A stretch of DNA of 64,000 bases, from the NCBI GenBank assembly GCA_016839945.1, contig JAEOTE010000019.1:326-64325 (forward strand), read 5' to 3'. A model generated the notes under the pieces. That model saw only the letters and a list, made by a program, of their open reading frames with translations, did not search any database and was not told the DNA's origin. Both the position numbers and the translations under genes were made by a program. The stretch comes from Candidatus Heimdallarchaeota archaeon. GTDB lineage: Archaea > Asgardarchaeota > Heimdallarchaeia > Heimdallarchaeales > Heimdallarchaeaceae. Shown piece after piece: positions 1 through 64,000 of the stretch (positions are counted from its first letter, which is position 1; each line of letters starts with the position of its first letter).

Positions 1-917
1 ATTCCTCTCCAAAGCGCTTCAATATCTGATTTTTCTCTTAATGGTGGTTGAACTACATATAATGCTCCTTCTGGTTCTAGATATTTTTCTCGAGTTAAGT
101 AGAGGAAGATTGGTCTCCCTTCGACATATACTGGATATTTTTCGAATTGAGCTTTTTCACAGATTTTGAGAGCTTCTTCTGAAGAGATATGCACAACATA
201 AATTGGTGCTCCAGTTGTTTTTGAGATATCGACTGCTTTTTGTGTTGCAACTGATTCTGAATTAACGGGTCTGCTATCAGCGTAAAACTTCAATGACTCC
301 TTTCCCTCTTCAATCATCCTTTCACGAGTTTCTTTGAGAATTTCATTATCCTCACAGTGTATCATGGAAAGCATTCCACTGTCTTTAGCAGTTTGAATAG
401 CTTTTATGTATAAATCTTCTTTTGCATCATAATCATCTGTAACCATGAAAATCTTAATGGTGTTGCATCCTTTCTCCATTAATTTTGGTATCTCTAGAAT
501 AGTTTCTTCTGTTGGAAAGAATATAACTGGGTGGATAAAAAAATCTGCTATCGCATTCTCGTTAATGGACTTTGATTCTCTCTCAATCGTACATATTGGA
601 GTTTCCTCTTTGTCGGGGACAGAAATGCAGCCAAGTGTAGTAATCCCTCCTGCAAGAGCTGCTTTTGATCCACTCTCAAAATCATCTGTCCAACGGAATT
701 CTTCTGGAACATAATCAGGTAATGAAAGGTGAACATGCGGATCAATTCCTCCTGGTAAAACCACTAGATTATCAGCATTAATCTCTCTAACTATTTTTGA
801 AGTAGGTACTAGATTCTCTCCTATTTCATGAATTTTTTCATCAATGATTTTGATGTCAGCTCTAATTCGTTTAGATTCAGTAACAATTAGACCATTTCGA
901 ATTAATATCTCACTCAT
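1..917 (-). CDS. cyclic amidohydrolase (dihydropyrimidinase/D-hydantoinase/dihydroorotase-like); C-terminus lies beyond the window
   Basis: Not in the ORF track because it is open at the window edge. My translation from ATG (917-915): MSEILIRNGLIVTESKRIRADIKIIDEKIHEIGENL..VVLPGGIDPHVHLSLP.., then IKIFM, MIHCED and VVHISS blocks. GGIDPHVH is the amidohydrolase-superfamily metal site. Track ORFs 445..714 and 548..745 are shadow ORFs inside it. Confidence 0.75.
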   Translation of the reverse strand, partial: MSEILIRNGLIVTESKRIRADIKIIDEKIHEIGENLVPTSKIVREINADNLVVLPGGIDPHVHLSLPDYVPEEFRWTDDFESGSKAALAGGITTLGCISVPDKEETPICTIERESKSINENAIADFFIHPVIFFPTEETILEIPKLMEKGCNTIKIFMVTDDYDAKEDLYIKAIQTAKDSGMLSMIHCEDNEILKETRERMIEEGKESLKFYADSRPVNSESVATQKAVDISKTTGAPIYVVHISSEEALKICEKAQFEKYPVYVEGRPIFLYLTREKYLEPEGALYVVQPPLREKSDIEALWRG

Positions 918-965
918 AAGAATTCTACCAATTTTACAATAGTTAATGACAATTAAATAAATTGT

Positions 966-1799
966 CTATTGAATTGGAGGACCTTTTCTTATTACTTCTC
1001 TTATTGCTTCTGTATCTCCTGTCCAATCAGTTACTGTTTGTAACCACCAAGTAACTCCAATTTCTCTAAATTCGTTGAATTTATCATATTCTGTCTGAAT
1101 ATCTTCTCCCATATTCCAGTAAATGCGTACGATATCATATGAATCAGGAAGTTCACCTTGAAGTTTCAGATATTCTGTGATTTGCTTCAATTCTTCTAAG
1201 GAGAGAGGTCTCCCTAAACCACGTAAAGGAATAACACCATCGAGTCTAGATGCTCTTCTGAATGGTCCTTTTTTTGGCCAAGTTCCTGCTCCCCACAATT
1301 TTATTCTTGGTTGTTGAACTGGTTTAAGAGACATTTTGACTTTATCCAATTTATAATGTTCTCCCTCAAAACTGAATTCCTCACCACTCCACAATCCATT
1401 TAGAATCTCTATTTGTTCAGCTGCCATTTTAGCATGTATTTTTGGATTGGTTTCCTCGTTCATTAAACCTAGTTCCTCTGGTCCTCCGAGACCTATCCCC
1501 AAAACAGCTCTACCATTTGATAAATGATCAAGAGTAACACACTCACTTGCTAGTTTCCAGGGTCTTCTTCTTGGCACAGGAGTAACAGTTGTACCAAAAA
1601 GTATTCTTTCAGTTTTGACAGCTGCAGCTGCTAAAGTTACAAATGGATCTACTATCGATGTTGAGTCCTCGGGAAACAAGTGATCCCATAAGAAAAATCC
1701 ATCCCATCCAGCTTCTTCCGCTTCTGTAATTAGATCAACAACCACTTGAGGGTTACCAAATGTTTTACCGTAATTTGGAGCATATATACCGAATTTCAT
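966..1799 (-). CDS. LLM-class (luciferase-like) flavin/F420-dependent oxidoreductase
   Basis: 277 aa. N-terminus MKFGIYAPNYG..DLITEAEEAGWDGFFLWDHL and the GIGLGG block are typical of luciferase-like monooxygenase family proteins. Confidence 0.7.
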   Translation of the reverse strand: MKFGIYAPNYGKTFGNPQVVVDLITEAEEAGWDGFFLWDHLFPEDSTSIVDPFVTLAAAAVKTERILFGTTVTPVPRRRPWKLASECVTLDHLSNGRAVLGIGLGGPEELGLMNEETNPKIHAKMAAEQIEILNGLWSGEEFSFEGEHYKLDKVKMSLKPVQQPRIKLWGAGTWPKKGPFRRASRLDGVIPLRGLGRPLSLEELKQITEYLKLQGELPDSYDIVRIYWNMGEDIQTEYDKFNEFREIGVTWWLQTVTDWTGDTEAIREVIRKGPPIQ

Positions 1800-1904
1800 C
1801 TTTTACCACTTCTTTAATTCTTTAGGATTTGAGTATAAAAACTAATAAGTAAATCACTTCTAATTTCTAGTATTTTTGTAAGAAATTTCTTAATCTCTCT
1901 CTGA

Positions 1905-2288
1905 AAGTTTCTCTTCGTTTTATTTAATCAGCACTTAATTCTCAGTCAAGGGAAAATAGTTTCAATAGGTTCTATTGAGGATTTGATTAGTGAACATGTA
2001 GGAGAAAAGGTACTACAAGTTGGTCTTACAAAGGATTCTGATGAATTTGAGGATTATCTTAAGATTAAACGTAAAACAGATGTTGATTTAGATTATGTGA
2101 GGATTAAGGATACCTTTTTCATTAAAAGTAACATTTTGACAGAGCTTATGGATGACATTATGGAGATAAATATAAAACGTGGGGGATTGAAGGAGACTTT
2201 TCTCTTCATGACTAGAGAACTCTATAATAATGTTGTTTTAAGTAGTGAAGAAACTCCAGAAGCTGCTATAGGGGGTAGTGGAGAATGA
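1905..2288 (+). pseudogene. 5'-truncated remnant of an ABC-2-type transporter ATPase (C-terminal part only)
   Basis: The frame is open from 1905. It reads ..VLFNQHLILSQGKIVSIGSIEDLISEH.., which is the end of an ABC nucleotide-binding domain, and ends ..LKETFLFMTRE (the usual LEDVFLxLTG tail). Walker A, signature and Walker B are absent. The 105 bp upstream abut the divergent gene start at 1799. Confidence 0.6.
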
Positions 2289-3690
2289 TAGTTATAGATT
2301 TAGCTTTTACTAGAATTAAACAAGTTCTTAGATCTAAGGAATTTTATTTTTATGTAATAGCTCTCCCTCTTTTCTTCCTAATTTTATTAGGATTTCTCAG
2401 CAAAGGTTGGGCTCCAACAACACAAACCATTGATATTGGTTACTATACCTCTGATGTTACTGTAATGGACCCAATAACTGGTGAAACTCTCAATATGGAA
2501 GAGGAATTCTTTAAATTACTAGTAGCGCATGAAACTGATGAAGACCTCAAAACTTTTTCAATTTCAAATCATACAGATTTAGAAGTAATGGATAAAGATA
2601 TACAAGATTTAATTATCCAAGGAGGTATAGAAATCCCTAGTGATTTTTCTTTTCAAGCTAGCAATATTACTAGATTTTACTCAGCTCTGATGATTACTCA
2701 ACTCCTTATTGAATCATTTGACTTGTATCCCGCTGAATTTTCCAGTATAAATGCATCTTTAGCAGAAATAGCCCCTTATATTGAAAGTTCAGCAGATTTA
2801 GTAGTTAAATTCCATGGAGATGTCACTTTACAAACAGCTATGCAAGCTTACACAAGTACCTGGCAAATATTAAGTGAATTTCTCGTTGATTACACTATTA
2901 TTCATGCTAATTCAATTTGGTTGGAACTGAAATCAACTCACGGACTAACCTTCGATTTGAACATAACAAGCCAATCATCAGATAGCACAATTACAACAGA
3001 AGTTCAGCTTATCAGTGCAGGAACTGGAGATGTAGTAGAGGATTTTCAAGGTGAATTCTTTTCCAGATTGCTTCCAGGACAAATTATTCAAATGATAACA
3101 ATGTCTTCAATAAGTGCAATATGGGTTTTAGATCAAGAAATCAGATCTGGCTTGTTAAAGAGAATCAAGCTCACAAAAATTACTTCAGTACAATATTTTG
3201 GAAGTTTTCTGCTAGCTTGGTCTTTAATCGCTCTTTTACAAGGAATTTTCATTTTAGTACTTTCAGCAATACTAGGTTTCTTCAGTTTTGCAATAAATCC
3301 ACTAGCTTGGTTAATGATGTTAGTGTCAATGGTGATGTTGGATTAATTGCTGCAACATTAGCATTGCTACTGGGATCTTTTATGGAAGGTAGAGTGGCGA
3401 CTCCGATACTAGTGCTTTTTGGGAGTACTATACAAATGTTTGTTGCAGAATATTATATCGAGGTACAAACAGCTTTTACATTTGCAGGAAAGAACTTCAG
3501 TGCATTAGATTTCGTTTTCTTAAGACCTGCTTTCCTTATTATGAAAAAAAGTATGGGACTTGAATCAGCTGCTGATGTAACATATATGCTCTTTGATCTA
3601 CTTGTATTGTTCCTATGGTTTGTTCTAATCTTTGCTATAGGAGCCACATTGTTCAATAAGTTCAAATTAAGATATGCGGAAAAAGAATAG
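2285..3690 (+). pseudogene. ABC-2 family transporter permease interrupted by a 1-nt frameshift near 3335-3346
   Basis: Track ORF 2285..3346 (N-terminal TM, large loop, TM bundle) stops at 3346. The hydrophobic continuation GLIAATLALLLGSFMEGRVATPILVLFGS.. runs in another frame (tail of ORF 3121..3690) to 3690. It overlaps the ATPase remnant by 4 nt, as in an operon. Confidence 0.6.
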
Positions 3691-3706
3691 TTAATCTCTA
3701 TTTCTT

Positions 3707-4402
3707 TTACTTTTTTTCCAGAAGTTTTTTCAGAGCATTACTGCTAATTATACCCCCATGAGAAAGATGAAGTATTTTAGCACCTTCTTTCAGTATTCGT
3801 TCCCAACTTTTCTTCACTTCATCTAAACTATCAGCAATTATTGGCAATCCGGCTGAGAAATTCATAGGAAATCCCATAGCAATATCTCCTATAAACGCAT
3901 TCCCTTGTTCATCAATTAGGGAGATTGATCCCTTTGTATGCCCTGGTGTGTGAATAATCTTAGCTTTTAATCCAAAATCATAAAGAGAATAATTATCTTC
4001 AACAATAATATCAGCTTCTACTCCATCAAATTGATGGGATTTTTCAGGCATAAAGGAGGATATTTTTTCATAGAATTTTGACGTTGGTTTAACAGGATGA
4101 CTTTTACCCTTCATCAAAAATTCTTTTTCTTCTTGATGAACCAAAACCTTAGCTTTTGTGATCTCCTTAATCGCTTTTAAACTTCCTACATGGTCACCAT
4201 GGACGTGTGTAATAACTATTAGTTTTATATCCTTAGGGTTGATTTTTTTATTCTTCAAGAATCTAATTAGTTTCTTCTCTTTCTTCTTAAGTCCTGCATC
4301 AACTAGAATGTATCCTTTATCACTTTTGATTAAAAAACTACTTGCTACGCCTAATCTTATTTTCATTATTTCATTCATACTTCTCAACGTATTAGCTATC
4401 AA
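3707..4402 (-). CDS. MBL-fold metallo-hydrolase
   Basis: 231 aa with the HxHxDH motif (ITHVHGDHVGS) and a later HTPGHT block. Confidence 0.8.
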   Translation of the reverse strand: MIANTLRSMNEIMKIRLGVASSFLIKSDKGYILVDAGLKKKEKKLIRFLKNKKINPKDIKLIVITHVHGDHVGSLKAIKEITKAKVLVHQEEKEFLMKGKSHPVKPTSKFYEKISSFMPEKSHQFDGVEADIIVEDNYSLYDFGLKAKIIHTPGHTKGSISLIDEQGNAFIGDIAMGFPMNFSAGLPIIADSLDEVKKSWERILKEGAKILHLSHGGIISSNALKKLLEKK

Positions 4403-4958
4403 TGTCTTTTATTACTTTCTTATTCTTAATTATTCCCCACCCACAAAATTCCATTCTTTTCCACCTGTCAAAATATTCCTCTTTTCTTAAATTGAGAATA
4501 TATCCAAAATATAAGGATAATATTATACCATGACTTACAACAAGGATTTTCCTGTTCGAATGCTGATTATCTATTAAATCTGTAGCTTTCATTATTCGAT
4601 TTAATGCACTTTTTGCTGTTTCCCATTCTTTAATCTCTGAACAACCTTCCACAAGAATCAATCTAACCTGTTTCTCATACTCACCCTTACCTTCAATATA
4701 ACCCCCTTCCCTTCCCAATTCATTAAAATCTGAGTATGTATCTATCTTTTTTCCTAATCTTTCGGCAACAAAAGCTGCAGTTTGAATTGCTTTCTTTTCT
4801 TTTGAGGAAATTATTATATCTATATCATCAAAAATACCTGAACTAGCTATTTTAGACATCTTTTCCTTTCCACTCTTCGCTATTTCCCATTTAACCACTG
4901 GAGAATCTTGATCAATAATAGTTAATGCATGTCTAAGGAAGAAAAAGGAGTTATTCAT
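4392..4958 (-). CDS. histidine phosphatase family protein (phosphoglycerate-mutase-like), copy 2
   Basis: 188 aa with FFLRHA (RHG-type catalytic motif) and VVSHGIIL. Paralog of 5014..5580. Overlaps the MBL gene by 11 nt. Confidence 0.7.
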   Translation of the reverse strand: MNNSFFFLRHALTIIDQDSPVVKWEIAKSGKEKMSKIASSGIFDDIDIIISSKEKKAIQTAAFVAERLGKKIDTYSDFNELGREGGYIEGKGEYEKQVRLILVEGCSEIKEWETAKSALNRIMKATDLIDNQHSNRKILVVSHGIILSLYFGYILNLRKEEYFDRWKRMEFCGWGIIKNKKVIKDIDS

Positions 4959-5013
4959 TATTTAAGAATATAACAGAAAGAAAAATAAGAATTGTGGAAT
5001 AAAATACTGCTTT

Positions 5014-5580
5014 TTACAAAAATATATCTCTCAAAACCTCATTATCCTTAACTCTACCCCAAGCACAACTTTTCAGAGCTTTCCATCTTGGGAAAAGGTT
5101 GCCTTGATTTTCTTTTAGTAGATTATTGAAGTAAAGAGTTAACACTATACCATGGCTTACTATGAGTATTATATTATGTTTGTATTCTTGTTCAATTCTT
5201 TCCAAAGCTAGTTGAAATCTTCTAGAAGCTTGAATTGCAGGTTCCCAACCTGAAACACTCTCCGAATAATTTTCGAAAACTTTCTTTACCTGTTTTTCAT
5301 ATTCTTCAGGATCATCAATTAGATTGGTTCCTTTATCTATCTCGTTTAATCCAGGATTTGTAATTATTTCTTTATCAAGTCTATCAGCGAGAAAATAAGC
5401 AGTTTGAATAGACTTCTTTTGTGTAGAAGTTATGATTATTTCTACATTATCAAAAATTCCTGTAGCTGCTACTTCTTCTATGAATTTAAGACCATCTTCT
5501 GACATTACCCATTTTTCAGAAGGAGCTTCTGTATCTTTTCTTACTTTTGTATGACGAAGGAAAATATATGTATTATGCAT
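5014..5580 (-). CDS. histidine phosphatase family protein (phosphoglycerate-mutase-like), copy 1
   Basis: 188 aa with IFLRHT and IVSHGIVL. Collinear with its neighbour of identical length. Confidence 0.7.
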   Translation of the reverse strand: MHNTYIFLRHTKVRKDTEAPSEKWVMSEDGLKFIEEVAATGIFDNVEIIITSTQKKSIQTAYFLADRLDKEIITNPGLNEIDKGTNLIDDPEEYEKQVKKVFENYSESVSGWEPAIQASRRFQLALERIEQEYKHNIILIVSHGIVLTLYFNNLLKENQGNLFPRWKALKSCAWGRVKDNEVLRDIFL

Positions 5581-5644
5581 GAAATCAAGAATATTATAAC
5601 ATTATAAAATTTAAATCTTTTCAGAAGAAAACTAAGTATTTAAG

Positions 5645-5660
5645 TTGAGAAAGAAAAAAA
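5645..5660 (-). terminator. oligo-T tract immediately after the last gene of the redox operon
   Basis: The minus strand reads TAA-A-TTTTTTTCTTTCTC directly after the stop at 5662-5664. Archaeal terminators are oligo-T runs. Confidence 0.4.
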
Positions 5661-5661
5661 T

Positions 5662-7323
5662 TTAGAGAGAGCTTTCATATAATTGAACAAGTCTATCTCT
5701 TACGATTTCGCTTCTGTACTCTGGGAGTAACATAGGACCATATCTCTTCTCTTTTAGCTTTAATGCATCCATTGTTTCAACTGTTTTTTTAACATGGTCT
5801 AGAGTCAGTTTTCCTACTTTAGCTTTCTTAATTTCTTTTGCAGCTTGGATACCTGCTCTTCTTCCAAAAACATTGACTTCAAGAAGAGAATTGCCCATCA
5901 ATCTGTTTTTTCCATGTACTCCTCCAGAAACTTCTCCTGCAATTAACAAACCAGGAACAGAGCTGTGACACCATTCATCATGTAGAACTCCACCATTTTG
6001 GTAATGAAGTGTTGGATATACAAGTACAGGATCTACTGTCATATCAATTCCGAACCTTTGCAGCATTCGATCCATAGCTGCAAGATTTTTATCTATAGTA
6101 CCCTTTCCTCTGATTTCTTCAATTAGAGGAGAGTCTAACCATACTCCTCTCATACCTGTTGGTGTCTCAATGTAATTATCAGTACTGCTACAACAACGAA
6201 TAATAGCAGAAGCTTCAACGTCTCTTGGTTCAAGAGGGTAGCATACTTGTTCACCATTTCTACCAATAACTTGAGCTCCTAATCCTCTTACTTTCTCGGT
6301 GATTAGGAGACCAACAATTTGTTCTGGATAAGCTGCTCCAGTTGGATGAAATTGTGTAGATTCTAAATTGCGAAGTTTAGCTCCTGTTCTATAAGCCAGT
6401 AACACACCATCCATTGTCGCACCATAATGATTGGTTGTTGGAAAACCAGCAACATGTAGTCTTCCAAATCCACCTGTAGCCATGATTGTTGTCTTAGCTC
6501 GTACAACAAAATATTGTTTTGTTTCTAGATGGTATAGAATTGCCCCTGTTACTCTTCCGGTTTCATCTGTTAATAGTTCTATTGCTGGTGTGAATTCTAA
6601 GGTTGGAATTTCTAGATTTCTGTATTCATCTCTGATTACTCTGAAAATTTCAAGTCCTGTATAATCTTTTGCACTATGCATTCTGAAACGAGAAGTACCT
6701 CCTCCAGAAAGAACCATGAAATTTCCCTCCTCAGTTAAGTCATACATAACACCTAAATCTTTATGCCATTTTATAATTTCAGGACCATCGTTTACAAGAG
6801 CTTTTGCTAGTTCAGGAATATTATCAAAATGACCTCCACCAATAGCATCTAAATAATGAATTAGAGGAGAATCTTCTGGTCTATCAGCAGCTTGAATCCC
6901 TCCTTGTGCCATAACGGTGTTAGCATCCCCGTGTCTTAGCTTTGAGCTAACTAAGATGTCATCGACTGGAATTCCAGAATAATGTGCCCAAATTGCAGCT
7001 GCTGTTCCTGCACCTCCAGCTCCAATGATTAAAACTCCAACATCATAATCTATTTTTGAGAGATCAATATCATCAGGATTAATAAGAGGGTAAGATTCAA
7101 GAACATCTGCAACTTCTACAGGAACGATATCTCCCTTATTTTGCCCGTAAGCAAGTGCCCTTTTTACATCTACCTTATAATCAGGATGATAATTTTTTAG
7201 AACTTCATCTCGTTCTTTCATTGTCATATGAGCACATACTTCATCTAATCTCTTACTTCGTGTTTTGTTAACATTGTCTATTGATTTTCTCATTTCTTCT
7301 GTGTATCCACCTGTTAGTTTCAT
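5662..7323 (-). CDS. FAD-dependent succinate dehydrogenase/fumarate reductase-family flavoprotein (SdhA/FrdA/TfrA/NadB-like)
   Basis: 553 aa. Motifs: GAGGAGTAAA dinucleotide fold, TVMAQGGIQAA, STQFHPTG, ITEKVRGLGA, GLLIAGEVSGGVHGKNRLMGNSLLEVNVFGRRAG. There is no His at the covalent-FAD position (ANT instead of SHT). About 90 aa of extra N-terminus precede the FAD fold. Confidence 0.8.
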   Translation of the reverse strand: MKLTGGYTEEMRKSIDNVNKTRSKRLDEVCAHMTMKERDEVLKNYHPDYKVDVKRALAYGQNKGDIVPVEVADVLESYPLINPDDIDLSKIDYDVGVLIIGAGGAGTAAAIWAHYSGIPVDDILVSSKLRHGDANTVMAQGGIQAADRPEDSPLIHYLDAIGGGHFDNIPELAKALVNDGPEIIKWHKDLGVMYDLTEEGNFMVLSGGGTSRFRMHSAKDYTGLEIFRVIRDEYRNLEIPTLEFTPAIELLTDETGRVTGAILYHLETKQYFVVRAKTTIMATGGFGRLHVAGFPTTNHYGATMDGVLLAYRTGAKLRNLESTQFHPTGAAYPEQIVGLLITEKVRGLGAQVIGRNGEQVCYPLEPRDVEASAIIRCCSSTDNYIETPTGMRGVWLDSPLIEEIRGKGTIDKNLAAMDRMLQRFGIDMTVDPVLVYPTLHYQNGGVLHDEWCHSSVPGLLIAGEVSGGVHGKNRLMGNSLLEVNVFGRRAGIQAAKEIKKAKVGKLTLDHVKKTVETMDALKLKEKRYGPMLLPEYRSEIVRDRLVQLYESSL

Positions 7324-7336
7324 TTTTGCACCTCTA

Positions 7337-8050
7337 TTACTCCTTATCTCTATTCTTATATCTCTCTTCTAGTTTTTCTTTAGAGAGAGCCATTAGCTCT
7401 TTGAATCCGTCTTCGTACTTACCATCTATGATTTCTTTGATTCTTTCATCAAGATAACTTGGAGCTATCATTAGATATTTGCCATAAAGTCGTCGTGCTA
7501 ATTCTGCTACATGGTATTGTGGGATTTCCGCAGGACAACGAATTGCACAAAGACCACAAGAAACACAATCGAAGCTTTCCTCCGCTGCTTTATCAATTTG
7601 ACCTTGTAGACTAAATTGAATATAATCCATCACCTGTATGTCCTGAGGACAAACTTTGCTGCATGCATTACAACTTAAACACCTTGCCACTTCAGGATAA
7701 AATCGAAGGATGGTATTTGCAGAAGGTGTAAGATTATTAATATCATAAGTTGGTTTGTCTGCTGGAACAAAAGGAAGTTGAGTTAAAACCATCCCATCTT
7801 CCACCATAGTTTGACAAGCTAGAGCTGTATAAATTCGAAAATCTCCTTCTTTTCTATAAACAGTTGAGCAAGCACCGCAGAAACCTGCCCTACAACCTGA
7901 ACCTCTGGTAAATTTGTAACCTGCATATTCCATTGCTTTCATTATGGTTAAAGTTGCGGGAACTTCATAAGCACTTCCCATTATGTAAATCTTAACATTT
8001 CCAGTAGTTTCTTTTTTTGTGTTTTTTGATTCTGTTTTTGCCTTAGACAT
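7337..8050 (-). CDS. SdhB/FrdB-like iron-sulfur subunit ([2Fe-2S] plus two Cys-cluster motifs)
   Basis: 237 aa. CRAGFCGAC..(n)..C is a plant-type 2Fe-2S pattern as in SdhB. It is followed by CLSCNACSKVCP and CVSCGLCAIRCP. Confidence 0.75.
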   Translation of the reverse strand: MSKAKTESKNTKKETTGNVKIYIMGSAYEVPATLTIMKAMEYAGYKFTRGSGCRAGFCGACSTVYRKEGDFRIYTALACQTMVEDGMVLTQLPFVPADKPTYDINNLTPSANTILRFYPEVARCLSCNACSKVCPQDIQVMDYIQFSLQGQIDKAAEESFDCVSCGLCAIRCPAEIPQYHVAELARRLYGKYLMIAPSYLDERIKEIIDGKYEDGFKELMALSKEKLEERYKNRDKE

Positions 8051-8060
8051 TTTATAACCT

Positions 8061-8972
8061 CTACTTGAATTTCAATTCTTTCAATAAAATTCGAGGATCA
8101 ATTTTGTGATCTTCAAAGTGATTTATTTCCACAGGCTCACCCATTGCTAATGCCATTAATTGACTAAAATAAAAAATTGGAATAGCTTCTTTTTTACCTG
8201 TTTTTTCCATTAACATCTTTTGTTGTTGATCTAGGTTGTAAGCGCATAAGGGACATGCTACTGCTAAAGCATTAGCTCCACGAATCATTGCTGAATCTAT
8301 AATTTTCTGAACTTGCCTTGTAACAATATCCTCATCACTAACAATGTGATAAGATCCACAACAATATTTGAACAATGGAGAAAATACAACTTCAGCACCT
8401 AGACTTTCTATTAAGTTTTCTAATACTGAAGGCATTTCTTCGTCATCTATCTTTGCTTCTTCTGGGTGTAGTAACATGCACCCATAGTAGGGGGTGACTT
8501 TAAAACCTTTCAATGGTTTGACTACCTTATTTGCAATCTTAGCGAAACCGATATTATCTCTTAATATCTCAAGAAAATGTTTCACTTCCATATCACTAGA
8601 ATAGGTCTCTTCATCATCTTCTAGTTGAAAATTAATTACTTCTAGTTTCTCAGGATCTACCAATACTTCACTATTTACTATTTTTAGTGTACTATTACAC
8701 ATTGAGCACAACGTCACTATATCCTGAGACGAATTTTCTAGCTCTTCAACGTGTTTTCTTGATCTAGCAAGTACTCTCACAGGAGCTATTCTTTTCATTA
8801 AGTTATCAGCTGTCATTGTGTGAACTGTGCCACAACAATTCCAATTAGGGATCTCTACGAGTTCAGCTTCCAGTTTCTTACTCACAGCTATTGCTGATTT
8901 CTCGAACCCTTTAGCATTTGTTTTTAGATTGCAACCTGGAAAGTACGAATAGTTAACCATTTCTTTTTTCAC
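8061..8972 (-). CDS. hdrB: heterodisulfide reductase subunit B-like protein (two CCG domains)
   Basis: 303 aa. YFPGCNLKT...NWNCCGT and YYGCMLL...KYCCGSY are two CCG motifs, plus ACPLCAYNLD. Confidence 0.85.
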   Translation of the reverse strand: MKKEMVNYSYFPGCNLKTNAKGFEKSAIAVSKKLEAELVEIPNWNCCGTVHTMTADNLMKRIAPVRVLARSRKHVEELENSSQDIVTLCSMCNSTLKIVNSEVLVDPEKLEVINFQLEDDEETYSSDMEVKHFLEILRDNIGFAKIANKVVKPLKGFKVTPYYGCMLLHPEEAKIDDEEMPSVLENLIESLGAEVVFSPLFKYCCGSYHIVSDEDIVTRQVQKIIDSAMIRGANALAVACPLCAYNLDQQQKMLMEKTGKKEAIPIFYFSQLMALAMGEPVEINHFEDHKIDPRILLKELKFK

Positions 8973-9379
8973 CCTGTCATTTTCCTGAAGCTCCCAACTA
9001 ATGCAATGTTGGGGAGTTTTTCCAGAACATCTTTAGGAATATCTGCGATTTTGACTTTTTCTGGTTCCTCTCTCAATATATACTCACGCACAGCTTCCAT
9101 TAATGCTGCAACATCGATTTCACGAGGACACCTTATAGTGCAAGTTAAACAACTAGCACAGATCCAATGAGTATTGGCTTGTAATACTTTTTCTTTTTGA
9201 CCCATTTGTATATGGTTGATCAGCTGATTGACAGTTAAATCCATTTTACTACTGAATGGACAGCCTGCGCTGCATTTTCCACACTGATAGCAAGAATATA
9301 TGTTCTGTCCGGAAATTTCCTCAATCTTCTTAATGAATTCTTTTTCTTCCTGTCCGAATTTAATATACTCATACGACAT
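8969..9379 (-). CDS. hdrC: heterodisulfide reductase subunit C-like 4Fe-4S dicluster protein
   Basis: 136 aa with CYQCGKCSAGCP and CASCLTCTIRCP. Overlaps hdrB by 4 nt. Confidence 0.8.
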   Translation of the reverse strand: MSYEYIKFGQEEKEFIKKIEEISGQNIYSCYQCGKCSAGCPFSSKMDLTVNQLINHIQMGQKEKVLQANTHWICASCLTCTIRCPREIDVAALMEAVREYILREEPEKVKIADIPKDVLEKLPNIALVGSFRKMTG

Positions 9380-9863
9380 TTGTTTCTATTTCCTCCTTTA
9401 TTTCTTGGAGTATATATTTGTAAACTTCATCTACAATTTCATCAAATTTGGTTTGAATTTCTGGAGTAAGCTCATCGCTGAACTCCAATACATTGAAAAT
9501 TTCGATTCCAAGGATTGCAATATCCTTTGGAATATCATCATACATTTGATTACAGAATTCTAAAGCAGTAAAGAAGTCCATATTATGATAATCAGAAATA
9601 TGTAAAGCGCTAGCAAAATCATCCGGTTGAAGGTGAACAACTGTTCCCTTTGGATATTTGCCAGTTTGTATAGAATCAACTAAGATGATTTTTTCATATC
9701 CTCTAAAAATTTCTACAAGACCTATTCCTGCTAAAGAAACATCTTCTATTATTTCTACAAATTCTGGTAAGGAGTAAGTATCTCTAATATACTCTACTAC
9801 TTTGATGCCTATTGCATCATCACCAACTATAGGATTACCCAAACCAATTAATCCAATTTTCAT
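9369..9863 (-). CDS. [NiFe]-hydrogenase maturation endopeptidase (HycI/FrhD family)
   Basis: 164 aa. The N-terminus MKIGLIGLGNPIVGDDAIGIKV is the family signature. MvhA carries a cleavable tail after DPCLACATH. Confidence 0.8.
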   Translation of the reverse strand: MKIGLIGLGNPIVGDDAIGIKVVEYIRDTYSLPEFVEIIEDVSLAGIGLVEIFRGYEKIILVDSIQTGKYPKGTVVHLQPDDFASALHISDYHNMDFFTALEFCNQMYDDIPKDIAILGIEIFNVLEFSDELTPEIQTKFDEIVDEVYKYILQEIKEEIETNVV

Positions 9864-9884
9864 AGCTTCTTCCTTACCATTTTT

Positions 9885-11852
9885 TTATCCTTCACTAAGT
9901 GCTTGAATCAGATTTAAGATCTGACTATCTGTATATCCCAGATGATTAATAGCTCCATTTAAACATGCAGCTGCACAAGATCCACATCCTTTGCATACTG
10001 CTTCATTCACACTAGCAATTTCATATGAATGTCCATATCTATCTATTGCTTTCAATTCAATAGCTCCATAAGGACAAGATTCAACACAAAAACCACAACC
10101 TCTACATAAAAGCTCATCTACTTGTGCAATTGTTGCTTCAACTTCAAGTTCTTTTTGAGCTAATATGTTACATGCTTTTACTGCAGCTCTTCCAGCTTGA
10201 GATACAGTGTCTGGTATATCTCTTGGACCAGAAGCTGTTCCTGCAACAAAAACACCTGTAATAGCAGTTTCAACAGGCTTTAATTTTGGATGAGCCTCTC
10301 TAACAAAACCTATAATATCAGTTGAAAGTTTGAGTATCTTGGAAATTTCTTTTGTCCCCTCACTAGGTACCATACCTGTAGCTAATACCACTAAGTCGGC
10401 ATGTAATTCAACAGATTCAGCAGTTAAAGTATTTACTCCTCTAACTAGAATTTTATCAACATCTTGAATAAGTTCTGAGACCTTTCCTCTGATGAACATT
10501 ACATTCTCTTCTTCAGCAGCTCTTTGATAAAATTCTTCATAGTCCTTCCCCCCAGTTCTAATGTCGATGTAAAAATTAATCGCAAGAGCATCAGGATCCA
10601 GCTGTTTGAACATTAAAGCATGCTTAGTTGAATACATACAGCATATCCTTGAACAGTGAGGAAGATGTTTTGCTGGATCACGAGAGCCTGCACAATGAAT
10701 GAAAACTATTGTTTTAGGTACTTTTCCATCTGAAGGACGTCTGATGACTCCTTCTGTTGGTCCACCAGCTGAAATTAATCTTTCAAATTCTAATCCTGAG
10801 ACGACATCATGAATTGACCCATAACCATATTCACCAAGGTTTTCGATTGGATAAGTATCAAAACCTGTTGCAACTACGATAGCACCAAATTCCTCTTCCA
10901 TTATTTCCGGTTGCATATCAAAATCGATTGCTTCTGGTTCACAAACATCTTTGCATTTGGAACAAACGAGAGGTTCAATGCCTAAACAAGTTTTTGGATC
11001 TATTATATAAGATGCTGGTATAGCTTGAGGATATGAGATATAAATTGCTCTTCGTGGAGCAAGTTTTTCATTAAACTCATGATGAACAATCACAGGGCAA
11101 ACTGGTACACAATCATCACATAGTGTACATTTATCTTCAATAACATATCTAGGATTTCTCCTAATTTTAACTTTAAAATTCCCTATAAAACCATCTACTT
11201 CTGTAACTTCACTATTAGCTAGCAATGTAATATTAGGGTGACGACTAACTTCTACCATTTTAGGACTTAATATACAAGCTGAACAATCTAAAGTTGGAAA
11301 AGTTTTATCTAGTTGAGCCATTTTTCCACCAATTGTAGAATCTTTCTCAACTAGTACTACTTCATAACCTGTATTAGCAATGTCCAAAGCAGCTTGAATA
11401 CCTGCAATACCTCCTCCAATCACTAAAGCTTTGGAAGTTACACCTACTTTCTTCCTCCCCAGTGGTTTTATAGCAGCTGATTTTAGAACTGCTCCTTTCA
11501 CAAGTGCAGCAGCTTTTTCAGTTCCTTTTTCTACATCTTTGTGTACCCAAGAACATTGTTCTCGGATATTGACCATTTCTAAAAGGTAAGGATTTAATCC
11601 TTTATCTTCAAGCACTGTTCTAAAAGTGGGTTCATGCATTCGAGGTGAACATGCAGCTACAACAATCCTATCGAGATTAAACTCGTCTATATCCTCTTTG
11701 ATGAGTTCTTGTCCAGGTTCAGAGCATTTGTATTTGTAAATACGACTAACCTCAACATTGGGTAAATCTTTTACACTTTCTGCTACTTTCTCTAAGTCGA
11801 CTGTACCTGCAATATTACTCCCACATTCACAGAGATAAACACCAACTTTCAT
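9885..11852 (-). CDS. hdrA: heterodisulfide reductase subunit A (FAD and multi-[4Fe-4S] bifurcating flavoprotein), copy 2
   Basis: 655 aa. Motifs: VIGGGIAGIQAALDIA..VVLVEK, FPTLDCSACIL, CTLCDDCVPVCP, CRGCGFCVESCP, CKGCGSCAAAC. Confidence 0.9.
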   Translation of the reverse strand: MKVGVYLCECGSNIAGTVDLEKVAESVKDLPNVEVSRIYKYKCSEPGQELIKEDIDEFNLDRIVVAACSPRMHEPTFRTVLEDKGLNPYLLEMVNIREQCSWVHKDVEKGTEKAAALVKGAVLKSAAIKPLGRKKVGVTSKALVIGGGIAGIQAALDIANTGYEVVLVEKDSTIGGKMAQLDKTFPTLDCSACILSPKMVEVSRHPNITLLANSEVTEVDGFIGNFKVKIRRNPRYVIEDKCTLCDDCVPVCPVIVHHEFNEKLAPRRAIYISYPQAIPASYIIDPKTCLGIEPLVCSKCKDVCEPEAIDFDMQPEIMEEEFGAIVVATGFDTYPIENLGEYGYGSIHDVVSGLEFERLISAGGPTEGVIRRPSDGKVPKTIVFIHCAGSRDPAKHLPHCSRICCMYSTKHALMFKQLDPDALAINFYIDIRTGGKDYEEFYQRAAEEENVMFIRGKVSELIQDVDKILVRGVNTLTAESVELHADLVVLATGMVPSEGTKEISKILKLSTDIIGFVREAHPKLKPVETAITGVFVAGTASGPRDIPDTVSQAGRAAVKACNILAQKELEVEATIAQVDELLCRGCGFCVESCPYGAIELKAIDRYGHSYEIASVNEAVCKGCGSCAAACLNGAINHLGYTDSQILNLIQALSEG

Positions 11853-11968
11853 TTTTGCTCAACCTCATTGTAAAATATTCTAGATTTTAAGTTGTTAGTA
11901 TGAAAAATCAGACCTTTATTAGAGTACACTTCTTCCCAATTTAAAGCCTTTAATTCATTATTTTCCAT
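11849..11968 (-). CDS. candidate 39-aa small ORF between mvhA and hdrA
   Basis: Hand translation: MENNELKALNWEEVYSNKGLIFHTNNLKSRIFYNEVEQK*. GGTGG lies 5-9 nt upstream. The ATG starts 10 nt after the mvhA stop, and its TGA overlaps the hdrA ATG (ATGA). Below the size cut-off of the ORF track. Confidence 0.3.
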   Translation of the reverse strand: MENNELKALNWEEVYSNKGLIFHTNNLKSRIFYNEVEQK

Positions 11969-11977
11969 TTCAACCAC

Positions 11978-13453
11978 CTAAAACTTTCTTTTTAATATTC
12001 TTATTAATTTCTTATTCTGATCATAAATTTCTACTTGCAAAGGCATTTGGCCTGGTAATGAGTGAGTAGCACATGCTAAACAGGGGTCATAGGCCCTAAA
12101 AGCCATCTCTATTTTGTTTAATCCATCATCATTGTATTGTCCACGTTGTATCATTTCTTGTGCTGCTTGTTTAACACTTAAGCAAATAGCTGCGTTATTA
12201 TTTGTTGTTGCAACAATTATATTCGCATCTGTTACTCTACCCTCTTTATTAGTTTTATAATGGTGATAAAGTGTTCCACGAGGAGCTTCTATAACTCCAA
12301 CTCCTTCTCCTGTTATCATACTTTTAGTTACTGGAGTTCTGTATTTATCTGAAAAGACGTCAGGATTTTCAGCTATTTCTTTCATTCTTTCTCCGCAGTA
12401 GAGGATTTCAACTAATCTAGCCCAGTTAAATCCTAAAGTGTGATGAGATGGTTTTCCACCTAATATTTTGTACATATTTTCCATAGCTTCCTGAGCTAAG
12501 GGAGTTTTTATTTTATCAACAACGTTTAATCTTGCAAGAGAATTAACTCTATACAAACCATTATCTGGTTCAGCTACGAATCCTTTCCAACCTATTTTTT
12601 TCAGATATGGGAATTTCAGATATGACCAAGGTTCAACATGTTCTGATAAATAATCCAGATATTCTTTAGCATGATATTTTGCGACTTCTTTTCCTTTACT
12701 ATTTACTATCTTAACAGTATCATGTTGATAGAAATCTAATTCATTATCTGGTCCTACTACTGACATATAATAGGATTCCATTTTATAAGCATCTGAATCA
12801 ATAAGAGACATTAATTTATCATTTTTTACAACCAAATCATCAAATACTTTAAGACCCAGTTTACCAAATTCTATTGTCTCTATTGACATTTTTAGAATAT
12901 CTTCAGCTTGTTCTTGAGTTATTCCTTTACTTATACCACCTGGAATCACTGTTACTGGATGAGTGGCTTTAGCACCAACCATCGCTTGAATTTTTTGAGC
13001 AAAACCTCTGATTTTTATTGCTTCTTTTGCAACTTCAGGAAAAGCTTGGTAAATTCCTAAAATGTTGTGAGTACCTGGTTTGGTTTTTTCTCCTAACACA
13101 AAATCTGGTAGAGCAAAAGCATAGAAATGCAGTATGTGACTATGGATGTTATGCCCAAGTGCTAAAATCTCTCTTAGGAGCTTTGCTGTTTTTGGTGGGT
13201 CTATACCATATATCTGATCTGCTGCTTTTGCTGGAGCTAAATGATGTGGGATTGGACATACTCCACATATCCTTGGAGTTATTCTTAGAACTTCTTCAAT
13301 AGGTCTACCTTGTACAAATCTTTCAAAACCTCGAAGTTCTACTACTTGAAAATAAGCATCCTTTACGTTTCCTTCATCATTTAATACTACTGTAATTTTA
13401 GCTAAGCCTTCTAGTCTAGTGACAGGATCTATTGTTACAACTTTTCCACTCAT
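11978..13453 (-). CDS. mvhA: [NiFe] hydrogenase large subunit, MvhA-type (group 3c)
   Basis: 491 aa. N-terminal RICGVCPIPH (RxCGxCxxxH) and C-terminal DPCLACATH followed by a 27-aa tail. Confidence 0.9.
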   Translation of the reverse strand: MSGKVVTIDPVTRLEGLAKITVVLNDEGNVKDAYFQVVELRGFERFVQGRPIEEVLRITPRICGVCPIPHHLAPAKAADQIYGIDPPKTAKLLREILALGHNIHSHILHFYAFALPDFVLGEKTKPGTHNILGIYQAFPEVAKEAIKIRGFAQKIQAMVGAKATHPVTVIPGGISKGITQEQAEDILKMSIETIEFGKLGLKVFDDLVVKNDKLMSLIDSDAYKMESYYMSVVGPDNELDFYQHDTVKIVNSKGKEVAKYHAKEYLDYLSEHVEPWSYLKFPYLKKIGWKGFVAEPDNGLYRVNSLARLNVVDKIKTPLAQEAMENMYKILGGKPSHHTLGFNWARLVEILYCGERMKEIAENPDVFSDKYRTPVTKSMITGEGVGVIEAPRGTLYHHYKTNKEGRVTDANIIVATTNNNAAICLSVKQAAQEMIQRGQYNDDGLNKIEMAFRAYDPCLACATHSLPGQMPLQVEIYDQNKKLIRILKRKF

Positions 13454-14451
13454 TTTATCTCCTCCTCTGAATGAAGATTATAGATAAGTGATTTACCATA
13501 TGTAAAACGATAAAATGTTCCTAAGGGGTCAGGAATTTTATCTACTACTTTGTGCAATTCTTCTTCTGACATATCTTCTTCTACATCAACGTCTAGTAAT
13601 GATGTTAAAGCTGAAATCATCTTTAAACCATGATCTTTTACTTTGTCAGTTGGACCTAAACAACCTCTGCATCCAACATTCATCTTTGTGCATAAAGCAT
13701 CACAACCTGCTCGAGTTGCAGGTCCCATACAAATAATACCTTGAGGAATTAAACACAAATCAGGATCAATTTCTTGAACCTCTTGAGGAGAAATGAAATC
13801 TTTGAATGAGATTTCTTCTGGTTTTGTTCTTCCACACTCTTCACATAGTGTTTTTGTATCAGCAATAACTGTACCTTTAGGAGGTAATTGACCAGTTGAG
13901 GCAAAAACTTTCAAAACCTCAACAACTTGTTCAATTAATGGAACCATAGGGGGGCATCCTGGAACATAATAATCAATATCAATAACAGCATCTAATGCAT
14001 CAGCATCTTTTCTGATTCCAGGTAATGTTAGTTCTGTACCTTTAATTGTGATAGATGTTTGGGGGACAGTGCCTTCAGGATTGTCCATTGAAGGTACATC
14101 TTTATACACAACATCAAACATACTTTTCTCATAAGGCATATTAGCTAAGCTTGGTATTCCTCCAAAGTTCGCACAAGCACCAAAAGCTACTACAACTTTA
14201 GATTTCTTTCTAAGTATTTTAGCTATTTCAGCATCTTCTGTAGTCCTGATGGAACCATGGTAAATCCCAACATCTACTTCTCCATCCTTAAGATTCTTTA
14301 AATCATCAATTTTGAAATCCATAGCTGTAGGCCAGAATTTGAAATCAACTAAATCAAAGACTTCTAGTATTTTTTCATTTAAATCTAAGATAGCTACATC
14401 GCATCCGGCACATGTAGCTCCTAATGCAATCGCTAGGTTTATTTTCTTCAT
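13450..14451 (-). CDS. mvhG: [NiFe] hydrogenase small subunit, MvhG-type (no Tat signal)
   Basis: 333 aa. LGATCAGCDVAILD at the N-terminus, GACANFGGIP, further Cys clusters. Overlaps both neighbours by 4 nt. Confidence 0.85.
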   Translation of the reverse strand: MKKINLAIALGATCAGCDVAILDLNEKILEVFDLVDFKFWPTAMDFKIDDLKNLKDGEVDVGIYHGSIRTTEDAEIAKILRKKSKVVVAFGACANFGGIPSLANMPYEKSMFDVVYKDVPSMDNPEGTVPQTSITIKGTELTLPGIRKDADALDAVIDIDYYVPGCPPMVPLIEQVVEVLKVFASTGQLPPKGTVIADTKTLCEECGRTKPEEISFKDFISPQEVQEIDPDLCLIPQGIICMGPATRAGCDALCTKMNVGCRGCLGPTDKVKDHGLKMISALTSLLDVDVEEDMSEEELHKVVDKIPDPLGTFYRFTYGKSLIYNLHSEEEIK

Positions 14452-14903
14452 AATTCCTCCCCTCCTTTACCATTAATTTTGTATGGAGGAAGCTTTTTTA
14501 GCTCATCAACCATAGCAGTAACTGTTTTAGCAAATTTCGCAGCTTCAGTTGCAGAAATCCAGGTTAATCTAAATCTTTTTGGACTTACACCAACCTGCTT
14601 TAATAATTTTGATAATATTGACATTCTTCGAAATGTCTTATAATTCCCTGTTTTATAATGACAATCTCCAAAATTACAACCAGTTATAAGAACCCCGTCT
14701 GCTCCTTCTAAAAATGCCTCTACTACATGTTGTGGATCAATTCTACTTGAACAATTCACCATTATTGGAAGAACATTTGGAGGATATTGTAGTCTTGATG
14801 TCCCTGCTAGATCAGCTCCTTTTCCTGAGCACCACCTGCATAAGAAAAGAATTATGTTAGGATTTGGATTTTGGGACTCTGTTTCTTGCGTTGTTTTACT
14901 CAT
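14448..14903 (-). CDS. mvhD: MvhD, methyl-viologen-reducing hydrogenase delta subunit ([2Fe-2S] adaptor to HdrA)
   Basis: 151 aa with FLCRWCSGKGADLAG...ITGCNFGDCHY, the MvhD/FlpD signature. Confidence 0.85.
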   Translation of the reverse strand: MSKTTQETESQNPNPNIILFLCRWCSGKGADLAGTSRLQYPPNVLPIMVNCSSRIDPQHVVEAFLEGADGVLITGCNFGDCHYKTGNYKTFRRMSILSKLLKQVGVSPKRFRLTWISATEAAKFAKTVTAMVDELKKLPPYKINGKGGEEL

Positions 14904-14905
14904 TT

Positions 14906-16861
14906 CTACCCACTCCTTAGTAGTGCTTTAATGCTCGCACTAATACTTTCATATGTAGAATTTCTCAGTTCAATGCTTCCTGATGGACATGCAGAAGCAC
15001 AGCTCCCACACCCTTCACATAGAGCTTCTCTTACAACTATTTTATTCAGAGGTTCATCATAATAGATTGCTCCATAAGGACACACATGAATACAAGTATG
15101 ACAAACTCCACATGTATTTTCATCAATTTCTGCAATAACTGGATCTCTGTCCATAAAATCAGAGGATAAAATGGTTTCAGCTTTTGCAGCTGCTCCAGAT
15201 GCTTGTGCTACAGTTTCGGGAATATCCTTTGGACCAGATGCAGTACCTGCAACAAATACTCCAGCTATTGCTGTTTCAACTGGTTTTAGTTTTGGATGAG
15301 CTTCTTTCACAAATCCTTTATTATCACAAGAGAGTTTGAGTATGTTTGAAATTTCTTTTGTACCCTCACTAGGTAACAATCCTGTTGCTAAAACAACTAA
15401 ATCAGTGTGTAACTCGACAGCTTCAGAAGTAAGAGTATTCACTCCTCTGACTAGAATTCGTTCACCATCTTGCAGAAGTTCTGATACTTTCCCTCTAATA
15501 TATATTACACCTTCCTCTTCTGCAGCTCTCTTGTAAAATTCTTCATAATCTTTACCTGCAGTTCTAACATCGATGTAGAAGTTTATAGCTGTTCCATCAT
15601 GAACAAGATGTTTGTATTGCAAAGCATGCTTTGTTGCATACATGCAACAAATCTTTGAACAATATTCTAGATGCTTAGCAGGATCACGGGAACCTGCACA
15701 ATGAATAAAAACAACTGATTCTGGAATTTTCCCATCTGAGGGGCGTCTTATAACTCCTTGAGTAGGTCCATTTGCTGCTAAGATTCTTTCGAATTCCAAA
15801 CCTGAAATTACGTCATGAATAGTTCCGTATCCATACTCACCTATACTTTCTATTGGATAGGGTGTATAACCTGTTGCTACAATTATGGCACCAAATTCCT
15901 CTTCAATTATTTCCGGTTGCATGTCAAAATCGATTGCACGTGGTTCACACACTTCTTTACATTTAGCACAAATTAAGGGATCAATACCTAAACAAGTGTT
16001 AGGATCAATGATATAGTTAGCTGGAACAGCTTGTGGAAAAGCAATATAAATTGCTTTACGAGGAGTTAATCCTACATTATATTCATCGTGAACTATAACT
16101 GGACAAACTGATACACAATCATCACAAAGTGTGCATTTTTCTTCGATTACATAACGTGGTTTTTTGTTTATCCTTACTTTGAAGCTCCCAACATATCCAT
16201 CTATATTTTCTACTTCACTGTTTGTTAAAAGACTAATATTTGGATGTCTACCAACTGCAACCATTTTTGGAGTTAAGATACATTGAGAACAATCTAAAGT
16301 TGGGAAAGTTTCAGCAAGTTGAGCCATCTTTCCGCCAATCGTTGAATCTTTTTCTACAAGTACCACTTCATAACCAGCATCTGCAATATCTAAAGCAGCT
16401 TGGATTCCAGCTACCCCTCCACCAATCACCAAAGCTTTTTGTGTTACTGGAATTTGATAAGGAACTAACGGTTGATTTCTTTTTACTTTTTCAATAGTTG
16501 ATTCAATAATTCTAATCGTTTTTTCTGTAGCTTTATCCTTTTCCTCATGAACCCAGCTACATTGCTCTCTTATATTTGCCATTTCTGTCAAATACTGATT
16601 CAAACCTGCTTCTTTGGTTGCAATTCTGAAGGTATCTTCATGCATATCTTTGCTACAAGCTGCAACTACAACTCTATCCAGATTGTGTTTATTAATAGCA
16701 TCTTTCAAAACAGTTTGCCCTGGCTCTGAGCACATATACATATTACTTTCAATATGAATTACTTCATCAACATCTTTTATTTTTTCAACAACTTTTTCTA
16801 TATCTACTGTGTGGGCAATATTTCTCCCACAATGGCAAACAAAGACCCCTACTCTGCTCAT
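14906..16861 (-). CDS. hdrA: heterodisulfide reductase subunit A, copy 1
   Basis: 651 aa, collinear with copy 2 over its whole length, for example FPTLDCSQCILTPKMV..CTLCDDCVSVCP..IHCAGSRDPAKHL. Confidence 0.9.
   Translation of the reverse strand: MSRVGVFVCHCGRNIAHTVDIEKVVEKIKDVDEVIHIESNMYMCSEPGQTVLKDAINKHNLDRVVVAACSKDMHEDTFRIATKEAGLNQYLTEMANIREQCSWVHEEKDKATEKTIRIIESTIEKVKRNQPLVPYQIPVTQKALVIGGGVAGIQAALDIADAGYEVVLVEKDSTIGGKMAQLAETFPTLDCSQCILTPKMVAVGRHPNISLLTNSEVENIDGYVGSFKVRINKKPRYVIEEKCTLCDDCVSVCPVIVHDEYNVGLTPRKAIYIAFPQAVPANYIIDPNTCLGIDPLICAKCKEVCEPRAIDFDMQPEIIEEEFGAIIVATGYTPYPIESIGEYGYGTIHDVISGLEFERILAANGPTQGVIRRPSDGKIPESVVFIHCAGSRDPAKHLEYCSKICCMYATKHALQYKHLVHDGTAINFYIDVRTAGKDYEEFYKRAAEEEGVIYIRGKVSELLQDGERILVRGVNTLTSEAVELHTDLVVLATGLLPSEGTKEISNILKLSCDNKGFVKEAHPKLKPVETAIAGVFVAGTASGPKDIPETVAQASGAAAKAETILSSDFMDRDPVIAEIDENTCGVCHTCIHVCPYGAIYYDEPLNKIVVREALCEGCGSCASACPSGSIELRNSTYESISASIKALLRSG
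14906..16861 (-). repeat. dispersed ~2 kb gene duplication; partner copy is 9885..11852
   Basis: Long blocks of near-identical DNA, for example ttccggttgcatgtcaaaatcgattgc (about 15.91 kb) versus ttccggttgcatatcaaaatcgattgc (about 10.91 kb). By eye the proteins are roughly 70% identical. Confidence 0.8.
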
Positions 16862-16864
16862 TTT

Positions 16865-17413
16865 TTATCCTTCTTGACTGTGCTCTTTTCCTTTTTGGAA
16901 TGCAATAAGATTTTTTTCAACAAACCTTGCTTTTATTTTCTTTTTCATTACTTCAATTAGAGATTCCTCAGAAACAATGTCTTTAGTATTAGCACAAACA
17001 AACCCTAACATCACTATATTTGCAAAAATTCTATTCCCAAGAGTTTCAGCAATTTTAGTAGCAGGTATTTTGTATATTTTCTTAGCTTTGTCCGCATGCT
17101 CATCTAGTGATACTAGATTTTCTTCAACAAACAATATTCCCCCCTTCTTAAGTTTTGGAATGTATTTATCATACGCTTCTTCAGACATAACGACAAAATA
17201 ATCTAATTCTGTAGCTTTAGGATAATCGATATCAGCTGTATCAATAACAACATCAGAGCTACTAGCACCACCTCTGCTTTCAGGGCCATAGCTTTGTGTC
17301 ATAACAGAGTTTTTGTTTTTTTCGTATAAAGAAACAGCTTCCCCAACTAGTCTCCCCATAAGACCAATACCTTGACCACCAAAACCTGCAAATCGTACTT
17401 CAATTCTACTCAT
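16865..17413 (-). CDS. 2-oxoacid:ferredoxin oxidoreductase gamma subunit
   Basis: 182 aa with FAGFGGQGIGLMG and the SYGPESRGG motif. Confidence 0.85.
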   Translation of the reverse strand: MSRIEVRFAGFGGQGIGLMGRLVGEAVSLYEKNKNSVMTQSYGPESRGGASSSDVVIDTADIDYPKATELDYFVVMSEEAYDKYIPKLKKGGILFVEENLVSLDEHADKAKKIYKIPATKIAETLGNRIFANIVMLGFVCANTKDIVSEESLIEVMKKKIKARFVEKNLIAFQKGKEHSQEG

Positions 17414-18285
17414 TTCTTACCCCCCTTATTTAAAGCAGCTTCACCTTTTCTTTGAATTTCTAACAAATGGTCTGTTAAAGTTGGTTTATCTTCAATATCA
17501 ACAAATTTACCTACAATCATTGGACCATCTTTTTCTATATCTACTTTCTTTGTATCCATTCCATGCTGAAGAACTGCTTTCTCTTTGAAGTATTCTAGAA
17601 TCTTTTTTCCTTCAGCTAACTGGTTACGACGCCCATAAGTTGTAGGGCAACTACCTAGAACCTCTACAAATGAGAAACCCTTCTTTGTTATGGCTTCAAC
17701 AAAAGAATCTTTAACTCTTCTGACATCTAGAGCTGTCCATCGAGCAACATATACAGCTCCACAAGAAGCTGCTAAATCTGGTAAATTAAATGGTTCTTCA
17801 ACTGTTCCATAAGGTGTAGTAGATTGAAATTGTCCTACATAAGAAGTCGGACCAACTTGCCCTCCAGTCATTCCGTAATTGAAATTGTTAACACAGATAA
17901 CTGTAATGTCAGCATTTCTTCTAGCTGCGTGGATGAAGTGGTTACCACCTATAGCAAACAAATCTCCATCACCAGATACAACAATAACTTTACGATCAGG
18001 ATCAGTTACACTTAAACCAATCGCAAAAGGTATTGCTCTACCATGAGTAGTGTGAAAACTATCAAAATTAAGATATCCCGCAATTCTCCCAGTACATCCT
18101 ATACCTGATACAACAGCTACTTTTTTTGGATCAACTCCAGCTTCAAGTATGGCTTCTACAAGTACGGTGGTTATTGATCCTAAGCTACAGCCGGGACAGA
18201 AAATGTGTGGGATTCTACCCTCTCTTAGATAACCATCAAGTGGATGATCATGTGATTCAATTAATTCTATATTTTCTTCAGCCAT
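17410..18285 (-). CDS. 2-oxoacid:ferredoxin oxidoreductase beta subunit (TPP-binding)
   Basis: 291 aa. FCPGCSLG, GIGCTGR and SGDGDLFAIGGNH (the TPP GDG motif). Confidence 0.85.
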   Translation of the reverse strand: MAEENIELIESHDHPLDGYLREGRIPHIFCPGCSLGSITTVLVEAILEAGVDPKKVAVVSGIGCTGRIAGYLNFDSFHTTHGRAIPFAIGLSVTDPDRKVIVVSGDGDLFAIGGNHFIHAARRNADITVICVNNFNYGMTGGQVGPTSYVGQFQSTTPYGTVEEPFNLPDLAASCGAVYVARWTALDVRRVKDSFVEAITKKGFSFVEVLGSCPTTYGRRNQLAEGKKILEYFKEKAVLQHGMDTKKVDIEKDGPMIVGKFVDIEDKPTLTDHLLEIQRKGEAALNKGGKK

Positions 18286-18286
18286 T

Positions 18287-19447
18287 TTAACTCCTCTCTA
18301 TCTCTTTTAAAATGTCTTCAGGCAAGTGTATATCTCCCCCTAGTTTGAAGACTCCCTTTACTTCAGTTTTACCATGAGCTGCTCTTTCAACTTCCCTGGT
18401 TATTTGACCATAATTGATCTCAGGAACAATTATCTTCTTTACTTGGTCAGCTAGTTTTTCAATATGATCATCAGCGAAAGGCCAGATTGTAATTAATCTT
18501 AACAAGCCTGCTTTGATTCCTTTTTTACGAGCTCGATTTACTGCACCCTTTGCAACTCTAGCACTTGAGCCAAAAGAAACAAACGCTATATCGGCATCAT
18601 CTAGCTGATATTCTTCGACTTTTATTATTTTATCTTTGTTCAGTCGGATTTTGTCATTAATCCTCTTTACGAGTTTTTCTTGAGCTTCCGAGTTAATGAC
18701 AGGATAACCTCTTTCATCATGAGTTAATCCTGTTGTCATTATTCTATAACCGCTACTAGCTGTAGCCATTGGCGGTACTAAATCTTTGTCCGGTAAATAT
18801 GGTAAGTGTTCTTCTGGTGGTCCAGTAGGGGTTTTTCTATTTACACGTACAATTTTCTCTTCTTTTGGAATTACTAACTTTTCACTCATATGACCAAGAG
18901 CTTCATCCATTAACACTGTAACTGGTAACCTATACTTCTCTGCAAAATTAAAAGAATCGATTGTTAAATCAAAGCACTCTTGTACGGTACTCGGTGTGAT
19001 AGCAATAGGTTCGTAATCACCATGTGATCCCCATTTAGCTTGCATAATGTCTTGTTGTCCAACTAAAGTAGGTAAGCCAGTTGATGGTCCACCTCTCTGT
19101 ACATTTACAATAACACAAGGTGTTTCAGTCATCATACCAAGTCCGATATTTTCAAGCATTAATGAATAACCTGGACCTGATGTGGCGGTCATACTCTTAT
19201 AGCCGCCCCAAGAAGCTCCTAGAATTGAAGCAATTGAGGCAATTTCATCCTCAAATTGAACAAAATGGCCTTTTACTTGTGGAAGACGCAATGCTATGTG
19301 TTCAGCAATTTCAGAGCTAGGAGTTATTGGGTAACCACCAAAGAATTTACAGCCTGCAGCAATAGCACCTTCAGCTGCAGCATGATTACCTGTAGTAAAG
19401 TGTTCTCCTGTAAGTACTTCTCGTGGTAGTATTTTTTGTTCACTCAT
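18287..19447 (-). CDS. 2-oxoacid:ferredoxin oxidoreductase alpha subunit
   Basis: 386 aa. GNHAAAEGAIAAGCKFFGGYPITPSSEI and TSGPGYSLM blocks. Confidence 0.85.
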   Translation of the reverse strand: MSEQKILPREVLTGEHFTTGNHAAAEGAIAAGCKFFGGYPITPSSEIAEHIALRLPQVKGHFVQFEDEIASIASILGASWGGYKSMTATSGPGYSLMLENIGLGMMTETPCVIVNVQRGGPSTGLPTLVGQQDIMQAKWGSHGDYEPIAITPSTVQECFDLTIDSFNFAEKYRLPVTVLMDEALGHMSEKLVIPKEEKIVRVNRKTPTGPPEEHLPYLPDKDLVPPMATASSGYRIMTTGLTHDERGYPVINSEAQEKLVKRINDKIRLNKDKIIKVEEYQLDDADIAFVSFGSSARVAKGAVNRARKKGIKAGLLRLITIWPFADDHIEKLADQVKKIIVPEINYGQITREVERAAHGKTEVKGVFKLGGDIHLPEDILKEIERS

Positions 19448-19766
19448 CCTCTTCTGAACCTCCTTTATCTTCTTCTGGAACTTTTACATAAATTGCAAAT
19501 TCGGGACAGATTAACTCACAAAAATGACATTCTGCACAATCATCAAAGGTTTTCCCATCAACTAATTTAGGGGGGTGGTAGCCTTTTTCATTAATCTCAT
19601 CGGATTTTTCGAGTATCTCTTCAGGACAATGAATAATACACCATTCACATTCTTTACATCTTTCTTTAATGATGAAAACTTGTGGGGCTTTACCTTTATA
19701 TTTTCGAATGTCGATAAAAGCCGGCCATTCCGGCTTTTTTCGTCTTCTTTCCATTGATGAATTCAT
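19440..19766 (-). CDS. 2-oxoacid:ferredoxin oxidoreductase delta subunit (2x[4Fe-4S] ferredoxin)
   Basis: 108 aa with CKECEWCIIHCP and CAECHFCELICP. Overlaps alpha by 8 nt. The delta-alpha-beta-gamma order is kor-like; the substrate cannot be assigned. Confidence 0.8.
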   Translation of the reverse strand: MNSSMERRRKKPEWPAFIDIRKYKGKAPQVFIIKERCKECEWCIIHCPEEILEKSDEINEKGYHPPKLVDGKTFDDCAECHFCELICPEFAIYVKVPEEDKGGSEEDE

Positions 19767-19986
19767 GGAATTAAACCATCTCGAGATGTTGAGCGCGGTT
19801 CAGAATCTAATTATTTAAAGTTTTATTTTTATACTATACTAGTATTATAACTAAATGTTAAATAGTAAACGATTACTGCATTAAAAAAATCGAAAAAATC
19901 AACAATCAACCTAAAAAAGAAATTATTCAAAAAATTCCAAAAAAAAATTAAAGAAAAATTGAAATAGTGCGACATAGATAAAGTAA
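19767..19986. promoter_or_regulatory. divergent AT-rich intergenic region for the redox operon (-) and the GTPase gene (+)
   Basis: 220 bp. TATA-like elements on the minus strand (tttaaata at 19812-19819, tataaaaata at 19824-19833) lie 45-65 nt upstream of the ATG at 19766. Track ORF 19829..20023 here is low-complexity and unlikely to be real. Confidence 0.35.
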
Positions 19987-20637
19987 TTGTTGAAAATGTT
20001 AACAAGAGATTTGAGTGTAACAATTCTTGGCAACACTGGTGTTGGAAAGACTACTTTAATTCATCGTTTAATTGGTGAAAAATTTGAAGATATTAGTCCT
20101 ACCACAAGTATTGAAGTTCATCAAAAAACAATTCGCTTAAGGAGTCAATCTATTAAATCTAGTTTTAGTTTAGAGAAATATAGAAATTATAGAGTTAGAG
20201 CAATTGATTGTCCTGGTGATATGAGTTTGTGGCCTTATTGGAAAAAAGCTCTAGCTGATTATAATACTAATGGTATTATTTTTATGATAGATCCAACACA
20301 GGATGCAAAAGTACAGATAGATGCACTTACTCAGGTTTCCAATTATTTCTTAATGACACTGGATGATGATGTTGCCAGAGCTGAAAGAAAAGCAAGAAAA
20401 GTGAAAGCAATATTTTTCCTTGTAGTAAACAAAGTTGATCTTCTCGACTATAGCAAAGGAAAAGCAGATCAAGTAATCAGAGAAAATTATCAAACAGCTT
20501 GGAATCATCTAAAAGAAAGATATCCAAATAGTGGTCATTACTGGGAAGCTATATCCGCTATCGATGAATCAGAACAGATGTATGAGTCTATCGATGGAAT
20601 TTTTGAAACAATAAAAAGAGAGATTTATGGAGACTAA
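19987..20637 (+). CDS. Ras-superfamily small GTPase (Rag/Arf-like, Asgard-type)
   Basis: G1 GNTGVGKTT, G3 DCPGD, G4 NKVD, G5 SAI. A ~25-aa insert sits between G1 and G3. Start is either TTG 19987 or ATG 19996. Confidence 0.8.
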   Translation: MLKMLTRDLSVTILGNTGVGKTTLIHRLIGEKFEDISPTTSIEVHQKTIRLRSQSIKSSFSLEKYRNYRVRAIDCPGDMSLWPYWKKALADYNTNGIIFMIDPTQDAKVQIDALTQVSNYFLMTLDDDVARAERKARKVKAIFFLVVNKVDLLDYSKGKADQVIRENYQTAWNHLKERYPNSGHYWEAISAIDESEQMYESIDGIFETIKREIYGD

Positions 20638-20709
20638 TTCTTGTTATCCTAAATTATCTCCTTATCGAAAAATCTTTATTTTGATTTTTTATTTTCCTCA
20701 AGTGATAGT

Positions 20710-21432
20710 ATGATAGAGGAAAAAGAATCTACAGAAGTACTAGAAGAAGAAGTTCCAGAAGAAGAGGTTTCAGAGGAGATACCTTCTGAAGAAGAACTTC
20801 CCAAAAAAGATAAAGAAACTAAAAAATATATACATAATTGCACAAAATGTGGCAATTGCTGTGAAAAGTGGGGAGAAATTCCTATCTATTTAGAAGATTT
20901 ACAACGATGGTTTCTAGATGGAACAATAAGCTATGTTTTGCCTTTTATCCAGCTTCGAGAAGCACCTCCAGCTTATGTGCGGTTAGTTATCCAAAAACTT
21001 AGTACAGAAGGGGAAGATCCTAATCCTTCAGGTTGCCCTCTATATGACTATAGCAATAAAATCTGTAATGTTTATTCTTCAATGCCATTACATTGTGCTG
21101 CATATCCTTTAGCATTTAACGGTGAAAAATTCTTTTTAGTAGATACAGAATCTCCTGGACTTGGAAATGGTAATATGACAACCGAATCATTAGAGCATGC
21201 AAGACAAAGAGCTAAAGATCATTTCACTGCATTGTCTACAACAAGTTCACTGCTTCCTGTTCTTTATGCAGTCATTGTGGGAAATATTATGAGACAAAGC
21301 CAAGAAACCATGGAATCATTACCAGAAGAAGATAAGAAGAAATTGGAAGAGCTTTTCGCAAAGTCAAGAGAAACAGATTCTGATGAATCTGAAGAAATTC
21401 AAGATAAAGAACAAGAAGAAGAAATTGAGTGA
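20710..21432 (+). CDS. YkgJ/UPF0153-like CxxCxxCC cysteine-cluster protein with acidic tails
   Basis: 240 aa. CTKCGNCCEKWGEIPI..., GCPLYD...CNVY...HCAAYP. Both termini are Glu-rich and low-complexity. Confidence 0.5.
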   Translation: MIEEKESTEVLEEEVPEEEVSEEIPSEEELPKKDKETKKYIHNCTKCGNCCEKWGEIPIYLEDLQRWFLDGTISYVLPFIQLREAPPAYVRLVIQKLSTEGEDPNPSGCPLYDYSNKICNVYSSMPLHCAAYPLAFNGEKFFLVDTESPGLGNGNMTTESLEHARQRAKDHFTALSTTSSLLPVLYAVIVGNIMRQSQETMESLPEEDKKKLEELFAKSRETDSDESEEIQDKEQEEEIE

Positions 21433-21436
21433 AACT

Positions 21437-22123
21437 CTAAGCTGGATCTTCTTCATCTTGACAATAAAAAGCTTCTGAACCAAAAAGGTGGCCACTATTT
21501 GATTTAGTTTCTAGATATTTTACATTGTAGACGTTTGGTGTAATAGCAACAGGTATTCTTTCTGTTACTTCTATATCACTGTCACAGAGTTCTGTAACCT
21601 TTTTTGGATTATTTGTAATTAGCTTTACTTTGTTAATCTTTATGGCTTTCAATATATCAACTGCTACCAGATAAGACCTTTCATCAGCCTTGAATCCTAG
21701 TAACTCATTAGCTTCATTTGTGTCATATCCAATTTCTTGGAGAGTATAAGCTTTCAATTTGTTAAATAATCCTATACCTCTCCCTTCTTGTCTTAAATAA
21801 ATCATGACACCATTTTCTTCTTTTGACAAATGGTTAAGAGCACACTCTAATTGCTCTCTACAATCACATCTTAGTGAAGTAAAAGCATCTCCTGTCAAAC
21901 ATTCAGAATGTACTCGAAGTGGTATATTTTCTTTACCAACAGGATTACCCTTCACTATTATGACATGTTCTTTCATATCCCTTAAACTAAGAATTCCTAC
22001 AATTTCAAATTCTCCAAATTGTGTTGGAAGTTTCGCTATAGATCCGAAATGAACTAATTCTGTATCTTTTAAACCAAGCTGCTCTATTCTTGATCTGACT
22101 TTCCTTTCGATATTATTCGACAT
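21437..22123 (-). CDS. ribA: GTP cyclohydrolase II
   Basis: 228 aa. VHSECLTGDAF..LRCDCREQL (Zn site) and IYLRQEGRGIGLFNKLKAY. Confidence 0.85.
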   Translation of the reverse strand: MSNNIERKVRSRIEQLGLKDTELVHFGSIAKLPTQFGEFEIVGILSLRDMKEHVIIVKGNPVGKENIPLRVHSECLTGDAFTSLRCDCREQLECALNHLSKEENGVMIYLRQEGRGIGLFNKLKAYTLQEIGYDTNEANELLGFKADERSYLVAVDILKAIKINKVKLITNNPKKVTELCDSDIEVTERIPVAITPNVYNVKYLETKSNSGHLFGSEAFYCQDEEDPA

Positions 22124-22176
22124 TTATTCAACTCGAATATTATTCAGATACAATCTATTTTAAGTTTAAGTTCTTT

Positions 22177-22467
22177 CTAATATGTGATTTTGAAGAAAGG
22201 TAAATCTTCTTGCGGATTTTTCCATTCTATATTGATATCATATACTTTAGCTGAAGGAGGACCTTTTTTAGCAAATGAAATAAGTTCACAAAGGTCTTCC
22301 TCATTCCCCTCTGCTATTATTTCCACAGAACCATCATGTAGATTTCTTACAATTCCTCTTAATCCTAATTTTGTTGCAACGTCTCTAGTATTAGCTCTAA
22401 AAAAGACACCTTGAACAATACCATAAACAACAATTTCGACTCTTTTTATCTCTTTATCCTTTCCCAT
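22177..22467 (-). CDS. acyP: acylphosphatase
   Basis: 96 aa with VYGIVQGVFFRANTR...GIVRNLHDGSVEIIAEG. Confidence 0.85.
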   Translation of the reverse strand: MGKDKEIKRVEIVVYGIVQGVFFRANTRDVATKLGLRGIVRNLHDGSVEIIAEGNEEDLCELISFAKKGPPSAKVYDINIEWKNPQEDLPFFKITY

Positions 22468-22468
22468 C

Positions 22469-23233
22469 TTAATCCTCCTTCTTTATACTTTCAATTAAAA
22501 CATCAGTAAATTTAGGAAGCGTTTCTTCACAAGGACCTATCAAAGAGAAATCACAAATTGAAGAAATAGGGGTCTCTTCAATATTAAACTCTATAATTAT
22601 TGCGCCATTCTGCTTTGCATAATATGGAAGTGAAGCTACGGGGTGAACGACGCCCGACGTACCAATAACTAGAAGAACATTAGCTTCTAATGTCCATTTT
22701 ATAGCTTGTTCCCATTTTTCTGAATCAAGTGTTTCACCAAACCAAACAACATCAGGGCGTAGTAGATTTGTATTGCAATTAGGGCAATATAGCAAATCCG
22801 AGTCCTTTTTAGCTAATTCTTCTCTGTCCCACCTCTCGCTATAGTTACATGTCATGCATTTCGCATACCTTATTCTCCCATGAATTTCAACAAATTTCTT
22901 CATTCCAGCAATTTCATGTAATCCATCAACATTTTGTGTAATTGTACCAATAGAGATGCCTTCTTTCTCTAGTTTTACTAAAGATTCATGAGAGATATTT
23001 GGTTCAGCATCTAATAGAATTCTCATACGAGCTCTATACCATTCCCATACAAGTTTGGGATCTTTAGAAAACGCATATGGTGTTGCTAAATCCTCTGCTC
23101 TATATTGATTCCACCATCCATCCTCCCCTCTAAAAGTAGGCATACCAGAAGCTTTTGAAATACCCGCTCCTAGAACCGAAACAACTCTTGGTTTTGTTTT
23201 GGTGATTTCTTTTACAATAGAATCAATATGCAT
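22469..23233 (-). CDS. cobB: NAD-dependent protein deacylase, Sir2 family
   Basis: 254 aa. GAGISKASGMPTFRG, QNVDGLH, Zn ribbon CMTC...CPNC, and VVWFGE. Confidence 0.85.
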   Translation of the reverse strand: MHIDSIVKEITKTKPRVVSVLGAGISKASGMPTFRGEDGWWNQYRAEDLATPYAFSKDPKLVWEWYRARMRILLDAEPNISHESLVKLEKEGISIGTITQNVDGLHEIAGMKKFVEIHGRIRYAKCMTCNYSERWDREELAKKDSDLLYCPNCNTNLLRPDVVWFGETLDSEKWEQAIKWTLEANVLLVIGTSGVVHPVASLPYYAKQNGAIIIEFNIEETPISSICDFSLIGPCEETLPKFTDVLIESIKKED

Positions 23234-23307
23234 AGCTATAGATATTAATTCTCATAAATAAAAGTATTAGTGATTTAACTACATAGTTTTGTAGGAAATC
23301 ATAACAA

Positions 23308-24411
23308 CTATACATTAAATTTTCTTTTCTTACCTGTTATATCTTGATACAATTTGTCAATGCTATTTGTATATTCAGGGTATCTAGTAAATGCTATTTG
23401 AAAAGCCATATCGATTTCTGTTTCACCTAGACTTTCAAACTGTTGTTTTGGATTTGTTGTTAAAGCATAATATTGCGAAATTATACTTGTTCCAGAATAA
23501 CGGATTATCTTAACAACCTCTTCTTCAAGTTTTCTGATTGCAGAATCAATAATATCCCTGTGACTATATCCTCCTCCTTCTGCATCTGCTTGTAATTTTT
23601 GTAAGATCTCTATTGAATAGGGACTCTCTTCTCCTCCTCGTGCCTGTCCAACTGTTAAATCACAAATAATATTGTCTGGGTAATTTGACAGTAATTCAGG
23701 AGTTGCAAACAGAACGTCAAATTGATCAGGAGGGATATATTCCGGAGGAAAGAGTGAGACAAGTAGTTCTCTTCTTGGTTGGAATGATTGTAAAGATGAG
23801 AGGAATGGTTTAACCATTTCTTTTGAGCACATAACTATAAGTGGTTTCCCATTTAATAATGCATGAACAACTCTATCTTGACCTTGGCTTATAAGTCGCA
23901 TAAAGAAGTATGGAGCAGCAGCTGATCTTACAATTTCTATGGTTTGTACTCCAGCTGTTACATCTTGTTTAGTCTCTAAGATAGAATTTAGATTTGTACC
24001 CCAATTGAAAATCCTAGTTTTAAGGGATTCATCCATTTGGTAACCTGGTTCATATAATAACAAACCTGAAATTTGTTTTGCGATGTTGGAGCTGTGATAA
24101 TTGAAAACAGGAACCTTAATGTATAACTGAGACTGCATTTCTTCAGGTATTATGTAAGTTAAGCATGCCATGGTGATAGGTGATCTTTTACTTTTACATG
24201 GAACACCAAAGAAGAACGAATAAGCAACACCGCCTAAATCATGAAGAGGCATTACTGCACTAGCTTCTCTTAAGATATCTGTTGCTGCAGCACCCATCAA
24301 CATTCGAATGGATATCTTCTGTGCATCTTCTTCGGTTAAATTATCATAATATATCGCTCTTGTACCAACAGTATCATCAAATACACTAAAACACATTCTG
24401 TTTGGCATCAA
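23308..24411 (-). CDS. hypothetical protein; possible longin plus DENN-like (GEF-type) architecture
   Basis: 367 aa with no TM segments. See the finding; the assignment is pattern-based only. Confidence 0.3.
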   Translation of the reverse strand: MMPNRMCFSVFDDTVGTRAIYYDNLTEEDAQKISIRMLMGAAATDILREASAVMPLHDLGGVAYSFFFGVPCKSKRSPITMACLTYIIPEEMQSQLYIKVPVFNYHSSNIAKQISGLLLYEPGYQMDESLKTRIFNWGTNLNSILETKQDVTAGVQTIEIVRSAAAPYFFMRLISQGQDRVVHALLNGKPLIVMCSKEMVKPFLSSLQSFQPRRELLVSLFPPEYIPPDQFDVLFATPELLSNYPDNIICDLTVGQARGGEESPYSIEILQKLQADAEGGGYSHRDIIDSAIRKLEEEVVKIIRYSGTSIISQYYALTTNPKQQFESLGETEIDMAFQIAFTRYPEYTNSIDKLYQDITGKKRKFNV

Positions 24412-24511
24412 AAAATAATGACTTCCGGTCTCTATTAAATGTATTGTTGAGGGAAACTCATTTTTAGGTATTTTAAGGATATGAGCCTCTAAATCGAAGA
24501 AACACGGAATT

Positions 24512-24520
24512 TTTATATAT
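24512..24520 (+). promoter_or_regulatory. TATA-box candidate for the wHTH gene
   Basis: tttatatat lies about 35-45 nt upstream of the GTG 24555 / ATG 24564 start. Confidence 0.4.
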
Positions 24521-24554
24521 ACTCAATTATATAACACACCTATCCGGTTTAAAA

Positions 24555-24884
24555 GTGGTAGCTATGGGAGAAGAAATTGAACAACTTGTGGAAAGATTAG
24601 GTAGAACTAAACGCTTAATCCTTATCGAGCTATCAAAGGGAGCTGCCGGATATAAAAAGCTTTCAAAGAAATTACAAATAGGCATTGATACTATACGATC
24701 TCATGTAAAAACAGGTAAACATTCGACTTCTCTAACCCAGCTAGGGTTATTAAAACAAGAGGAAAGGGGTTATTCCGTTACAGATTTAGGCTACGATATA
24801 TTGGAGTTTTTGAAGAGAGATCCTAACTTTGCTCCCTATTTTGTAAATGCCCCTGCTATTAATGAAAGCGAAGATGAATCGTAA
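24555..24884 (+). CDS. winged-helix DNA-binding protein (ArsR/MarR-like regulator)
   Basis: 109 aa. RLILIELSKGAAGYKKLSKKLQIGIDTIRSHV..GLLKQEERGYSVTDLG has an HTH-plus-wing pattern. Start is GTG 24555 or ATG 24564. Confidence 0.55.
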   Translation: MVAMGEEIEQLVERLGRTKRLILIELSKGAAGYKKLSKKLQIGIDTIRSHVKTGKHSTSLTQLGLLKQEERGYSVTDLGYDILEFLKRDPNFAPYFVNAPAINESEDES

Positions 24885-24890
24885 TTACGA

Positions 24891-24910
24891 TTTCTCTTCT
24901 TTTTTTTTTA
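24891..24910 (+). terminator. oligo-T terminator between convergent genes
   Basis: tttctcttcttttttttttatt lies 7 nt after the stop at 24884. Confidence 0.5.
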
Positions 24911-24926
24911 TTATTAAAAACAAACA

Positions 24927-26282
24927 TTATTCCAATTTTCTATATATTTTTTCTATTTTCTTTTTCCATTCCATAAAAGTTTGAGGTGAGTTTGGGTAAT
25001 TTCTACACAATTCATCTATTTTCTTACTTAATGACATTGCTTTTTTGACAATTAGAAGTAGATGTAAACGGGGGAAACAACGGATAGTACGACCTAATAA
25101 AGATAAAATCGATTCCTTTCCTGTAACTAATTCAGATGTAAGATCTGACTTTTTAACTACTTTTCTTTTTAGTAGAAACTCAAGATTCTTAACACCTAAT
25201 CTGTTTAAAGCAATAGTTAATACCCTATATCTTGCATGTTCATTGCCGAAATCTTCCATTATTAGCTTATTGTATTTCCATAAACTTTCAGTTGAAACAT
25301 TGTTGTTTTTTATCGCATTTAGCGATGTTTTTGCTGCATAATATCCCGCCAATAAAGCTGGTCCATGACCTTCTGCTGTTAAAGGATCAGCATGAAATGC
25401 GGCATCTCCAGCAACAATTAGACCTGGTGCAACAGCATTCCACAAAGGTGGTCTTATTGGAACTGTTCCCCCTCTCCCATCTAAAGTTCTGTAAGTCTCT
25501 TTAGGATAATATTTCTCAATTGCATTGAAATAAACTGCTTTAACACTTCTTTCTTTATTTTTCCCTGTTTTTATAAAACCAGTACCACAATTTAATTTCC
25601 TTTTTCCATCAGCAAAAAACCATATATATCCTGGTTTTGGTATATCTCCTTCATATTGTAAAACAATCTTACCTTCTAAATTATGATCCTCTTCAAGCTC
25701 AATAATCTCTCTATAACAAGAAGCATAATCTGCTTTAGTTAACTCCTTGTTTAATAAGGTCTCAAAATCTTTTGGAAGGTTAGTACGAACAACTGCAAGA
25801 ATACCACTACAATCTATTACTATTGAACAATAAAGATTTTCATTTTGACCCTGTTTGTTTCTGATTTTAACTCCCTTAACTGTATTACTTTCAACTAAAG
25901 CTGAAATAACTCTTGTGTTATCCTGAATCTTTACACCTGCTTTAGTGGCATTTGCCAATAATCTTTGTCCATAGATGTACCTATCGACCATGTAACCAAT
26001 TGCTGGTAGAGAAATGTGATCAACTGGTAATGAAGTTCTTAGAACAAGTTGTTCTACATTAGTGTTTATTTCTCCTCCAGTTGGAGGTTCAACGTTTAGT
26101 TTTTCTGAAACATTGTGAACTGTCTTTTTTGAGATAGCTTCTCCACATACTTTATCTCCAATTTCTTTTTTTGGTTTACTATCCAATAATAAAGTATTCA
26201 ATCCTTTTTGTTGACAATAAATAGCTGCGCTTACACCTGCTGGTCCTGCACCAACAACAATTACATCAAATGTTTCAGACAT
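24927..26282 (-). CDS. geranylgeranyl reductase family FAD-dependent oxidoreductase
   Basis: 451 aa. FDVIVVGAGPAGVSAA...LLLD and VAGDAAFHADPLTAEG, with about 100 aa of extra C-terminus. Confidence 0.8.
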   Translation of the reverse strand: MSETFDVIVVGAGPAGVSAAIYCQQKGLNTLLLDSKPKKEIGDKVCGEAISKKTVHNVSEKLNVEPPTGGEINTNVEQLVLRTSLPVDHISLPAIGYMVDRYIYGQRLLANATKAGVKIQDNTRVISALVESNTVKGVKIRNKQGQNENLYCSIVIDCSGILAVVRTNLPKDFETLLNKELTKADYASCYREIIELEEDHNLEGKIVLQYEGDIPKPGYIWFFADGKRKLNCGTGFIKTGKNKERSVKAVYFNAIEKYYPKETYRTLDGRGGTVPIRPPLWNAVAPGLIVAGDAAFHADPLTAEGHGPALLAGYYAAKTSLNAIKNNNVSTESLWKYNKLIMEDFGNEHARYRVLTIALNRLGVKNLEFLLKRKVVKKSDLTSELVTGKESILSLLGRTIRCFPRLHLLLIVKKAMSLSKKIDELCRNYPNSPQTFMEWKKKIEKIYRKLE

Positions 26283-26353
26283 TGAGTAACAATCATAACA
26301 ACTAAGATATAAATATTTTAGAAAAAGAGAGTAAGGTTTTACTCTTAAAATTT

Positions 26354-27931
26354 CTAATATTGATCTAAGTTAAAAGCTAATAGTTCTCTCTCTATGTTAG
26401 ATACTTTTTCTTCTACTACCCCTTCTTCTATGTCGCCTATCCGGATTTGGAATAGCTCAAAAACGGGTTGAGTTTCCCCTGATACTGTAAGTAGAACAGA
26501 GATATCTTCATTTCTTTTAGGAGGATTAGTTATCCATGTAATGTACTTAAAGTTTGCATCAGAAGCTTCTTCCATAATCTGGGATTCTACAGGAGACGTA
26601 TTTACTATAACATGATCAGCAGGAATTTTATCTGTAAATGATATCACATCTTCTATATGACTCAGAGCTCTGATAACATATAGAATCTTATATCCTGACT
26701 CTCTAGTTGAAGGTTGAAGTATTTTCAAACTTTTCAGTATATGATTCCCTTCTTTGTCTGTTACAAGTTTTTTACCTCTGAATAAGTACGAGAAATAATC
26801 TAGATTGTATTTTTTCTCTATTAGGCCCTCTGCTTTAACCTTCTTATGTTTCCATCTAACAGTAATACCTTTCATTTTTGCCCTTTCAATAATCCCTTGT
26901 GGAGCAATAGCTTCTGGGATTGTTTTCAGGATGTTGAATTCAGGTGGAATGGTATCTGCAATATATAATTCCTTTATTTCTTTGGAATGTGTGTTAATAT
27001 AATGAGTATTAGATCTGTATTCTAGGTCAGAAGGATTTATATTTTCAAAGGTTTTTAGAACAGTAATTTCTTGTTCATTCACTTCAAGAATAATTCTATT
27101 TATTCTTCTTTTTAGATGATAAGTAATTTCAACTCTGTCTTTTGGATTCAAATCAGGAATTTTCCATTTTATAAGTAATGATTCGTCTCCTCTAACCTGA
27201 TCCTTTTCTGCTCCTTCTTTATCTACATTTGTCATTAAAATCTTGTAACTATATGGGATTTCATCAATGATTTCTATATCGGTCATTTTGGAATCGTATC
27301 TATTAATAACGGTAGTAATAACAGAATATGCACCAATTGTCTCACCTATATTTACGTGCTTCATTATTTCTATACTTTTCTTTTCTCCATCAGCAAGATT
27401 GAACTGATGAGTTCCTTTGATTGTTGAAGGAACGTCTACTCGATTTATATCCACTAGCTTCTGTATCAGTTCATTCATTACAAATTCGTCTTCTGGAAGT
27501 TGCTTTATTTTAGTTAACCTTCCAATGATACTGACATCCTCTTCAACATTAAATGCTACACGAAGGTTTTCAGTGGAGATCTTTAGAGTTTCCAAAATAA
27601 TGTCCTCTAATTGCTCTTCTATCATCTCTTCCGCTCTTATCAAACGTAAGAGTAATCCATAGTCACTTCTTATACCCATGTTTTGGAAATATTCATCTAA
27701 CCAGCGTGCAACTCTTGTTTCGTGTGGAGGTAAAATCGTTGACCAAAAATCAAAAACAGTTCTTACAAGTTCATGCAAATTTTCACATTCTTTTTCATTT
27801 AACAAGTCTCGTGTATCGAAAAACTGGACTAGACCACTCATTGCAGTGTTAAACAGATTAGTATTAGGTTCTATCTCAATGAAATATCTGGTTGATCCCC
27901 AAATTGCTTTTCTTTCTGCCATATCAATCAA
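26354..27931 (-). CDS. hypothetical protein: helical N-domain plus three DUF11-like beta-sandwich repeats
   Basis: 525 aa with no signal peptide or TM. The internal 3x repeat is described in the finding. Confidence 0.6.
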   Translation of the reverse strand: MIDMAERKAIWGSTRYFIEIEPNTNLFNTAMSGLVQFFDTRDLLNEKECENLHELVRTVFDFWSTILPPHETRVARWLDEYFQNMGIRSDYGLLLRLIRAEEMIEEQLEDIILETLKISTENLRVAFNVEEDVSIIGRLTKIKQLPEDEFVMNELIQKLVDINRVDVPSTIKGTHQFNLADGEKKSIEIMKHVNIGETIGAYSVITTVINRYDSKMTDIEIIDEIPYSYKILMTNVDKEGAEKDQVRGDESLLIKWKIPDLNPKDRVEITYHLKRRINRIILEVNEQEITVLKTFENINPSDLEYRSNTHYINTHSKEIKELYIADTIPPEFNILKTIPEAIAPQGIIERAKMKGITVRWKHKKVKAEGLIEKKYNLDYFSYLFRGKKLVTDKEGNHILKSLKILQPSTRESGYKILYVIRALSHIEDVISFTDKIPADHVIVNTSPVESQIMEEASDANFKYITWITNPPKRNEDISVLLTVSGETQPVFELFQIRIGDIEEGVVEEKVSNIERELLAFNLDQY

Positions 27932-28529
27932 TCCTCACTATTTCATTAACTGAGATAACTTCAAACTCTTCAAGAGTCTCTGTTATCATTTGTAACTCTT
28001 CAGTATTTTCTTGTTTGTGGTTGAAAATCTTAATTGTGTAAGTTCCTCCAGGAAGCTCATTCAAGATATAATTCCTTATTTGGGTGTTATTTTCAAAAAG
28101 GACATTTGGAGCTGTAACTGTTGGACCAAAATCACCAAAAATGTCTTTTTTTGCAATTTCAACCACTTCCTTCTTTGATTTCTTTTCTGTTCGTTTTTCA
28201 AAAATTGTTCGAACTGTATTAAGATGAAAACTGCTGAGATCTTTCTCTGATGCTTTCTTATACATCTCCTCAGCTTTTTTGATATCATCTATCATTAGGT
28301 ATCTGCTTATTAGTTTGCTGTAAACATAAGCTAAAAGAGCTTCTTCTTCCATATTTTCCATTGTTTCCTCAAAGAAATGCCAAACAATGATGGATTCAAG
28401 AAACTGATCTTTTAATTCAAGCTCATTTGTTTTTGTTTCAATGAATTTCACGAACTCATCAATAGATTGCTGAGTCAAAATCTCCTTTGCTTCTCGTATT
28501 AATATTTGTACTGTATCTTCCTTACTCAA
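27924..28529 (-). CDS. hypothetical protein (helical N-half, small beta C-domain)
   Basis: 201 aa. Its stop overlaps the start of 26354..27931 by 8 nt, so the two are co-transcribed. No recognisable motif. Confidence 0.55.
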   Translation of the reverse strand: MSKEDTVQILIREAKEILTQQSIDEFVKFIETKTNELELKDQFLESIIVWHFFEETMENMEEEALLAYVYSKLISRYLMIDDIKKAEEMYKKASEKDLSSFHLNTVRTIFEKRTEKKSKKEVVEIAKKDIFGDFGPTVTAPNVLFENNTQIRNYILNELPGGTYTIKIFNHKQENTEELQMITETLEEFEVISVNEIVRID

Positions 28530-28660
28530 TACAAATCACATTCCAGTCTAATGTTCTTACAAGTTATTATTTTTGATACTTCGTATTTAAGTTAATCCCT
28601 AATTCCCGTAAGTTATTCCTAAAATAACGAAGAAAATCAAAAACAACATAGATAATAAAG

Positions 28661-28670
28661 TTTTAAAAAT
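28661..28670 (+). promoter_or_regulatory. TATA-box candidate; spacing implies a leaderless or near-leaderless mRNA
   Basis: ttttaaaaat is centred about 26 nt upstream of the ATG at 28691. Confidence 0.35.
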
Positions 28671-28690
28671 GCCTAATTTTTTCTGTAGAT

Positions 28691-29749
28691 ATGGTTGAAG
28701 CTGAAAGAGAAGAATTTTGTGCATTTCACTATACAAATACTTCAGATGGAAAATGTTCTACGTGTGGTCTATCACTATGTAATCTAGAACAACATTATGG
28801 GGCATCAGCTGACAGAATATGCCAGCTTTGCTTTAATATCACAAAAGCAAGAAAAACAGTGAGATACGTTCAAATTAGTATATGGGTAGTTATTATTGCA
28901 CTAGTTATAACTTTGTGGCAAGTGTTAGGATCTGGAAATGTGATTTATGCTCTTTTACCAATTGCTCTTATTTTATTCGTTCCCTATATTCTACGTCCTT
29001 TGATATTTAGATTGTATTTTACTAATTTGTTACCAAAAGAATCAATTCTTCCAATTCTACGTTATTTTGAAGCTTCCGGAAATAATGAGCACTATAAAAT
29101 ATTCATGAAGTTGTTGAAAAGAATTAGTGAGGAAGAGTTAGATGAAATCAGACCAGCTCTGTACTCATATTTGATTCCCGCTTTAGCGTTTAATTTCTCG
29201 AGATTGCCTGAAGATTGGGAAGATGAAATGACTACAAATCTTAGAGTCTCAAAAGAAGATTTTGTTCAAATTTTTACAAAAGATTACCGTAAAATCCTCA
29301 TTCAAACAAGTGTTCATAATGCACAAGAAAATCTATCACAGTTTCTCATTTATCTTAGTAAAACAGCAGATGATAAAGAATTACTGAAAGAATATATTAC
29401 TGAAATTACATCAGCTGAAATAATGGCTTTAAGTGAAAATGATTTGAACACTATATATGGAAAACTCCTTGAAGATGTGTTCCTTTTTGAAGAACAATTC
29501 TACGAACTATGTGATGAACTAAATCTAGAAAAAGAGAAAGTATTACTCGCACAGTTATTATCTAGATATGAACCACCTCCTGTTCCTAAAAACCAAATCG
29601 AAGCAGTAATGACTCCTACTCAACTTAGAGAAAAAAGAAAGAAAGAAAGAGAAACAGCAAGTTTGCCAAAAGAAATAGAAAATTTAGCTCAAGACGATCC
29701 CGATTTACAACTCATTTTAGATGAAACTGAAGAGAAAGATAAAAAATAA
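28691..29749 (+). CDS. membrane protein with N-terminal B-box-type zinc finger and C-terminal helical cytoplasmic domain
   Basis: 352 aa. CAFH-x8-CSTC-x4-C...CQLC is followed by two TM helices (VRYVQISIWVVIIALVITLW, VIYALLPIALILFVPYIL). Confidence 0.5.
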   Translation: MVEAEREEFCAFHYTNTSDGKCSTCGLSLCNLEQHYGASADRICQLCFNITKARKTVRYVQISIWVVIIALVITLWQVLGSGNVIYALLPIALILFVPYILRPLIFRLYFTNLLPKESILPILRYFEASGNNEHYKIFMKLLKRISEEELDEIRPALYSYLIPALAFNFSRLPEDWEDEMTTNLRVSKEDFVQIFTKDYRKILIQTSVHNAQENLSQFLIYLSKTADDKELLKEYITEITSAEIMALSENDLNTIYGKLLEDVFLFEEQFYELCDELNLEKEKVLLAQLLSRYEPPPVPKNQIEAVMTPTQLREKRKKERETASLPKEIENLAQDDPDLQLILDETEEKDKK

Positions 29750-29854
29750 ACCCACTATAATTTTCTCTATTGTAAAGAATACTTGAAATATTATGTATCC
29801 ATTCTAAATTTGAGAATAGAGGAAATGATGATTTGTAACAACCTATGATTATAT

Positions 29855-31576
29855 ATGAACTACCTAGCTCACTCTGATCCAATATTCTCTATTTTAACAG
29901 AAATGCTTAAGAGAGTAACATATGCACAAAAACTTATAGGAAAGCGGTTACCTCTTATGGAAGTGCAATATTCTAAACAAGAAAATAATCTTTTAGGTTG
30001 GCGGATTACTGGTATACTTCTTTATGTGTTTACTATTGCAGTTCTACTCGTAGGTTCAATTTATTTTGTTTGGTCTATTGTTCTAATATCACAACAAACA
30101 AATTCAACTACCATACTTCAAACTATTCTAAATATTCTTTCTCTTTGTGTTGAAGTGATAGGTATTTTTTATACAGTTATGTTATTTAAGCATGTAAGTA
30201 CAACATGTTTTAATCCACCTACTAAAACCATTATTGAATATCCTCTTCATGAATTTCCTCTGGTAAGTATTTTATTACCAATTCGTGAAGCTGATCCAAC
30301 AGTTTTAGAATCGTCACTTAATGCTATAGTACAATCCAATTACCCAAATGAGAAAATTCAGATAATAGTGGGTGACGATACAGATCCCTCATATCCTGCT
30401 TTTGAACAAATCAAAGAAATATGTGAAAAGAATAATGTGGACTACATACACGATGTAAGTAATTTGATGTTTAAAGCAGGTATGTTAAACATAATGTTGG
30501 AAGAAGTAAAAGCTGAATTCATGGTTTTATTAGATTATGATCATAAGATATCTCCTAATTTTGTAAGAAAAAGTGTTTCAATATTACTAAATGATGATGA
30601 TATAGCTTTTGTTCAATCTAAAGTCAATTTCTATAATATTAAATCAAGATTACAAGTCTGGGAAGCAGTGATGTATGCACAATTTTTTGAAGTATTTCAG
30701 CGTTCGAAAAATCAAAGATCAACCGTTCTCTTCAATGGATCTACAGCATGTTTTAGAAAAAGAGTAATAAAGGAAGTAGGAGGAATTCCTACAGATACTT
30801 TTACTGAGGACATTGATCTTTCTGTACAAATTCTTACAAAAGGTTACAAAAGTACCTTGATAGATGAATATGGAAGTCTTGGATTAATTCCTGGGAATTT
30901 TTCTCTTTTACTATCACAAATATTGAGATGGGCAAAAGGAAGTATGCACACATTAAAACTGAGATGGAAGAAAATTTTAGTAGGAAAAATGTCAATTTAT
31001 GATAAAATTGATCTCTATTTCAGTACTCTACTATTCTTTGTTGCTTCATCAATGTACCTGACGATTTTACTTTATGTAATCATGTTCTTTACAGATAGTA
31101 TGGCCATTAGATTGGGCTTTCAAGTCTTTCCACCTCTTATTATAATGCCAATTGCTTTTTCTGTGGCTTATCAAATTTCTGGATTAATTGCTGTTATTTT
31201 TGCTCGAAAAGATGGTTTGGTTCAAATGAAAATTATTGATTTAATTCTCTTTTTTGTTATAGCTCTATCACTTAATCCATTCACAGTTTATGCTGTGATA
31301 AAAACATTATTTCGATTTCGTCCTCCAAATAGAAGGAGAGATAAGTGGAATGAAAAAATTCCCTTTATTCCGTTATCTATACTTTTCTCGTTATTAGGAG
31401 CTGGTATTCTCGTAGTTTCTTATTTTGATTTTATGGGAGCAGGAACATTGTGGTTAGTATTATGTCTTTTAGGTTTATCATTGATTGCTACTTTTCCAGT
31501 GTGTATGTATTTCCATTTTACAACGAGACATAACAAACCTTATTTTGTAGCTCAAAATACACAAATCACCGAGTAG
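29855..31576 (+). CDS. processive family-2 glycosyltransferase (cellulose/chitin/PNAG-synthase-like), copy 1
   Basis: 573 aa. D,D,D,QxxRW signature: GDDT, LLDYDH, TEDIDLS, QILRWAKG. TM helices flank the catalytic domain on both sides. Confidence 0.8.
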   Translation: MNYLAHSDPIFSILTEMLKRVTYAQKLIGKRLPLMEVQYSKQENNLLGWRITGILLYVFTIAVLLVGSIYFVWSIVLISQQTNSTTILQTILNILSLCVEVIGIFYTVMLFKHVSTTCFNPPTKTIIEYPLHEFPLVSILLPIREADPTVLESSLNAIVQSNYPNEKIQIIVGDDTDPSYPAFEQIKEICEKNNVDYIHDVSNLMFKAGMLNIMLEEVKAEFMVLLDYDHKISPNFVRKSVSILLNDDDIAFVQSKVNFYNIKSRLQVWEAVMYAQFFEVFQRSKNQRSTVLFNGSTACFRKRVIKEVGGIPTDTFTEDIDLSVQILTKGYKSTLIDEYGSLGLIPGNFSLLLSQILRWAKGSMHTLKLRWKKILVGKMSIYDKIDLYFSTLLFFVASSMYLTILLYVIMFFTDSMAIRLGFQVFPPLIIMPIAFSVAYQISGLIAVIFARKDGLVQMKIIDLILFFVIALSLNPFTVYAVIKTLFRFRPPNRRRDKWNEKIPFIPLSILFSLLGAGILVVSYFDFMGAGTLWLVLCLLGLSLIATFPVCMYFHFTTRHNKPYFVAQNTQITE

Positions 31577-31583
31577 ATGGTAA

Positions 31584-33275
31584 ATGGAATGGAAAAAGAT
31601 TTTGTGGTACTGTTTAACTCTCTTCTTATTTGGATTTTTAATCTATTATGTTATTTATAGTAGCATCTACATTATTCAAACATATAAAGGAAATCTGACA
31701 AATTGGGTTGCAATAGTTGGATTAATTTTTAATTTTCTCATTCTAATAGTTGAATTATTCTCAGCATTTTTCTCAGTCTTCATTTACTATTACATAGGTT
31801 CTTCCTCTTCTTATAGAAAAATCGTGGATAACAAAAACAGATTTTTAACTTCTGATCCTCTTCCATCTGTAACTATACTTCTTCCCTTTTATAGAGAACC
31901 TTTAGCAGTAGTCTCGAAAACAATAGATGGGTCATTAAATCTAGATTACCCAAAAGATAGGTATGAAGTTGTAGTTTGTGATGATAGTCCTCCTGAACAT
32001 TCAAAGGAGATTAAAGCATTTTGTAAGGAAAGAAATGTAAAATTTATTCAAAGAGCCGAAAGAATAGGTTTCAAAGCTGGTGCCATCAATAATGCACTAA
32101 AGCAAATTGACAGTGATTTTTTTGGTATTCTGGATTCAGACCATATCCCTACACCTAATTTTATTCGAACTTGTCTATCTGGATTTGTTGAAGATGATAT
32201 TATTTTAGTACAAGGGAAACCAATGTTTGTTAATCAAGATAATTATCTTTTGAGAAGCAGTGCATACATCCATACTCAATTCTTCCATATCTATCAAAAA
32301 AGCAGAGGTACTAGAAATGGAGCTATTTTCGCTGGAACAACTGGAATGTTTAGAACTGACCTATTAAAAGAAGCTGGAGGATTTTTAGAAGATACATTGG
32401 CAGAAGATACTGATACATCATTTGTGCTAATGTCTAAAGGATATAAAACAAGATATATCCATGAAGTTTGTTCAAAAGGATTAGTTCCATGGAATCCTAT
32501 AAGTATGGTAAATCAAGTTTGGAGATGGACAAACGGAATAACATCAATATTTCGAAAAAGATTGTTCACAGTAATCAAAGGAAAAAATTCTTTCATTAAC
32601 AAAGTTGACATTGTTTCAACAGTTTTAACTCCAATAATAGGAATAACAATGTGGTTTGTTTACCTCCTCCTTTTTGTCATGTATTTACTCAAGGAATTCT
32701 CAATTTACGCTGTAGAAATGAATTTTGTAAGACCTGATATGGGTCAAAATATTCCTTTGTTACTTCTAGCTCCTGTTTTGATTTCTTTTGCTAGCTTGAT
32801 AATGGCTCTTGTAGCTTGGAGACGAGAAGAAAAGGAAGACAGAATGATTAAATTGAGAGGATTCTTTGGGATGGTTTGGACAATTACTGCTTTTTATTTG
32901 CTTATGATGACAGCACAATCTTTCCTAGTTTGGGCTGTTTTGAGTGCTTTACTAGGAGTAAAGAAAGAATTTGATAGAACTGTTAAAGAAAAAACTAAAA
33001 CTATGGGTAAGATGAGTAAAAAAATCAAATACACTATCTGGTCTATTGGTTTGTTCATTCTTGCTATAGGTTACTATTTTGCAAGCATTAGATCTTTCAT
33101 ATTTGGTGATGCCTTAGGGGGTTGGTTTATTATTGGGGCAATAACTATAACAATACCAATAATAATAACTATACAACATTTCCGACAATTAGAAACTATG
33201 AAGAAAGTTGCTGCAACTAAAACAGCGGAGGATGTTGAAAAAGAGTATGGTGAAAAACTGAATGGTATCAATTGA
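31584..33275 (+). CDS. processive family-2 glycosyltransferase, copy 2
   Basis: 563 aa with CDDS, LDSDH, AEDTDTS and QVWRWTNG. Same topology as copy 1. Confidence 0.8.
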   Translation: MEWKKILWYCLTLFLFGFLIYYVIYSSIYIIQTYKGNLTNWVAIVGLIFNFLILIVELFSAFFSVFIYYYIGSSSSYRKIVDNKNRFLTSDPLPSVTILLPFYREPLAVVSKTIDGSLNLDYPKDRYEVVVCDDSPPEHSKEIKAFCKERNVKFIQRAERIGFKAGAINNALKQIDSDFFGILDSDHIPTPNFIRTCLSGFVEDDIILVQGKPMFVNQDNYLLRSSAYIHTQFFHIYQKSRGTRNGAIFAGTTGMFRTDLLKEAGGFLEDTLAEDTDTSFVLMSKGYKTRYIHEVCSKGLVPWNPISMVNQVWRWTNGITSIFRKRLFTVIKGKNSFINKVDIVSTVLTPIIGITMWFVYLLLFVMYLLKEFSIYAVEMNFVRPDMGQNIPLLLLAPVLISFASLIMALVAWRREEKEDRMIKLRGFFGMVWTITAFYLLMMTAQSFLVWAVLSALLGVKKEFDRTVKEKTKTMGKMSKKIKYTIWSIGLFILAIGYYFASIRSFIFGDALGGWFIIGAITITIPIIITIQHFRQLETMKKVAATKTAEDVEKEYGEKLNGIN

Positions 33276-36036
33276 TGCTCGAATAATTTTTCCCATCGTT
33301 TCAATATTGGCAGTAGGTTCATTAGAGGTAGATATAATCAAGAAAAGAATTCTTCGTATCAAGGATTCAGAAACCATCTTAGAATATCTTCTTGAATCAC
33401 TCATTTTAGGTTCAATTTCATTGATAATTCTTATGCTGATAATTGCAAGACTTGCAGATGTATTCGGTTTAACAACAATTTTGGAAAGATTTGTTTATGT
33501 TTATTTTTCCATAGGTTTGGCTTATCTAGTCTTTAAAATCTATAAATGGGTACGAAAGAAACTTCCAATTTATGCACTCTCAGATAAAAAAAGAATAACT
33601 GGTTCACTAGGAATTCTGCTTATAGTAATTATTATGTTAATGTTGTTTTTTTATATATTACAAGGGTTAGTATATCCTCTCCGAGGTTGGGATTTTCTTC
33701 ATTTTTACCTTCCAAATTCATTTCGTATTTATGTAACAGGTCAACTAGGAAAAATAAATGAGCTTAACTTCCTCCCTCAATTTAAACCCCCAGCAAATAT
33801 TTTATTGTATGCTTATACTTTCTTTGTAACTCAAGCTGAAATGCTTCATTTGGTTCCGATGCTCTTTTTATCTGGAACAGTTTTTCTTTGTTACAAAATA
33901 GCAATAGCTGAAGGGCTTTCAAAAAAAGTAGCATTGTTTGGTTCTATTGCTTTTTTGGCTACACCTTTAGTCTTTTTCTTAGTCTATGAATTTCAATACT
34001 ATCAAGAAGTATACATTATGTTCTTTTCAGCTGCTAGTTTCTATTTCTTTAGGCAATTTCTGAAAAAGAATACAACCAGAGAAAAGATATATACAGCACT
34101 TCTAACATCATTAAGTCTTACGGGGTGTGTGCTTAGTAAAATTAGTGGATTCATTATCCCTTTAGTAATTCTTGTAGCTGTTCCATCAGACAAAATTGGC
34201 AAAATCGTAAGATCAATCATCATTATTGGATTCACATTTCAATTATTCAGAAAATCTCTTTTTGATATCTTTTTAGGGACAAGCATTTTTCTTCTTCTTA
34301 TTGCTGGATACTGTGTTTATCTTGTTATGACCAGCAAATCATTACCATTTTCTTACACTAGGTGGTTGTACATAGCAGGTATCTATTCACTTCCCTTGGC
34401 AATAGGCGTATTTTGGGGGATTTTCATCTTAAGTATTCCTGGAGTTAAAGAGTACTTTTTAAGTCTGTATGTAAACCCAGTTTATCAAGTAGTTAGCTTG
34501 AAATGGCCTGGAATAGGTTTACCAGAAACTGAAACCTATCTAGAAAACGCTCATCATGCAACCTTTATTTCTTCATCATTTTCTATATTCCTTGCTTCTA
34601 TGTTTGCTGGAACATGGATCATTTTCAAAATAATTGGAATAGTCAAAACAAATAAGGAAAATAAAGAGATTTTACTTTGGTTATTCTTCTTCTTTTTGTT
34701 ATGGCAAGGTTTGTTTGCACATGGTTCAATAAGATATCTAACTCCTATCTTGATTCCTATATCTCTAGTTTTTGTGGTTGGAATTGATTCTGTAATTAAA
34801 TTCTTTAATAAAAGAGATGGATTGGAAAGAGATGGTTTCTTCGCAACAATTTTAATTATTGCTAGCGCTTATCTCTCACTCTATCCAATTATACCATTTG
34901 AAATTGTAAACGAAGATTTTCATCTACGATGGTATCAGGCTCACACTCATATTGGATCCTTACTTGGTTACATATTTTTATTTAATCTGTTATTTTTCTT
35001 GCTATTGTGGAAGGAGAAAAAGCTAAAGTTAAGTTTCTCTATGATATACAATAAGAAATTCAATTCTCGTAAAATTCTAGCTGGTTTTATTATTTTTATT
35101 CTATTTTTTGTGCCTTTTGGAGCACAAGCAGCTCTATTGATTCATGTGAAATTTGATATAGATAAGTTCCACAGTGAGTATTGCTATTATACTCGTACAT
35201 CTTTATTAGAATTAATTGATGCAATCAATAGATTAGGCTATGATGATAATCAAACAGTTTTATCAATCAACACTCCTGGATTAGAATATTACGCATCTCA
35301 ACCAGTGTTTGACATGTTTATGTTGAGCTTCATTGCTAGATCTGCATTAAGCAATTCAACGTTTCCATTAGCAACGAAAAACATTACGAAAATCATGGAA
35401 TTTTTCCAAAGCTATAACGTAGCAATCTTTGTTTCATTAAACACATCAAATGATTGGTATCCAGCATATCTAGAACGATACTATTGGAATTATGATATAT
35501 ATAGATTGATGAATAATAATCTCTTATTTACTTGGAGATTTTCTAATGAAGAGTATCTAATGTATACAATTAATTCTTACGATCAGTATATAGGTCCAGT
35601 AGACATTCAACTCGCAGGAAATGAAAGTAAAGAAAGTTTGTTAGCTAGAAATCCAAATTCTGCTGAGGTTCATGGAAACTATGCAAATCTTGATACTCTT
35701 CTTGATTTAACAGTAGTACCAACAAACGAATTAATTAACGTTAGTCTTTCAACAGCATATAATTTTTATGAGAATTCCTCAACTACAGTTTTTACAAAAG
35801 ATATTCAAATTGAAAAACCTTTGAATGATGAGTTTAACCGTTTAACACTCCTTTCTTTACCTAATGAAACAATAGCTATACAATCTGTTAATATTACAAT
35901 ATCCTATGAAAATTATGAAGGATATGTAGAAGAAATTTCATACAAACTGAAAGCTTTCATGCAAGAATCTGTTATTATTCAGAGAAGTACCAACTTCTGG
36001 TCTTATTCGGGGTATTATGGTTTTATTTACATATAA
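33262..36036 (+). CDS. polytopic GT-C-like membrane glycosyltransferase (ArnT/PMT_2-like) with large extracytoplasmic C-domain
   Basis: 924 aa with more than 13 TM helices. The first loop RGWDFLHFY...FKPPANILLYAY, followed by an A..P-rich helix, resembles GT39/GT83. No WWDYG motif, so it is not AglB/STT3. The C-terminal ~300 aa are soluble and rich in NxS/T. Start uncertain; it overlaps the upstream gene by 14 nt. Confidence 0.45.
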   Translation: MVSIDARIIFPIVSILAVGSLEVDIIKKRILRIKDSETILEYLLESLILGSISLIILMLIIARLADVFGLTTILERFVYVYFSIGLAYLVFKIYKWVRKKLPIYALSDKKRITGSLGILLIVIIMLMLFFYILQGLVYPLRGWDFLHFYLPNSFRIYVTGQLGKINELNFLPQFKPPANILLYAYTFFVTQAEMLHLVPMLFLSGTVFLCYKIAIAEGLSKKVALFGSIAFLATPLVFFLVYEFQYYQEVYIMFFSAASFYFFRQFLKKNTTREKIYTALLTSLSLTGCVLSKISGFIIPLVILVAVPSDKIGKIVRSIIIIGFTFQLFRKSLFDIFLGTSIFLLLIAGYCVYLVMTSKSLPFSYTRWLYIAGIYSLPLAIGVFWGIFILSIPGVKEYFLSLYVNPVYQVVSLKWPGIGLPETETYLENAHHATFISSSFSIFLASMFAGTWIIFKIIGIVKTNKENKEILLWLFFFFLLWQGLFAHGSIRYLTPILIPISLVFVVGIDSVIKFFNKRDGLERDGFFATILIIASAYLSLYPIIPFEIVNEDFHLRWYQAHTHIGSLLGYIFLFNLLFFLLLWKEKKLKLSFSMIYNKKFNSRKILAGFIIFILFFVPFGAQAALLIHVKFDIDKFHSEYCYYTRTSLLELIDAINRLGYDDNQTVLSINTPGLEYYASQPVFDMFMLSFIARSALSNSTFPLATKNITKIMEFFQSYNVAIFVSLNTSNDWYPAYLERYYWNYDIYRLMNNNLLFTWRFSNEEYLMYTINSYDQYIGPVDIQLAGNESKESLLARNPNSAEVHGNYANLDTLLDLTVVPTNELINVSLSTAYNFYENSSTTVFTKDIQIEKPLNDEFNRLTLLSLPNETIAIQSVNITISYENYEGYVEEISYKLKAFMQESVIIQRSTNFWSYSGYYGFIYI

Positions 36037-36078
36037 AATTCTAAAGAGTAAATAAAATTTCCTTGATTTTCGCAAAAT

Positions 36079-39000
36079 TTACCTTCGAGAATATACAATG
36101 CTTTTCTGTTTTCTATCTCTTCTAGCTATAATCAGAGATGTTATGAATGCTATTAGTAGAACAAACACGATATTTATGAAGAAAATAGACCAACTTCCTG
36201 TTGGTGCAAAAGTATGTCCAAAGAAAACAGTTTGATTAGCTGAAGCTAAAAACTTCAAAATGGCTCCTCCTATACCATAACCAAAACAAGCAGCAATAAG
36301 CGCAACAACGCTTATTCGAGAAAAAATTGAAACAAATACATTCAGATTAGTTCCACCAATCATTCTTAGTATGGTGCTTTCTCTTCTACTTTCAACATGA
36401 ACATTTTGCAATATTGAATACATATTTACAACGACAACTATCATAATGAGTAGTATCTCAGCATAAGCTAAGGTGTAAGTAAACAATAATGAACCTTTCA
36501 AATAATAATCCATATATTCTAGAGAAAGAGAAATAAAAAATTCAAAACCAGCATATGCTCTAAAAGGTATTTTCAGCCATTGATCTTCTGTTTCACTTGC
36601 AACAATTATCGTAATAGCTTCTTTTCCAGGTTCAAAAGCTCTTCTTAAATTAATAATATTCTCGTTAAAATCAATAAAAGATACATTTACGTAACCATAC
36701 GAAATCCAAAGGGAAACACTAGAGTAGAAACCTGTTGTGGTAGAAATATTTCCATCAAATAAAGTTGAGAAAACAACAGGTAAATTGAATACTTTAGATC
36801 CATTATCATAAACAAAAATAAATGTAACTTTGCTTCTATGAGAAGGGATTTTAAGATGAGTATACTGATTCGGATTAAATACCTGGAACGATACTGGATT
36901 AGCATTTCTGTGATCTGAGAAATAACAAGTATAATCCCCAGTAGCTAACAAAGTAGAGATCATTCCATTGTTATCAGTTCGTATTGACAAAACTCTTCTT
37001 CCTCTTACATCTCTAAAGATGCAATATTGATCAATAAGAGGTGAATCTGCGAAGTAATCACTTAAAGAAATAGTAACATTAGAAAAACCAATAAATATCT
37101 CTTGTTCTAGACCTACATTTGTGTTTAGAATAAAATCATATTGCAAAGTACTATAGTTAAAATGCACATGATAACTCCCTGAAAATATGTGAAAATCAAG
37201 AACACCTTCATTATTTGTATTCTTTTCATATACCGTTGTATTAAAGTTACTTCTAACTATAACTGAAAAATTAGATAATGGAAGAAGGGTTCCACTTCCT
37301 TGTACTTGGAATAATAATTGCTGATTTACATATTCTTTCCCTACATATATTGTATAGTCTACTGTTTTTTGGTTGTACAAAGAATCTTCTAAAAACAAAG
37401 TTATTGTATGCTTGCCAGCTTCATTAAAATCAACTAAAGAAAATCCTTGATATTGAAAAAGAGGACCTCTGTGATCTAGTTGAACCAATATGTTGACAGC
37501 ATCACTTTCTAAATCTAGAAATACATCTATCTCATGGCTACCAATTTCTGGGGATAGAAAAGTCACATAAGGTGGAATTGTATCAATGATGTAATCGAAT
37601 GAAGATTGAGAATCTGGGAAACCAGTTAATATTGAAGAGAAATTGTAATAACCATCGCTTAAATGAATTGGATTATTATTATTTATAGTAAAATTACAAT
37701 CATAATAAGGAAATGTGACAACTATATCACCTGTATAACTACTGTTAATCTGGTTAGCTTGTAACTGTGAGGAGCTTAATCCTTCTGTAATATTGAAATT
37801 CCAGCTTTTTATTTCATAATTGAAAACATCTATCCAGTATTCAATAACTAATGTATATTCTCCTGGATAAAGATATATCCTTGTATACTCAGTAATTTCT
37901 CCACTAAAATTCGCTTCTCCAAAAATTTCATACTTTATTTGGAAAAAACCTATAGAAGATATGGTTTGAATATCAATAAATGTTTGAGTAATTATTCCAT
38001 AATAATCATGTGCAAAATAGAAGTCTACTGGTGTCGTTCCTGTAAAATTCTCAGTGTTATATTCATAGTATTTCTGTATCAGATTTCCTGCAATATCCCG
38101 GGCTTCTATTGTTAAATTATGATAACCTTCTTTAAATGGACAACTAATCAAACCATATGCATATGAAAAATCTAGATTGTCCCAAGAGTAGCGAATCATT
38201 GAAAGGCTCTCATTAGAAGTGTAAAACATAGAACTCCCTGAGCTAATATCAGAACTATTGGAATGCTCTAATGTTATATCAGGTGGAGAGTTGTCAATAG
38301 TAATTTCATAATCTCTAAAATACCATACTGAACTTATAAGAGTTGACAGATGAAGTGTATGATTCCCCTCACTCAAACTCTCTGCTATAATCGTTCCATT
38401 ATTAGGAACAGGAATATCTACTTGGCTATCCCAATGATAGAGAACATTTGAAGCACCAATAGTATACCAGATCTGAATCTCTTCACTTTCTTTTATTATT
38501 CTATCTTGTAATCCAATAATCCCTAACTTCTCTGGATTTGAGGATGTAATGAAGATATAACTCCATTCTTTATTCTGGTTCCCTATTGAAGCTTTAATTA
38601 CAAGTCTATGAATACCTTTTTCTGCAGGAGTACGAATATTATGATTTTCTAAAATTTGCCAAATATCACTATTCCACTTATATTTAATATTATGACCAAA
38701 GTATATAGAATCGTTGAGATAAAGATTGCTTGAATATGGAATATGAGATCCATTCATAGCATTAAGAATATGCAACTCCTCTGGGAGACTGTGTGATATC
38801 GTAAAATACACTTTTGTTTCAGCATAATTTTGACTCTTATCACCATCAGATTCATAATCCTTGTTATAACATATAATTGTTAGAGAATGAGGACCTTCAT
38901 CAAATGGAATTACAATTTGATCAGGCACTATCTCTCCTTCAGAAGAGAAATGATATTCCTGAATATTTCCAGGATTTTCATCATAATAGAAATATGTTGA

Positions 39001-40260
39001 ATAACCTTGTGTAGCTGAAATTGAAACATTAAGATCATACCCTATGACAAGACTATGATTCTTGGGAAAACTAACTTGAATACTAGGGTGTCTATCTATT
39101 AACACAACTTCAAAGTAGTTATCTTCTCCTGTTGTGAAAGAAAATTCTCGATGATAAACCCCATATCTAAATGCAGCAGTATAACTCCCATTACTTGTTG
39201 TGAAAGATGCTTCTCCTGTACTATTAGTAAATAGACTGTATGATTTTAGACCTAGAACTTGTTCTACTGTAGACTTACTTTGAACAAATATCCAAGCTTC
39301 CTCAATTGGCTCATCTTCATCTGTTATAACTCTAAATGTAACCTCTCTCTCTATATAATTAATAAAAATAGAAATTGAAGTATCTCTTTCCAATATAATT
39401 CGTTTTGGTTCTGATACAATGTTTTCAATTTCTGCTTGAATTTCATATTCTCCAAAAGATAAATTTAAATCTACAATATTTGTGTTTAAAGGATATAGTT
39501 TCAAAGTACCTTTACTACTACTAATAGTGATTGTAGAATTTAGGACTTCTAAGCTATCTGGTGTGTTAAGTATTACTCTTAATGAATATTCAGATGTGAT
39601 TTTTTCCCTAATATACTCTTTATCAACCAAATTTGTGTCTATTTTTACTCTTATGTGGGTAACTCTGTTAAAATTCTCAAAAGAGAAAAATTGTCCTATC
39701 CAAAGAGGTGCAATTATCTCATCATCCAACAATGTTCCTGATCTGAATATAGATTTAACCTTCAGTTCAATTGCAGAATCACTTCTAGTTGAAAAAATTA
39801 AAAAGTATTCTCCTATTTCTAGGTTGTTTCTTTCTGCAAAATTGATTCCAATACTTACTTCAAATGTATCATTTTCGTCTAGCTTATAGCCTTCTTCAAT
39901 TTGAATGTCTGTGAATTCTGAAAATTTATTAACATCAACCCCTCTAAAATAAACTGCTTTATCTCTATAAACTGCAGCAGTCATCACTTCAGGACTGACG
40001 TCAATAACACCATAAACCGTTTTTATTGTTTCTGCTAATTCTAGAGGTAGGACACTAGTATATGGTGTTGAAGCTTGAGGATTGAAAATTACAAGAATAT
40101 CATCGCTTTCACCCAAATAGGAAGTTGTAGAATCAATAATACTTGTCATAAGTATTGCTCCTCCTGTAATTATAGTTGAGCTGATTAAGAAACCAATAAA
40201 AGCGATGAGGATACGTTTCTTGGGTAATATGTTATAGAGAAAAACATTTCTGATGTTCAC
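36079..40260 (-). CDS. giant FtsX/MacB-type permease with ~1000-aa extracytoplasmic insertion
   Basis: 1393 aa. N-terminal TM plus MacB-like periplasmic domain (YGVIDVSPEV..AVYFRGVD...IGINFAERNNLEIGEYF). C-terminal FtsX 3-TM bundle (STILRMIGGTNLNVFVSIF..). The middle is beta-rich with dozens of NxS/T sequons. The GTG start overlaps the upstream stop (GTGA). Confidence 0.7.
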   Translation of the reverse strand: MNIRNVFLYNILPKKRILIAFIGFLISSTIITGGAILMTSIIDSTTSYLGESDDILVIFNPQASTPYTSVLPLELAETIKTVYGVIDVSPEVMTAAVYRDKAVYFRGVDVNKFSEFTDIQIEEGYKLDENDTFEVSIGINFAERNNLEIGEYFLIFSTRSDSAIELKVKSIFRSGTLLDDEIIAPLWIGQFFSFENFNRVTHIRVKIDTNLVDKEYIREKITSEYSLRVILNTPDSLEVLNSTITISSSKGTLKLYPLNTNIVDLNLSFGEYEIQAEIENIVSEPKRIILERDTSISIFINYIEREVTFRVITDEDEPIEEAWIFVQSKSTVEQVLGLKSYSLFTNSTGEASFTTSNGSYTAAFRYGVYHREFSFTTGEDNYFEVVLIDRHPSIQVSFPKNHSLVIGYDLNVSISATQGYSTYFYYDENPGNIQEYHFSSEGEIVPDQIVIPFDEGPHSLTIICYNKDYESDGDKSQNYAETKVYFTISHSLPEELHILNAMNGSHIPYSSNLYLNDSIYFGHNIKYKWNSDIWQILENHNIRTPAEKGIHRLVIKASIGNQNKEWSYIFITSSNPEKLGIIGLQDRIIKESEEIQIWYTIGASNVLYHWDSQVDIPVPNNGTIIAESLSEGNHTLHLSTLISSVWYFRDYEITIDNSPPDITLEHSNSSDISSGSSMFYTSNESLSMIRYSWDNLDFSYAYGLISCPFKEGYHNLTIEARDIAGNLIQKYYEYNTENFTGTTPVDFYFAHDYYGIITQTFIDIQTISSIGFFQIKYEIFGEANFSGEITEYTRIYLYPGEYTLVIEYWIDVFNYEIKSWNFNITEGLSSSQLQANQINSSYTGDIVVTFPYYDCNFTINNNNPIHLSDGYYNFSSILTGFPDSQSSFDYIIDTIPPYVTFLSPEIGSHEIDVFLDLESDAVNILVQLDHRGPLFQYQGFSLVDFNEAGKHTITLFLEDSLYNQKTVDYTIYVGKEYVNQQLLFQVQGSGTLLPLSNFSVIVRSNFNTTVYEKNTNNEGVLDFHIFSGSYHVHFNYSTLQYDFILNTNVGLEQEIFIGFSNVTISLSDYFADSPLIDQYCIFRDVRGRRVLSIRTDNNGMISTLLATGDYTCYFSDHRNANPVSFQVFNPNQYTHLKIPSHRSKVTFIFVYDNGSKVFNLPVVFSTLFDGNISTTTGFYSSVSLWISYGYVNVSFIDFNENIINLRRAFEPGKEAITIIVASETEDQWLKIPFRAYAGFEFFISLSLEYMDYYLKGSLLFTYTLAYAEILLIMIVVVVNMYSILQNVHVESRRESTILRMIGGTNLNVFVSIFSRISVVALIAACFGYGIGGAILKFLASANQTVFFGHTFAPTGSWSIFFINIVFVLLIAFITSLIIARRDRKQKSIVYSRR

Positions 40261-41432
40261 ATATGATCCTCCCTGATAACTTTAATTTTGGATGCTACTA
40301 TTGAAGGATATATTCCTGATACTATTGATAATGATATAGCAAATAAAAAAATGATTCCCACTGTTGCAGCATTAATATTCATTGATAAGAATGGTAATCC
40401 AATAAAAGCTGAAACTAAACCAACTATACCACTTACAGCAAAATATCCAATAAACAAAGAAAGAACAGCTGAAATAACACCAATAAACAAGGCTTGCATC
40501 ATAAACAGAAGAATTATTTGTCCCCTAGTTGCTCCAATCGATCTTAAAATAAATATCTCTTCTTCACTTTCTTTGACTAAGGTATAAATACTGTAAGTTA
40601 TAGAAACAAGCATCAAAGCAAAGAACATAATCTCTAGTAAGGTTAGTGTTTTTACTACCTCTTCAGTTGCATAACGAATAAAATTCTGTGTTTGTTTTTC
40701 TTCCGTAATTTCAAGACCATCAAACTTCATAGTTATTTCTTCAATTATTGTACCAACCTCTCTTGTATCTAAAATAAATAGCTCAATAAAAGACACATAA
40801 TTCAAAGTGGTATTTATAAAAAAATCGTTAATTGAACCTAAAACTTCAATATCAAATTCTTGACCCGTTTCTAGAATATTAGTTATTGTATAATTATCTT
40901 TAATATAGAACGAAGAAGATGAGTTTATTGTAATAATTGAGCTTTCTACTCCCACAATAGCTCCAGCTCCCGCAGTTAGAAAATTCACTATCTGTTGTCC
41001 CATAATTAACTCATTACTCTCTGGTGGTTCAAAACTATAGGTATACTTTGGATTGTGATATTGATGAAACGTAGTGAAATTCAATAAACGCAAATGTGTG
41101 TCAATCTCAATTCCAGTTTCCCCAACAACTGATATAGGAAAATAGAGTTGAGGTAAAATTATATTTACATTAGGTGTTGTTTCCGAATACTCTTCTAGAA
41201 AAGCAATAACCTCTATATCGATTCTGCTATCAGAAAAGCTTTTTTGATTTTCAGTAATTAGAAGATAATGTGATGGTTGGATTATATTTGCCATTCCGCT
41301 AATATTAGCAGCATATCCTCCAACAAGAAGAACTGTTGCAAGATAAATTACCAAAGCTAAGGTCAGAGTCAAAGTAGCTTGATATGTTCTCTTTCTGTTA
41401 TGAAAAAAGAATCTAACAATAAATCTTAGCAT
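40257..41432 (-). CDS. FtsX/MacB-type ABC permease-like protein
   Basis: 391 aa. N-terminal TM, ~230-aa external domain, FtsX signature ILRSIGATRGQIILLFMMQALFIG. Confidence 0.7.
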   Translation of the reverse strand: MLRFIVRFFFHNRKRTYQATLTLTLALVIYLATVLLVGGYAANISGMANIIQPSHYLLITENQKSFSDSRIDIEVIAFLEEYSETTPNVNIILPQLYFPISVVGETGIEIDTHLRLLNFTTFHQYHNPKYTYSFEPPESNELIMGQQIVNFLTAGAGAIVGVESSIITINSSSSFYIKDNYTITNILETGQEFDIEVLGSINDFFINTTLNYVSFIELFILDTREVGTIIEEITMKFDGLEITEEKQTQNFIRYATEEVVKTLTLLEIMFFALMLVSITYSIYTLVKESEEEIFILRSIGATRGQIILLFMMQALFIGVISAVLSLFIGYFAVSGIVGLVSAFIGLPFLSMNINAATVGIIFLFAISLSIVSGIYPSIVASKIKVIREDHM

Positions 41433-41531
41433 TTACTATCACTTTCTCTTTTCTAAAAAGTAGGAAATAACGATATAAAACTTTCTAAACAAATGTAGGG
41501 AGAAATTACTCCCTTTTCTAAATGTATATTT

Positions 41532-42863
41532 TTACGTTGGAGCTGCCCAAGAGAAGAAGAACAACCTCTGAATAATCAATGTTAGATATATTGAAACTGC
41601 TATTGCAAATAGTGAGGGTATTCTTGTTTTAGAAGGTGTAATCCTATTAACACCAATACCTAGGAAGAGCAGGAAAATTACTAGAAATATATTAAGTGGT
41701 ATTTGTACCGCAAGCTGGTACGTTAGGTGTAAAGATTCCTCAGCAAATATAGCTTCACCTGGGTGAAGTCCTATAGCTTCGAGATAAGTTGTTCCTCCAA
41801 ATATGCTTCCTATTAGAAGTAAAAAGATAGCAATTGATGAGATAAACATTGCATTCTTGTAGATATTTCCCCATTTTTTCCTTTCACCTAGTAAAGATGA
41901 ATAAATCAGTGGAAAGATAAATACCCATGAGAACCAAGTTACAGAACCAATTAGTATTTGATCTCCTACGTCACTCTCATGAATATTGAATGTACGAAAA
42001 TCAAAATCTGCTTCCAAACCACCTATCAAGTTACCTGGTGATAATGGATACACTCGCAATTCAACGAAATATCCACCTGCAAAACACATTATACTTAAGA
42101 AGACTATGAATGAAACAAATATGCTTATCAAGAAATAATTTGGGAGAAGTTCTGCATAACTTGCTCTTGTTGGTCTTAATAAGTAGTCTCTAGAGAATCT
42201 AAATATATCTTTTACATGTGTAAATTTGAATAACAAATAAACTGCTATCGCTGGTATTCCAATTACTGCAATTAGAAGTAGAATATACAGAATAAAGTCA
42301 ACTACACCAATTGTAAGTTTATCTAATAAACCATTCCAAATAAAGGTTTTAATATCAAAATCTGGCATCCCCTTGAAAGGTGGAGAACCAAATATAATCA
42401 TGGTATACCAGCTTATAGTTAAAGCCACAAATATTGTAGCCAAATAGTCCCATACTCTGAATTTCCTCTTTTGGGTGTCAAGATACCATAATTTCTTGTA
42501 AATGATTTCGGTTGCATCAACTTCAAAGTCTGAAAGAACTAAACCATCTATCCTTACTTCTCCATATTTCTCAAAGAATCTTCTGGCAATCATATCGAGG
42601 AGGTCCTCTGTATCTTTTGTATCCATCCTTTTGTCAACTGTTAAAACAAACAATAGGTCGCTTTCTTCCTCTTGAAAAACTACTCTTGATGTCACCATTT
42701 CAAATTCAGATATTTTCTCTCTTTGGGTTTCAGAAGCCATAGAATATATGGCACTCATTAAACCACCAGTGAGAGCAATATCAACAGCCTCTTCAGTTTT
42801 CTCAAATTCTTGACTATAGAAAATCTGTCCATAAGTTGTTAAGATGAGAAGATGCTTTATCAC
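41532..42863 (-). CDS. membrane protein: N-terminal longin-like domain fused to a ~7-TM domain
   Basis: 443 aa. The first ~115 aa are soluble (MIKHLLILTTYGQIFYSQEF...GGLMSAIYSMASE...LLFVLTVD...LLDMIARRFFEKYGE), followed by seven hydrophobic helices. Confidence 0.5.
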   Translation of the reverse strand: MIKHLLILTTYGQIFYSQEFEKTEEAVDIALTGGLMSAIYSMASETQREKISEFEMVTSRVVFQEEESDLLFVLTVDKRMDTKDTEDLLDMIARRFFEKYGEVRIDGLVLSDFEVDATEIIYKKLWYLDTQKRKFRVWDYLATIFVALTISWYTMIIFGSPPFKGMPDFDIKTFIWNGLLDKLTIGVVDFILYILLLIAVIGIPAIAVYLLFKFTHVKDIFRFSRDYLLRPTRASYAELLPNYFLISIFVSFIVFLSIMCFAGGYFVELRVYPLSPGNLIGGLEADFDFRTFNIHESDVGDQILIGSVTWFSWVFIFPLIYSSLLGERKKWGNIYKNAMFISSIAIFLLLIGSIFGGTTYLEAIGLHPGEAIFAEESLHLTYQLAVQIPLNIFLVIFLLFLGIGVNRITPSKTRIPSLFAIAVSIYLTLIIQRLFFFSWAAPT

Positions 42864-42966
42864 GCTATATTCCCCTTTTCTTATATCTCTTAATATGAAA
42901 GCTCTGACCTAAAAATCTTGTGGCGAAGTCCAAGAGAAGAAGAATGTGAATGATAAATAAGAAACT

Positions 42967-44220
42967 TTAAGTTCCTTCGTAGTATGCATCTTTATAGTTT
43001 TCTTGCTCAGCTGTTAAGTGATCAATTTGATAGTCCATTAATTCTAGTTTTAATTTTGCAATTGTTTCATCCTGTTCTCTTGGAATATCATAAACTTTGT
43101 TTTCCAAATTTTTAGCATTTTCAGCTAAATAAATTAGGCTTAATAGTTGATTTGCAAAGGACATATCCATTACTTCTGATGGATGTCCCTCTGCAGCTGA
43201 TAGATTAACAAGTCTTCCTTTTGCAAGAAGGTATATTCGTCTTCCATCCTCTAGAACATATTCTTCATTATTTGTTCTGATTTCTCGTTTTGATTCTGAA
43301 AGTTTTTCTAAATCACCAATGTTAATTTCTACATCGTAATGACCAGTATTACAAACAATCGCTCCATCTTTCATTGCTTTAAAGTGTTTTTCAACTAGAA
43401 CATCTTTCATACCTGTTGCGGTAATAAACACATCGCCAATTCTAGCTGCATTGTTCATCTTCATTACCCTAAAACCATCCATAGCAGCTTTTAGAGCTTG
43501 TATTGGGTTTACTTCAGTTACAACAATATCTGCCCCTAAACCTGAAGCGTTTTTAGCTAAACCTTTACCACAGTGACCATAACCAGCAATAACAACAATC
43601 TTTCCTGCAAAGATTATGTTCGTTGCTCTTAAAATACCATCTAATGTAGATTGTCCAGTTCCATAATAATTATCAAAATCGCTTTTTGTTTCTGCATCAT
43701 TAACTGCTATGATCGGATAATGAAGTTTTCCTGCCTTATCCATTGCACGAAGTCGATGCACTCCTGTTGTTGTTTCTTCAGTTCCACCTAGTATATTTTC
43801 TGCTAGTTTAGGTGATTCTGAGTGAACTCTAAATATAAGATCTGCTCCATCATCCAATGTTAATGTTGGGTTTAATTCTAGTACTTTATCAATTGCCCAA
43901 TAGAACTCCTCTGTGCTCATACCATACCATGCAAAAATGGGAACATTTTTCGCTGCTAAAGCTGCTGCCACATCATCTTTTGTGGATAGGGGATTACACC
44001 CACTCCAAGACAACTCTGCTCCAGCTGCTAATAAGGTCTCAACAAGTACTGCTGTTTCTTTTGTTACATGAAGACATCCTGCTATTTTCATACCTTTTAG
44101 AGGTTTAGTTTCAGAAAACTGTTTTCGAAGTTTCATTAATACAGGCATTCTTGATTCTGCCCAATCAATTTTCTTTCTACCTTGTTCTGCCAAATTGATA
44201 TCTTTAATCTTATAATCCAT
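42967..44220 (-). CDS. ahcY: adenosylhomocysteinase
   Basis: 417 aa. INLAEQGRKKIDWAESRMPVL, NAD fold VVIAGYGHCGKG, and EGRLVNL-like LAKGRLVNLSAAEGHP. Confidence 0.9.
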   Translation of the reverse strand: MDYKIKDINLAEQGRKKIDWAESRMPVLMKLRKQFSETKPLKGMKIAGCLHVTKETAVLVETLLAAGAELSWSGCNPLSTKDDVAAALAAKNVPIFAWYGMSTEEFYWAIDKVLELNPTLTLDDGADLIFRVHSESPKLAENILGGTEETTTGVHRLRAMDKAGKLHYPIIAVNDAETKSDFDNYYGTGQSTLDGILRATNIIFAGKIVVIAGYGHCGKGLAKNASGLGADIVVTEVNPIQALKAAMDGFRVMKMNNAARIGDVFITATGMKDVLVEKHFKAMKDGAIVCNTGHYDVEINIGDLEKLSESKREIRTNNEEYVLEDGRRIYLLAKGRLVNLSAAEGHPSEVMDMSFANQLLSLIYLAENAKNLENKVYDIPREQDETIAKLKLELMDYQIDHLTAEQENYKDAYYEGT

Positions 44221-44309
44221 GAATGAACCATATTATAGAGTCTTAAAAATGTGTCGAGAAGAGATAATTAGTGCAAAAAATTAATCTACTGTAAAGTTAT
44301 TTTTTTCTT

Positions 44310-45023
44310 GTGAAAAAGACTGAACAACCATTAGTGATTGCACATAGAGGATCTTCAGTAGATGCTTACGCTAATTCAAATGAAGCCTTTAAGTTAGCTA
44401 TTGAACAAAAAGCAGATATGATTGAACTTGATACTCACTTAACTAAAGATGGACATTTTATTATTTATCATGATTATATAATCAAACATCAGGAAAAAAA
44501 ATATAAAATATCTGAAACAAATCTGGAGACCATAAAAACAATATTATTACCAAATAAGGAACCTATTCCATTGCTAGAAGATGTTCTAAAACAATTGCTG
44601 TCAAAGATCAAGTTTAATATAGAAATTAAATGTCTAGTAGAGAGAGAAGAATTTGATGCTCTACTTTCAAATGTAGGAGGAGATAACTCTAGAGTCTTAG
44701 TAAGTTCCTTTAGACGTAAAGTTTTGTATAATCTTAGAAATTCTGATCTGGGTTATTCATTAGCATTTTTATGCAGAAGATTAGGTTTAAGAACTAGGAA
44801 AATGGTTCAAAATGATTTCGTTGAAGCAATTAATCCATCTTACAAACATCTAAGAAAAAAGCATGTAAATTTCTATCATAAAAATAACAAAAAAGTTTAC
44901 TCATGGACAGTAAATGAAGAAAAAGACATCAAGAGTTTAATTACAAAAAGAGTAGATGGTATAATAACAGATAATCCTCAAAAAGCAAGACAGATTATTC
45001 AATCTTATATAACACAAATTTAA
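44310..45023 (+). CDS. glycerophosphodiester phosphodiesterase family protein
   Basis: 237 aa with VIAHRGSS, ELDTHLTKDGHFIIYHD and a C-terminal GIITDNP. GTG start. Confidence 0.75.
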   Translation: MKKTEQPLVIAHRGSSVDAYANSNEAFKLAIEQKADMIELDTHLTKDGHFIIYHDYIIKHQEKKYKISETNLETIKTILLPNKEPIPLLEDVLKQLLSKIKFNIEIKCLVEREEFDALLSNVGGDNSRVLVSSFRRKVLYNLRNSDLGYSLAFLCRRLGLRTRKMVQNDFVEAINPSYKHLRKKHVNFYHKNNKKVYSWTVNEEKDIKSLITKRVDGIITDNPQKARQIIQSYITQI

Positions 45024-45737
45024 CTATTTAAACTTCTTAACTAAAGAAAAAGCAAATTCTTGCCAATCAGTAATAGCATTTATGTCCTTAAGTAACTCTT
45101 CTAAATTCTCATCTTCAATATAAAATAACATACTTATTATTTCTGGATTATATCCTTGTTCAATTATTCTTCTATAATCACTGGGTTCTTCAATGATTTC
45201 AATTCCATACGTGTCGTTTTTAGAAACCATAACTTCTATAAGTTCGGGTTTAATCCCCTCATTTATAGTATTATAAATTTGAACAAATTCTGTTTTTTTT
45301 GCTAATTCCTTACTTACTCTAAGAACAGAAGATGAATACCCCCCTTCTTGAACAAAAAATGGAATTAACCAAAAAGACTGACTGGGCAGTGTAAGCTCGA
45401 TATTTGGACATGTTTGATGAGTAGCTAAGTTATCTATGTCTAACAAGAGTTGTTTTATTGTATCATTGTCTCTATAATCTAATAATATTACAATCTCTTC
45501 AATAACTAAGGTTTTGATATCTCTTTTGATTTCTTCTTCCTCTTCTTTTTCTATCTCAACAAGCCATATTATATATCCTATATTTTTTTCATTTAAACAA
45601 ATTAGATTTATCTGAGCATTCCGAGAAACAATTGCGGAATCAACAAATTCTTTAGTTGAAATTTCTTCCCCATATAGATTCTCTAATACAACTCTAAGTT
45701 CCTCATAGTTATTCTTTTCATCTACTTTTTCAAACAT
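45024..45737 (-). CDS. hypothetical protein (acidic)
   Basis: 237-aa ORF with no recognisable motif. Its stop codon directly abuts the stop of the convergent GDPD gene. Confidence 0.45.
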   Translation of the reverse strand: MFEKVDEKNNYEELRVVLENLYGEEISTKEFVDSAIVSRNAQINLICLNEKNIGYIIWLVEIEKEEEEEIKRDIKTLVIEEIVILLDYRDNDTIKQLLLDIDNLATHQTCPNIELTLPSQSFWLIPFFVQEGGYSSSVLRVSKELAKKTEFVQIYNTINEGIKPELIEVMVSKNDTYGIEIIEEPSDYRRIIEQGYNPEIISMLFYIEDENLEELLKDINAITDWQEFAFSLVKKFK

Positions 45738-45811
45738 TTCTGATTGAATTAAAAAATATGTACTAAATAAAGCTGTTCTTTTATTCTAAATGTGGAATTA
45801 AACAACCAAAA

Positions 45812-45843
45812 GTAATAAAGAAAAAGAAAAAGAAAAGAAAATT
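45812..45843 (-). terminator. pyrimidine/oligo-T tract downstream of the pilin gene
   Basis: The minus strand reads tttcttttctttttctttttctttatt immediately after the stop at 45844-45846. Confidence 0.4.
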
Positions 45844-46242
45844 TTATGCTTTGTGATCAAGTACTTTTTCGAATGTACTATCACCTGATGTAAAGGTAAA
45901 TGTGAAAGTATATTCAGTACCTATTGCAAAAGTACCTTTAATTATAACTGTAATTTTTGCGTTTTCAGCAATTGCAGCTCCCACGTTACTTACTTCTAAG
46001 GGTGTCACTGTTTCACACGTCACTCCATCAAATATTAAATCTCCACCTCTTGCTTCAATTTCAATTGAAATGGATCTATGTGTTCCATTTACAGATGAAG
46101 ATGCTGGAGTAGCTACAAAGTAAGGTGTTGCACCTGGTCGAAGCATAGGTATAACCACTAAGAAAACAATTGCTGCTGCAGCTGTTACTAGAGCGATTAG
46201 TAAGACTGTTGCTATTACTGGAGATACGGCTCTCTTCTTCAT
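45844..46242 (-). CDS. archaeal type IV pilin-like protein (class III signal peptide, DUF361-type)
   Basis: 132 aa. MKKRA|VSPVIATVLLIALVTAAAAIVFLVV is the canonical prepilin-peptidase site plus hydrophobic helix. Confidence 0.75.
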   Translation of the reverse strand: MKKRAVSPVIATVLLIALVTAAAAIVFLVVIPMLRPGATPYFVATPASSSVNGTHRSISIEIEARGGDLIFDGVTCETVTPLEVSNVGAAIAENAKITVIIKGTFAIGTEYTFTFTFTSGDSTFEKVLDHKA

Positions 46243-46408
46243 ATTTATTCACCATTTATTTTATAAAGTAGTCGAGTCTTTTTATTGTCGCCTTACTTAA
46301 AAACGTAGCGATAGTTTTTTACTTAAGGTTATTAGCAACCATTTTGGAAGAGTTTTTGCAAATTAACAATTGTTTATATTTGTGTATGTTATTATTTATT
46401 TGACAAAA

Positions 46409-47104
46409 ATGGATGCTGCAGCTAATATGATTTTTCGATCCATAAATGCTATTTATGAAGGAGCAATTAGCAGCAGTACTCTCTATCCAACATTATACTT
46501 TCTTGAAAATGAAAAGAAATGCACATTTTATGGTTTTAGAATCAGAGAAATAATTCCTACACGTTTGATTGTTAGAATATATGAAGAAGAGAAGAATTTC
46601 GTTGTAGATATGCTGTGGTTAGTTGATGATATAAAAATAGAAGGTAAGGGTCATTTATTATTTTCAGGAAAATCTTCAAAGATAAGTGTTGAAGGGTCTC
46701 CAAAATTTTATTTAAATAAAACAAAAGATGATGTAACAATTCAAGCATGTTATGAAGATTTGTTACTACCTTCTGACTTCTTTCAAATGATGGTTGTTGG
46801 TTCTAAAGAATTGTTTCCTCCTAAAATCCAAAGTGAAACCAAAATCAACATTGGAAAAATTCCTACTCATCTATATTCATTCTCAAGGTGCATTTTGAAT
46901 CAAAAAAAGATTAAAGATGAGGAATATCAAGATATTGTAATAAACGCTTTTCTAGCTCTTATCGATTTAGTTCATAGATCATTAGAAATATTAAACTCTT
47001 TGAATCAAAAGCACAAGGGACCTGATGTTTTTTGCATTAGATGTGGACAAAAATTACCCTCTGATTCATATTACTGTCCTATATGTGGAACAAAGCAAAG
47101 TTAA
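46409..47104 (+). CDS. hypothetical protein with C-terminal zinc ribbon
   Basis: CIRCGQKLPSDSYYCPICGTKQS at the C-terminus. I prefer ATG 46409 over the track start 46370. Confidence 0.5.
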   Translation: MDAAANMIFRSINAIYEGAISSSTLYPTLYFLENEKKCTFYGFRIREIIPTRLIVRIYEEEKNFVVDMLWLVDDIKIEGKGHLLFSGKSSKISVEGSPKFYLNKTKDDVTIQACYEDLLLPSDFFQMMVVGSKELFPPKIQSETKINIGKIPTHLYSFSRCILNQKKIKDEEYQDIVINAFLALIDLVHRSLEILNSLNQKHKGPDVFCIRCGQKLPSDSYYCPICGTKQS

Positions 47105-47114
47105 GATTAAGTTA

Positions 47115-47462
47115 TCAAGTATGATACAATATTTCTGCTTTTTCTATTAGCTCTAAAGTATCGGTCTGGTTAGCTAAATCTCTAGCATTTGGGGAAAAAT
47201 TATTTGCGATTATAAACCCACCACTTAAATTTGTTCTCTGTACTAGTCGTTCAATATGAATGATTTTATCAGTTCCCACAGATCTTTTCCAATCAAGTAC
47301 CCAGACTCCTACTAATAGCTCTTGTACTAAGATAAGAAAATCAATAGAATGTTTAGTGGAACCTTGGATTAATGATAATTCATGAGTAATAGTTCCGTAA
47401 TTTTTTAAATATTCCAACGCTAGTTCCATAAGTGGTGTATCGCGAGCCATTTTAACCGGCAA
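47115..47462 (-). CDS. small Mrr/PD-(D/E)xK-like restriction-endonuclease-fold protein
   Basis: 115 aa. HSIDFLIL...VWVLDWKRSVGTDKI..ERLV...GGFIIANNFSPNARDLA matches the D...(D/E)xK core and the Mrr_cat C-terminal pattern. Confidence 0.4.
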   Translation of the reverse strand: MPVKMARDTPLMELALEYLKNYGTITHELSLIQGSTKHSIDFLILVQELLVGVWVLDWKRSVGTDKIIHIERLVQRTNLSGGFIIANNFSPNARDLANQTDTLELIEKAEILYHT

Positions 47463-47496
47463 AATTCCTAAAACTATTAAAAGATTTGTATCAACT

Positions 47497-47802
47497 CTAC
47501 TCTTTTATCTCAGTTTCGATTATCTTTCTATTACATTTAACAGTCCATTTTCCCTTTTTACTAAAATTTAGAGAAATTTCTTTTTGAAATCCTTTGATAA
47601 CTTGAGCTGCCATTAAATCCGGGTTCCTTTTTGCGAACAGTTTTATGTCAACTTCTAAAATCTCTGGAGAATAGTAAATTTTTTCTGATTCTAGATTCCA
47701 AGCTGCATCTCTAAGATATCCAACTATTTCGAGAATTACTTCTTCATCTACTTTTGGTTCGGTTTTAAACCTTAATTCAGAGATATCCGCAAGCTTCTTC
47801 AT
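47497..47802 (-). CDS. hypothetical protein
   Basis: 101-aa ORF lying 34 nt upstream of, and co-directional with, the Mrr-like gene. Confidence 0.4.
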   Translation of the reverse strand: MKKLADISELRFKTEPKVDEEVILEIVGYLRDAAWNLESEKIYYSPEILEVDIKLFAKRNPDLMAAQVIKGFQKEISLNFSKKGKWTVKCNRKIIETEIKE

Positions 47803-47911
47803 TAGGACATTAAAACGAATTTCTAAATATAAAGTTGATTATTTGATTTTTTTTAATTTATTTTACTTCATAAAGCAAAAATTTTATAGTGTTCCGAACA
47901 AAAATCAAACA

Positions 47912-49381
47912 ATGTCTTCGTCTTTATCTAAACTTCTAAAAAGAATTAATGTTAAAGATGCAATTTATTTGTCAGTGTTTGCAATTATTATCTTCTTAAT
48001 TGTAAAGATGATGTTTGGAGGGATTTTTGGTCTATCATTAGTTGTTATAGAAAATGGTCCTAGATCAAGTATGTGGCCAACTTATGATCAAGGGGATATG
48101 TTTCTTATCAATCGATGTTCTCCTGAAAAAATAGAAATGGGAGATGTTATAGTATATGAATCAGCAAATTCATTCAATAGCGGAATTCTGATTATCCATC
48201 GTGTTATTAATATTACAGTTTTTGAAGATGCTACTGGATCTCATTATTACTTTAGAGTAAGTGGGGATAATCCTATAACAAACAACAATGTTGACAGTTA
48301 TAATATATCATCAACACTTATCCCTTATGATGCTGTTCTTGGAAAAACTGTATTACTTATTCCAAAAATAGGGTATGTTCGCTTGTGGATGACAAATTTT
48401 CCAGCTATCAGATATATAATACTTGGTGCTCTGATTATATTCGGATTATATCTGATTTTAACACCTGATAAAGAAGAAGCTAAAAAAGCAAAAGATGCTG
48501 TTCAGAAAGATAAAAAGAAAAATATCTGTCTGTTTTGTAAAAATAAGATCGAAAAAACTGATGATCAAGGTTTAGGTGTTTGCAGTAATTGTGGTAAGCA
48601 ATCTCCCTTTTGTGAAATTTGTAAAAATCCTATGACAAGTGATCAAACACTTTTACAAGCTGAAGCATGTGGTCATATTTATCATGAAGAGCATATTTTG
48701 GAATGGATTAAAATAAAAGGAACTTGTCCTGTGTGTAAAGTTAAAATCACTGAAAATACATTAAACATCTGGGAAAGCTCTGAAAAAGATGAGATTACAA
48801 GTTCAACAGAAGAGACAATAGATAAAGAATTCCATAACCTTGGTGAACAAGAAACTGAAACAAAATTTGATTTTAAATTATTCTTAAATAATCAATGGAC
48901 AAAAACAAAAAAGAATTTCAAAGAACTTTTCACAGTTAAACAAAAAAGGATTAAATTAATAATTTTCGTATCAGTAATTTTGTTCTTAATAATAGCTATT
49001 CCAGTTATAGATACTCTAATTCGTTATCCTAATCTAAATACTGCAATAGACGATGTTAAACTTCTGCCTTATAGGGAGTATGAGGATGAATCAATGGTAT
49101 TTCTTCCATTCACAATTTATTTCAAACATGATGGTTCATGGAATAAAGTAGTGAAGAATTTTGAAATATTTGGACTACAAAATGATACCGTTCTATCAAC
49201 TATGAAATGGTATTCTTATTTACAAGTTGAGGGAAATCAGACTTTAGGGGGATCCTTGATTTTTAATTCATTTGAGTTTAACTCTAATGTTACATTGACG
49301 ATTGAAATTCACTACTCCATTCATTATAGATTTGGTGCAGATAGAAGTATGGTTTATACTGAAGATTTTAATTTATCTTAA
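47912..49381 (+). CDS. SEC11/archaeal-type signal peptidase I domain fused to a cytoplasmic zinc ribbon plus RING-H2 finger and an extracytoplasmic C-domain
   Basis: SPase motifs SSMWPT (catalytic Ser), IIHRVI (His) and SGDNP. Three TM helices. CLFC..CSNC ribbon, then CEIC-x14-CGHIYHEEH-x10-CPVC. I prefer ATG 47912, which is in frame with the track start 47843. Confidence 0.75.
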   Translation: MSSSLSKLLKRINVKDAIYLSVFAIIIFLIVKMMFGGIFGLSLVVIENGPRSSMWPTYDQGDMFLINRCSPEKIEMGDVIVYESANSFNSGILIIHRVINITVFEDATGSHYYFRVSGDNPITNNNVDSYNISSTLIPYDAVLGKTVLLIPKIGYVRLWMTNFPAIRYIILGALIIFGLYLILTPDKEEAKKAKDAVQKDKKKNICLFCKNKIEKTDDQGLGVCSNCGKQSPFCEICKNPMTSDQTLLQAEACGHIYHEEHILEWIKIKGTCPVCKVKITENTLNIWESSEKDEITSSTEETIDKEFHNLGEQETETKFDFKLFLNNQWTKTKKNFKELFTVKQKRIKLIIFVSVILFLIIAIPVIDTLIRYPNLNTAIDDVKLLPYREYEDESMVFLPFTIYFKHDGSWNKVVKNFEIFGLQNDTVLSTMKWYSYLQVEGNQTLGGSLIFNSFEFNSNVTLTIEIHYSIHYRFGADRSMVYTEDFNLS

Positions 49382-49411
49382 AAAATTCACAAAAAGAGAA
49401 TAAGAAAAATT

Positions 49412-50278
49412 TTAGTTGGTATCCAAAATATAAGTTGGGATCTCACTTGGAGTCTTTACTGTGGTTATACCAACTTCACTTAAGATTCTCATTTTCTCTT
49501 TTGCAGTTCCTGATTTACCATGAACAATAGCACCAGCATGTCCCATCTGCTTCCCAGGAGGGGCAGTTTGACCTGCTATAAATGCATAAACAGGTTTGGA
49601 GATTTCTTTCTTTACAAGATCTGCTGCCTGCTGTTCACCAGTACCTCCAATTTCTCCAACTAAAACAATTTGTTTGGTTTGAGGATCATTTTCAAACATT
49701 GTAAGGCATTCATTAAATCCTATACCCTTAACAGGATCTCCACCTAAACCTACACAAGTAGATTGACCTAAACCGTTTATAGTTAAGTTTTGAATAATTT
49801 CATATGTTAAGGTTCCACTCCTACTTACAATACCAACATTACCCTTTGAACAAATCTCTCCAGGAATAATACCTATTTTGCTTTCTTCAGGAGTAATTAA
49901 TCCTGGACAATTAGGTCCGATCATGATTACGTCGTTCATCATAGCTTTTTGTTTTATTTTAGCAGTATCTTTAACTGGTACTCCTTCTGTTATCACTGTT
50001 AGTAGTTTGATTCCAGCATCTATAGCTTCTAAAGCTGCAGAATATGCGAATCGTGCTGGTATGAAAATAACAGAAGCATTAGCTTGAGTAGCTTCAACAG
50101 CTTCTTTCATACTATCATAAACTGGAACTCCTAGGTGTTCTTGTCCCCCTTTACCTGGGGTAACACCAGCAACAACTTTAGTTCTATAATCAATCATCGA
50201 TCGTGCATGAAAAGTACCCTGTTTTCCAGTAATACCTTGAACAATAACCTTTGTTTTCTCGTCTAATAAAATCGCCAT
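49412..50278 (-). CDS. sucD: succinyl-CoA synthetase alpha subunit
   Basis: VIVQGITGKQGTFH, SRSGTLTYE and MGHAGAIV (phospho-His). I place the start at MAILLDEK (50278), 1 nt after the sucC stop. Confidence 0.9.
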   Translation of the reverse strand: MAILLDEKTKVIVQGITGKQGTFHARSMIDYRTKVVAGVTPGKGGQEHLGVPVYDSMKEAVEATQANASVIFIPARFAYSAALEAIDAGIKLLTVITEGVPVKDTAKIKQKAMMNDVIMIGPNCPGLITPEESKIGIIPGEICSKGNVGIVSRSGTLTYEIIQNLTINGLGQSTCVGLGGDPVKGIGFNECLTMFENDPQTKQIVLVGEIGGTGEQQAADLVKKEISKPVYAFIAGQTAPPGKQMGHAGAIVHGKSGTAKEKMRILSEVGITTVKTPSEIPTYILDTN

Positions 50279-50279
50279 T

Positions 50280-51422
50280 TTAATTACCTCCTTTAACAAG
50301 CTCAACTATTCTTTTCGCAGCAGGTTCCATTTTACCGTAAGCATTAATACCGTTCTCTTCAAGCATTTGAATTCCTATATCATCGTTTGTTCCAACAAGT
50401 CTAATGACCATTGGTACTTTAATTTCAAATTTCTTTGAAGCGTTTATAATCCCCTGAGCAACATCATCACAGCGAGTTATACCTGCGAAGAAGTTAATGA
50501 ATATCCCTTTAATTTCTTGTCTTGACAAGATTTCCAAGGATTTCTCTATTTTTGTTTCGTCTGCTCCACCCCCCACATCAAGAAAATTAGCAGGGGAGCT
50601 TCCATAAAATTCTAACAGATCGCATGTTGCCATAGCAAGACCAGCTCCTCCTGAAATTATCCCAATTTCACCTTCAAGCTGAACATAACTAATTCCTGCT
50701 TGATCAGCTTCAAATTCTAAATCAGTGTGTCTATCTTTTTGCGACTTAAGAGATGCGACATCAAGCTGTCGAAAATCTGCATTTCCATCTATAACAACCT
50801 TCGAATCAGCTGCTATTATTTTATTATCTGGCGTAAGAATTAAAGGATTGATTTCAATAAGAGTTAAGTCTCTTTGCTGAGCCATTATAAACATGTTTTT
50901 CATGATATTGGAAAAGGAAGTAAGTGTTTTAGCTTTAAATCCTAGATTCTTTCCAATCTCTATAAACATATAGGATTGTGGTTCTACAAATGCTGAGAAA
51001 TACTCCTTAAAGATCTCATCTGGGTACTTCTCAGCGACTTCTTCAATATCGACTCCCCCTCGAGAGCTAGCTAAAACCAAATATTTCCCAGAAGCATTAT
51101 CTAACATAACTGATAGATAATACTCATTTACAATTTCCATTGGTTCTTCAAGCATAACAATTTCTACTGGCTTTCCTTGATGATCTCTTCCAAGTATACT
51201 CTGAATATACTCTTCAGCTTCTGAAGAGGACACTTTTTGGATTAATCCAGCTTTTCCTCTCCCTCCAGAAAGAGCTTGAGCTTTAGCCATCATTATGTCA
51301 CTACCTAGCTCTTCAACAAAAGCTTTGATGCTTTCAATTCCATCGTAAGCTTTGAACTTCGGAACAGGTATTCCATTCTCTTTGAATAATTGCTTTCCCT
51401 CAATTTCATAAAGCATTGGCAT
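50280..51422 (-). CDS. sucC: succinyl-CoA synthetase beta subunit (ATP-grasp)
   Basis: 380 aa. YEIEGKQLFKENGIPVP, AQALSGGRGKAG, and INFFAGITRCD-type C-terminal blocks. Confidence 0.9.
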   Translation of the reverse strand: MPMLYEIEGKQLFKENGIPVPKFKAYDGIESIKAFVEELGSDIMMAKAQALSGGRGKAGLIQKVSSSEAEEYIQSILGRDHQGKPVEIVMLEEPMEIVNEYYLSVMLDNASGKYLVLASSRGGVDIEEVAEKYPDEIFKEYFSAFVEPQSYMFIEIGKNLGFKAKTLTSFSNIMKNMFIMAQQRDLTLIEINPLILTPDNKIIAADSKVVIDGNADFRQLDVASLKSQKDRHTDLEFEADQAGISYVQLEGEIGIISGGAGLAMATCDLLEFYGSSPANFLDVGGGADETKIEKSLEILSRQEIKGIFINFFAGITRCDDVAQGIINASKKFEIKVPMVIRLVGTNDDIGIQMLEENGINAYGKMEPAAKRIVELVKGGN

Positions 51423-51531
51423 ATGTATCCAACTGGTTCTACAGTCTTTTTAAGGTCTTTGAAGTAAGCTTACTAATGTACATAAAAAAACATACACTAA
51501 GTAAGATACAAAATAAAAGAATGTAGAGTTT

Positions 51532-51843
51532 CTATTTTACAAATTCAACTCTTTTTGTCCTTGGGTAAGATAACACCCATTTCTTTCCGCAATCTGGACA
51601 AGTCAATCGTAAATCTACTTTTCTTGAAGTTTTTGAAGCCATTTTTGTTTGAGTGACTGGTCTTTTACTAAACCTACCTAGATTTCCATACCCTCTTCTG
51701 CTTCGCTTTTCTCTTCGAGCCATAGCTGTCATTCCTCCCTTTCTTCTTGCTGCTTTTTCTTGCTTTACACTCATAGTAACGTGTTTACCACAATTTGGGC
51801 AATATTTATTCATTTTTTCGGGAAGTTTAACCATTTTAATCAC
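51532..51843 (-). CDS. rpl44e: ribosomal protein L44e (eL42)
   Basis: KYCPNCGKH...GNLGRFSKRP...LTCPDCGKK zinc-ribbon layout. The true start may be the internal MVKLPEK. Confidence 0.85.
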   Translation of the reverse strand: MIKMVKLPEKMNKYCPNCGKHVTMSVKQEKAARRKGGMTAMARREKRSRRGYGNLGRFSKRPVTQTKMASKTSRKVDLRLTCPDCGKKWVLSYPRTKRVEFVK

Positions 51844-51907
51844 TCATTGTAGTGCTTGGATATGTCTTTTTATTTTTTTCCTTATGTGAGCTTGAAGATA
51901 TCAAGGA

Positions 51908-52225
51908 TTAGATTTCTCGGATTGCTTGAATATCTCTCAATTTCTGTAAAGGTATAACTTGATAGGTTTTGTTAGGTTGCTCTCTTCTAATACTAATAGG
52001 TAGAGCTTTTATTCTTATCTCCATCTCTGCAATTACAAGTGGTGATAAAGCTTCATAATCCTCACTAGCTAGAAGTATTGGAGCGCCCATGGATAATTGT
52101 AAAGCTCTTGCCCCCACAATTCTTGCTCGCTCAAAACGTGTCAAACGATCAGGGCCAACAACAACTTTATTCGAGATAATTTCCTCAGCAATACTGCTTT
52201 CATCCAAATCAGAGCTATTACTCAT
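51908..52225 (-). CDS. rpoK: DNA-directed RNA polymerase subunit K (Rpb6 homolog)
   Basis: 105 aa with [22 protein letters not shown]. Confidence 0.85.
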
Positions 52226-52506
52226 TAGTATCCACCAAAATCTGCTAAAGCGCTACATCATCCAGTCGATATTGTTATCTTAAAAATATTTAGATATCTG
52301 GCAAGTTTTAATGGTCTTTTCTTCTTCATCTAAATTTCTCTTCGAAGATATGATAAACCGAAATTTTTAAAACAACTTTATTAAAGCACAAAGTGAGTTG
52401 AATAAGTCTTAAAATACAGAAATATGCTTAAATGGTTGCATATCTGGAAAAACTTTAATAAGAAATTAGGACAATTTAAACAGATAATACAAATAATAAA
52501 AAAAGA

Positions 52507-52515
52507 CTTATAAAA
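52507..52515 (+). promoter_or_regulatory. TATA-box candidate for the Arf-like GTPase gene
   Basis: cttataaaa lies about 45 nt upstream of the ATG at 52556. Confidence 0.3.
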
Positions 52516-52555
52516 CCCCCAAGAATAGTAAAGTAATTACACGGAATGTCAACAC

Positions 52556-53125
52556 ATGAGCATGTTCGGTTCATTCTCTACATGGTTAAGGGCTAAACTC
52601 AAAAAAGAACAAAAAGCCAAAATTCTTATTCTAGGACTAGATGCGGCAGGGAAAACAACCCTAACCAGATTCATGAGATTTGGAAGATTTGCAGAAAATC
52701 TCACACCTACTATAGGACAGAACATTGAAAGTTTTGAATTTGAAGGATGGACTATTACAGCAATTGATGTTGCTGGACAATCACATTTCCGTTTCTTGTG
52801 GGAAGCTCATTATCCTGGTTGTAGTGCTGTTATTTTTGTTATTGATGCAGCTGATATAGAGCGTTTACCAGAAGCAAGAGATGTCTTAAAGACTCATGTT
52901 TTTAATAATCCGTACATGGAAAATGTACCAACATTAATCATGGCCAATAAACAAGATCTTCCTGGAGCAGTGGAAGCCCCACTACTAATTCAAATGCTAG
53001 GTCTTCATCTTGATTTGAAGGACAGAACCTTTGCTGTTTTTGATACAAGTATTTTACATGGGAAGGGAATTAAAGAAGCTTTTATATGGTTAGTAAATGA
53101 ATTGGATACTCATTTAGAACAATAA
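52556..53125 (+). CDS. Arf/Arl-family small GTPase
   Basis: 189 aa. ILILGLDAAGKTT, PTIGQN, IDVAGQ..FLW, ANKQDL and a predicted N-terminal amphipathic helix (MFGSFSTWLRAKLKK). Collinear with eukaryotic Arf1. Confidence 0.85.
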   Translation: MSMFGSFSTWLRAKLKKEQKAKILILGLDAAGKTTLTRFMRFGRFAENLTPTIGQNIESFEFEGWTITAIDVAGQSHFRFLWEAHYPGCSAVIFVIDAADIERLPEARDVLKTHVFNNPYMENVPTLIMANKQDLPGAVEAPLLIQMLGLHLDLKDRTFAVFDTSILHGKGIKEAFIWLVNELDTHLEQ

Positions 53126-53130
53126 TTTAA

Positions 53131-54408
53131 CTAAGTTTCTTTTTGTTTAAATTTGAACTTAGCAATGAATCCGCCTATATTTTCTGTTTTAGTAGGATCT
53201 AAAAAGATTGTTGCTTTTTCATGTTCCATTTGATATAATCTTTCTTCATTTAACTCTGGTTTTCTTGTTTTCAGTTTGTTTTTATTTTGCAACAATCGAA
53301 TTTCTTCTGGAAGGCTCTGACTATCATAGTATGCTTTTTCCATGATTGCTTTGAACACACTTTCATTTTCAAGATAATCTAATGAATGTGTTATATAAGA
53401 TAAGGAAGCTTGACCATGTAGACATCTATAAAGATTAGATAGTATACTTATCTGGTTCTTTACCATTTGTTTTAGTTTTCCAATACTTAGATTTGATGAG
53501 AAAACAGGCATCAAAGCAGTTCTTGAATTTGGTAATTCAATATAGATTGAGCTATATTTGATTTCATGCCGTTCTTTAAGAAAATGAAGAAAAGGAGCAT
53601 GTATGACTCTAATTGCTTTTGACTTGATTCTTTCAAGCTGCTTTTTTATTGCTTTTAAATGCATTTCATTTCTTGCAACAACAGTAATTGGGCATTTGTG
53701 GTTTGTTATCTTTGCTATGTATCCTGCTACCTCTCCTCTATCAACTGACATAACGAGGATGTTATCTTTACTATCAAGATACAAAGATTTAACACCAATA
53801 GTTTGAGCAGGGGTAAGGATATTAAAGTACCCTTTTCTATATTCTTTCATCTCTGTTAAAGGAGGTACATATCCAAAGGAATCAGTAACTCTAGCTATAA
53901 TTCTTTGAGACAAATTAGATATTTCATTACTTTCTACTTCACTTGTAGCAATTGCAATTGTACTTCCAGCTAAATCTGCAATTCTAACCCTCTCACCAGT
54001 AGAAAATCTGTCATGTTTAGTAACAGCGGATGTATGAACATCTTTTCCTAGGGAGATATTTGAAGCAGATTCTATGTCTACTCTTATTGTGGGATAAGTA
54101 AAGCTTTTTTCTGTTATCTTTCTTTTTTCCACTTTCACTTCTAAGAAATCATCAAAAAGAGTATGTCTTTGAACATTGAATTCGTTTTCCTCAAAAATAT
54201 CATAAAGAGAATCATAATCAATTTTATCAGTATTTATCTGAATCCAGAGAGAATTTGGGGGTTTTCTTAGTTGTTCTAAAATATTCATGGTTTCGGTCAA
54301 TCCAAAGGAATTTATCCAATGATACAGTAAGCTAGGTGAGTATTGAAATCTCTTTAAGATCTCAGTGGAAACTGCATCATTTTCTTTTGAATTCTCTTCC
54401 GAAGTCAT
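53131..54408 (-). CDS. NOL1/NOP2/Sun (NSUN)-family RNA m5C-methyltransferase homolog with PUA domain; catalytic motifs degenerate
   Basis: 425 aa. The family scaffold is recognisable (LLYHWINSFG..IQINT.., YRKGYFNIL, ..SLSYITHSLDYLENESV), but the SAM and Cys motifs are replaced; see the finding. Confidence 0.55.
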   Translation of the reverse strand: MTSEENSKENDAVSTEILKRFQYSPSLLYHWINSFGLTETMNILEQLRKPPNSLWIQINTDKIDYDSLYDIFEENEFNVQRHTLFDDFLEVKVEKRKITEKSFTYPTIRVDIESASNISLGKDVHTSAVTKHDRFSTGERVRIADLAGSTIAIATSEVESNEISNLSQRIIARVTDSFGYVPPLTEMKEYRKGYFNILTPAQTIGVKSLYLDSKDNILVMSVDRGEVAGYIAKITNHKCPITVVARNEMHLKAIKKQLERIKSKAIRVIHAPFLHFLKERHEIKYSSIYIELPNSRTALMPVFSSNLSIGKLKQMVKNQISILSNLYRCLHGQASLSYITHSLDYLENESVFKAIMEKAYYDSQSLPEEIRLLQNKNKLKTRKPELNEERLYQMEHEKATIFLDPTKTENIGGFIAKFKFKQKET

Positions 54409-54482
54409 GAGTTACATGAAAGTTCGTGATTCTAGCTTTAAGAATATTTTTGCAATAGAGATTTCAAAGCCTTAACAAAAAA

Positions 54483-55025
54483 TTGAAAAAAGAACTATTA
54501 TTTCTGAAGTATAGAGGTCCAGATATGACTTCAGAATTCACTGTACGACAAGCAGAATTAACTGACATAAATGATATAATTAAAATCAACCGTTTATGTC
54601 TACCAGAAAATTACTCTTTCGATTTCTTTTATAGAATACTTTCAGAGTTTGGATATGCTTGTGCTGTTGGGGAAGTTAATGGAGAAGTAATTGGTTACCT
54701 CCTTTCAAGAATTGAAAGACCTTTTTCTTCCTTTATTGGTTTAAATCCCTCGAAAGGTCATGTAATATCAATCGCTGTTTTACCTCAGTATAGAAGACAG
54801 GGGTTAGGGATACTAATAATGAAATATGGTATGAAGAAACTTATAGAACACAAAGTCGATTCTATTTATCTTGAAGTAAGAGTATCAAATGTTGCAGCTG
54901 TTGAGATGTATAAAAAACTTGGTTACTACATCAAAAGAGAATTCAAGCAATACTACAGGGATGGAGAATCTGCGTTTGTAATGGAATGGGGAAAGAAAGA
55001 TTCTACAGAAGAAAATCATGAATAA
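54483..55025 (+). CDS. GNAT N-alpha-acetyltransferase (RimI/Ard1-Naa10-like)
   Basis: AVLPQYRRQGLGILIM (Q/RxxGxG), IYLEVRVSNVAAVEMYKKLGY, YYRDGESAFVM. The start may be ATG 54525. Confidence 0.8.
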   Translation: MKKELLFLKYRGPDMTSEFTVRQAELTDINDIIKINRLCLPENYSFDFFYRILSEFGYACAVGEVNGEVIGYLLSRIERPFSSFIGLNPSKGHVISIAVLPQYRRQGLGILIMKYGMKKLIEHKVDSIYLEVRVSNVAAVEMYKKLGYYIKREFKQYYRDGESAFVMEWGKKDSTEENHE

Positions 55026-55120
55026 TGCCATTCTTCAGCCAATTAATTGCTTTTTTAATGTTTGTAATTTCTCTATAAAACTCAACTATTTATATCAAAA
55101 AAATAGTTAGAATTACTGCT

Positions 55121-58100
55121 ATGACCATTCATTATCTTGATCAACCATCAACACATGCATCTATCTATTCATTCTTAGATGAAGAGATAAAAGATTGGTT
55201 TACAACAAGATTTCCGGATGGTTTTACCCCACCTCAGCTTTATGCTATCCCTTCAATACATGAAAGAAAAAACACTCTTGTTTTTAGTTCTACAGGTTCA
55301 GGAAAAACTTTTGCTGCTTTCTTGGCAGCGATAAACGAGTTATTTATAGAATCTAAGAAGGGGAAGCTAAAAGACCAGATTTATGTCCTCTATATTTCTC
55401 CTCTCAAAGCTTTAGGGAATGATATAAGAAAAAATCTTGAGGAACCTCTGCAAGGCATACAAGATTTAGCAGCTGCAAATAACATAGTAATTCCCAAAAT
55501 AAGAGCTGCTGTAAGAACAGGAGATACAACCCAAGCTCAAAGAACAAGTATGTTGAAAACTCCTCCTCACATTCTCATTACTACTCCGGAGAGTCTTGGA
55601 TTAATACTAACATCTCCTAAATTCTCTCAGAAACTGAAAAGTGTTAGATGGGTAATTTTAGATGAAATCCATGAGGTGAGTTCAAACAAAAGAGGAGTGT
55701 TTCTTACTTTATGTCTTGAATACCTTCAAGCTGAAATAGCTGAGAAAGCGTTTACTCGAATAGGTTTGTCAGCTACTCAAGCACCTATTGAAGAAATAGC
55801 AAGATTTCTTGTTGGTCGAGATGAAGAAAGTAAGGAAAATGATTGTCACATTGCAAATCTCCCACCTCAACGTAAGTTGGATCTTGAAGTGAAGAGTCCG
55901 GTAAAGGATTTATTACACACCCCATATGTTATGGTTCAAGAGGGGATTTATGCTCTTCTTTCTGATTTAATACTAGATCATGAAACATCTATAGTATTTA
56001 CTAATACTCGAAAAGGGGCTGAGAGTGTAGCATTCAAACTGAAAGAATTTTTAGGTGATGAATATTCATCAGTCATTGCAGTTCATCACTCAAGTTTGTC
56101 AAGAGACACTCGATTAGATGTTGAAGATAGGTTGAAAAATAATGAGCTTCTTGCAGCTGTTACTTCAACTTCCTTAGAGTTAGGGATTGATATAGGCAGT
56201 GTGGAACTAGTTGCACAAATAGGTTCTCCAAAAACTGTAGCTAAGTATCTACAAAGAGTAGGAAGAAGTGGTCATTCACTAGATAGATTTGCAAAAGGAA
56301 GGTTGCTAGTTACTGATCGAGATGACGCAATAGAATGTTCTGTAATAACAAAAAGTACATACAGCAGAGATCTTGATAAAGTTCAGATACCAACAAATTG
56401 TTTGGATGTTCTAGCTCAATTCTTAGTAGGGATATCTATAACTAAAAGATGGAATGTTGATGAAGCTTATAATCTTGTTAAAAAGTCATATAATTATAGC
56501 TCTTTAGAATATGATGATTATATTAATGTATTAGAGTATCTGGGAGGGTATAATTTAGAACTTGAGGAAAGAAAAGTCTACCGAAAAATTTGGTATGATC
56601 ACGAAGAGAAAGCATTTGGAAAAAAGAAGAACACTCGAATTATTTTCTATACAAATTTAGGAACAATTCCAGATAGTTCGGATTATCGAGTTGAATTAGA
56701 AACCTATCGAACAAGACTTGGTGCTCTCTCAGAAAAGTTCATTGAAAGATTAACTCCCGGTGACATATTTGTACTTGGAAGTCATACTTATCAATTCAGA
56801 AGAACTGTAGGGTCTAGAGTTATTGTTTCGGAAGCATTCGGTAGGAGACCTTCAATTCCTAACTGGGTAGGAGAAGAACTCCCAAGATCTTTTGAGCTTT
56901 CTCAGCAAATAGGACGTTTCATCGAAGCAATTGCTCAGAGAATCCAAAAGGATGAAGAAACTGAAGTATTAGATTGGATACAGAGATCCTTTCAATGTGA
57001 TGAAATAATAGCTAAAACTCTTATAGCATATGTAAAGGAGCAATTATTGTTTCTAAACACTGTTCCAAACGATAAAAAATTGCTAATTGAATCTTTTATA
57101 GACCCTCAAGGAAGAATGAATCTAGTTTTTCATGCTTATTATGGGAGAAGAGTCAATGACGCTTTATCGAGAGCATTCGCTTATGCTATTGGGTATAAAC
57201 TTGATTCAGATATCGCATCTGCAGTAAATGACAATGGATTCTTGCTTACTTTTCCTGTTGGTAAGATAATGGAAGTATCTGAAATTCCAGGAATTATTAA
57301 TTCTGCGGATTTAGAGTCTATCCTTAAAAAAGCCATAATAAATACTGAACTATTTCAAACTAGATTCAGGCATGTAGCAAACAGAGCTCTTATGATTCTG
57401 AGAAGAAGTAATAATCGAAGTGTTCCTGTTTCTAGACAAACAATGTATGCAAGAAGGATTCTCTCAACACTTAAAGATCAAGAAAACCTTTGCGTAATAA
57501 ATGAAACTTATAGAGAGATTTTGAGAGATTATATGGATCTTGAAAATTCTCTAACAGTTCTAAAGAAGCTTGAAAGAGGAGAATTTCAATACGAGATAAC
57601 ACCTCTTTCAGATATACCAAGCCCTTTTTCTCATGGTATAGTCTTACTAGGCATAGCTGATATTGTTCAGATATCAGATAGAAGCGCACTACTTAGAGAT
57701 TTACATCAACAGGTTTTAGCAAAAGTATTTGGAAAAGAAGGAACTAAAGAAATTCTTTTCAGTAAAGCTCTTGTAACAAGAATTTTCAATAATCGAAGCT
57801 ACAAGAATGAAGATTTACCTATCTTATCACTGAAACAATTAAGAGCTGCAATTCATGCATTAGCTCCAATAAAATCTATTGAAAGCACAAGTCCTAGTAT
57901 ATATCATTTAGCGGTTGATGATCCTTTGAAATTAAGATCATGGGCATTAGCTCTTCACAACAACAAGGAGTTCATAGATATTTATGTAGAGAAAGGGGAT
58001 TTGAGAACTATTCCAGTAAATGATTATCCAATATTCTGGAATGTATACTCAAAGTCAATTGAACTGACAGACATAGATAAGAAAATATTAAAAACATTAA

Positions 58101-60847
58101 AAACAAAAAGCCCTCTTTCAGCACAAGATATCTCTATTGAAATAAAAGAAACAAAAGGTATAACAGAAAATAGTTTGGAAACTTTAGAAAGAGCTATGTT
58201 AGTAACAAGAACACAGTATGAGCTACAGGGTGGAAAAGTGAAATGGAAACATTGTTTAATAGAGGATATTGTTCCTGATCATCTTACAAAACAAGCCAAT
58301 AGACTTGACCCAGAAGAGTGTTTAAAGAAGCTTCTTCTTCGGTATCTCAAAGTAAATGGACCTTCTACCATCCATCAAATAATAGAATATTTGCGAGTAG
58401 AAGAGGATAAAATTTTACGTGCATTAACAGAACTTGAACAAAAGAGTGAAATCCTAAAAGGACAAATAATTGAATCAACATTGGAACCACAGTACATCAG
58501 ATTGGAAGATAGGGAACTACTTAGAAATCTGAGTAATAGGAAGCTTGATTCAATCATTCTAACTCCAGAAGAATTGAACTTCATTCATTATTATTTTGTG
58601 GTTGACAAATATCACCAAAAGGAACTGATGGGAAAAGAAAATGTATTAGGAATTTTGAACACTTTTGGATCTCTAGAAGATTTAAGTTCCTTAGCTGTTA
58701 GAATAAAAGATTATGATATAGAATGGATAAGACAGCTGGTAGAGAAAAACGAATTGATACAAGGAAGGTTTAGCCATGGAAGAATTTCTTATGTGACAAG
58801 AGAGGTGTTTCCCCATTATTATATGGCTTACAGACAATCCTTCAAACTAACAAGAGTAGAAGAAGAAATTATTGCTTCAATACGAAAATATGGTCCTCTC
58901 ACAAAAAGAGAAATTATTGAATTTACAGAGCTTGAAAATGATGTAGTACAAGAGAGTCTGTCGATTTTAGATAAAACTCTCTATTTAGTCAGGAAGTCAG
59001 TTACTACAGGTTCCTTCCTTCCCAAGCACTTCATTCCTAATGTTTATGATATATCTTCTAGATATCTTCCATCTGGGAATCTACCTTCTTATGAAGAGAG
59101 TCAAAAGCACATACTTCTAAAAACAATAAAGTGTTTAGGCCCAGTTTCCCTTGTTGAACTCACTCATGTTTTAGGTTTCAGATATGGTGACGTTGAAAGA
59201 ATGATTAAAGAACTGATTAAGAAGGAAAGAATAATCGAGAAGAAACTTACCGAAAGAGAAACTAACTATTATATGACAAGTGAAAGATTTACTGAAATAT
59301 CAAAGATTAAACAAGATTTTATTTATTCTGCTTTGAGAGAAGATGAAAAAGTAAAGATTATTCCCAGAGATGATCCATTCACAAAACTTGGTTTAAGAAT
59401 CCATTTAAGAGATATATATGGAGAAGGTCACATAGATCCAATACTGCTAGATGGAAAAACCATTGGTTCAGTAGAATATAAATTGTTTAAAGGACAATAT
59501 CTCCAGATTTATGATTTGAAGTTAAATGATGATATTCTATATTCATCACAGATTCTTCAAAAAATATCGATTGAGTTAATAAATTATATCCGTCGTGTTC
59601 ATAAGGTTCTAAGTCTTCAGATTGAGGATATTAATGGTAAATCAGTGTTATCAAAATCAAACAAATTTGTAACTGATTACTTTGTTAAAACAGGTTTCAA
59701 GTTAATAAAAGATACTTTGGTCGGTGGAGACACAGTCTCAAGAGTTTTCCAGAAAAGTATCGTAAATAAATTAGTTATGGATAAACTCTGGCTAAAGAAA
59801 CAAAGTCCTAGTTTAAATGCTGAGATTCTCTTAGCTTTAGTGAATCATCTTGGATTTGTTAGCATCAATGAGATACTTGTTAGATTCCCAGAAAATATTA
59901 CAACAGTAATAGTTTATCTGATCAATAAACTCTTGGAAAAGAAATCAATAATTCTCCAAGATGGTGTTCTCTATTCTCTCTCCTTTGCTAGATACAGAAA
60001 AAGTGGTCTTCGTAGAAGAAGGAAAATAAGTTCTAAACACCAGGAACTTTACAAGAATATACAGAAAGGTTTCACAAATATTCAAGAATTAAGTAATAAG
60101 TGGAAAGACACTAGTGTTAGTCTCAAATCCTCTTTAGCTGTTCTGGAAAACAATCTGTTGATCAGTGTCAAATCTATAGATAACTTCCTCAATCCATTAG
60201 ATTACCAAGATATCAGTTCATTCATTCCAGAATTAGAAGAGGATATAGTTCAAGTAAAACAGAATTACATTTATGACATCGTGCAAAGTTTAGGAATTGC
60301 TAAAGAAGAACAGATTGCTGAGAGAGGAGCAATTCCTGGAGTTTTGTCTAAGGTTAGAATTAGGGAGATACTTGCAATATTGGTTGAAAACGAGAGGATT
60401 TTTGGAGGAAGGTTTATTGAAAATGATTTACAATTTTATTATCTAACAAAACAAAACTATGATGAGCTAATAATGCTAACAAAGAAGGAAGAGTCAAAGG
60501 TTGAATATGCACCTAAGGAAGAAAGAGAAAGATTCTACTTAATCCATCCAACTGATGTTGCTAACATTGTACTAAGGCAAGATTATCCTGAAGGTTTTGA
60601 TGTATCAAATGATAACTATACAGTGATTCTTAATCAGAAACTTGTAGCTCAATGCAAAATAGATGTTTCTGATGAGAAAAGAATTGTAGTTAAGAATCTT
60701 AATCTTGTTCCTGGATTAGAATCAGAAATAGCATACAACTACATAGTAAATGCCATAGAGACTATTCCAACTTCTTCTACTAGAGAAATAGAAGCTATAA
60801 TTATAAAGAAAATAAACAATATCCCAACCAATTCCTTGGTGATTTAA
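55121..60847 (+). CDS. lhr: Lhr-family superfamily-2 helicase with ~1050-aa C-terminal extension of AlkZ/YcaQ-like (HTH_42) winged-helix modules
   Basis: 1908 aa. Helicase motifs: I STGSGKT, II DEIH, III SAT, VI QRVGRSGH. Lhr-specific blocks: YTNLGTIPD, LTPGDIFVLG..YQF, HAYYGRRVNDAL. The core ends about nt 57700. After that come repeated xxLLxxYLxxxGPxTxxxI winged-helix units and two (I/L)xPxDP...ILLxGK beta-units. Confidence 0.85.
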   Translation: MTIHYLDQPSTHASIYSFLDEEIKDWFTTRFPDGFTPPQLYAIPSIHERKNTLVFSSTGSGKTFAAFLAAINELFIESKKGKLKDQIYVLYISPLKALGNDIRKNLEEPLQGIQDLAAANNIVIPKIRAAVRTGDTTQAQRTSMLKTPPHILITTPESLGLILTSPKFSQKLKSVRWVILDEIHEVSSNKRGVFLTLCLEYLQAEIAEKAFTRIGLSATQAPIEEIARFLVGRDEESKENDCHIANLPPQRKLDLEVKSPVKDLLHTPYVMVQEGIYALLSDLILDHETSIVFTNTRKGAESVAFKLKEFLGDEYSSVIAVHHSSLSRDTRLDVEDRLKNNELLAAVTSTSLELGIDIGSVELVAQIGSPKTVAKYLQRVGRSGHSLDRFAKGRLLVTDRDDAIECSVITKSTYSRDLDKVQIPTNCLDVLAQFLVGISITKRWNVDEAYNLVKKSYNYSSLEYDDYINVLEYLGGYNLELEERKVYRKIWYDHEEKAFGKKKNTRIIFYTNLGTIPDSSDYRVELETYRTRLGALSEKFIERLTPGDIFVLGSHTYQFRRTVGSRVIVSEAFGRRPSIPNWVGEELPRSFELSQQIGRFIEAIAQRIQKDEETEVLDWIQRSFQCDEIIAKTLIAYVKEQLLFLNTVPNDKKLLIESFIDPQGRMNLVFHAYYGRRVNDALSRAFAYAIGYKLDSDIASAVNDNGFLLTFPVGKIMEVSEIPGIINSADLESILKKAIINTELFQTRFRHVANRALMILRRSNNRSVPVSRQTMYARRILSTLKDQENLCVINETYREILRDYMDLENSLTVLKKLERGEFQYEITPLSDIPSPFSHGIVLLGIADIVQISDRSALLRDLHQQVLAKVFGKEGTKEILFSKALVTRIFNNRSYKNEDLPILSLKQLRAAIHALAPIKSIESTSPSIYHLAVDDPLKLRSWALALHNNKEFIDIYVEKGDLRTIPVNDYPIFWNVYSKSIELTDIDKKILKTLKTKSPLSAQDISIEIKETKGITENSLETLERAMLVTRTQYELQGGKVKWKHCLIEDIVPDHLTKQANRLDPEECLKKLLLRYLKVNGPSTIHQIIEYLRVEEDKILRALTELEQKSEILKGQIIESTLEPQYIRLEDRELLRNLSNRKLDSIILTPEELNFIHYYFVVDKYHQKELMGKENVLGILNTFGSLEDLSSLAVRIKDYDIEWIRQLVEKNELIQGRFSHGRISYVTREVFPHYYMAYRQSFKLTRVEEEIIASIRKYGPLTKREIIEFTELENDVVQESLSILDKTLYLVRKSVTTGSFLPKHFIPNVYDISSRYLPSGNLPSYEESQKHILLKTIKCLGPVSLVELTHVLGFRYGDVERMIKELIKKERIIEKKLTERETNYYMTSERFTEISKIKQDFIYSALREDEKVKIIPRDDPFTKLGLRIHLRDIYGEGHIDPILLDGKTIGSVEYKLFKGQYLQIYDLKLNDDILYSSQILQKISIELINYIRRVHKVLSLQIEDINGKSVLSKSNKFVTDYFVKTGFKLIKDTLVGGDTVSRVFQKSIVNKLVMDKLWLKKQSPSLNAEILLALVNHLGFVSINEILVRFPENITTVIVYLINKLLEKKSIILQDGVLYSLSFARYRKSGLRRRRKISSKHQELYKNIQKGFTNIQELSNKWKDTSVSLKSSLAVLENNLLISVKSIDNFLNPLDYQDISSFIPELEEDIVQVKQNYIYDIVQSLGIAKEEQIAERGAIPGVLSKVRIREILAILVENERIFGGRFIENDLQFYYLTKQNYDELIMLTKKEESKVEYAPKEERERFYLIHPTDVANIVLRQDYPEGFDVSNDNYTVILNQKLVAQCKIDVSDEKRIVVKNLNLVPGLESEIAYNYIVNAIETIPTSSTREIEAIIIKKINNIPTNSLVI

Positions 60848-63193
60848 ATGTCCTTAGAGAATATAACCCTTAATCTTGAACAATTAAGTCTTTATCTTTC
60901 TGAAAAACAGAACCTATCACACAAGTATAAAGGGATAAATTACAGTCATTCGATTTCTATAATTAACAACATTGTTGTATTTCAAGATACAGAATCACTT
61001 TATGTTAGAATGAGAACATTCTCACCTGCTCTTATTCATTCACTTGTCAAAAACAAGCATCTAGTGCATGCTCCTTTCAAATCTGGAAAATTAGCATATG
61101 TTGGAAAACAGCTCTTATCAAGTTTTTATTATATGAATCTAAAAGAAAATATTGAATACAAAAAACCAGATACAAGAGCAGTATTGGATTTTATTAAAGA
61201 TCAAGGAGCAGCAACTCGACAGAAAATTATGGAATCTTTTAAGTTATCAAAAGAAGAAGTCATGGATATTCTTTCAGAACTTAGAATGAACTTTCAAATA
61301 TTCATGTTCTATGATGGAACTACTTGGACAATTAATCATGCAGACATTCTACTAGATGAAACTCAAATTAGCAAAGCTTCTGCAACCACTGAACTAATTC
61401 GTAAGCTGATCAAAAGCTATGGCCCCATCACGGTTCCTCAAATCATGTCTATTCTCCAGATGTCGGGAGGAAGAGTAAGTACAAGTATCATTGAGTTGTT
61501 TGAGAACAAGAAAATTATTAGAGGATACTTCATAGAAAACTCTAGCTATGAAGCATTCTTAGCAGCTGATGAACTAGAGTATCTTGAGGAATTCCTCAAC
61601 AAATATTCAAGTGAAAGCAAAAAGGAATTAGAAATTTTACCATTATCTGACCCATTAGCTGAATATTGGGCGTCTGCAGATTTTATTAACCTAGGTGAAA
61701 TTCATCAAGAAATACTTCTAGTTTCAGGAAAACCAATATGTTCTTTTGATTATAAGATAATAGGAGATAACCTACATATTCTAAACCTCACTAAATCCTC
61801 TGAATATCCAAGCTTTGAAGATGAAGCAAAAACAAAAATACAAGAATTTTCCGAAAACAAAGGTAAAATTCTTGTTTTCCCAGAATTACGGTCAGAAGCC
61901 CTTGAAAATCAATCAAGAGAATTTGTACAAACACTAACTCAAAGAGGATATTTAGCTAGATCAGATGGATTAGTATATCATGCCTCTAAATTTACTAAGA
62001 AAGAAAGTAGTGAAAGACTACTATCTTATAGTGATGTTTTTGAGCTTCTAATAGACATTCAATCATTAATAAAAACAAGGTTATTTAGTTCTAAAGCTGA
62101 TATTGTTAAAGGGTTGTCTAATCTAGGGATTCCCCTCTCCACCTCCTCATTACTTATTCGGATAGAAACTGGAAAAGATCATTTAGTTAATGAGATGATT
62201 ATTAACAAACAATTAGTATCAGGAAAATTTGGAGCTTTTTTTAGAGGTATTATTTCTTCTAAAGATTACAAAATATTTTCTAAACTAAGCGTTACTAAAA
62301 AAGTGGGAGTATTAGAAGAAAAGACTCTGAATTTTATTAAACAGAAAGAAAAAGTTGACTTTAAACAATTAAAAGCTGCTATTAATCTTTCAGATAGAGT
62401 ATTGTTGTCAACATTACTTCGTCTTGAAACTGCACATGAGATAGTTCAATCAAAATCAGTATCAAATCAAACAATCTGGATGCCTGTCTCTAAGTTTATG
62501 AGTGGAGTTAAAGCAATTGAGATAGAATCACAGAGAGAAGCTTGGATAGACGTTCTTTACAGATTTTTGTCATCAAATCTACCTTTGACTATTAATCAAA
62601 TAGCAAATATAACTGGATTATCAAATACACAGATTGAGGTCTATCTTAAAGAAATGATAGCTTCCAAAGGAGTTAGATCTGGACGCTTTATTGAAGAAGA
62701 AAATGAAGTTCAATTCACAACTAAAGAAATTGAAGAATTAATAGCTGGATACATCTATCAAAGAGGTGAATTGGAAGGACAAAAAGAATCTATATCGATG
62801 ATTTATATTCCACGAAACGATCCTTTACTAACATTATACAAAACCTATCTCCTAAAAAGATTCAAACTTAAATCTCTCTTTATTAGAGCTTTACCCTCTG
62901 ATTTTGCTGAATTAATTCTTATGAATGGCATTCCTGTTACCGCTTTACATTTCAAAAAACAGGAAAAGATTGAGTATGTAAACAATATTGAAATTCTGCC
63001 CGAATACAATGACTCTCACTCTCTCATACTGATATTTAGTGCGATACAAGAGCACCTGAACAAAACAAAAGATAAAGGAAAACGCCAGTTAAGAATAAAA
63101 CAAATAAACGGTGTCTTACTCCATTCAGAAGCAGGAAAAAAATATCTCTCTCTAATCAAGGATATGCAACTTGATTTTCTTATCCAACCTTAG
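60848..63193 (+). CDS. stand-alone tandem AlkZ/YcaQ-like winged-helix repeat protein (paralog of the Lhr C-terminal extension)
   Basis: 781 aa. The ATG directly follows the Lhr TAA (TAAATG). WH units include LIRKLIKSYGPITVPQIMSIL and LPLTINQIANITGLSNTQIEVYL. Beta-units include LEILPLSDPLAEYW..ILLVSGKPICSFDYKI and MIYIPRNDPLLTLY. Confidence 0.6.
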   Translation: MSLENITLNLEQLSLYLSEKQNLSHKYKGINYSHSISIINNIVVFQDTESLYVRMRTFSPALIHSLVKNKHLVHAPFKSGKLAYVGKQLLSSFYYMNLKENIEYKKPDTRAVLDFIKDQGAATRQKIMESFKLSKEEVMDILSELRMNFQIFMFYDGTTWTINHADILLDETQISKASATTELIRKLIKSYGPITVPQIMSILQMSGGRVSTSIIELFENKKIIRGYFIENSSYEAFLAADELEYLEEFLNKYSSESKKELEILPLSDPLAEYWASADFINLGEIHQEILLVSGKPICSFDYKIIGDNLHILNLTKSSEYPSFEDEAKTKIQEFSENKGKILVFPELRSEALENQSREFVQTLTQRGYLARSDGLVYHASKFTKKESSERLLSYSDVFELLIDIQSLIKTRLFSSKADIVKGLSNLGIPLSTSSLLIRIETGKDHLVNEMIINKQLVSGKFGAFFRGIISSKDYKIFSKLSVTKKVGVLEEKTLNFIKQKEKVDFKQLKAAINLSDRVLLSTLLRLETAHEIVQSKSVSNQTIWMPVSKFMSGVKAIEIESQREAWIDVLYRFLSSNLPLTINQIANITGLSNTQIEVYLKEMIASKGVRSGRFIEEENEVQFTTKEIEELIAGYIYQRGELEGQKESISMIYIPRNDPLLTLYKTYLLKRFKLKSLFIRALPSDFAELILMNGIPVTALHFKKQEKIEYVNNIEILPEYNDSHSLILIFSAIQEHLNKTKDKGKRQLRIKQINGVLLHSEAGKKYLSLIKDMQLDFLIQP

Positions 63194-63239
63194 TGCTTTC
63201 CAAGGGAATCTTTTTTACTTAAGAAGTAAATTTTCATTT

Positions 63240-64000
63240 ATGAAAAGATCAGCTCAATATGCTGGTACATTTTACTCAAATAAACCAGAAGAGTTAATTC
63301 GTTCTATCAAAGAATGCTTTCAGAGTCCTTTTGGTCCTCAGAAATCTATTGATCAAGTAGAAAAAACAACAGAACCAATACCTTTCTTCCTTGCACCTCA
63401 TGCGGGATATATGTATAGTGGCCCTGTTGCAGCATGGAGTTTTCTGGAGCTAAGCAAGTATGAGCAACCTGAAACAGTAATCGTTATAGGGCCTAATCAT
63501 ACTGGATTGGGTTCAGAAATAGCAATAGCGGATGATGTTAGTGCTTGGGAAACTCCTTTAGGTGACGTAGAAATAAACCATGAACTTATAGATAAGATTA
63601 CAGATTTAAGCCACTTAATAACAAAAGATGATAGAGCACATTCTAGAGAACATTCCATTGAAGTTCAACTGCCATTCCTTCAATTCATCTATAAAGAACC
63701 TATTAAGTTTGTACCTATTTCATTATTGAATCAAGGGATGGATGCTGCAATAATGTTAGGAGAAATTATAAGTAAAGCATGCGAAAATGAAAGTGTAAGT
63801 GTAATAGCTAGCAGTGATTTTACTCACTATGAACATCATGATGTAGCTTCAAATCAAGATAATAAAGTTCTTGAAAAAATTGTTAATTTAGACATAAAAG
63901 GAATGTATGACTTGAAATACGAACTGAATGTTTCAATGTGTGGATATGGTCCAATTGCTACAACAATTGAAGCAGCAAAAAGAATGAATAGAACTAAAGG
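63240..64000 (+). CDS. MEMO1/AmmeMemoRadiSam system protein B family; C-terminus lies beyond the window
   Basis: Not in the ORF track because it is open at the window edge. From ATG 63240: MKRSAQYAGTFYSNKPEEL...FLAPHAGYMYSGPVAAWSF...VIGPNHTG...HSIEVQLPFL...SSDFTHYE. Confidence 0.8.
   Translation, partial: MKRSAQYAGTFYSNKPEELIRSIKECFQSPFGPQKSIDQVEKTTEPIPFFLAPHAGYMYSGPVAAWSFLELSKYEQPETVIVIGPNHTGLGSEIAIADDVSAWETPLGDVEINHELIDKITDLSHLITKDDRAHSREHSIEVQLPFLQFIYKEPIKFVPISLLNQGMDAAIMLGEIISKACENESVSVIASSDFTHYEHHDVASNQDNKVLEKIVNLDIKGMYDLKYELNVSMCGYGPIATTIEAAKRMNRTK

Follow-up and report, generated by a model that had tools for sequence, protein, structure and literature searches.

Two overlapping genes on the minus strand of the analysed window, a 64,000-nucleotide stretch of a contig from a Candidatus Heimdallarchaeota archaeon, encode type VII ABC permeases, as judged by FtsX domain, topology, core ectodomain and coupling helix. 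The reading favoured here, which is considered probable, is that the pair is a LolC/LolE-like mechanotransmitter driven by an ATPase encoded in trans and tied to two neighbouring gene products, a PMT-like (GT-C) membrane protein and a longin-7TM protein.

Both open reading frames were found where an earlier note, made from the sequence without database searches, had placed them. FtsX-S, a 391-aa LolC/LolE-like subunit (40257..41432, minus strand), was assigned by Pfam, AF2 modelling and Foldseek; FtsX-L, a 1393-aa subunit with a giant ectodomain (36079..40260, minus strand), was assigned by Pfam FtsX and MacB_PCD matches and by its orthologues. The reported gene overlap was confirmed in the sequence itself as GTGA (40257..40260, minus strand), comprising the FtsX-S stop and the FtsX-L GTG start, with a Shine-Dalgarno-like GGGAGG (40268-40273, minus strand) 7 nt upstream of the GTG. 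FtsX-L orthologues can be aligned from their very first residue, which supports this start; the public annotation lacks 37 codons at the N-terminus. The FtsX-L reading frame is uninterrupted and full-length orthologues (n = 25) measure 1384-1445 aa at 43-78% identity, with a more distant orthologue of 1394 aa at 25% identity in G031. FtsX-S and FtsX-L scarcely align with one another (32% identity over 69 residues), and their genes lay side by side in all genomes examined. The overlap with its Shine-Dalgarno-like site and the constant adjacency favour co-expression and assembly as a heterodimer, so that the heterodimer-like gene pair proposed earlier gains support.

Genomes were grouped as the window's own family, Heimdallarchaeaceae (f1), and three sister families (f2-f4). 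The pair is single-copy and core in Heimdallarchaeaceae (30/31 genomes), and distant orthologues are present in all three sister families. Within f4, the pair was not detected in genus g13 by a class-wide search, and at the one g13 longin-7TM locus examined (G045) no FtsX gene adjoins.

Membership of the type VII ABC permeases was judged by Pfam FtsX (PF02687) and MacB_PCD (PF12704), topology, core ectodomain and coupling helix. Pfam FtsX was matched by residues 268-384 of FtsX-S (51.8 bits) and 1269-1384 of FtsX-L (45.2 bits; cut-off 25.5 for both). MacB_PCD matched FtsX-L residues 25-208 at 26.8 bits, just under the cut-off of 27, and scored 49 and 38 bits in the orthologues from G031 and G037. 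By hydropathy, both proteins comprise TM1, an ectodomain (FtsX-L 43-1255, FtsX-S 46-257) and TM2-4. FtsX-S consists of an N-terminal amphipathic helix, TM1 (17-45), a Porter/Sabre-type ectodomain (46-257) and TM2-4 (258-381); its AF2 model (pLDDT 81.6) contained long helices at 13-50, 247-288, 303-344 and 355-381. In FtsX-L, the TM2-TM4 bundle (residues 1256-1382; 36115..36495, minus strand) was delimited by Pfam FtsX and hydropathy, and an alpha/beta MacB-like core ectodomain of Porter/Sabre type (residues 43-223; 39592..40134, minus strand) by MacB_PCD and AF2. The ILRMIGGT and ILRSIGAT motifs were located in the TM2-TM3 cytoplasmic loop. This loop, the coupling helix, was assigned in FtsX-S by conservation and an AF2 helix at 290-299 (residues 288-303, KESEEEIFILRSIGAT; 40524..40571, minus strand), and in FtsX-L it falls within the TM2-TM4 bundle (residues 1290-1305, ESRRESTILRMIGGT; 36346-36393, minus strand). 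The MacB/FtsX identity claimed for both products was therefore upheld by FtsX domains, four-TM topology and loop motifs.

Structural comparison by Foldseek matched the FtsX-S model to full-length LolE/LolC (E 1e-18) and MacB (E 4e-16), and also to YbbP, HrtB, YtrF, BceB and FtsX. The FtsX-S ectodomain matched the periplasmic domains of LolC, LolE and MacB (TMt 0.52-0.65), and a PDB profile search with FtsX-S returned LolF/LolE/LolC at 1e-17 to 1e-14. For FtsX-L, a single-sequence PDB search gave no match and the family profile gave one chance-level PDB match and nothing relevant.

Among the closest known systems is LolCDE (PDB 7ARH, 7MDX, 9RLD), in which the permeases LolC and LolE and an ATPase dimer (LolD2) release lipoproteins in Gram-negative bacteria. 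Shared with LolCDE are two unlike four-TM subunits with a single FtsX domain each, Porter/Sabre-type ectodomains, neighbouring genes and a TM2-TM3 coupling helix, and FtsX-S matches LolCDE proteins best in both sequence and fold. The pair differs in that its operon has no lolD-like gene, its archaeal host has no outer membrane and FtsX-L alone adds a beta-sandwich array of approximately 1000 residues. Against the NCBIfam models for LolCDE (TIGR02212 lolCE, TIGR02213, NF008076), FtsX-S scored 62 bits with TIGR02212, far under the equivalog cut-off of 362.45, and FtsX-L matched nothing in NCBIfam. The ATPase-less locus and the Asgard archaeal host likewise spoke against a lolD operon with a diderm LolA/LolB system. 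Cell-division FtsX models (TIGR00439, NF038346, NF038347) gave 18-20 bits against cut-offs of 225-255, and the adjacent ATPase of such systems was not found. Other type VII ABC systems of solved structure, MacB, YbbAP-TesA, BceAB, HrtBA and YtrEF, resemble the pair in their TM fold and in the build of the stalk (Foldseek E 1e-16 to 1e-9) but have a fused or adjacent ATPase and ectodomains of approximately 200-250 residues with no multi-domain Ig array.

The earlier note had reported that no ATPase is encoded in the locus, and this was borne out on the contig, in both closed genomes and in each of the four families. PF00005 had zero matches across the whole 68.7-kb contig. Walker A and LSGGQ motifs were absent from every frame of the window, apart from a small GTPase at 20029. 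The motif scan also bore out that the only ABC ATPase trace in the window is the remnant at ~1905-2288, which resembles the C-terminal part of an ABC ATPase; lacking both Walker A and signature motifs, this fragment was rejected as a partner ATPase. No ABC ATPase gene was found beside the pair in any of the four families (f1-f4), the two closed genomes included. In closed genome G005, the nearest ABC ATPase gene is 66 kb from the pair, compared with an ABC_tran gene within approximately 1 kb at all of the other FtsX loci (11/11).

That a cognate ATPase was lost by misassembly, or that the giant reading frame is chimeric, can be given next to no credence. The window does come from a fragmented MAG (G000; 186 contigs, 88% complete), and the public FtsX-L call is truncated. 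Nevertheless, gene order and lengths are repeated in more than 30 independent assemblies, among them two single-contig genomes, and the uninterrupted FtsX-L frame with its 25 full-length orthologues speaks against a chimera. The missing ATPase is not an assembly artefact, because the same arrangement is seen in the closed genomes, where no adjacent or fused ATPase appeared, and in four families.

The description of the pair as 'orphan' is accurate at the level of the locus. It does not extend to the whole genome, where two conserved MacB-clade ATPase genes are present without an FtsX-type neighbour. These genes, NBD-A (G000:C24:32987-33721) and NBD-B (238 aa; G000:C133:12349-13065), were recovered by the genome search for an unlinked FtsE/MacB-type ATPase that the earlier note had proposed. 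NBD-A is single-copy in 31/31 and NBD-B in 30/31 family genomes. Walker A, signature, Walker B Glu and H-loop are intact in both, and they form a sister pair within a clade of FtsX-adjacent ATPases (94/94 support). FtsX loci on contigs C82, C76, C62, C182 and C16 of the window genome each have an adjoining ATPase. The remaining FtsX locus is on a 3.1-kb contig (C116), too short for linkage to be judged, with which the contig-end MacB-clade ATPase C42_14271 may belong. NBD-A and NBD-B are thus left over in this genome because the other FtsX loci, C116 excepted, have an ATPase of their own.

Neither candidate shares a contig with the pair, and in closed G005 they are 0.2 and 1.25 Mb away. NBD-A has conserved 4-TM and 9-TM membrane-protein neighbours in three genera (directly after it in G031; 3-7 kb off in G000 and G005), which it may serve instead of the pair; its standing as a clean partnerless ATPase is weakened accordingly. 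NBD-B has no conserved gene neighbour. A clear NBD-B orthologue was not found in the pair-bearing sister families, where all matches were at most 45% identical, and among the NBD-B-like candidates in G031 (85% complete) 3/4 adjoin permease-type membrane-protein genes of their own and 1/4 is at a contig edge. When a class-level NBD-A profile was compared with the occurrence of the pair, paralogue noise swamped the orthologue signal outside f1 (46-51% identity everywhere).

Conservation was calculated as mean top-residue frequency. The FtsX-S coupling loop (0.91) is the most conserved stretch of that protein, compared with 0.61 for its ectodomain; in FtsX-L, values were 0.84 for the coupling loop, 0.80 for the MacB-like core and 0.59 for the beta array. 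In both proteins the N-terminal cytoplasmic segments and TM2-TM3 loops were the top-scoring regions (0.78-0.91, versus 0.59-0.61). Because the cytoplasmic N-termini and coupling loops of both permeases are the best conserved parts, a cytoplasmic partner appears to have been kept.

These values bear on the possibility that ATP coupling has been lost and that the FtsX heterodimer merely displays the glycosylated array, as a coat, S-layer substitute or adhesin. This is regarded as unlikely. The lack of an ATPase gene beside the pair in four families and two closed genomes would agree with it, as would the stability of the ATPase-less arrangement across the whole order, which is compatible with lost coupling, the large, sequon-enriched, Ig-like and prealbumin-like ectodomain typical of surface proteins, and the failure to link either NBD-A or NBD-B to the pair. 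A passive anchor would, however, let its cytoplasmic N-termini and coupling loops drift, when these are conserved best of all; the MacB-like core is conserved far above the beta array; and two intact MacB-clade ATPases without an FtsX-type neighbour are kept in the same genomes. We are not aware of a type VII ABC permease that has been demonstrated to function without an ATPase. Conserved coupling loops together with the two conserved ATPase genes make a trans-encoded motor likelier than a motorless machine. If the pair did have no ATPase partner at all, it would set a precedent for an FtsX bundle that has no motor or is driven in another way; if it has one, which of NBD-A and NBD-B powers it is a testable pairing.

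In the favoured reading of a mechanotransmitter with a trans-encoded motor, FtsX-S and FtsX-L would be the two unlike membrane subunits of a single LolC/LolE-like complex. The ATPase subunits would be encoded elsewhere, with NBD-B as the best candidate and its sister paralogue NBD-A alongside it or in its place. On binding and hydrolysing ATP, the docked ATPase dimer would move the TM1 and TM2 stalk helices by way of the coupling helices. The stalks in turn would shift the conformation of the core domains outside the cell and of the array, which is probably N-glycosylated. The target of this extracellular work would be a surface glycoprotein, a glycan or a lipid-linked intermediate, in the handling of which the PMT-like GT-C and longin-7TM proteins would share. 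By analogy, movement or remodelling of a surface structure by the pair is plausible.

A similar logic is known from FtsEX, in which cytoplasmic ATP hydrolysis is passed through FtsX to an extracellular envelope-acting module such as EnvC, PcsB, CwlO or RipC (PMC7668044, PMC11491553, PMC10694151), and YbbAP shows that a type VII ABC system can cooperate with an enzyme located outside the cytoplasm (PMC12646458). The proposed likeness to FtsEX is mechanotransmission without transport. FtsEX differs in having an FtsX homodimer with a small ectodomain, a separate effector and an adjacent ftsE, whereas here the 'effector' is fused and the ATPase unlinked. Archaea also lack peptidoglycan.

The extra ~1000 residues of FtsX-L were modelled as all-beta (AF2, pLDDT 74.5), in agreement with the beta-rich expansion described earlier. 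The structure prediction proposed in the earlier note, combined with Foldseek and hhalign, resolved approximately 11 sequon-enriched beta-sandwich domains (residues ~224-1223; 36592..39591, minus strand), both Ig-like and prealbumin/CarboxypepD_reg-like. Domains 2, 9 and 10 are of the latter type and domains 3-6 are tandem Ig-like repeats. The region had been called repetitive-looking, and hhalign recovered diverged internal repeats of two kinds (domains 3-6; domains 2, 9 and 10) at probabilities of 83-97%.

All Pfam matches to the array were sub-threshold (CarboxypepD_reg, Big_13, bMG3, SdrD_B). Its closest folds by Foldseek were generic multi-Ig arrays (E 1e-22 to 1e-11, TM <= 0.15, ~10% identity), and a family assignment by this route was rejected because generic Ig arrays alone were matched. 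Strings of beta-sandwiches are shared with the Aureispira GhpA grappling hook, alpha-2-macroglobulin/complement MG arrays and streptococcal C5a peptidase, but the similarity is one of domain-level fold alone, with no family-level sequence match. A deep search of 1.84 billion representatives gave only 9 clusters at E <= 1e-30, which by match length and position are apparently FtsX-L orthologues or fragments. The array as a whole thus had no family-level match to known adhesin or S-layer families by Pfam, PDB profile, Foldseek or deep search.

The FtsX-L ectodomain contains 27 N-glycosylation sequons against 14.6 expected by shuffling (~1.8-fold), which amounts to about two dozen rather than the 'dozens' claimed; the enrichment itself was found in the window copy and in 25/25 orthologues (z 2.3-4.9). 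The array is probably N-glycosylated.

Two conserved neighbours flank the pair, neither of which was mentioned in the earlier note. The PMT-like (GT-C) gene encodes a 924-aa multi-pass membrane protein (33262..36036, plus strand) and lies convergent to FtsX-L, with 42 nt between the two. Its product matched Pfam PMT at 29.1 bits (cut-off 22.7) and had no match in a single-sequence PDB search; it is predicted to be a glycosyltransferase of the type that uses lipid-linked sugars. The gene keeps its position in f1 loci L001 and L003 and in sister family f2 (31% identity, full length). Directly upstream of the pair, the longin-7TM gene (41532..42863, minus strand) encodes a 443-aa protein with a longin-like, cytoplasmic N-domain and approximately 7 TM segments. 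It occupies this position in f1 and f4 (G037 at 33% identity, G036). The protein is present across f1-f4, but in f2 and f3 its gene lies apart from the pair, and a SecY or TPR protein is upstream in its place. The conserved synteny of GT-C (f1, f2) and longin-7TM (f1, f4) favours the reading in which the pair is tied to these two proteins.

The position of the longin-7TM gene also raises the possibility that the longin-like domain, or a small GTPase recruited by it, docks at the coupling helices in place of an ABC ATPase. The gene is on the same strand as the pair, is recognisable between families and is conserved over the same order, and its product weakly matches Pfam Fuz_longin_1. That match is below threshold (22.5 versus 26.1 bits), however, linkage is lost in f2 and f3, genus g13 has longin-7TM in 4/4 genomes yet no detected pair, and the motif in the coupling loop is that of canonical FtsX proteins. 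Nothing other than an ABC ATPase is known to drive an FtsX-type bundle, and this alternative is considered quite improbable. Marginally less credible again is a Heimdallarchaeales-specific, non-ABC machine in which the pair, a longin/GTPase driver and the PMT-like GT-C protein together would build or remodel a glycosylated surface. Such a machine, if real, would bring together a regulatory fold of eukaryotic type and a mechanotransmitter of bacterial type.

What is understood of type VII ABC systems such as MacB, LolCDE and FtsEX comes almost entirely from bacteria, and knowledge of Asgard cell surfaces is poor. A literature search returned no archaeal type VII ABC example and nothing specific on Heimdall surface proteins. 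In Promethearchaeum syntrophicum, a Lokiarchaeial Asgard rather than a Heimdall archaeon, glycoproteomics detected none of the putative S-layer proteins (PMC11284389). The pair offers a concrete candidate for a Heimdall envelope component: a surface protein that is conserved, probably glycosylated and perhaps moved by ATP. It is set apart by its very different permease subunits, the family-specific array of approximately 11 domains, the presumed unlinked motor and the ties to GT-C and longin-7TM.

Upstream of the GT-C gene, two membrane GT2 glycosyltransferases of 573 and 563 aa are encoded (29855..33275, plus strand), with Pfam matches to Glyco_trans_2_3 and Glycos_transf_2 and a weak match to Cellulose_synt. 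They are missing from the G031 locus, and their linkage to the module is confined to f1 (L001, L003).

Two overlapping permease genes of the FtsX/MacB type, claimed for 36079-41432 by an earlier note, were confirmed on the minus strand of the window. FtsX-S (391 aa) is encoded at 40257-41432 and FtsX-L (1393 aa) at 36079-40260; both are open reading frames with Pfam FtsX matches (51.8 and 45.2 bits, respectively; cut-off 25.5 bits). Read from the sequence, GTGA is shared by the FtsX-S stop and the GTG start of FtsX-L. A Shine-Dalgarno (SD)-like GGGAGG lies 7 nt 5' of this start, and the alignments of 25 orthologues begin at residue 1. In the public annotation FtsX-L (P0074, 1356 aa) lacks the first 37 codons, counted from the GTG at 40260, and so loses part of TM1; this annotated form is probably too short, as the orthologues and the SD-like site back the longer form. 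Hydropathy gave both proteins the type VII ABC topology of TM1, ectodomain and TM2-4, with ectodomains at residues 46-257 of FtsX-S and 43-1255 of FtsX-L. The MacB-like core ectodomain of the window's FtsX-L, at 26.8 bits, fell just short of the cut-off (27); orthologues from two sister families within the order reached 49 bits (G031) and 38 bits (G037).

FtsX-S was modelled with AF2 using 32 sequences. The model was confident (pLDDT 81.6). It starts with an N-terminal amphipathic helix; TM1 and TM2 are both long and enclose an alpha/beta ectodomain, TM3 and TM4 follow, and a short helix (residues 290-299) lies in the cytoplasmic loop between TM2 and TM3. Foldseek searches of the PDB matched full-length LolE/LolC at E 1e-18, and also MacB, Spr0694/5, YbbP, HrtB, YtrF, BceB and FtsX. 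The family profile of FtsX-S reached LolF/LolE/LolC at 1e-17 to 1e-14. At fold level the protein is a type VII ABC permease. FtsX-S scored far below the NCBIfam equivalog cut-offs, both that for LolCE and those for division FtsX. In its way of working the pair probably resembles a type VII ABC mechanotransmitter, and it stands outside the LolCE and FtsX equivalog families.

The FtsX-L ectodomain (AF2, residues 50-1245, pLDDT 74.5) was modelled as an alpha/beta core and, after it, approximately 11 all-beta domains; confidence was low for a linker around residues 829-865. Model confidence was moderate (pTM 0.48), so the inter-domain geometry is not to be trusted. The earlier note had asked whether Ig-like or CarboxypepD_reg-like repeats are present, and both were seen. 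Profile-profile comparison of the domains gave two classes of old internal repeats (probabilities 83-97%): domains 3-6 (residues ~392-739) are Ig-like, and domains 2, 9 and 10 are prealbumin/CarboxypepD_reg-like, with Pfam hints. Foldseek returned generic multi-Ig arrays only (TM <= 0.15), namely GhpA, contactin, alpha-2-macroglobulin/complement and C5a peptidase. A full HMMER pass against 1.84 billion representatives gave just 9 clusters at E <= 1e-30, which, judged by length and match position, were read as orthologues or fragments of FtsX-L; the remaining matches were local, covering one or two Ig domains. The deepest orthologue clusters of this pass share about 30% identity. Neither search tied the array to any known family of adhesins or S-layer proteins. 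The ectodomain had been described as carrying dozens of NxS/T sequons; 27 were counted, an enrichment over the 14.6 expected from shuffling but fewer than "dozens". The same enrichment was found in 25/25 orthologues (22-34 observed, 13-17 expected, z 2.3-4.9), and N-glycosylation of the ectodomain is likely.

Homologues carried the names of Heimdallarchaeaceae or Heimdallarchaeota (Asgard), Candidatus Heimdallarchaeum aukensis among them. FtsX-S is single-copy in 30/31 genomes of the Heimdallarchaeaceae, a set that includes two single-contig genomes (G005, G006); the sole genome without it is a 1.2-Mb bin, 76% complete. Three sister families within the order also have distant orthologues, with the two-gene layout kept: f2 (G031; 385 and 1394 aa, 30% and 25% identity), f3 (G032, G034) and f4 (G037, G036). 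A class-wide search did not detect the pair in the class's three other families. Directly upstream of the f2 pair, on the same strand, is a SecY gene (L004 7735-9183, plus strand). A Ras/Roc-type small GTPase (L005 5828-6412, plus strand; Pfam Ras 140 bits) is encoded about 3.4 kb upstream of the G034 pair.

The absence of an ABC ATPase from the locus was borne out. ABC_tran had no match on the window's whole 68.7-kb contig, and a six-frame scan of the window for Walker A and LSGGQ motifs returned none but a small GTPase at 20029. No ATPase gene was found within 10 kb on each side of the pair at L001 (H. aukensis-type) or L003 (GCA_030603365), or at the pair's locus in G031, G032, G034, G036 and G037. 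In the closed genome G005, 66 kb and 103 kb separate the pair from the nearest ABC_tran matches, and 11/11 other FtsX loci have ABC_tran within about 1 kb. That an assembly artefact hides a linked ATPase is refuted and keeps next to no probability, the ATPase being absent at every locus examined, closed G005 included. The ATPase-free locus is a stable order-wide trait.

The ABC trace near 1905 was, as supposed, a mere C-terminal remnant. It is an ORF fragment (~1905-2288, plus strand) similar to the C-terminus of ABC-type ATPases, with neither Walker A nor a signature motif; a transporter gene seems to have decayed or been truncated here. Next comes a 353-aa ORF (2285-3346).

In both permease families conservation peaks in the regions that face the cytoplasm, namely the coupling loop joining TM2 to TM3 (KESEEEIFILRSIGAT and ESRRESTILRMIGGT) and the N-terminal segment. 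Mean top-residue frequency was 0.78-0.91 in the cytoplasmic parts, versus 0.59 in the beta array and 0.61 in the FtsX-S ectodomain. The genome was searched for an unlinked MacB-type ATPase, as had been suggested, and two candidates emerged. An ATPase adjoins each of the FtsX loci on contigs C82, C76, C62, C182 and C16; a further FtsX ORF, on the 3.1-kb contig C116, allows no such verdict, and a MacB-clade ATPase with which contig C42 ends may belong to it. The leftover MacB-clade ATPases are NBD-A (244 aa, C24:32987-33721) and NBD-B (238 aa, C133:12349-13065). Both retain Walker A, signature, Walker B Glu and H-loop, and clear orthologues occur in 31/31 and 30/31 family genomes, respectively. 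In closed G005 no FtsX-type permease adjoins either. A maximum-likelihood tree joined the two as sister groups (94/94) inside the FtsX-adjacent ATPase clade. The conserved coupling regions, together with MacB-clade ATPases lacking an FtsX-type neighbour, argue that the pair nonetheless uses a motor; a motorless anchor displaying a surface protein, which would agree with the ATPase-free locus, is unlikely.

The G031 orthologue of NBD-A (97/83 support) is directly followed by genes for a 126-aa 4-TM and a 374-aa 9-TM protein, and homologues of both lie 3-7 kb from NBD-A in the window's genome and G005. Because these genes are kept near, NBD-A may have its own membrane partners. The neighbourhood is conserved in three genera (G000:C24:28617-35831; L009 8033-13752; L007 2081-10340) and may represent an undescribed ABC-type system. 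It also encodes a RING-finger/HTH protein (580-690 aa) and, in the window's genome and G005, a MazG-like protein (~110 aa). The 4-TM (~125 aa) and 9-TM (~375 aa) proteins have no Pfam match, and the G031 order is ATPase, 4-TM, 9-TM.

NBD-B is flanked by a coiled-coil protein and an Opp permease cluster in the window's genome, and by NikR and fumarase in G005. As the sole ATPase without any conserved neighbour, it is the better candidate motor. An NBD-A/NBD-B heterodimer, mirroring the heterodimeric permease, is also possible. No unambiguous NBD-B orthologue was found in the sister families. Orthologue frames in three genomes of the genus (G009:C87:37457-37930, G019:C3:14934-15401, G026:C21:14214-14693) are 272-275 aa and match only residues ~77-236 of NBD-B, one with an internal TAA; the N-terminal region with Walker A seems to have been exchanged for other sequence or thrown out of frame.

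Beyond the Heimdallarchaeaceae just two neighbours of the pair persist. The first, a PMT-like GT-C membrane protein of ~900 aa (Pfam PMT 29.1 bits, cut-off 22.7), is encoded convergently with FtsX-L, at the same position in this family and f2 (31% identity over full length). GT-C enzymes of the PMT/ArnT class use lipid-linked sugars and work on the outside of the membrane. Linkage of two GT2 genes to the module was confined to the Heimdallarchaeaceae. The neighbours suggest a role in the envelope or with glycans. The second, longin-7TM (443 aa), consists of a weakly longin-like N-domain and some seven TM helices (window 41532-42863, minus; L015 3889-5310, minus; L018 2411-3706, plus; L017 697-1989, plus). 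Full-length forms, at 32-96% identity, are conserved in four of the order's families; in a fifth family, ORFs of 247-272 aa match just its N-terminal ~110 residues. A longin/GTPase driver of the pair would fit the gene's place in the Heimdallarchaeaceae and f4 (G037, 33% identity; G036), immediately upstream of the pair and co-oriented with it, across a gap of 99 nt in the window. The gene is not upstream in f2, f3 or f4 genus g13, being unlinked in f2 (SecY upstream) and f3 (TPR protein upstream), and such a driver is very improbable.

By analogy with LolCDE, FtsEX and MacB (PMC5985334, PMC7668044, PMC11491553, PMC12646458), FtsX-S and FtsX-L would form a heterodimeric 8-TM bundle, with an ATPase dimer encoded in trans docking onto both coupling helices. 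ATP-driven closure would shift the stalk helices and core ectodomains, and what this shift drives or gates might be the beta-sandwich array fused to FtsX-L, or else a substrate clasped between the two cores. The pair differs from every solved type VII ABC system by its unlinked ATPase, its extremely asymmetric subunits (32% identity over 69 residues), a family-specific beta-sandwich array of ~1000 residues between the FtsX-L core ectodomain and TM2, and its conserved GT-C and longin-7TM partners.

Several very large proteins (1009-1505 aa) with weak FtsX matches are encoded at C1:102600-153166 of closed G005. Each adjoins single- or double-NBD ATPase genes; the family therefore also has large-ectodomain FtsX proteins with linked motors.

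Follow-up and report, generated by a model that had tools for sequence, protein, structure and literature searches.

A heimdallarchaeal signal peptidase carrying an inserted zinc-ribbon and RING-H2-type module in a predicted cytoplasmic loop

In the 64-kb stretch of heimdallarchaeal DNA analysed here (the window), we identified a gene whose product represents, judged from its sequence, the membrane-bound type-I signal peptidase of Heimdallarchaeaceae, an ortholog of the Sec11/archaeal S26B type with a Ser-His-Asp set of catalytic residues. In one genus-level clade, a module made up of a zinc ribbon and a RING finger has been inserted into this orthologous gene, in the Lys-rich loop between TM2 and TM3 (Table 1), and the insert is under purifying selection of a strength like that on the protease domain. 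The fusion is a young trait restricted to this narrow clade and so neither ancestral nor general, and its limited distribution restricts what can be claimed from it about eukaryogenesis. The fusion had been thought to be undescribed, and full-text literature searches (signal peptidase with RING and Asgard; Asgard signal peptidase complex; Heimdallarchaeal transmembrane RING) indeed retrieved no prior description. Eme et al. 2023 list OST and TRAP among the translocon-linked ESPs, but not signal peptidase.

Table 1. Features of the RING-bearing signal peptidase gene, in positions of the window
Feature	Position	Strand	Details
Whole gene	47912..49381	+	489 aa plus stop codon; signal peptidase I with the Zn-ribbon + RING insert
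TM1, N-in signal anchor	47960..48034	+	aa 17-41; hydropathy peak 2.54; AF2 helix 14-35
Extracytoplasmic Sec11/archaeal-type S26 peptidase domain	48035..48400	+	aa 42-163; pLDDT 87-96
Catalytic codons	Ser53 48068-48070; His96 48197-48199; Asp119 48266-48268	+	
TM2, chain back to cytoplasm	48401..48460	+	aa 164-183; hydropathy 2.34
Juxtamembrane loop, Lys/Glu-rich	48461..48520	+	aa 184-203; in all orthologs; module insertion site
Zinc ribbon	48521..48598	+	aa 204-229; C206-x2-C209 ... C224-x2-C227
RING-H2-type finger	48599..48748	+	aa 230-279; C234, C237, C253, H255, H258, H261, C272, C275
Linker + pre-TM3 helix	48749..48952	+	aa 280-347; acidic/Ser-rich disordered, then Lys-rich amphipathic
TM3	48953..49015	+	aa 348-368; hydropathy 3.0; AF2 helix 343-369
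Extracytoplasmic beta-sandwich	49016..49378	+	aa 369-489; seven or eight strands, pLDDT 80-96

Searched with the whole protein, the NCBIfam model TIGR02228 (sigpep_I_arch) scored 56.4 bits, above its cutoff of 51.85, Pfam Peptidase_S26 fell slightly under its own cutoff (20.7 versus 22.9), and the top sequence matches in the PDB were human SEC11A/C (E = 6e-9). The catalytic boxes pair with those of human SEC11A as SSMWP/GSMEP (S53), IIHRV/IVHRV (H96) and GDNP/GDNN (D119); the nucleophile is Ser53, the general base is His96 and not Lys, and Asp119 belongs to the GDN box. Across an alignment of 58 homologs, Asp119 is invariant and Ser53 and His96 are at least 90% conserved. Hydropathy and the positive-inside prediction put the catalytic domain outside and give the protein a membrane anchor at its N-terminus. 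The original prediction of a Sec11/archaeal-type peptidase is thus borne out by the TIGR02228 score, the SEC11A/C alignment and the conservation of the catalytic residues, and its outward orientation agrees with the topology prediction.

The protein shares with Sec11/archaeal type-I signal peptidases (MEROPS S26B; TIGR02228) an N-in TM anchor and extracytoplasmic Ser (SM.P), His (HR) and Asp (GDN) boxes, and, as in SEC11A, there is a hydrophobic segment behind the catalytic domain; in the PDB sequence search, the partner of TM2 in the alignment was the hydrophobic stretch at the C-terminus of SEC11A. The S26B enzymes that have been characterised in archaea and eukaryotes are ~180-250 aa long and are not known to have a loop with zinc ribbon and RING, a third TM helix or an outside beta-sandwich. 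The protein studied here differs from them by an extra 300 aa, which comprise the loop with zinc ribbon and RING, TM3 and an outside beta-sandwich.

Five orthologs with the same architecture were found, 82-90% identical and 488-489 aa long. All of them begin with MSSSLS, and the ATG at 47912 was therefore taken as the start and an upstream TTG at 47843 rejected. Lys and Arg residues make up 4/16, 8/20 and 7/22 positions of the inside flanks (before TM1, after TM2 and before TM3, respectively), against 1/20, 3/20 and 3/20 in the outside flanks of the three hydrophobic segments, and nine of the protein's ten Cys residues lie within the predicted inside loop. On charge bias and Cys distribution, the zinc ribbon and RING finger are predicted to be cytoplasmic, the location that had been proposed for the finger. 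In the AF2 model, the linker behind the RING has pLDDT 30-33 at residues 290-322 and is followed by a helix (321-341). TM3 and an outside domain come next, as anticipated, and the latter is a beta-sandwich.

The region of residues ~205-280, for which the original prediction had proposed, after TM2, a zinc ribbon (CxxC..CxxC) followed by a finger of RING-H2 type, matched Pfam zf-RING_2 (PF13639) at residues 234-276 above the gathering score of 27.3, with 35.5 bits when the full protein was scanned and 40.0 bits for the excised segment, and all six RING-bearing orthologs matched the same model. The pattern is C234-x2-C237-x15-C253-x-H255-x2-H258-x2-H261-x10-C272-x2-C275 with Trp265 present; the first spacer had earlier been counted as x14, a trivial slip. 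Ligand spacing fits the canonical C-x2-C-x9-39-C-x1-3-H-x2-3-[CH]-x2-[C]-x4-48-C-x2-C, and ligand 6 is His261 in place of the canonical Cys, an oddity that counts against an E3 reading. Sequence matches of the RING in the PDB included RNF4, RNF126, RNF38, synoviolin and, among the best, RNF13 (E = 4.9e-4), and the weaker matches included the RINGs of synoviolin, HRD1 and AMFR, a likeness limited to the RING.

In RING-E2 complexes, the positions equivalent to 236, 265, 273 and 276 contact the E2, and here they hold residues of the contact type: a hydrophobic residue behind ligand 1 (I236), a helix Trp (W265), a Pro behind ligand 7 (P273) and a basic 'linchpin' behind ligand 8 (K276). Among 102 module homologs, position 236 is hydrophobic in 98, Trp265 is present in 93, Pro273 in 102 and Lys/Arg276 in 71, and the four ribbon Cys are kept in 98-100 of 102. 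At position 261, 81 of these modules have H, 15 have E and 5 have C, and, almost without overlap, modules carry either H255 (ligand 4) or a Cys at position 250. All 12 zinc ligands are retained in the six RING-bearing orthologs, in which adjacent non-ligand residues vary. Conservation of the Cys/His ligands, on which the earlier claim of a finger could be checked, therefore holds in the orthologs and across 101 module homologs.

The structural comparisons throughout are based on predicted models, not on experimental structures. In the AF2 model, the module has a pLDDT of 86 overall, 95-96 in the RING core and 83-89 in the ribbon. Foldseek superposed the modelled RING on RNF4, Rad18, RING1B, TRAF6, TRIM21 and RNF38 with an rmsd of 1.1-2.4 Å. 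For RNF4, Rad18, RING1B, TRAF6 and RNF38 the rmsd was 1.1-2.0 Å; 54-61 columns were aligned with solved cross-brace RINGs at 1.1-2.0 Å, and TMt to RNF4 (2xeu_A) was 0.74. The inserted module is thus predicted to fold as a RING, and the model resembles solved cross-brace RINGs and not two independent ribbons, in agreement with the original prediction. When the whole module was used, the best Foldseek matches, over 84-94 columns, were subunits of IFT-A (9a2d_F, TMq 0.58), GATOR2 and the SEA complex, and the LNX Zn-RING-Zn domain was also among the best.

The tandem of ribbon and RING is therefore also similar to the RINGs that have a structural, non-ligase role in GATOR2 and IFT-A, which tells against an E3 reading. 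It is conceivable that the module is a non-catalytic zinc scaffold for dimerisation or for docking to a partner such as the ribosome, translocon or cytoskeleton without Ub transfer, a role for which GATOR2/SEA and IFT-A subunits, with their C-terminal RINGs, set a precedent. Such a role would suit the whole-module matches, the non-canonical ligand 6, the variation of ligands 3/4 across the module family and the fact that Ub-system genes were not found nearby (see below). We nevertheless consider it rather unlikely, since the positions that hold E2~Ub (Ile/Val236, Trp265, Pro273 and a Lys/Arg that follows the last Cys) are strongly conserved, the Pfam and PDB sequence matches point to active RING-H2 ligases, and the Asgard RING proteins assayed so far are active E3s (PMC5654768; bioRxiv 10.1101/2023.07.25.550441).

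The backbone of peptidase, TM2, TM3 and beta-sandwich is common to ~50 Heimdallarchaeal orthologs with identical synteny. The zinc module (~85 aa) occurs in only 6 of 58 homologs, which are 82-90% identical, and the RING-bearing peptidase in one of 23 GTDB species; this distribution implies a recent insertion. In the alignment, RING-less orthologs have a K/E-rich TM2-TM3 loop of variable length. The RING-less P0007 and the RING-bearing P0004 share the same gene order, with genes for FtsX, AdoHcyase, GDPD, a pilin-like protein, a Zn-ribbon protein and an Mrr-like protein on one side of the peptidase, and sucD, sucC and genes for L44e, Rpb6 and an Arf-like GTPase on the other.

A narrow distribution and a disordered, fast-evolving flanking linker might be taken as signs of a functionless event, either a neutral or decaying insertion or a chimera of assembly or gene calling. 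This explanation is extremely improbable and was effectively refuted. The same architecture and synteny were recovered in assemblies of independent origin (NCBI, JGI, Logan and three ENA samples), and the fusion is intact, with no frameshifts, in at least five independent assemblies or samples. The dN/dS ratios were 0.15 for the ribbon, 0.095 for the RING and 0.10 for the protease (dS ~0.7-1.1), with 0.07 for TM3, 0.09 for the beta-sandwich and 0.26 for the linker, the least constrained part. Both the constraint on the insert (0.10-0.15) and the retention of every zinc ligand in the six orthologs, beside non-ligand positions that vary, speak against an accident.

The module belongs to a large family. 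An exhaustive HMMER search with the excised module gave 1674 matches, 56 of them below 1e-10, and the best were 40-54% identical over ribbon and RING; the RING segment by itself, used as query in a word-indexed homolog search, returned no match. Database names among these proteins include 'RING finger domain-containing protein [Heimdallarchaeaceae]' and 'E3 ubiquitin protein ligase [Asgard group]'. Members such as OLS32983.1, NPD89218.1 and NPE08552.1, which are annotated 'E3 ubiquitin protein ligase', share that level of identity over 85 aa and the signature C-x2-C...C-x-N-C-G...C-x-I-C...C-x-H-x2-H-x2-H-[IL]-x-E-W-[IL]-x-x-K-G-x-C-P-x-C-K. The module lies at the extreme C-terminus in 95 of 98 representatives, whereas in the signal peptidase it is internal, between two TM helices. 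TM segments precede it in 57 of the 98, and its partners are mutually unrelated (LRR, PCI/HTH, TSP3, beta-helix/NosD and multi-TM proteins). By sequence comparison, the insert is a copy of this promiscuous, Heimdallarchaeia-expanded Zn-ribbon + RING module. Heimdallarchaeia thus have Zn-ribbon + RING modules in a large family that has been shuffled among proteins and is mostly tethered to membranes, an expansion in the style of eukaryotic E3s.

Since the module is found on many unrelated Heimdallarchaeal proteins, the peptidase may be one more membrane anchor, and its pairing with the RING may carry no pathway-specific meaning. On this account, the RING is a genuine E3, the fusion is another product of promiscuous shuffling onto membrane proteins, and the targets are unrelated to secretion or are the peptidase itself. 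The TM segments ahead of the module in more than half of the representatives, the unrelated partners (multi-TM proteins of unknown kind among them), the restriction of the fusion to a single species and an ancestral K/E-rich linker of variable length that would tolerate an insertion all fit such an account. Against it, this is the only case found of the module between TM helices of a conserved housekeeping enzyme, and purifying selection has equalled that on the protease domain over dS ~0.7-1.1. We regard the anchor account as unlikely.

The surroundings of the gene were also inspected for a ubiquitin system. Searches of the window by phmmer, for which human ubiquitin and UBE2D2 served as queries, and by Pfam on 30 further ORFs revealed no Ub or E2; a RING regex and Pfam on these ORFs revealed no second RING, and Pfam on those 30 ORFs, the only check for E1, gave no E1 match. 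The window likewise contained no deubiquitinase gene; the lack of Ub, E1, E2 and deubiquitinase genes in it is a further observation that weighs against an E3 reading. No Ub, E1 or E2 gene lay within 10 kb in the stretches covered of syntenic contigs, which had no deubiquitinase gene either, and no Ub-system genes stood beside the other module-bearing genes examined. The gene is not part of an srfp-type operon (Ub, E1, E2, Rpn11), and the neighbours of the peptidase are housekeeping genes in all assemblies (sucCD, L44e, Rpb6, Mrr-like and pilin-like).

Elsewhere in these lineages, archaeal and Asgard E1/E2/RING cascades are active in vitro (PMC5654768; bioRxiv 10.1101/2023.07.25.550441), and the ESCRT component UEV-Vps23 is the one archaeal ubiquitylation substrate reported in the literature consulted (bioRxiv 10.1101/2023.07.25.550441). 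Heimdall AB_125, from which the module-bearing OLS32983.1 comes, encodes catalytic-Cys E2s (PMC9192718), and other Heimdallarchaeia encode Ub and catalytic E2s (PMC5654768; PMC9192718). The protein has a RING-type finger in common with srfp of the Caldiarchaeum/Asgard ubiquitin operons and with Asgard RING E3s, and relatives of its host archaeon encode Ub, E1 and E2. The in vitro E3 activity is that of srfp and the Asgard E3s (PMC5654768; bioRxiv 10.1101/2023.07.25.550441), whereas the finger described here sits within a membrane enzyme, has a dedicated zinc ribbon ahead of it and carries His at ligand 6.

A real function of the insert is favoured, because its dN/dS is low (0.10-0.15) and its E2-contact positions are conserved. 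We give about even chances to a bifunctional protein that would act as a protease outside and as an E3 ligase inside, with the RING docking the ubiquitin-charged E2 of an Asgard E1/E2/RING cascade. Cytoplasm-exposed lysines on nearby proteins would then be ubiquitylated; possible targets at the translocon are precursors that are stalled or have not been cleaved, together with fragments of signal anchors. Alternatively, the target would be the peptidase itself, whose turnover would be controlled in this way. Such an arrangement would link the processing of secretory proteins to ubiquitin-like tagging in an ERAD-like manner. Should the RING prove to be an active E3, the protein would be the first from a prokaryote to unite, across a membrane, a protease of the secretory pathway with a ubiquitin-ligase module, and it would offer a compact, expressible test object for the action of Asgard Ub systems on membrane proteins.

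Two eukaryotic arrangements resemble this bifunctional architecture. In PA-TM-RING ligases (RNF13, RNF128/GRAIL and plant RMR), the order of extracytoplasmic domain, TM and cytosolic RING-H2 is the same. Their outside domain is a non-catalytic protease-associated (PA) domain, whereas the outside domain here is a predicted active S26 peptidase, and a further TM helix and outside domain follow the RING; a Pfam scan of the protein found no PA domain. In eukaryotic membrane-protein quality control, according to PMC11639773, which cites Zanotti 2022, SPC binds Hrd1 physically in mammals, where the two remove misfolded membrane proteins, and yeast spc2 and hrd1 interact genetically. The present protein parallels this SPC-Hrd1 partnership: both the SPC-Hrd1/synoviolin axis and the fusion set a protease of Sec11 type beyond the membrane and a RING-H2 on its cytoplasmic side, with the difference that one polypeptide would here hold both predicted activities. 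The fusion is nevertheless a recent clade-specific event and not the ancestor of the eukaryotic arrangement, and the protein has no multi-spanning membrane (retrotranslocation) domain of the Hrd1/gp78 type among its three TM helices, two of which come from the peptidase-family backbone.

The beta-sandwich after TM3 raised the question of a relation to subunit 3 of the signal peptidase complex (Spc3/SPCS3/SPC22/23, PF04573). As predicted, TM3 and the sandwich would parallel SPCS3 in combining a type-II TM anchor with an extracytoplasmic beta-sandwich, tied in each case to a Sec11-type protease. Foldseek matched the domain to the TMEM106B luminal domain (1.5e-5), AF_0446 (2.6e-5) and human SPCS3 (7p2p_B, 2.8e-3); the last ranked fourth, below TMEM106B, AF_0446 and ApaG, over 171 columns that include the TM helix and with a TMt of 0.37. 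Generic beta-sandwiches thus score better structurally, and the likeness to SPCS3 comes without a sequence signal. The sandwich had no Pfam, PDB-sequence or hhalign match, a PDB profile search was empty, and PF04573 had no match at E <= 10 in any of the 58 family members. In hhalign against an SPCS3 alignment, P was 0.27-0.65, a weak test because the alignment is vertebrate-heavy and its yeast and Arabidopsis sequences were added by hand. Homology of the C-terminal domain to Spc3/SPCS3, with no PF04573, hhalign or PDB profile signal, is therefore unsupported; we keep Spc3 as a lead and do not file the domain as Spc3, because the fourth-ranked Foldseek match alone remains.

A broader, 'Rosetta-stone' reading would take the protein as a sign that Asgard archaea couple signal-peptide processing to cytoplasmic Ub tagging, in a prototype of the SPC-Hrd1 axis with an Spc3-like built-in subunit. 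We hold this to be quite improbable. Were it true, a one-polypeptide prototype of that axis would exist in the archaeal lineage closest to eukaryotes, and the family with TM3 and the beta-sandwich would represent a fused proto-signal-peptidase complex. The beta-sandwich itself is common to the aligned homologs, RING-bearing or RING-less, and the Heimdallarchaeial signal peptidase thus has, family-wide, an extra TM helix and a beta-sandwich in the position that Spc3 takes in the eukaryotic complex.

The gene encodes a protein of 489 aa, and its start was set at the ATG at position 47912 because all orthologs begin with MSSSLS; an upstream TTG was rejected on the same ground. The N-terminal half is an archaeal signal peptidase I (NCBIfam TIGR02228, 56.4 bits; cutoff 51.85) and belongs to S26B. 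The solved structures closest to it in sequence are human SEC11A and SEC11C (E = 6e-9), with which the Ser (SSMWP/GSMEP), His (IIHRV/IVHRV) and Asp (SGDNP/KGDNN) boxes align, in agreement with the original prediction of a peptidase half. Among 58 homologs, Asp119 is invariant, and Ser53 and His96 are at least 90% conserved. The full-length model (pLDDT 76.7, pTM 0.60) is confident in the peptidase domain and the C-terminal beta-sandwich, with a disordered acidic linker and a long TM3 helix.

Coordinates of the features in the window and at two loci of related genomes (L006, L030)
Feature	Position (strand)	Residues	Content
Long co-directional cluster	5662-19766(-)		pyruvate:ferredoxin oxidoreductase subunits (POR, POR_N, TPP_enzyme_C, ferredoxin); Mvh/Hdr-like set (FlpD/MvhD, NiFe small subunit (Oxidored_q6), CCG-domain HdrB-like protein, HycI maturation protease, Fe-S proteins)
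Trafficking-type genes	19987-20637(+), 52556-53125(+), 41532-42863(-)		two Arf-family small GTPases and a 443-aa protein
Glycosyltransferase region	29855-36036(+), 36079-41432(-)		two family-2 glycosyltransferases, then a 924-aa protein with a dolichyl-phosphate-mannose protein mannosyltransferase (PMT) domain; adjoining 1393-aa and 391-aa proteins
Pilin-like gene	45844-46242(-)		132 aa, archaeal type-IV pilin-like N-terminus MKKRAVSPVIATVLLIALV
Three small companion genes	46370-47104(+), 47115-47462(-), 47497-47802(-)		231-244-aa protein ending in a zinc ribbon (CIRCG...CPICG); Mrr_cat-like protein (~111-115 aa); 101-aa protein with a weak ORF11_beta match
Peptidase-RING gene	47912-49381(+)		signal peptidase I with inserted ribbon and RING
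Hydrophobic segments (three)		17-41, 164-183, 348-368
Module (search query)	48497-48787	196-292	zinc ribbon and RING-H2 finger
zf-RING_2 match		234-276
Acidic linker		290-322	disordered in model
Extra TM and outside beta-sandwich	48953-49378	348-489	sandwich at aa 378-486
Window ORF with an ortholog near P0062	60848-63193		its ortholog (61% identity) in a related genome lies three genes upstream of P0062
P0062	L030, 6001-6501		stand-alone protein of 166 aa carrying the module; 51% identity to the insert
P0054	L006, 3001-4239		divergent peptidase family member, 524 aa, 36% identity

The loop after TM2 carries a four-Cys ribbon (C206, C209, C224, C227) followed by a segment matching Pfam zf-RING_2 with 35.5 bits in the full protein and 40.0 bits when excised (gathering score 27.3); the ribbon and the RING-H2 finger first read from the sequence alone are both present. 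The ligands run C234-x2-C237-x15-C253-x-H255-x2-H258-x2-H261-x10-C272-x2-C275, with His as the sixth RING-H2 ligand, and apart from this one substituted ligand the finger qualifies by sequence as RING-H2. Over 102 module sequences, the ribbon cysteines are kept in 98-100, C234, C253, H258, C272, P273 and C275 in 102 each, C237 in 101, a hydrophobic residue at 236 in 98, Trp265 in 93 and Lys/Arg at 276 in 71; positions 236, Trp265, P273 and 276 correspond to those at which eukaryotic RINGs contact E2~Ub. H255 occurs in just 45 modules, and a Cys at position 250 (C-P-x-C) substitutes for it in an almost mutually exclusive manner (Cys250 only, 48; His255 only, 41; both, 4; neither, 9), which suggests that a single zinc site can be completed in either of two ways.

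An AlphaFold2 model of the module (mean pLDDT 86, pTM 0.72, RING core 95-96) superposed in Foldseek on RNF4 (2xeu_A, TMt 0.74, rmsd 2.0 A) and on Rad18, RING1B, TRAF6, TRIM21, RNF38 and Prp19 U-boxes (1.1-2.4 A, RNF4 included); from this match to solved RINGs we infer a cross-brace zinc geometry. The ribbon and RING as a whole aligned best with IFT-A, GATOR2/SEA and LNX Zn-RING-Zn domains, and a rival reading sees the RING as a scaffold with no catalytic role, like those of GATOR2 and IFT-A. An N-in/out/in/out topology is strongly favoured by K+R counts, and nine of the ten cysteines fall within the predicted cytoplasmic loop, upholding the proposed placement of the finger inside the cell. Both the topology and the RING fold are shown at the level of prediction.

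A database search returned five RING-bearing homologs (488-489 aa, 82-90% identical) and about 50 RING-less Heimdallarchaeal ones (roughly 360-420 aa). Alignment showed that the latter share the peptidase, TM2, a variable-length Lys/Glu-rich loop, TM3 and a conserved C-terminal domain of ~120 aa, and that the ribbon and RING form a single block of ~85 aa missing from them. Gene order is identical around P0007 (Ca. Heimdallarchaeaceae), which lacks the RING, and P0004, which has it; both are preceded by FtsX proteins, AdoHcyase, GDPD, pilin-like, Zn-ribbon and Mrr-like genes and followed by sucD, sucC, L44e, Rpb6, Arf-like GTPase, RsmB, GNAT and Lhr, demonstrating that they are orthologs and that the block is an insertion. 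In a survey of one genome per GTDB species, all 23 family loci belonged to Heimdallarchaeota or Ca. Heimdallarchaeum; a single locus, that of isolate YT1_048, had the insertion. The zinc motif is absent from P0054, whose cytoplasmic N-terminus is extended by ~100 aa and whose loop is longer, so the cytoplasmic parts of the family appear to be hot spots for additions.

Exhaustive HMMER searching with the module matched 1674 proteins at E <= 1e-3 and 56 at E <= 1e-10. The top matches cover ribbon and RING together (40-54% identity), share the signature C-x2-C...C-x-N-C-G...C-E-I-C-K...C-x-H-x-F-H-x2-H-I-x-E-W-I-x-x-K-G-x-C-P-x-C-K, bear source names such as 'RING finger domain-containing protein [Ca. 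Heimdallarchaeaceae]' and 'E3 ubiquitin protein ligase [Asgard group archaeon]', and include OLS32983.1 of Heimdall AB_125. The module is the extreme C-terminus in 95 of 98 representatives holding it in full; TM segments are predicted in 57 of the 98, nearly always ahead of it, and its partners comprise LRR, PCI/HTH, TSP3, beta-helix/NosD and unknown multi-TM regions. These many Heimdallarchaeal relatives with unrelated partners show that the insert is a copy of a promiscuous, lineage-expanded module, and the peptidase is the only housekeeping enzyme seen to carry the module between two of its TM helices. A close copy with 54% identity to the insert is that of P0059, a protein with four TM segments from GCA_019057815.1, an assembly with its own RING-less peptidase ortholog. 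The module homologs P0059-P0206 constitute a large Heimdallarchaeia Zn-ribbon and RING family, and a counterpart of the P0062 gene may exist just beyond base 64000 and could be where the insert came from.

By the Nei-Gojobori method on five orthologs (dS 0.6-1.1), dN/dS was 0.10 for the protease domain, 0.15 for the ribbon, 0.095 for the RING, 0.26 for the acidic linker, 0.07 for TM3 and 0.09 for the C-terminal domain. The insert is under purifying selection, its constraint equalling that on the enzyme, and these low values effectively exclude an insertion without function.

E1/E2/RING cascades of archaea, Asgard ones included, work in vitro (PMC5654768; bioRxiv 10.1101/2023.07.25.550441), ubiquitin is encoded by Heimdallarchaeota LC2, LC3 and AB_125 (PMC5654768), and AB_125 encodes two E2s that possess a catalytic Cys (PMC9192718). 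The same AB_125 also has a protein with this module. No ubiquitin, E2 or second RING was found in the 64-kb window (phmmer, regex, and Pfam on 30 further ORFs), nor any ubiquitin-system gene in the syntenic contigs read or around two other module genes. We give about even chances that the RING recruits E2~Ub, in which case the protein would be a protease outside and an E3 inside. Alternatively, a generic E3 may use the peptidase as no more than its membrane anchor, or the ligase may act only to tune peptidase turnover. If the protein does act as an E3, it might target the peptidase's clients, for instance precursors that are stalled or left uncleaved and signal-anchor remnants, which would amount to quality control on ERAD-like lines; this extension is speculative and rather improbable. 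The pairing has a real eukaryotic parallel: the signal peptidase complex (SPC) cleaves misfolded membrane proteins and binds Hrd1, a RING-H2 ligase, and yeast spc2 and hrd1 mutations interact (PMC11639773, citing Zanotti et al. 2022).

The protein falls outside the PA-TM-RING, Hrd1-type and operon srfp classes, judged by their defining features. Full-text literature searches turned up neither an account of a signal peptidase fused to a RING nor one of a signal peptidase complex in Asgard archaea, and the protein is a new, apparently undescribed domain architecture built from known parts. It is real, under selection and experimentally tractable, and echoes a recent eukaryotic discovery; its interest is limited by its restriction to one clade, the promiscuity of the module and a ubiquitin machinery not tied to the source genome.

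The extra TM and outside beta-sandwich are also present in aligned Heimdallarchaeal orthologs with or without the RING (P0006-P0057; loci L006-L027). In Foldseek the sandwich is nearest in fold to the luminal domain of TMEM106B (1.5e-5) and AF_0446 (2.6e-5); ApaG also matches and, at rank 4, 7p2p_B (2.8e-3), verified as human SPCS3. The last match, which spans 171 columns including the TM helix, suggested a fused Spc3-like subunit; sequence tests do not support this, with PF04573 matching none of 58 family members, hhalign against a vertebrate-heavy SPCS3 alignment giving P = 0.27-0.65, and the sandwich profile matching no PDB sequence. The likeness to Spc3 of the eukaryotic signal peptidase complex is one of position and topology only.

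Elsewhere, the window holds a POR and Mvh/Hdr-like operon, glycosyltransferases, two Arf-like GTPases, Sir2 and other housekeeping genes. The three small companions accompany the peptidase gene in all syntenic contigs. Orthologs of the pilin-like protein match Pilin_N weakly; N-termini of this kind, class III signal peptides, are cut by prepilin peptidase, not signal peptidase I. The 443-aa protein matches the first longin domain of FUZ/MON1/HPS1 with 22.5 bits, below the gathering score of 26.1, and with the Arf GTPases it represents the eukaryotic-signature-type trafficking proteins typical of Heimdallarchaeia. Syntenic orthologs of the 1393-aa and 391-aa proteins match the FtsX domain, and the glycosyltransferase region looks like a cell-surface glycosylation/export neighbourhood.

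Follow-up and report, generated by a model that had tools for sequence, protein, structure and literature searches.

The window (the whole stretch of DNA analysed, 64,000 nucleotides) carries two abutting genes on its forward strand, a giant Lhr gene and a gene for a partner protein, ORF2. Their lengths of 1908 and 781 aa and the TAAATG at which they meet, as given in an earlier note made from the sequence alone, were confirmed exactly. The features of the locus are:

55121..60847, + strand: giant Lhr gene, ORF of 1908 aa plus TAA stop
55121..57730, + strand: Lhr core, aa 1-870, with RecA1, RecA2, WH1 and Lhr domain 4
57731..58615, + strand: module A, aa ~871-1165, three WH-like units without an alpha/beta domain (AF2 secondary structure)
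58616..59734, + strand: module B, aa ~1166-1538, complete AlkZ/YcaQ-like module with three WH and an alpha/beta domain (AF2, Foldseek)
59735..60844, + strand: module C, aa ~1539-1908, second complete AlkZ/YcaQ-like module (AF2, hhalign)
60838..60850, + strand: coupling junction, with GGTGA at 60838-60842, TAA at 60845-60847 and the ORF2 ATG at 60848-60850
60848..63193, + strand: ORF2, encoding the partner protein of 781 aa, paralogous to Lhr modules B and C and without a helicase
60848..61981, + strand: partner module N, aa 1-378, three WH and an alpha/beta domain (AF2)
62015..63190, + strand: partner module C' (ORF2-C), aa 390-781, three WH and an alpha/beta domain (AF2)

The N-terminal part of gene 1 is the textbook Lhr core that had been proposed for residues 1 to ~860. 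The SF2 motifs GSGKT, DEIH, SAT and QRVGRSGH can be read from the translation, Pfam matches were found to DEAD (1e-30), Helicase_C (8e-15), WH_Lhr (3e-31) and DEAD_assoc (2e-49), and the score against NCBIfam PRK13767 was 1065 bits for a cutoff of 849. Gene 1 probably encodes an Lhr-type SF2 3'-5' helicase with an aLhr2-like core. The statement in the earlier note that archaeal Lhr proteins usually end at ~900 aa is only partly right: the size of 1908 aa is unexceptional, because Thermoplasmatota and Asgard archaea commonly carry Lhr proteins of 1775-2650 aa. Long archaeal Lhr proteins carrying HTH_42 were already noted in 2021 (Hajj et al., PMC8301817).

The Lhr tail is conserved among the Heimdall orthologs. 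In its AF2 model (pLDDT 85.5, pTM 0.67), which places module A at aa 871-1167, B at 1170-1536 and C at 1537-1908, nine WH-like units can be counted, and modules B and C have one alpha/beta domain each, in agreement with the at least six winged-helix units and two beta units previously read from this extension. Module A, a fifth, beta-less WH triplet that had not been set apart before, is placed where the bacterial Lhr-CTD has its WH2-WH3 subdomain. It matches the Pfam AlkZ-like profile with 28.6 bits (GA 25.9) over profile positions 82-214, and hhalign aligned it, over the WH part alone, with modules B (E 2.6e-29) and C (E 3.4e-25). Module B, which matches 7lhl, 5uuj and 9zd6 in Foldseek, contains the motifs PRDDP (aa 1415-1419) and ILLDGK (aa 1446-1451), and D1418 and G1449 within them are invariant in 45 long Lhr proteins. 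Module C ends shortly past an 'INN' motif; alone it gave no Pfam match, and hhalign aligned it with module B (E 7.7e-32) and with ORF2-C (E 5e-21).

In the AF2 model of ORF2 (pLDDT 84.5), two modules (1-378 and 390-781) are separated by a disordered linker (379-389). Each has three WH and an alpha/beta domain, as expected from the earlier reading that ORF2 repeats the module layout twice without a helicase, and an internal duplication is detectable between residues 8-321 and 392-721 (E 6.5e-12). Module N aligns with module B by hhalign (E 1e-29) and carries the motifs LSDP (266-269) and SGKP (293-296); even distant partners all keep D268, G294, P296 and F300. Module C' carries RNDP (656-659), and D658 and N754 are invariant. 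What divergent partners have in common is mainly G, P, L and F residues, together with the 'DP' turn, 'RGY' and 'ING', and judging from the alignments this looks like a structural signature.

The tail and the partner are related to each other and share one fold. BLASTP aligned ORF2 25-632 with Lhr 1165-1784 (E 6e-14), hhalign found Lhr 1176-1905 to be collinear with ORF2 36-760 (E 9e-28), and all five modules proved mutually homologous (10 of 10 hhalign pairs, E 1e-13 to 8e-32, probability 98-99.9%). For both models, the top Foldseek matches were 9zd6 (AlkX/YcaQ; E 2e-11, TMt 0.67-0.70), 5uuj (AlkZ; TMt 0.65-0.68) and 7lhl (M. smegmatis Lhr C-terminal domain; E 2e-12), with target TM values of 0.63-0.70 for the single-module glycosylases; for the Lhr extension, 7lhl ranked first. 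In sequence similarity, four of the modules are at or below the Pfam threshold and one of the five is above it. The AlkZ/YcaQ/AlkX interstrand-crosslink DNA glycosylases (HTH_42, PF06224; PDB 5UUJ, 9ZD6) have the same three-WH plus beta architecture, and the 'PxxDP' and 'ILLxGKxxG' motifs of the Heimdall modules are the same as 'LSPFDP' and 'VLPLLhrGqLVGR' of YcaQ/AlkX (the 'PFDP' and 'LPLLxxGxLVGR' types of the beta-domain). The assignment of the extension and ORF2 to the AlkZ/YcaQ type thus stands, as does the count of four modules over helicase and partner, since Lhr and ORF2 each have two complete ones; no unrelated repeat family was matched. The Lhr C-terminal domain may have been enlarged through module duplication, with the WH triplet A followed by B and C, and gene 2 would have come from a duplication of B+C in which the helicase was lost.

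The lhr-partner pair is strictly conserved, including its SD-stop-start junction. We found 33 orthologs of ORF2 (~770-790 aa), all in Heimdallarchaeota, and in 33 of 33 related loci the partner starts between -22 and +68 nt from the end of the giant Lhr frame, so that the linkage is not a peculiarity of one assembly. These loci include four very divergent partners (17-20% identity; L008-L011), and two more divergent partners (L040, L041) also each lie behind a long Lhr. The Lhr orthologs (1900-1916 aa, 55-91% identity) form ~21 clusters, and this reproduction of the 1908-aa frame rules out a mis-assembled fusion. The gap is 0 nt in most loci, and in most Heimdallarchaeota loci the junction reads (c/t)tGGTGAa(a/t)TAA|ATG, with the Shine-Dalgarno-like GGTGA sitting within the final Lhr codons. 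We propose that the locus is a translationally coupled two-gene operon in a Heimdallarchaeaceae (Asgard) genome. None of the papers searched describes the partner gene or the tandem modules, so that the gene pair, although conserved, is undescribed in that literature.

All known catalytic and DNA-clamping elements of AlkZ/YcaQ and of the E. coli Lhr-UDG have been lost from the modules. Each of the known glycosylases is a monomer of one module in which a QxQ/QxD motif and a DNA-binding loop are essential, whereas no Heimdall module keeps either. As already suspected for the catalytic motif, the QxD-equivalent positions read F-Q-D in ORF2-N (F45-Q46-D47, in the place of YcaQ Q45-I46-D47), L-E-D in Lhr-B, F-V-S in Lhr-C and P-L-S in ORF2-C, and these residues vary among orthologs. 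In addition, hhalign to the YcaQ beta-domain shows that the DNA-binding loop, 15 residues long, is deleted in module B, and the equivalent of the E. coli Lhr UDG residue D1536 is hydrophobic (V/I/A/L) in 45 long Lhr proteins. With pI values of 8.3-9.3, modules B, C and ORF2-C are mildly basic, and binding to nucleic acid would be in keeping with this.

In the bacterial full-length Lhr ('bLhr-HTH'; 1507 aa in M. smegmatis, PDB 7LHL/5V9X, and 1538 aa in E. coli) the core is likewise followed by a WH subdomain and, after it, by an AlkZ-like module of three WH plus beta without QxQ. A profile of archaeal long Lhr gives 7lhl 17 bits more than the core-only chain. However, the E. coli and M. smegmatis proteins end after module B and have only the equivalents of A and B, while the Heimdall Lhr adds the complete module C; the bacterial protein is a homo-tetramer of single-module tails without such a partner, and mycobacterial lhr is paired with nei2 instead. 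The archaeal aLhr2 proteins with a long HTH_42 C-terminus (Methanomassiliicoccales/Thermoplasmatales; PMC8301817) belong to the same clade of long archaeal Lhr, and those of ~1790-1800 aa align over 80-96% of the Heimdall query, through module C. That paper goes no further than a longer C-terminus in which Pfam finds HTH_42 once or not at all; it resolves no tandem modules and describes no partner gene. An adjacent partner gene is absent beside the Thermoplasmata Lhr of ~1800 aa (one locus checked), the Asgardarchaeia Lhr of 1901 aa and the 2344-aa Asgard Lhr (P0060-P0063). The last shares the core and modules A, B and C, and the partner-family profile matches its residues 1155-1921 (E 2.6e-64) better than the Heimdall Lhr tail; it differs in that module D (1945-2342), its third complete one, is fused in cis, and in that an HD-domain gene lies downstream. 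Because many giant Lhr proteins lack an adjacent partner gene, the partner is not universally required.

The best explanation, which we regard as somewhat probable, is an operon whose partner arose as a duplicate of B+C and whose modules form a non-catalytic scaffold co-assembling Lhr with the partner. The M. smegmatis Lhr-CTD homo-tetramerises, its AlkZ-like DNA groove is buried within the tetramer, and it is tetramerisation rather than any glycosylase site that is needed in vivo (PMC8053096, PMC9841417). By analogy, the Heimdall modules may be protein-protein scaffolds, possibly contacting nucleic acid, and the partner would co-assemble with the Lhr tail by homotypic module-module contacts. 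Such a hetero-oligomer could set how many helicase motors work, and in what geometry, at stalled forks, crosslinks or RNA:DNA hybrids. Of the two roles suggested earlier, scaffolding or oligomerisation is the better supported; lesion recognition by the modules is purely conjectural.

Clearly less probable is that at least one module works as a DNA glycosylase, or processes lesions in another way, through a non-canonical active site; Lhr would then deliver several lesion-excising units to damaged DNA. The fold is that of such enzymes, several modules are basic, and an Asp is kept at the YcaQ D47-equivalent in ORF2-N and Lhr-B of this genome. A missing canonical motif does not imply that catalysis is absent, because the E. 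coli Lhr-CTD, also without QxQ, is reported to be a uracil-DNA glycosylase (PMC10953399). However, the Gln of QxD is replaced by F or L here, the Asp itself varies (H in 45%-identical partner orthologs, D/T/L/M across long Lhr), the deleted loop is essential in AlkX/AlkZ, the D1536 equivalent is hydrophobic, and the family alignments show no striking constellation of conserved polar residues, the few invariant ones being D1418, D268, D658, R1194 and R438.

Two further explanations concern the partner gene itself. JGI names the product 'GbsR/MarR family', and single WH units give MarR, HTH_24, HTH_5 and IclR matches, as if it were an independent multi-WH DNA-binding transcription regulator merely co-located with lhr and perhaps regulating it. 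We consider this improbable: those matches all fall below the gathering score, and over its full length the protein has the fold of two AlkZ/YcaQ-like modules and is collinear with the Lhr tail. The coupling, and a position right behind lhr that does not vary even between very divergent lineages, also speak for a stoichiometric partner and against a regulator. Even less credible is a single gene for an Lhr of 2690 aa and four complete modules, which a sequencing error would have split or which stop-codon readthrough would join in vivo. ORF2 does lie in the same frame as Lhr, with a single TAA directly before its ATG, and fused forms with three complete modules exist in the 2344-aa family (A+B+C+D). 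However, TAA is not known to be a recoded stop in archaea. Moreover, the TAA is found in all independent Heimdallarchaeota assemblies, with the conserved GGTGA before it and ATG after it, and in more distant lineages the offset between the two genes, which there overlap or lie apart in different frames, is -8, -22, +10, +43 or +68 nt.

The giant Lhr helicase of the window and the protein encoded directly behind it elaborate on a known system in a way that is genuine, conserved and not described before; in the literature searched, we found no description of tandem AlkZ-like modules in Lhr or of a helicase-less partner. Both open reading frames lie where the earlier note had placed them, and the ATG of the second directly abuts the TAA of the first.

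Gene pair in the window
55121-60847, + strand: Lhr, 1908-aa ORF
60848-63193, + strand: ORF2 (the partner), 781-aa ORF

The window is AT-rich (GC about 30-37%), and the nearest relatives of both proteins are Heimdallarchaeota MAG proteins throughout. The gene order RpoK, Arf-family GTPase, PUA/RsmB-like methyltransferase, GNAT, Lhr, ORF2, Memo is syntenic with Heimdallarchaeota contigs.

By domain and motif criteria Lhr is an Lhr-core helicase, for which ATP-dependent 3'-5' translocation and the unwinding of RNA:DNA or forks are predicted. Its residues 1-870 match Pfam DEAD (1.4e-30) and Helicase_C (8e-15), corresponding to the RecA1 and RecA2 domains of SF2 helicases, and the translation contains GSGKT, DEIH, SAT and QRVGRSGH (motifs I, II, III and VI). 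The Lhr-specific winged-helix (WH) domain PF19306 scores 108.5 bits and Domain 4 (DEAD_assoc, PF08494) 168.4 bits along the whole profile (1-191), and the core reaches 1065.5 bits against NCBIfam PRK13767, whose cutoff is 849.

The remaining residues, 871-1908, were modeled with AlphaFold2 (AF2) on a 45-sequence alignment (pLDDT 85.5, pTM 0.67). This extension and ORF2 (pLDDT 84.5) divide into five modules.

Modules of the Lhr extension and ORF2 (AF2 models, + strand)
Lhr aa about 871-1167: module A, three WH-like units
Lhr aa about 1170-1536: module B, three WH, then a mixed alpha/beta domain
Lhr aa about 1537-1908: module C, three WH, then a mixed alpha/beta domain
ORF2 aa 1-378 and 390-781: modules ORF2-N and ORF2-C, with a disordered linker between them

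The AF2 secondary structure of B, C, ORF2-N and ORF2-C is that of the three-WH plus beta-barrel fold. In Foldseek searches of the PDB, strong matches of both models were limited to 9ZD6 (DNA-bound AlkX/YcaQ), 5UUJ (AlkZ) and 7LHL (the C-terminal domain, CTD, of Mycobacterium smegmatis Lhr, MsmLhr), with E-values of 1e-9 to 1e-12. The two single-module glycosylases, 9ZD6 and 5UUJ, matched both models with probability 1.00 and target-normalised TM scores of 0.63-0.70, and 7LHL was the best match of the extension (E 2e-12, target-normalised TM 0.51-0.54). These matches support the AlkZ/YcaQ-like identity that had been proposed from sequence patterns, and the patterns themselves, PxxDP and ILLxGKxhG, correspond to the YcaQ/AlkX motifs LSPFDP and VLPLLhrGqLVGR. 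The relationship surfaced through fold comparison only, as searching the PDB by sequence with the extension and an ORF2 profile returned nothing meaningful. The eukaryote-like proteins RPC62/RPC82, TFIIIC tauB, UFL1 and ESCRT-II, as well as SelB, were rejected as relatives, their Foldseek TM of 0.06-0.12 reflecting generic tandem-WH resemblance.

Profile-profile comparison (hhalign) found the five modules mutually homologous, with probabilities of 98-99.9% and E-values of 1e-13 to 8e-32; the alignment of module A to the others is restricted to the WH triplet. Taken whole, ORF2 is collinear with Lhr 1176-1905 (hhalign E 9e-28; BLASTP E 6e-14), which makes it a paralog of modules B and C that lacks the helicase. 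The Pfam family PF06224, with a gathering threshold of 25.9 bits, scores 43 bits on whole Lhr and 19 bits on whole ORF2; taken singly, module A (28.6 bits) alone passes the threshold, B (23.6) and ORF2-N (19.0) fall below it, and C and ORF2-C give no match to this profile. Bacterial full-length Lhr-CTD resembles the first part of the extension: its WH subdomain and the AlkZ-like three-WH plus beta-barrel unit behind it come straight after the core, as modules A and B do.

Full-length Lhr orthologs of 1900-1916 aa, retrieved with the full-length Lhr as query, form about 21 clusters at 55-91% identity. Across 21 Heimdallarchaeota orthologs, the identity to the window residue per 50-aa block is 0.43-0.75 in the extension and 0.59-0.92 in the core. 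The partner is encoded at 28 loci in GTDB species genomes, which are Heimdallarchaeota without exception. At all 33 loci examined, an open frame ends between -22 and +68 nt from the partner start; this frame measures 1907-1949 aa where the contig permits and elsewhere continues past the contig edge. The possibilities that the 1908-aa frame is a mis-assembled fusion, or that the linkage is unique to this assembly, both raised in the earlier note, are ruled out by these ortholog clusters and linked loci.

When 1.84 billion representatives were searched exhaustively with a profile, no more than 50 relatives of the partner emerged; each was either the C-terminal portion of a giant Lhr or a stand-alone protein 700-814 aa long. 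Stand-alone relatives only 17-20% identical to ORF2 still lie directly behind a long Lhr (1673-1946 aa) in six of six cases tested, and the Lhr of the six loci with divergent partners (L008-L011, L040, L041) share 24-43% identity with their closest relatives among those found.

In most Heimdallarchaeota loci the junction reads (c/t)tGGTGAa(a/t)-TAA-ATG, with the Shine-Dalgarno-like GGTGA inside the last Lhr codons. A Shine-Dalgarno sequence within the last codons, followed by a stop and a start, is the classic arrangement of translational coupling in prokaryotic operons, and we infer that Lhr and its partner are translationally coupled. At positions 60845-60850 of the window the two genes share a reading frame with one TAA between them, and the gap is zero in most Heimdallarchaeota loci; in divergent lineages the two genes show out-of-frame overlaps or gaps (-8, -22, +10, +43, +68 nt).

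YcaQ/AlkX enzymes depend on a WH1-strand Q-x-D that precedes a conserved Arg by seven to nine residues, and also need a beta-hairpin DNA-binding loop (DBL) within the beta domain (PMC13303869). Because hhalign against single YcaQ or E. coli Lhr-CTD sequences was weak, aligning only the beta domain of module B (E 2e-4) and extension residues 116-343 (with EcoLhr-CTD 62-307, E 5e-7), the Q-x-D register was set by a secondary-structure-guided gapless alignment rather than a profile alignment. It was anchored on the AF2 helix-strand-helix and the conserved Arg at +7 (R54 in ORF2; R1194 in Lhr, invariant across 45 long Lhr).

Residues at the Q-x-D position
ORF2-N: F45-Q46-D47
Lhr-B: L1185-E-D1187
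Lhr-C: F-V-S
ORF2-C: P-L-S

In this structure-guided register, the catalytic QxQ/QxD motif was not found on the WH1 strand of B, C, ORF2-N or ORF2-C, bearing out the earlier remark that it is not obviously conserved, and the columns vary among orthologs. The D47 column of ORF2 holds H in 45%-identical orthologs and is absent in distant partners, and the D1187 column of Lhr-B holds D, T, L or M among long Lhr. Nor was a DBL hairpin with a Tyr tip found: hhalign of module B with YcaQ places a 15-residue gap precisely over FDFSYRLECYTPAPK, the distance from DP to G, 41 residues in YcaQ, shortens to 26-36 in the other three modules measured, and AF2 has coil or helix instead of a hairpin at this position. 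In E. coli Lhr, Asp-1536 is required for the reported uracil-DNA glycosylase activity (PMC10953399). Mapped through the gapless G1527...G1538 register, it falls on Lhr aa 1534 (extension residue 664), a residue that is V in Lhr and varies among V, I, A and L across 45 long archaeal Lhr. No equivalent position exists in Lhr-C or in most partner C-termini, which stop short of it. The residues invariant across divergent partners, mostly Gly, Pro, Leu and Phe, a DP turn, RGY and ING, look like a structural signature. By these sequence and model tests the modules belong to the HTH_42 fold superfamily but are not recognisable as enzymes of the AlkZ/YcaQ type.

The Lhr of M. smegmatis assembles as a homo-tetramer that its CTD nucleates; disruption of this tetramer abolishes crosslink repair in vivo while leaving helicase activity in vitro unharmed, and the AlkZ-like groove of the CTD is buried inside it (PMC8053096, PMC9841417). 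By analogy, the archaeal AlkZ-like modules may act as assembly elements. The partner, a paralog of precisely the assembling part, would be produced at a stoichiometry coupled to Lhr, and we consider its co-assembly with the Lhr tail most probable. More tentatively, and with low confidence, we suggest a hetero-oligomer in which two plus two complete AlkZ-like modules rebuild the bacterial four-chain cylinder as a pseudo-tetramer. The main caveat is that the function assigned to the Lhr tail and partner rests on analogy.

The fold shared with AlkZ and AlkX/YcaQ would also suit cryptic glycosylases; we regard this as unlikely, given the residues found at the Q-x-D and D1536 positions. The WH units of the partner would fit a stand-alone transcription regulator, a role that its strict linkage to long Lhr makes very improbable. 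Finally, Lhr and ORF2 could be one readthrough protein where they share a frame, which, with a stop codon and a Shine-Dalgarno-like sequence at the junction, we consider extremely unlikely.

If Lhr and its partner do co-assemble as a pseudo-tetramer, the complex would hold a single helicase motor, or two if it is 2:2, versus four in bacterial Lhr. Module duplication and gene fission or fusion would then be an evolutionary tuning of motor stoichiometry in a repair helicase, along the series A+B (the bacterial Lhr compared), A+B+C, A+B+C+D, and A+B+C plus partner, and this tuning would have arisen in the archaeal lineage nearest eukaryotes.

The statement that archaeal Lhr usually stop at roughly 900 aa holds for the characterised enzymes but not beyond them, and this working assumption is corrected here: Lhr of 1775-2650 aa are common in Thermoplasmata, Methanomassiliicoccales, Odin-, Njord- and other Asgard archaea, with alignment reaching through module C. 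Long aLhr2 with an HTH_42 match in Methanomassiliicoccales, and with a long tail of no assigned family in Thermoplasmatales, were noted by Hajj et al. (PMC8301817). Giant lengths (up to 2648 aa) are partly due to intein domains (PF14890, PF14528), which we observed in the giant Asgard and Odin Lhr P0065, P0072, P0073, P0075 and P0080. A 2344-aa Asgard Lhr (P0060-P0063; L005:1044-8078) carries three complete AlkZ-like modules in one chain (A+B+C+D), and in L005 an HD-domain gene comes next. The B+C region of this protein scores far better with the partner-family profile (E 2.6e-64) than the Heimdallarchaeota Lhr tail does (E 4e-25), which hints at the origin of the partner gene. No partner gene was adjacent to the 1803-aa Thermoplasmata, 1901-aa Asgardarchaeia or 2344-aa Lhr at the loci checked.

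Lhr is a widespread, poorly understood repair helicase whose large glycosylase-like tail has a disputed role, being seen either as a tetramerisation scaffold or as a uracil glycosylase. The natural series, with its varying module number and, in some lineages, two modules transferred to a strictly linked partner that is translated separately, amounts to a ready-made test of module function. Were the modules to serve in assembly, the partner would be expected to cap or complete the oligomer, altering helicase stoichiometry; were they enzymes, the candidates would be the conserved residues identified here. A Heimdallarchaeota family annotated as 'hypothetical/MarR-like' also gains a name and an architecture, of relevance to DNA-repair and Asgard specialists.

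Several neighboring genes deserve mention. The Arf-family small GTPase of the window lies at 52556-53125 (+; Pfam Arf 147.8 bits), and two or three more Arf/Ras-like GTPase genes surround the Lhr pair in related Heimdallarchaeota loci (L001, L002). L002 also encodes a 6003-aa, Pfam-blank protein near the pair (16429-22367, -), extending past the locus end. In the divergent loci, a 493-aa PolX-like protein (HHH_5, DNA-polymerase-lambda-fingers), a DNA-repair-flavoured neighbor, is directly upstream of the pair (L008:500-1981), and a very divergent pair is closely followed by the gene for a 117-aa E2F/TDP-type winged-helix protein (PF02319; L010:6083-6436). L011 and L041 are syntenic beyond the pair: a class II ribonucleotide reductase gene precedes it, and OB-fold, thiolase and enoyl-CoA hydratase genes come after. 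Elsewhere in the window, the stretches 29855-36036 (+) and 36079-41432 (-) encode a pair of GT2 glycosyltransferases with a PMT-like protein of 924 aa (dolichyl-phosphate-mannose protein mannosyltransferase) and, adjoining these, an FtsX/MacB-type permease pair (1393 aa and 391 aa). A 512-aa RING-finger protein (zf-RING_2, 35.4 bits), of a eukaryote-signature type in an archaeal genome, is encoded at 47843-49381 (+).
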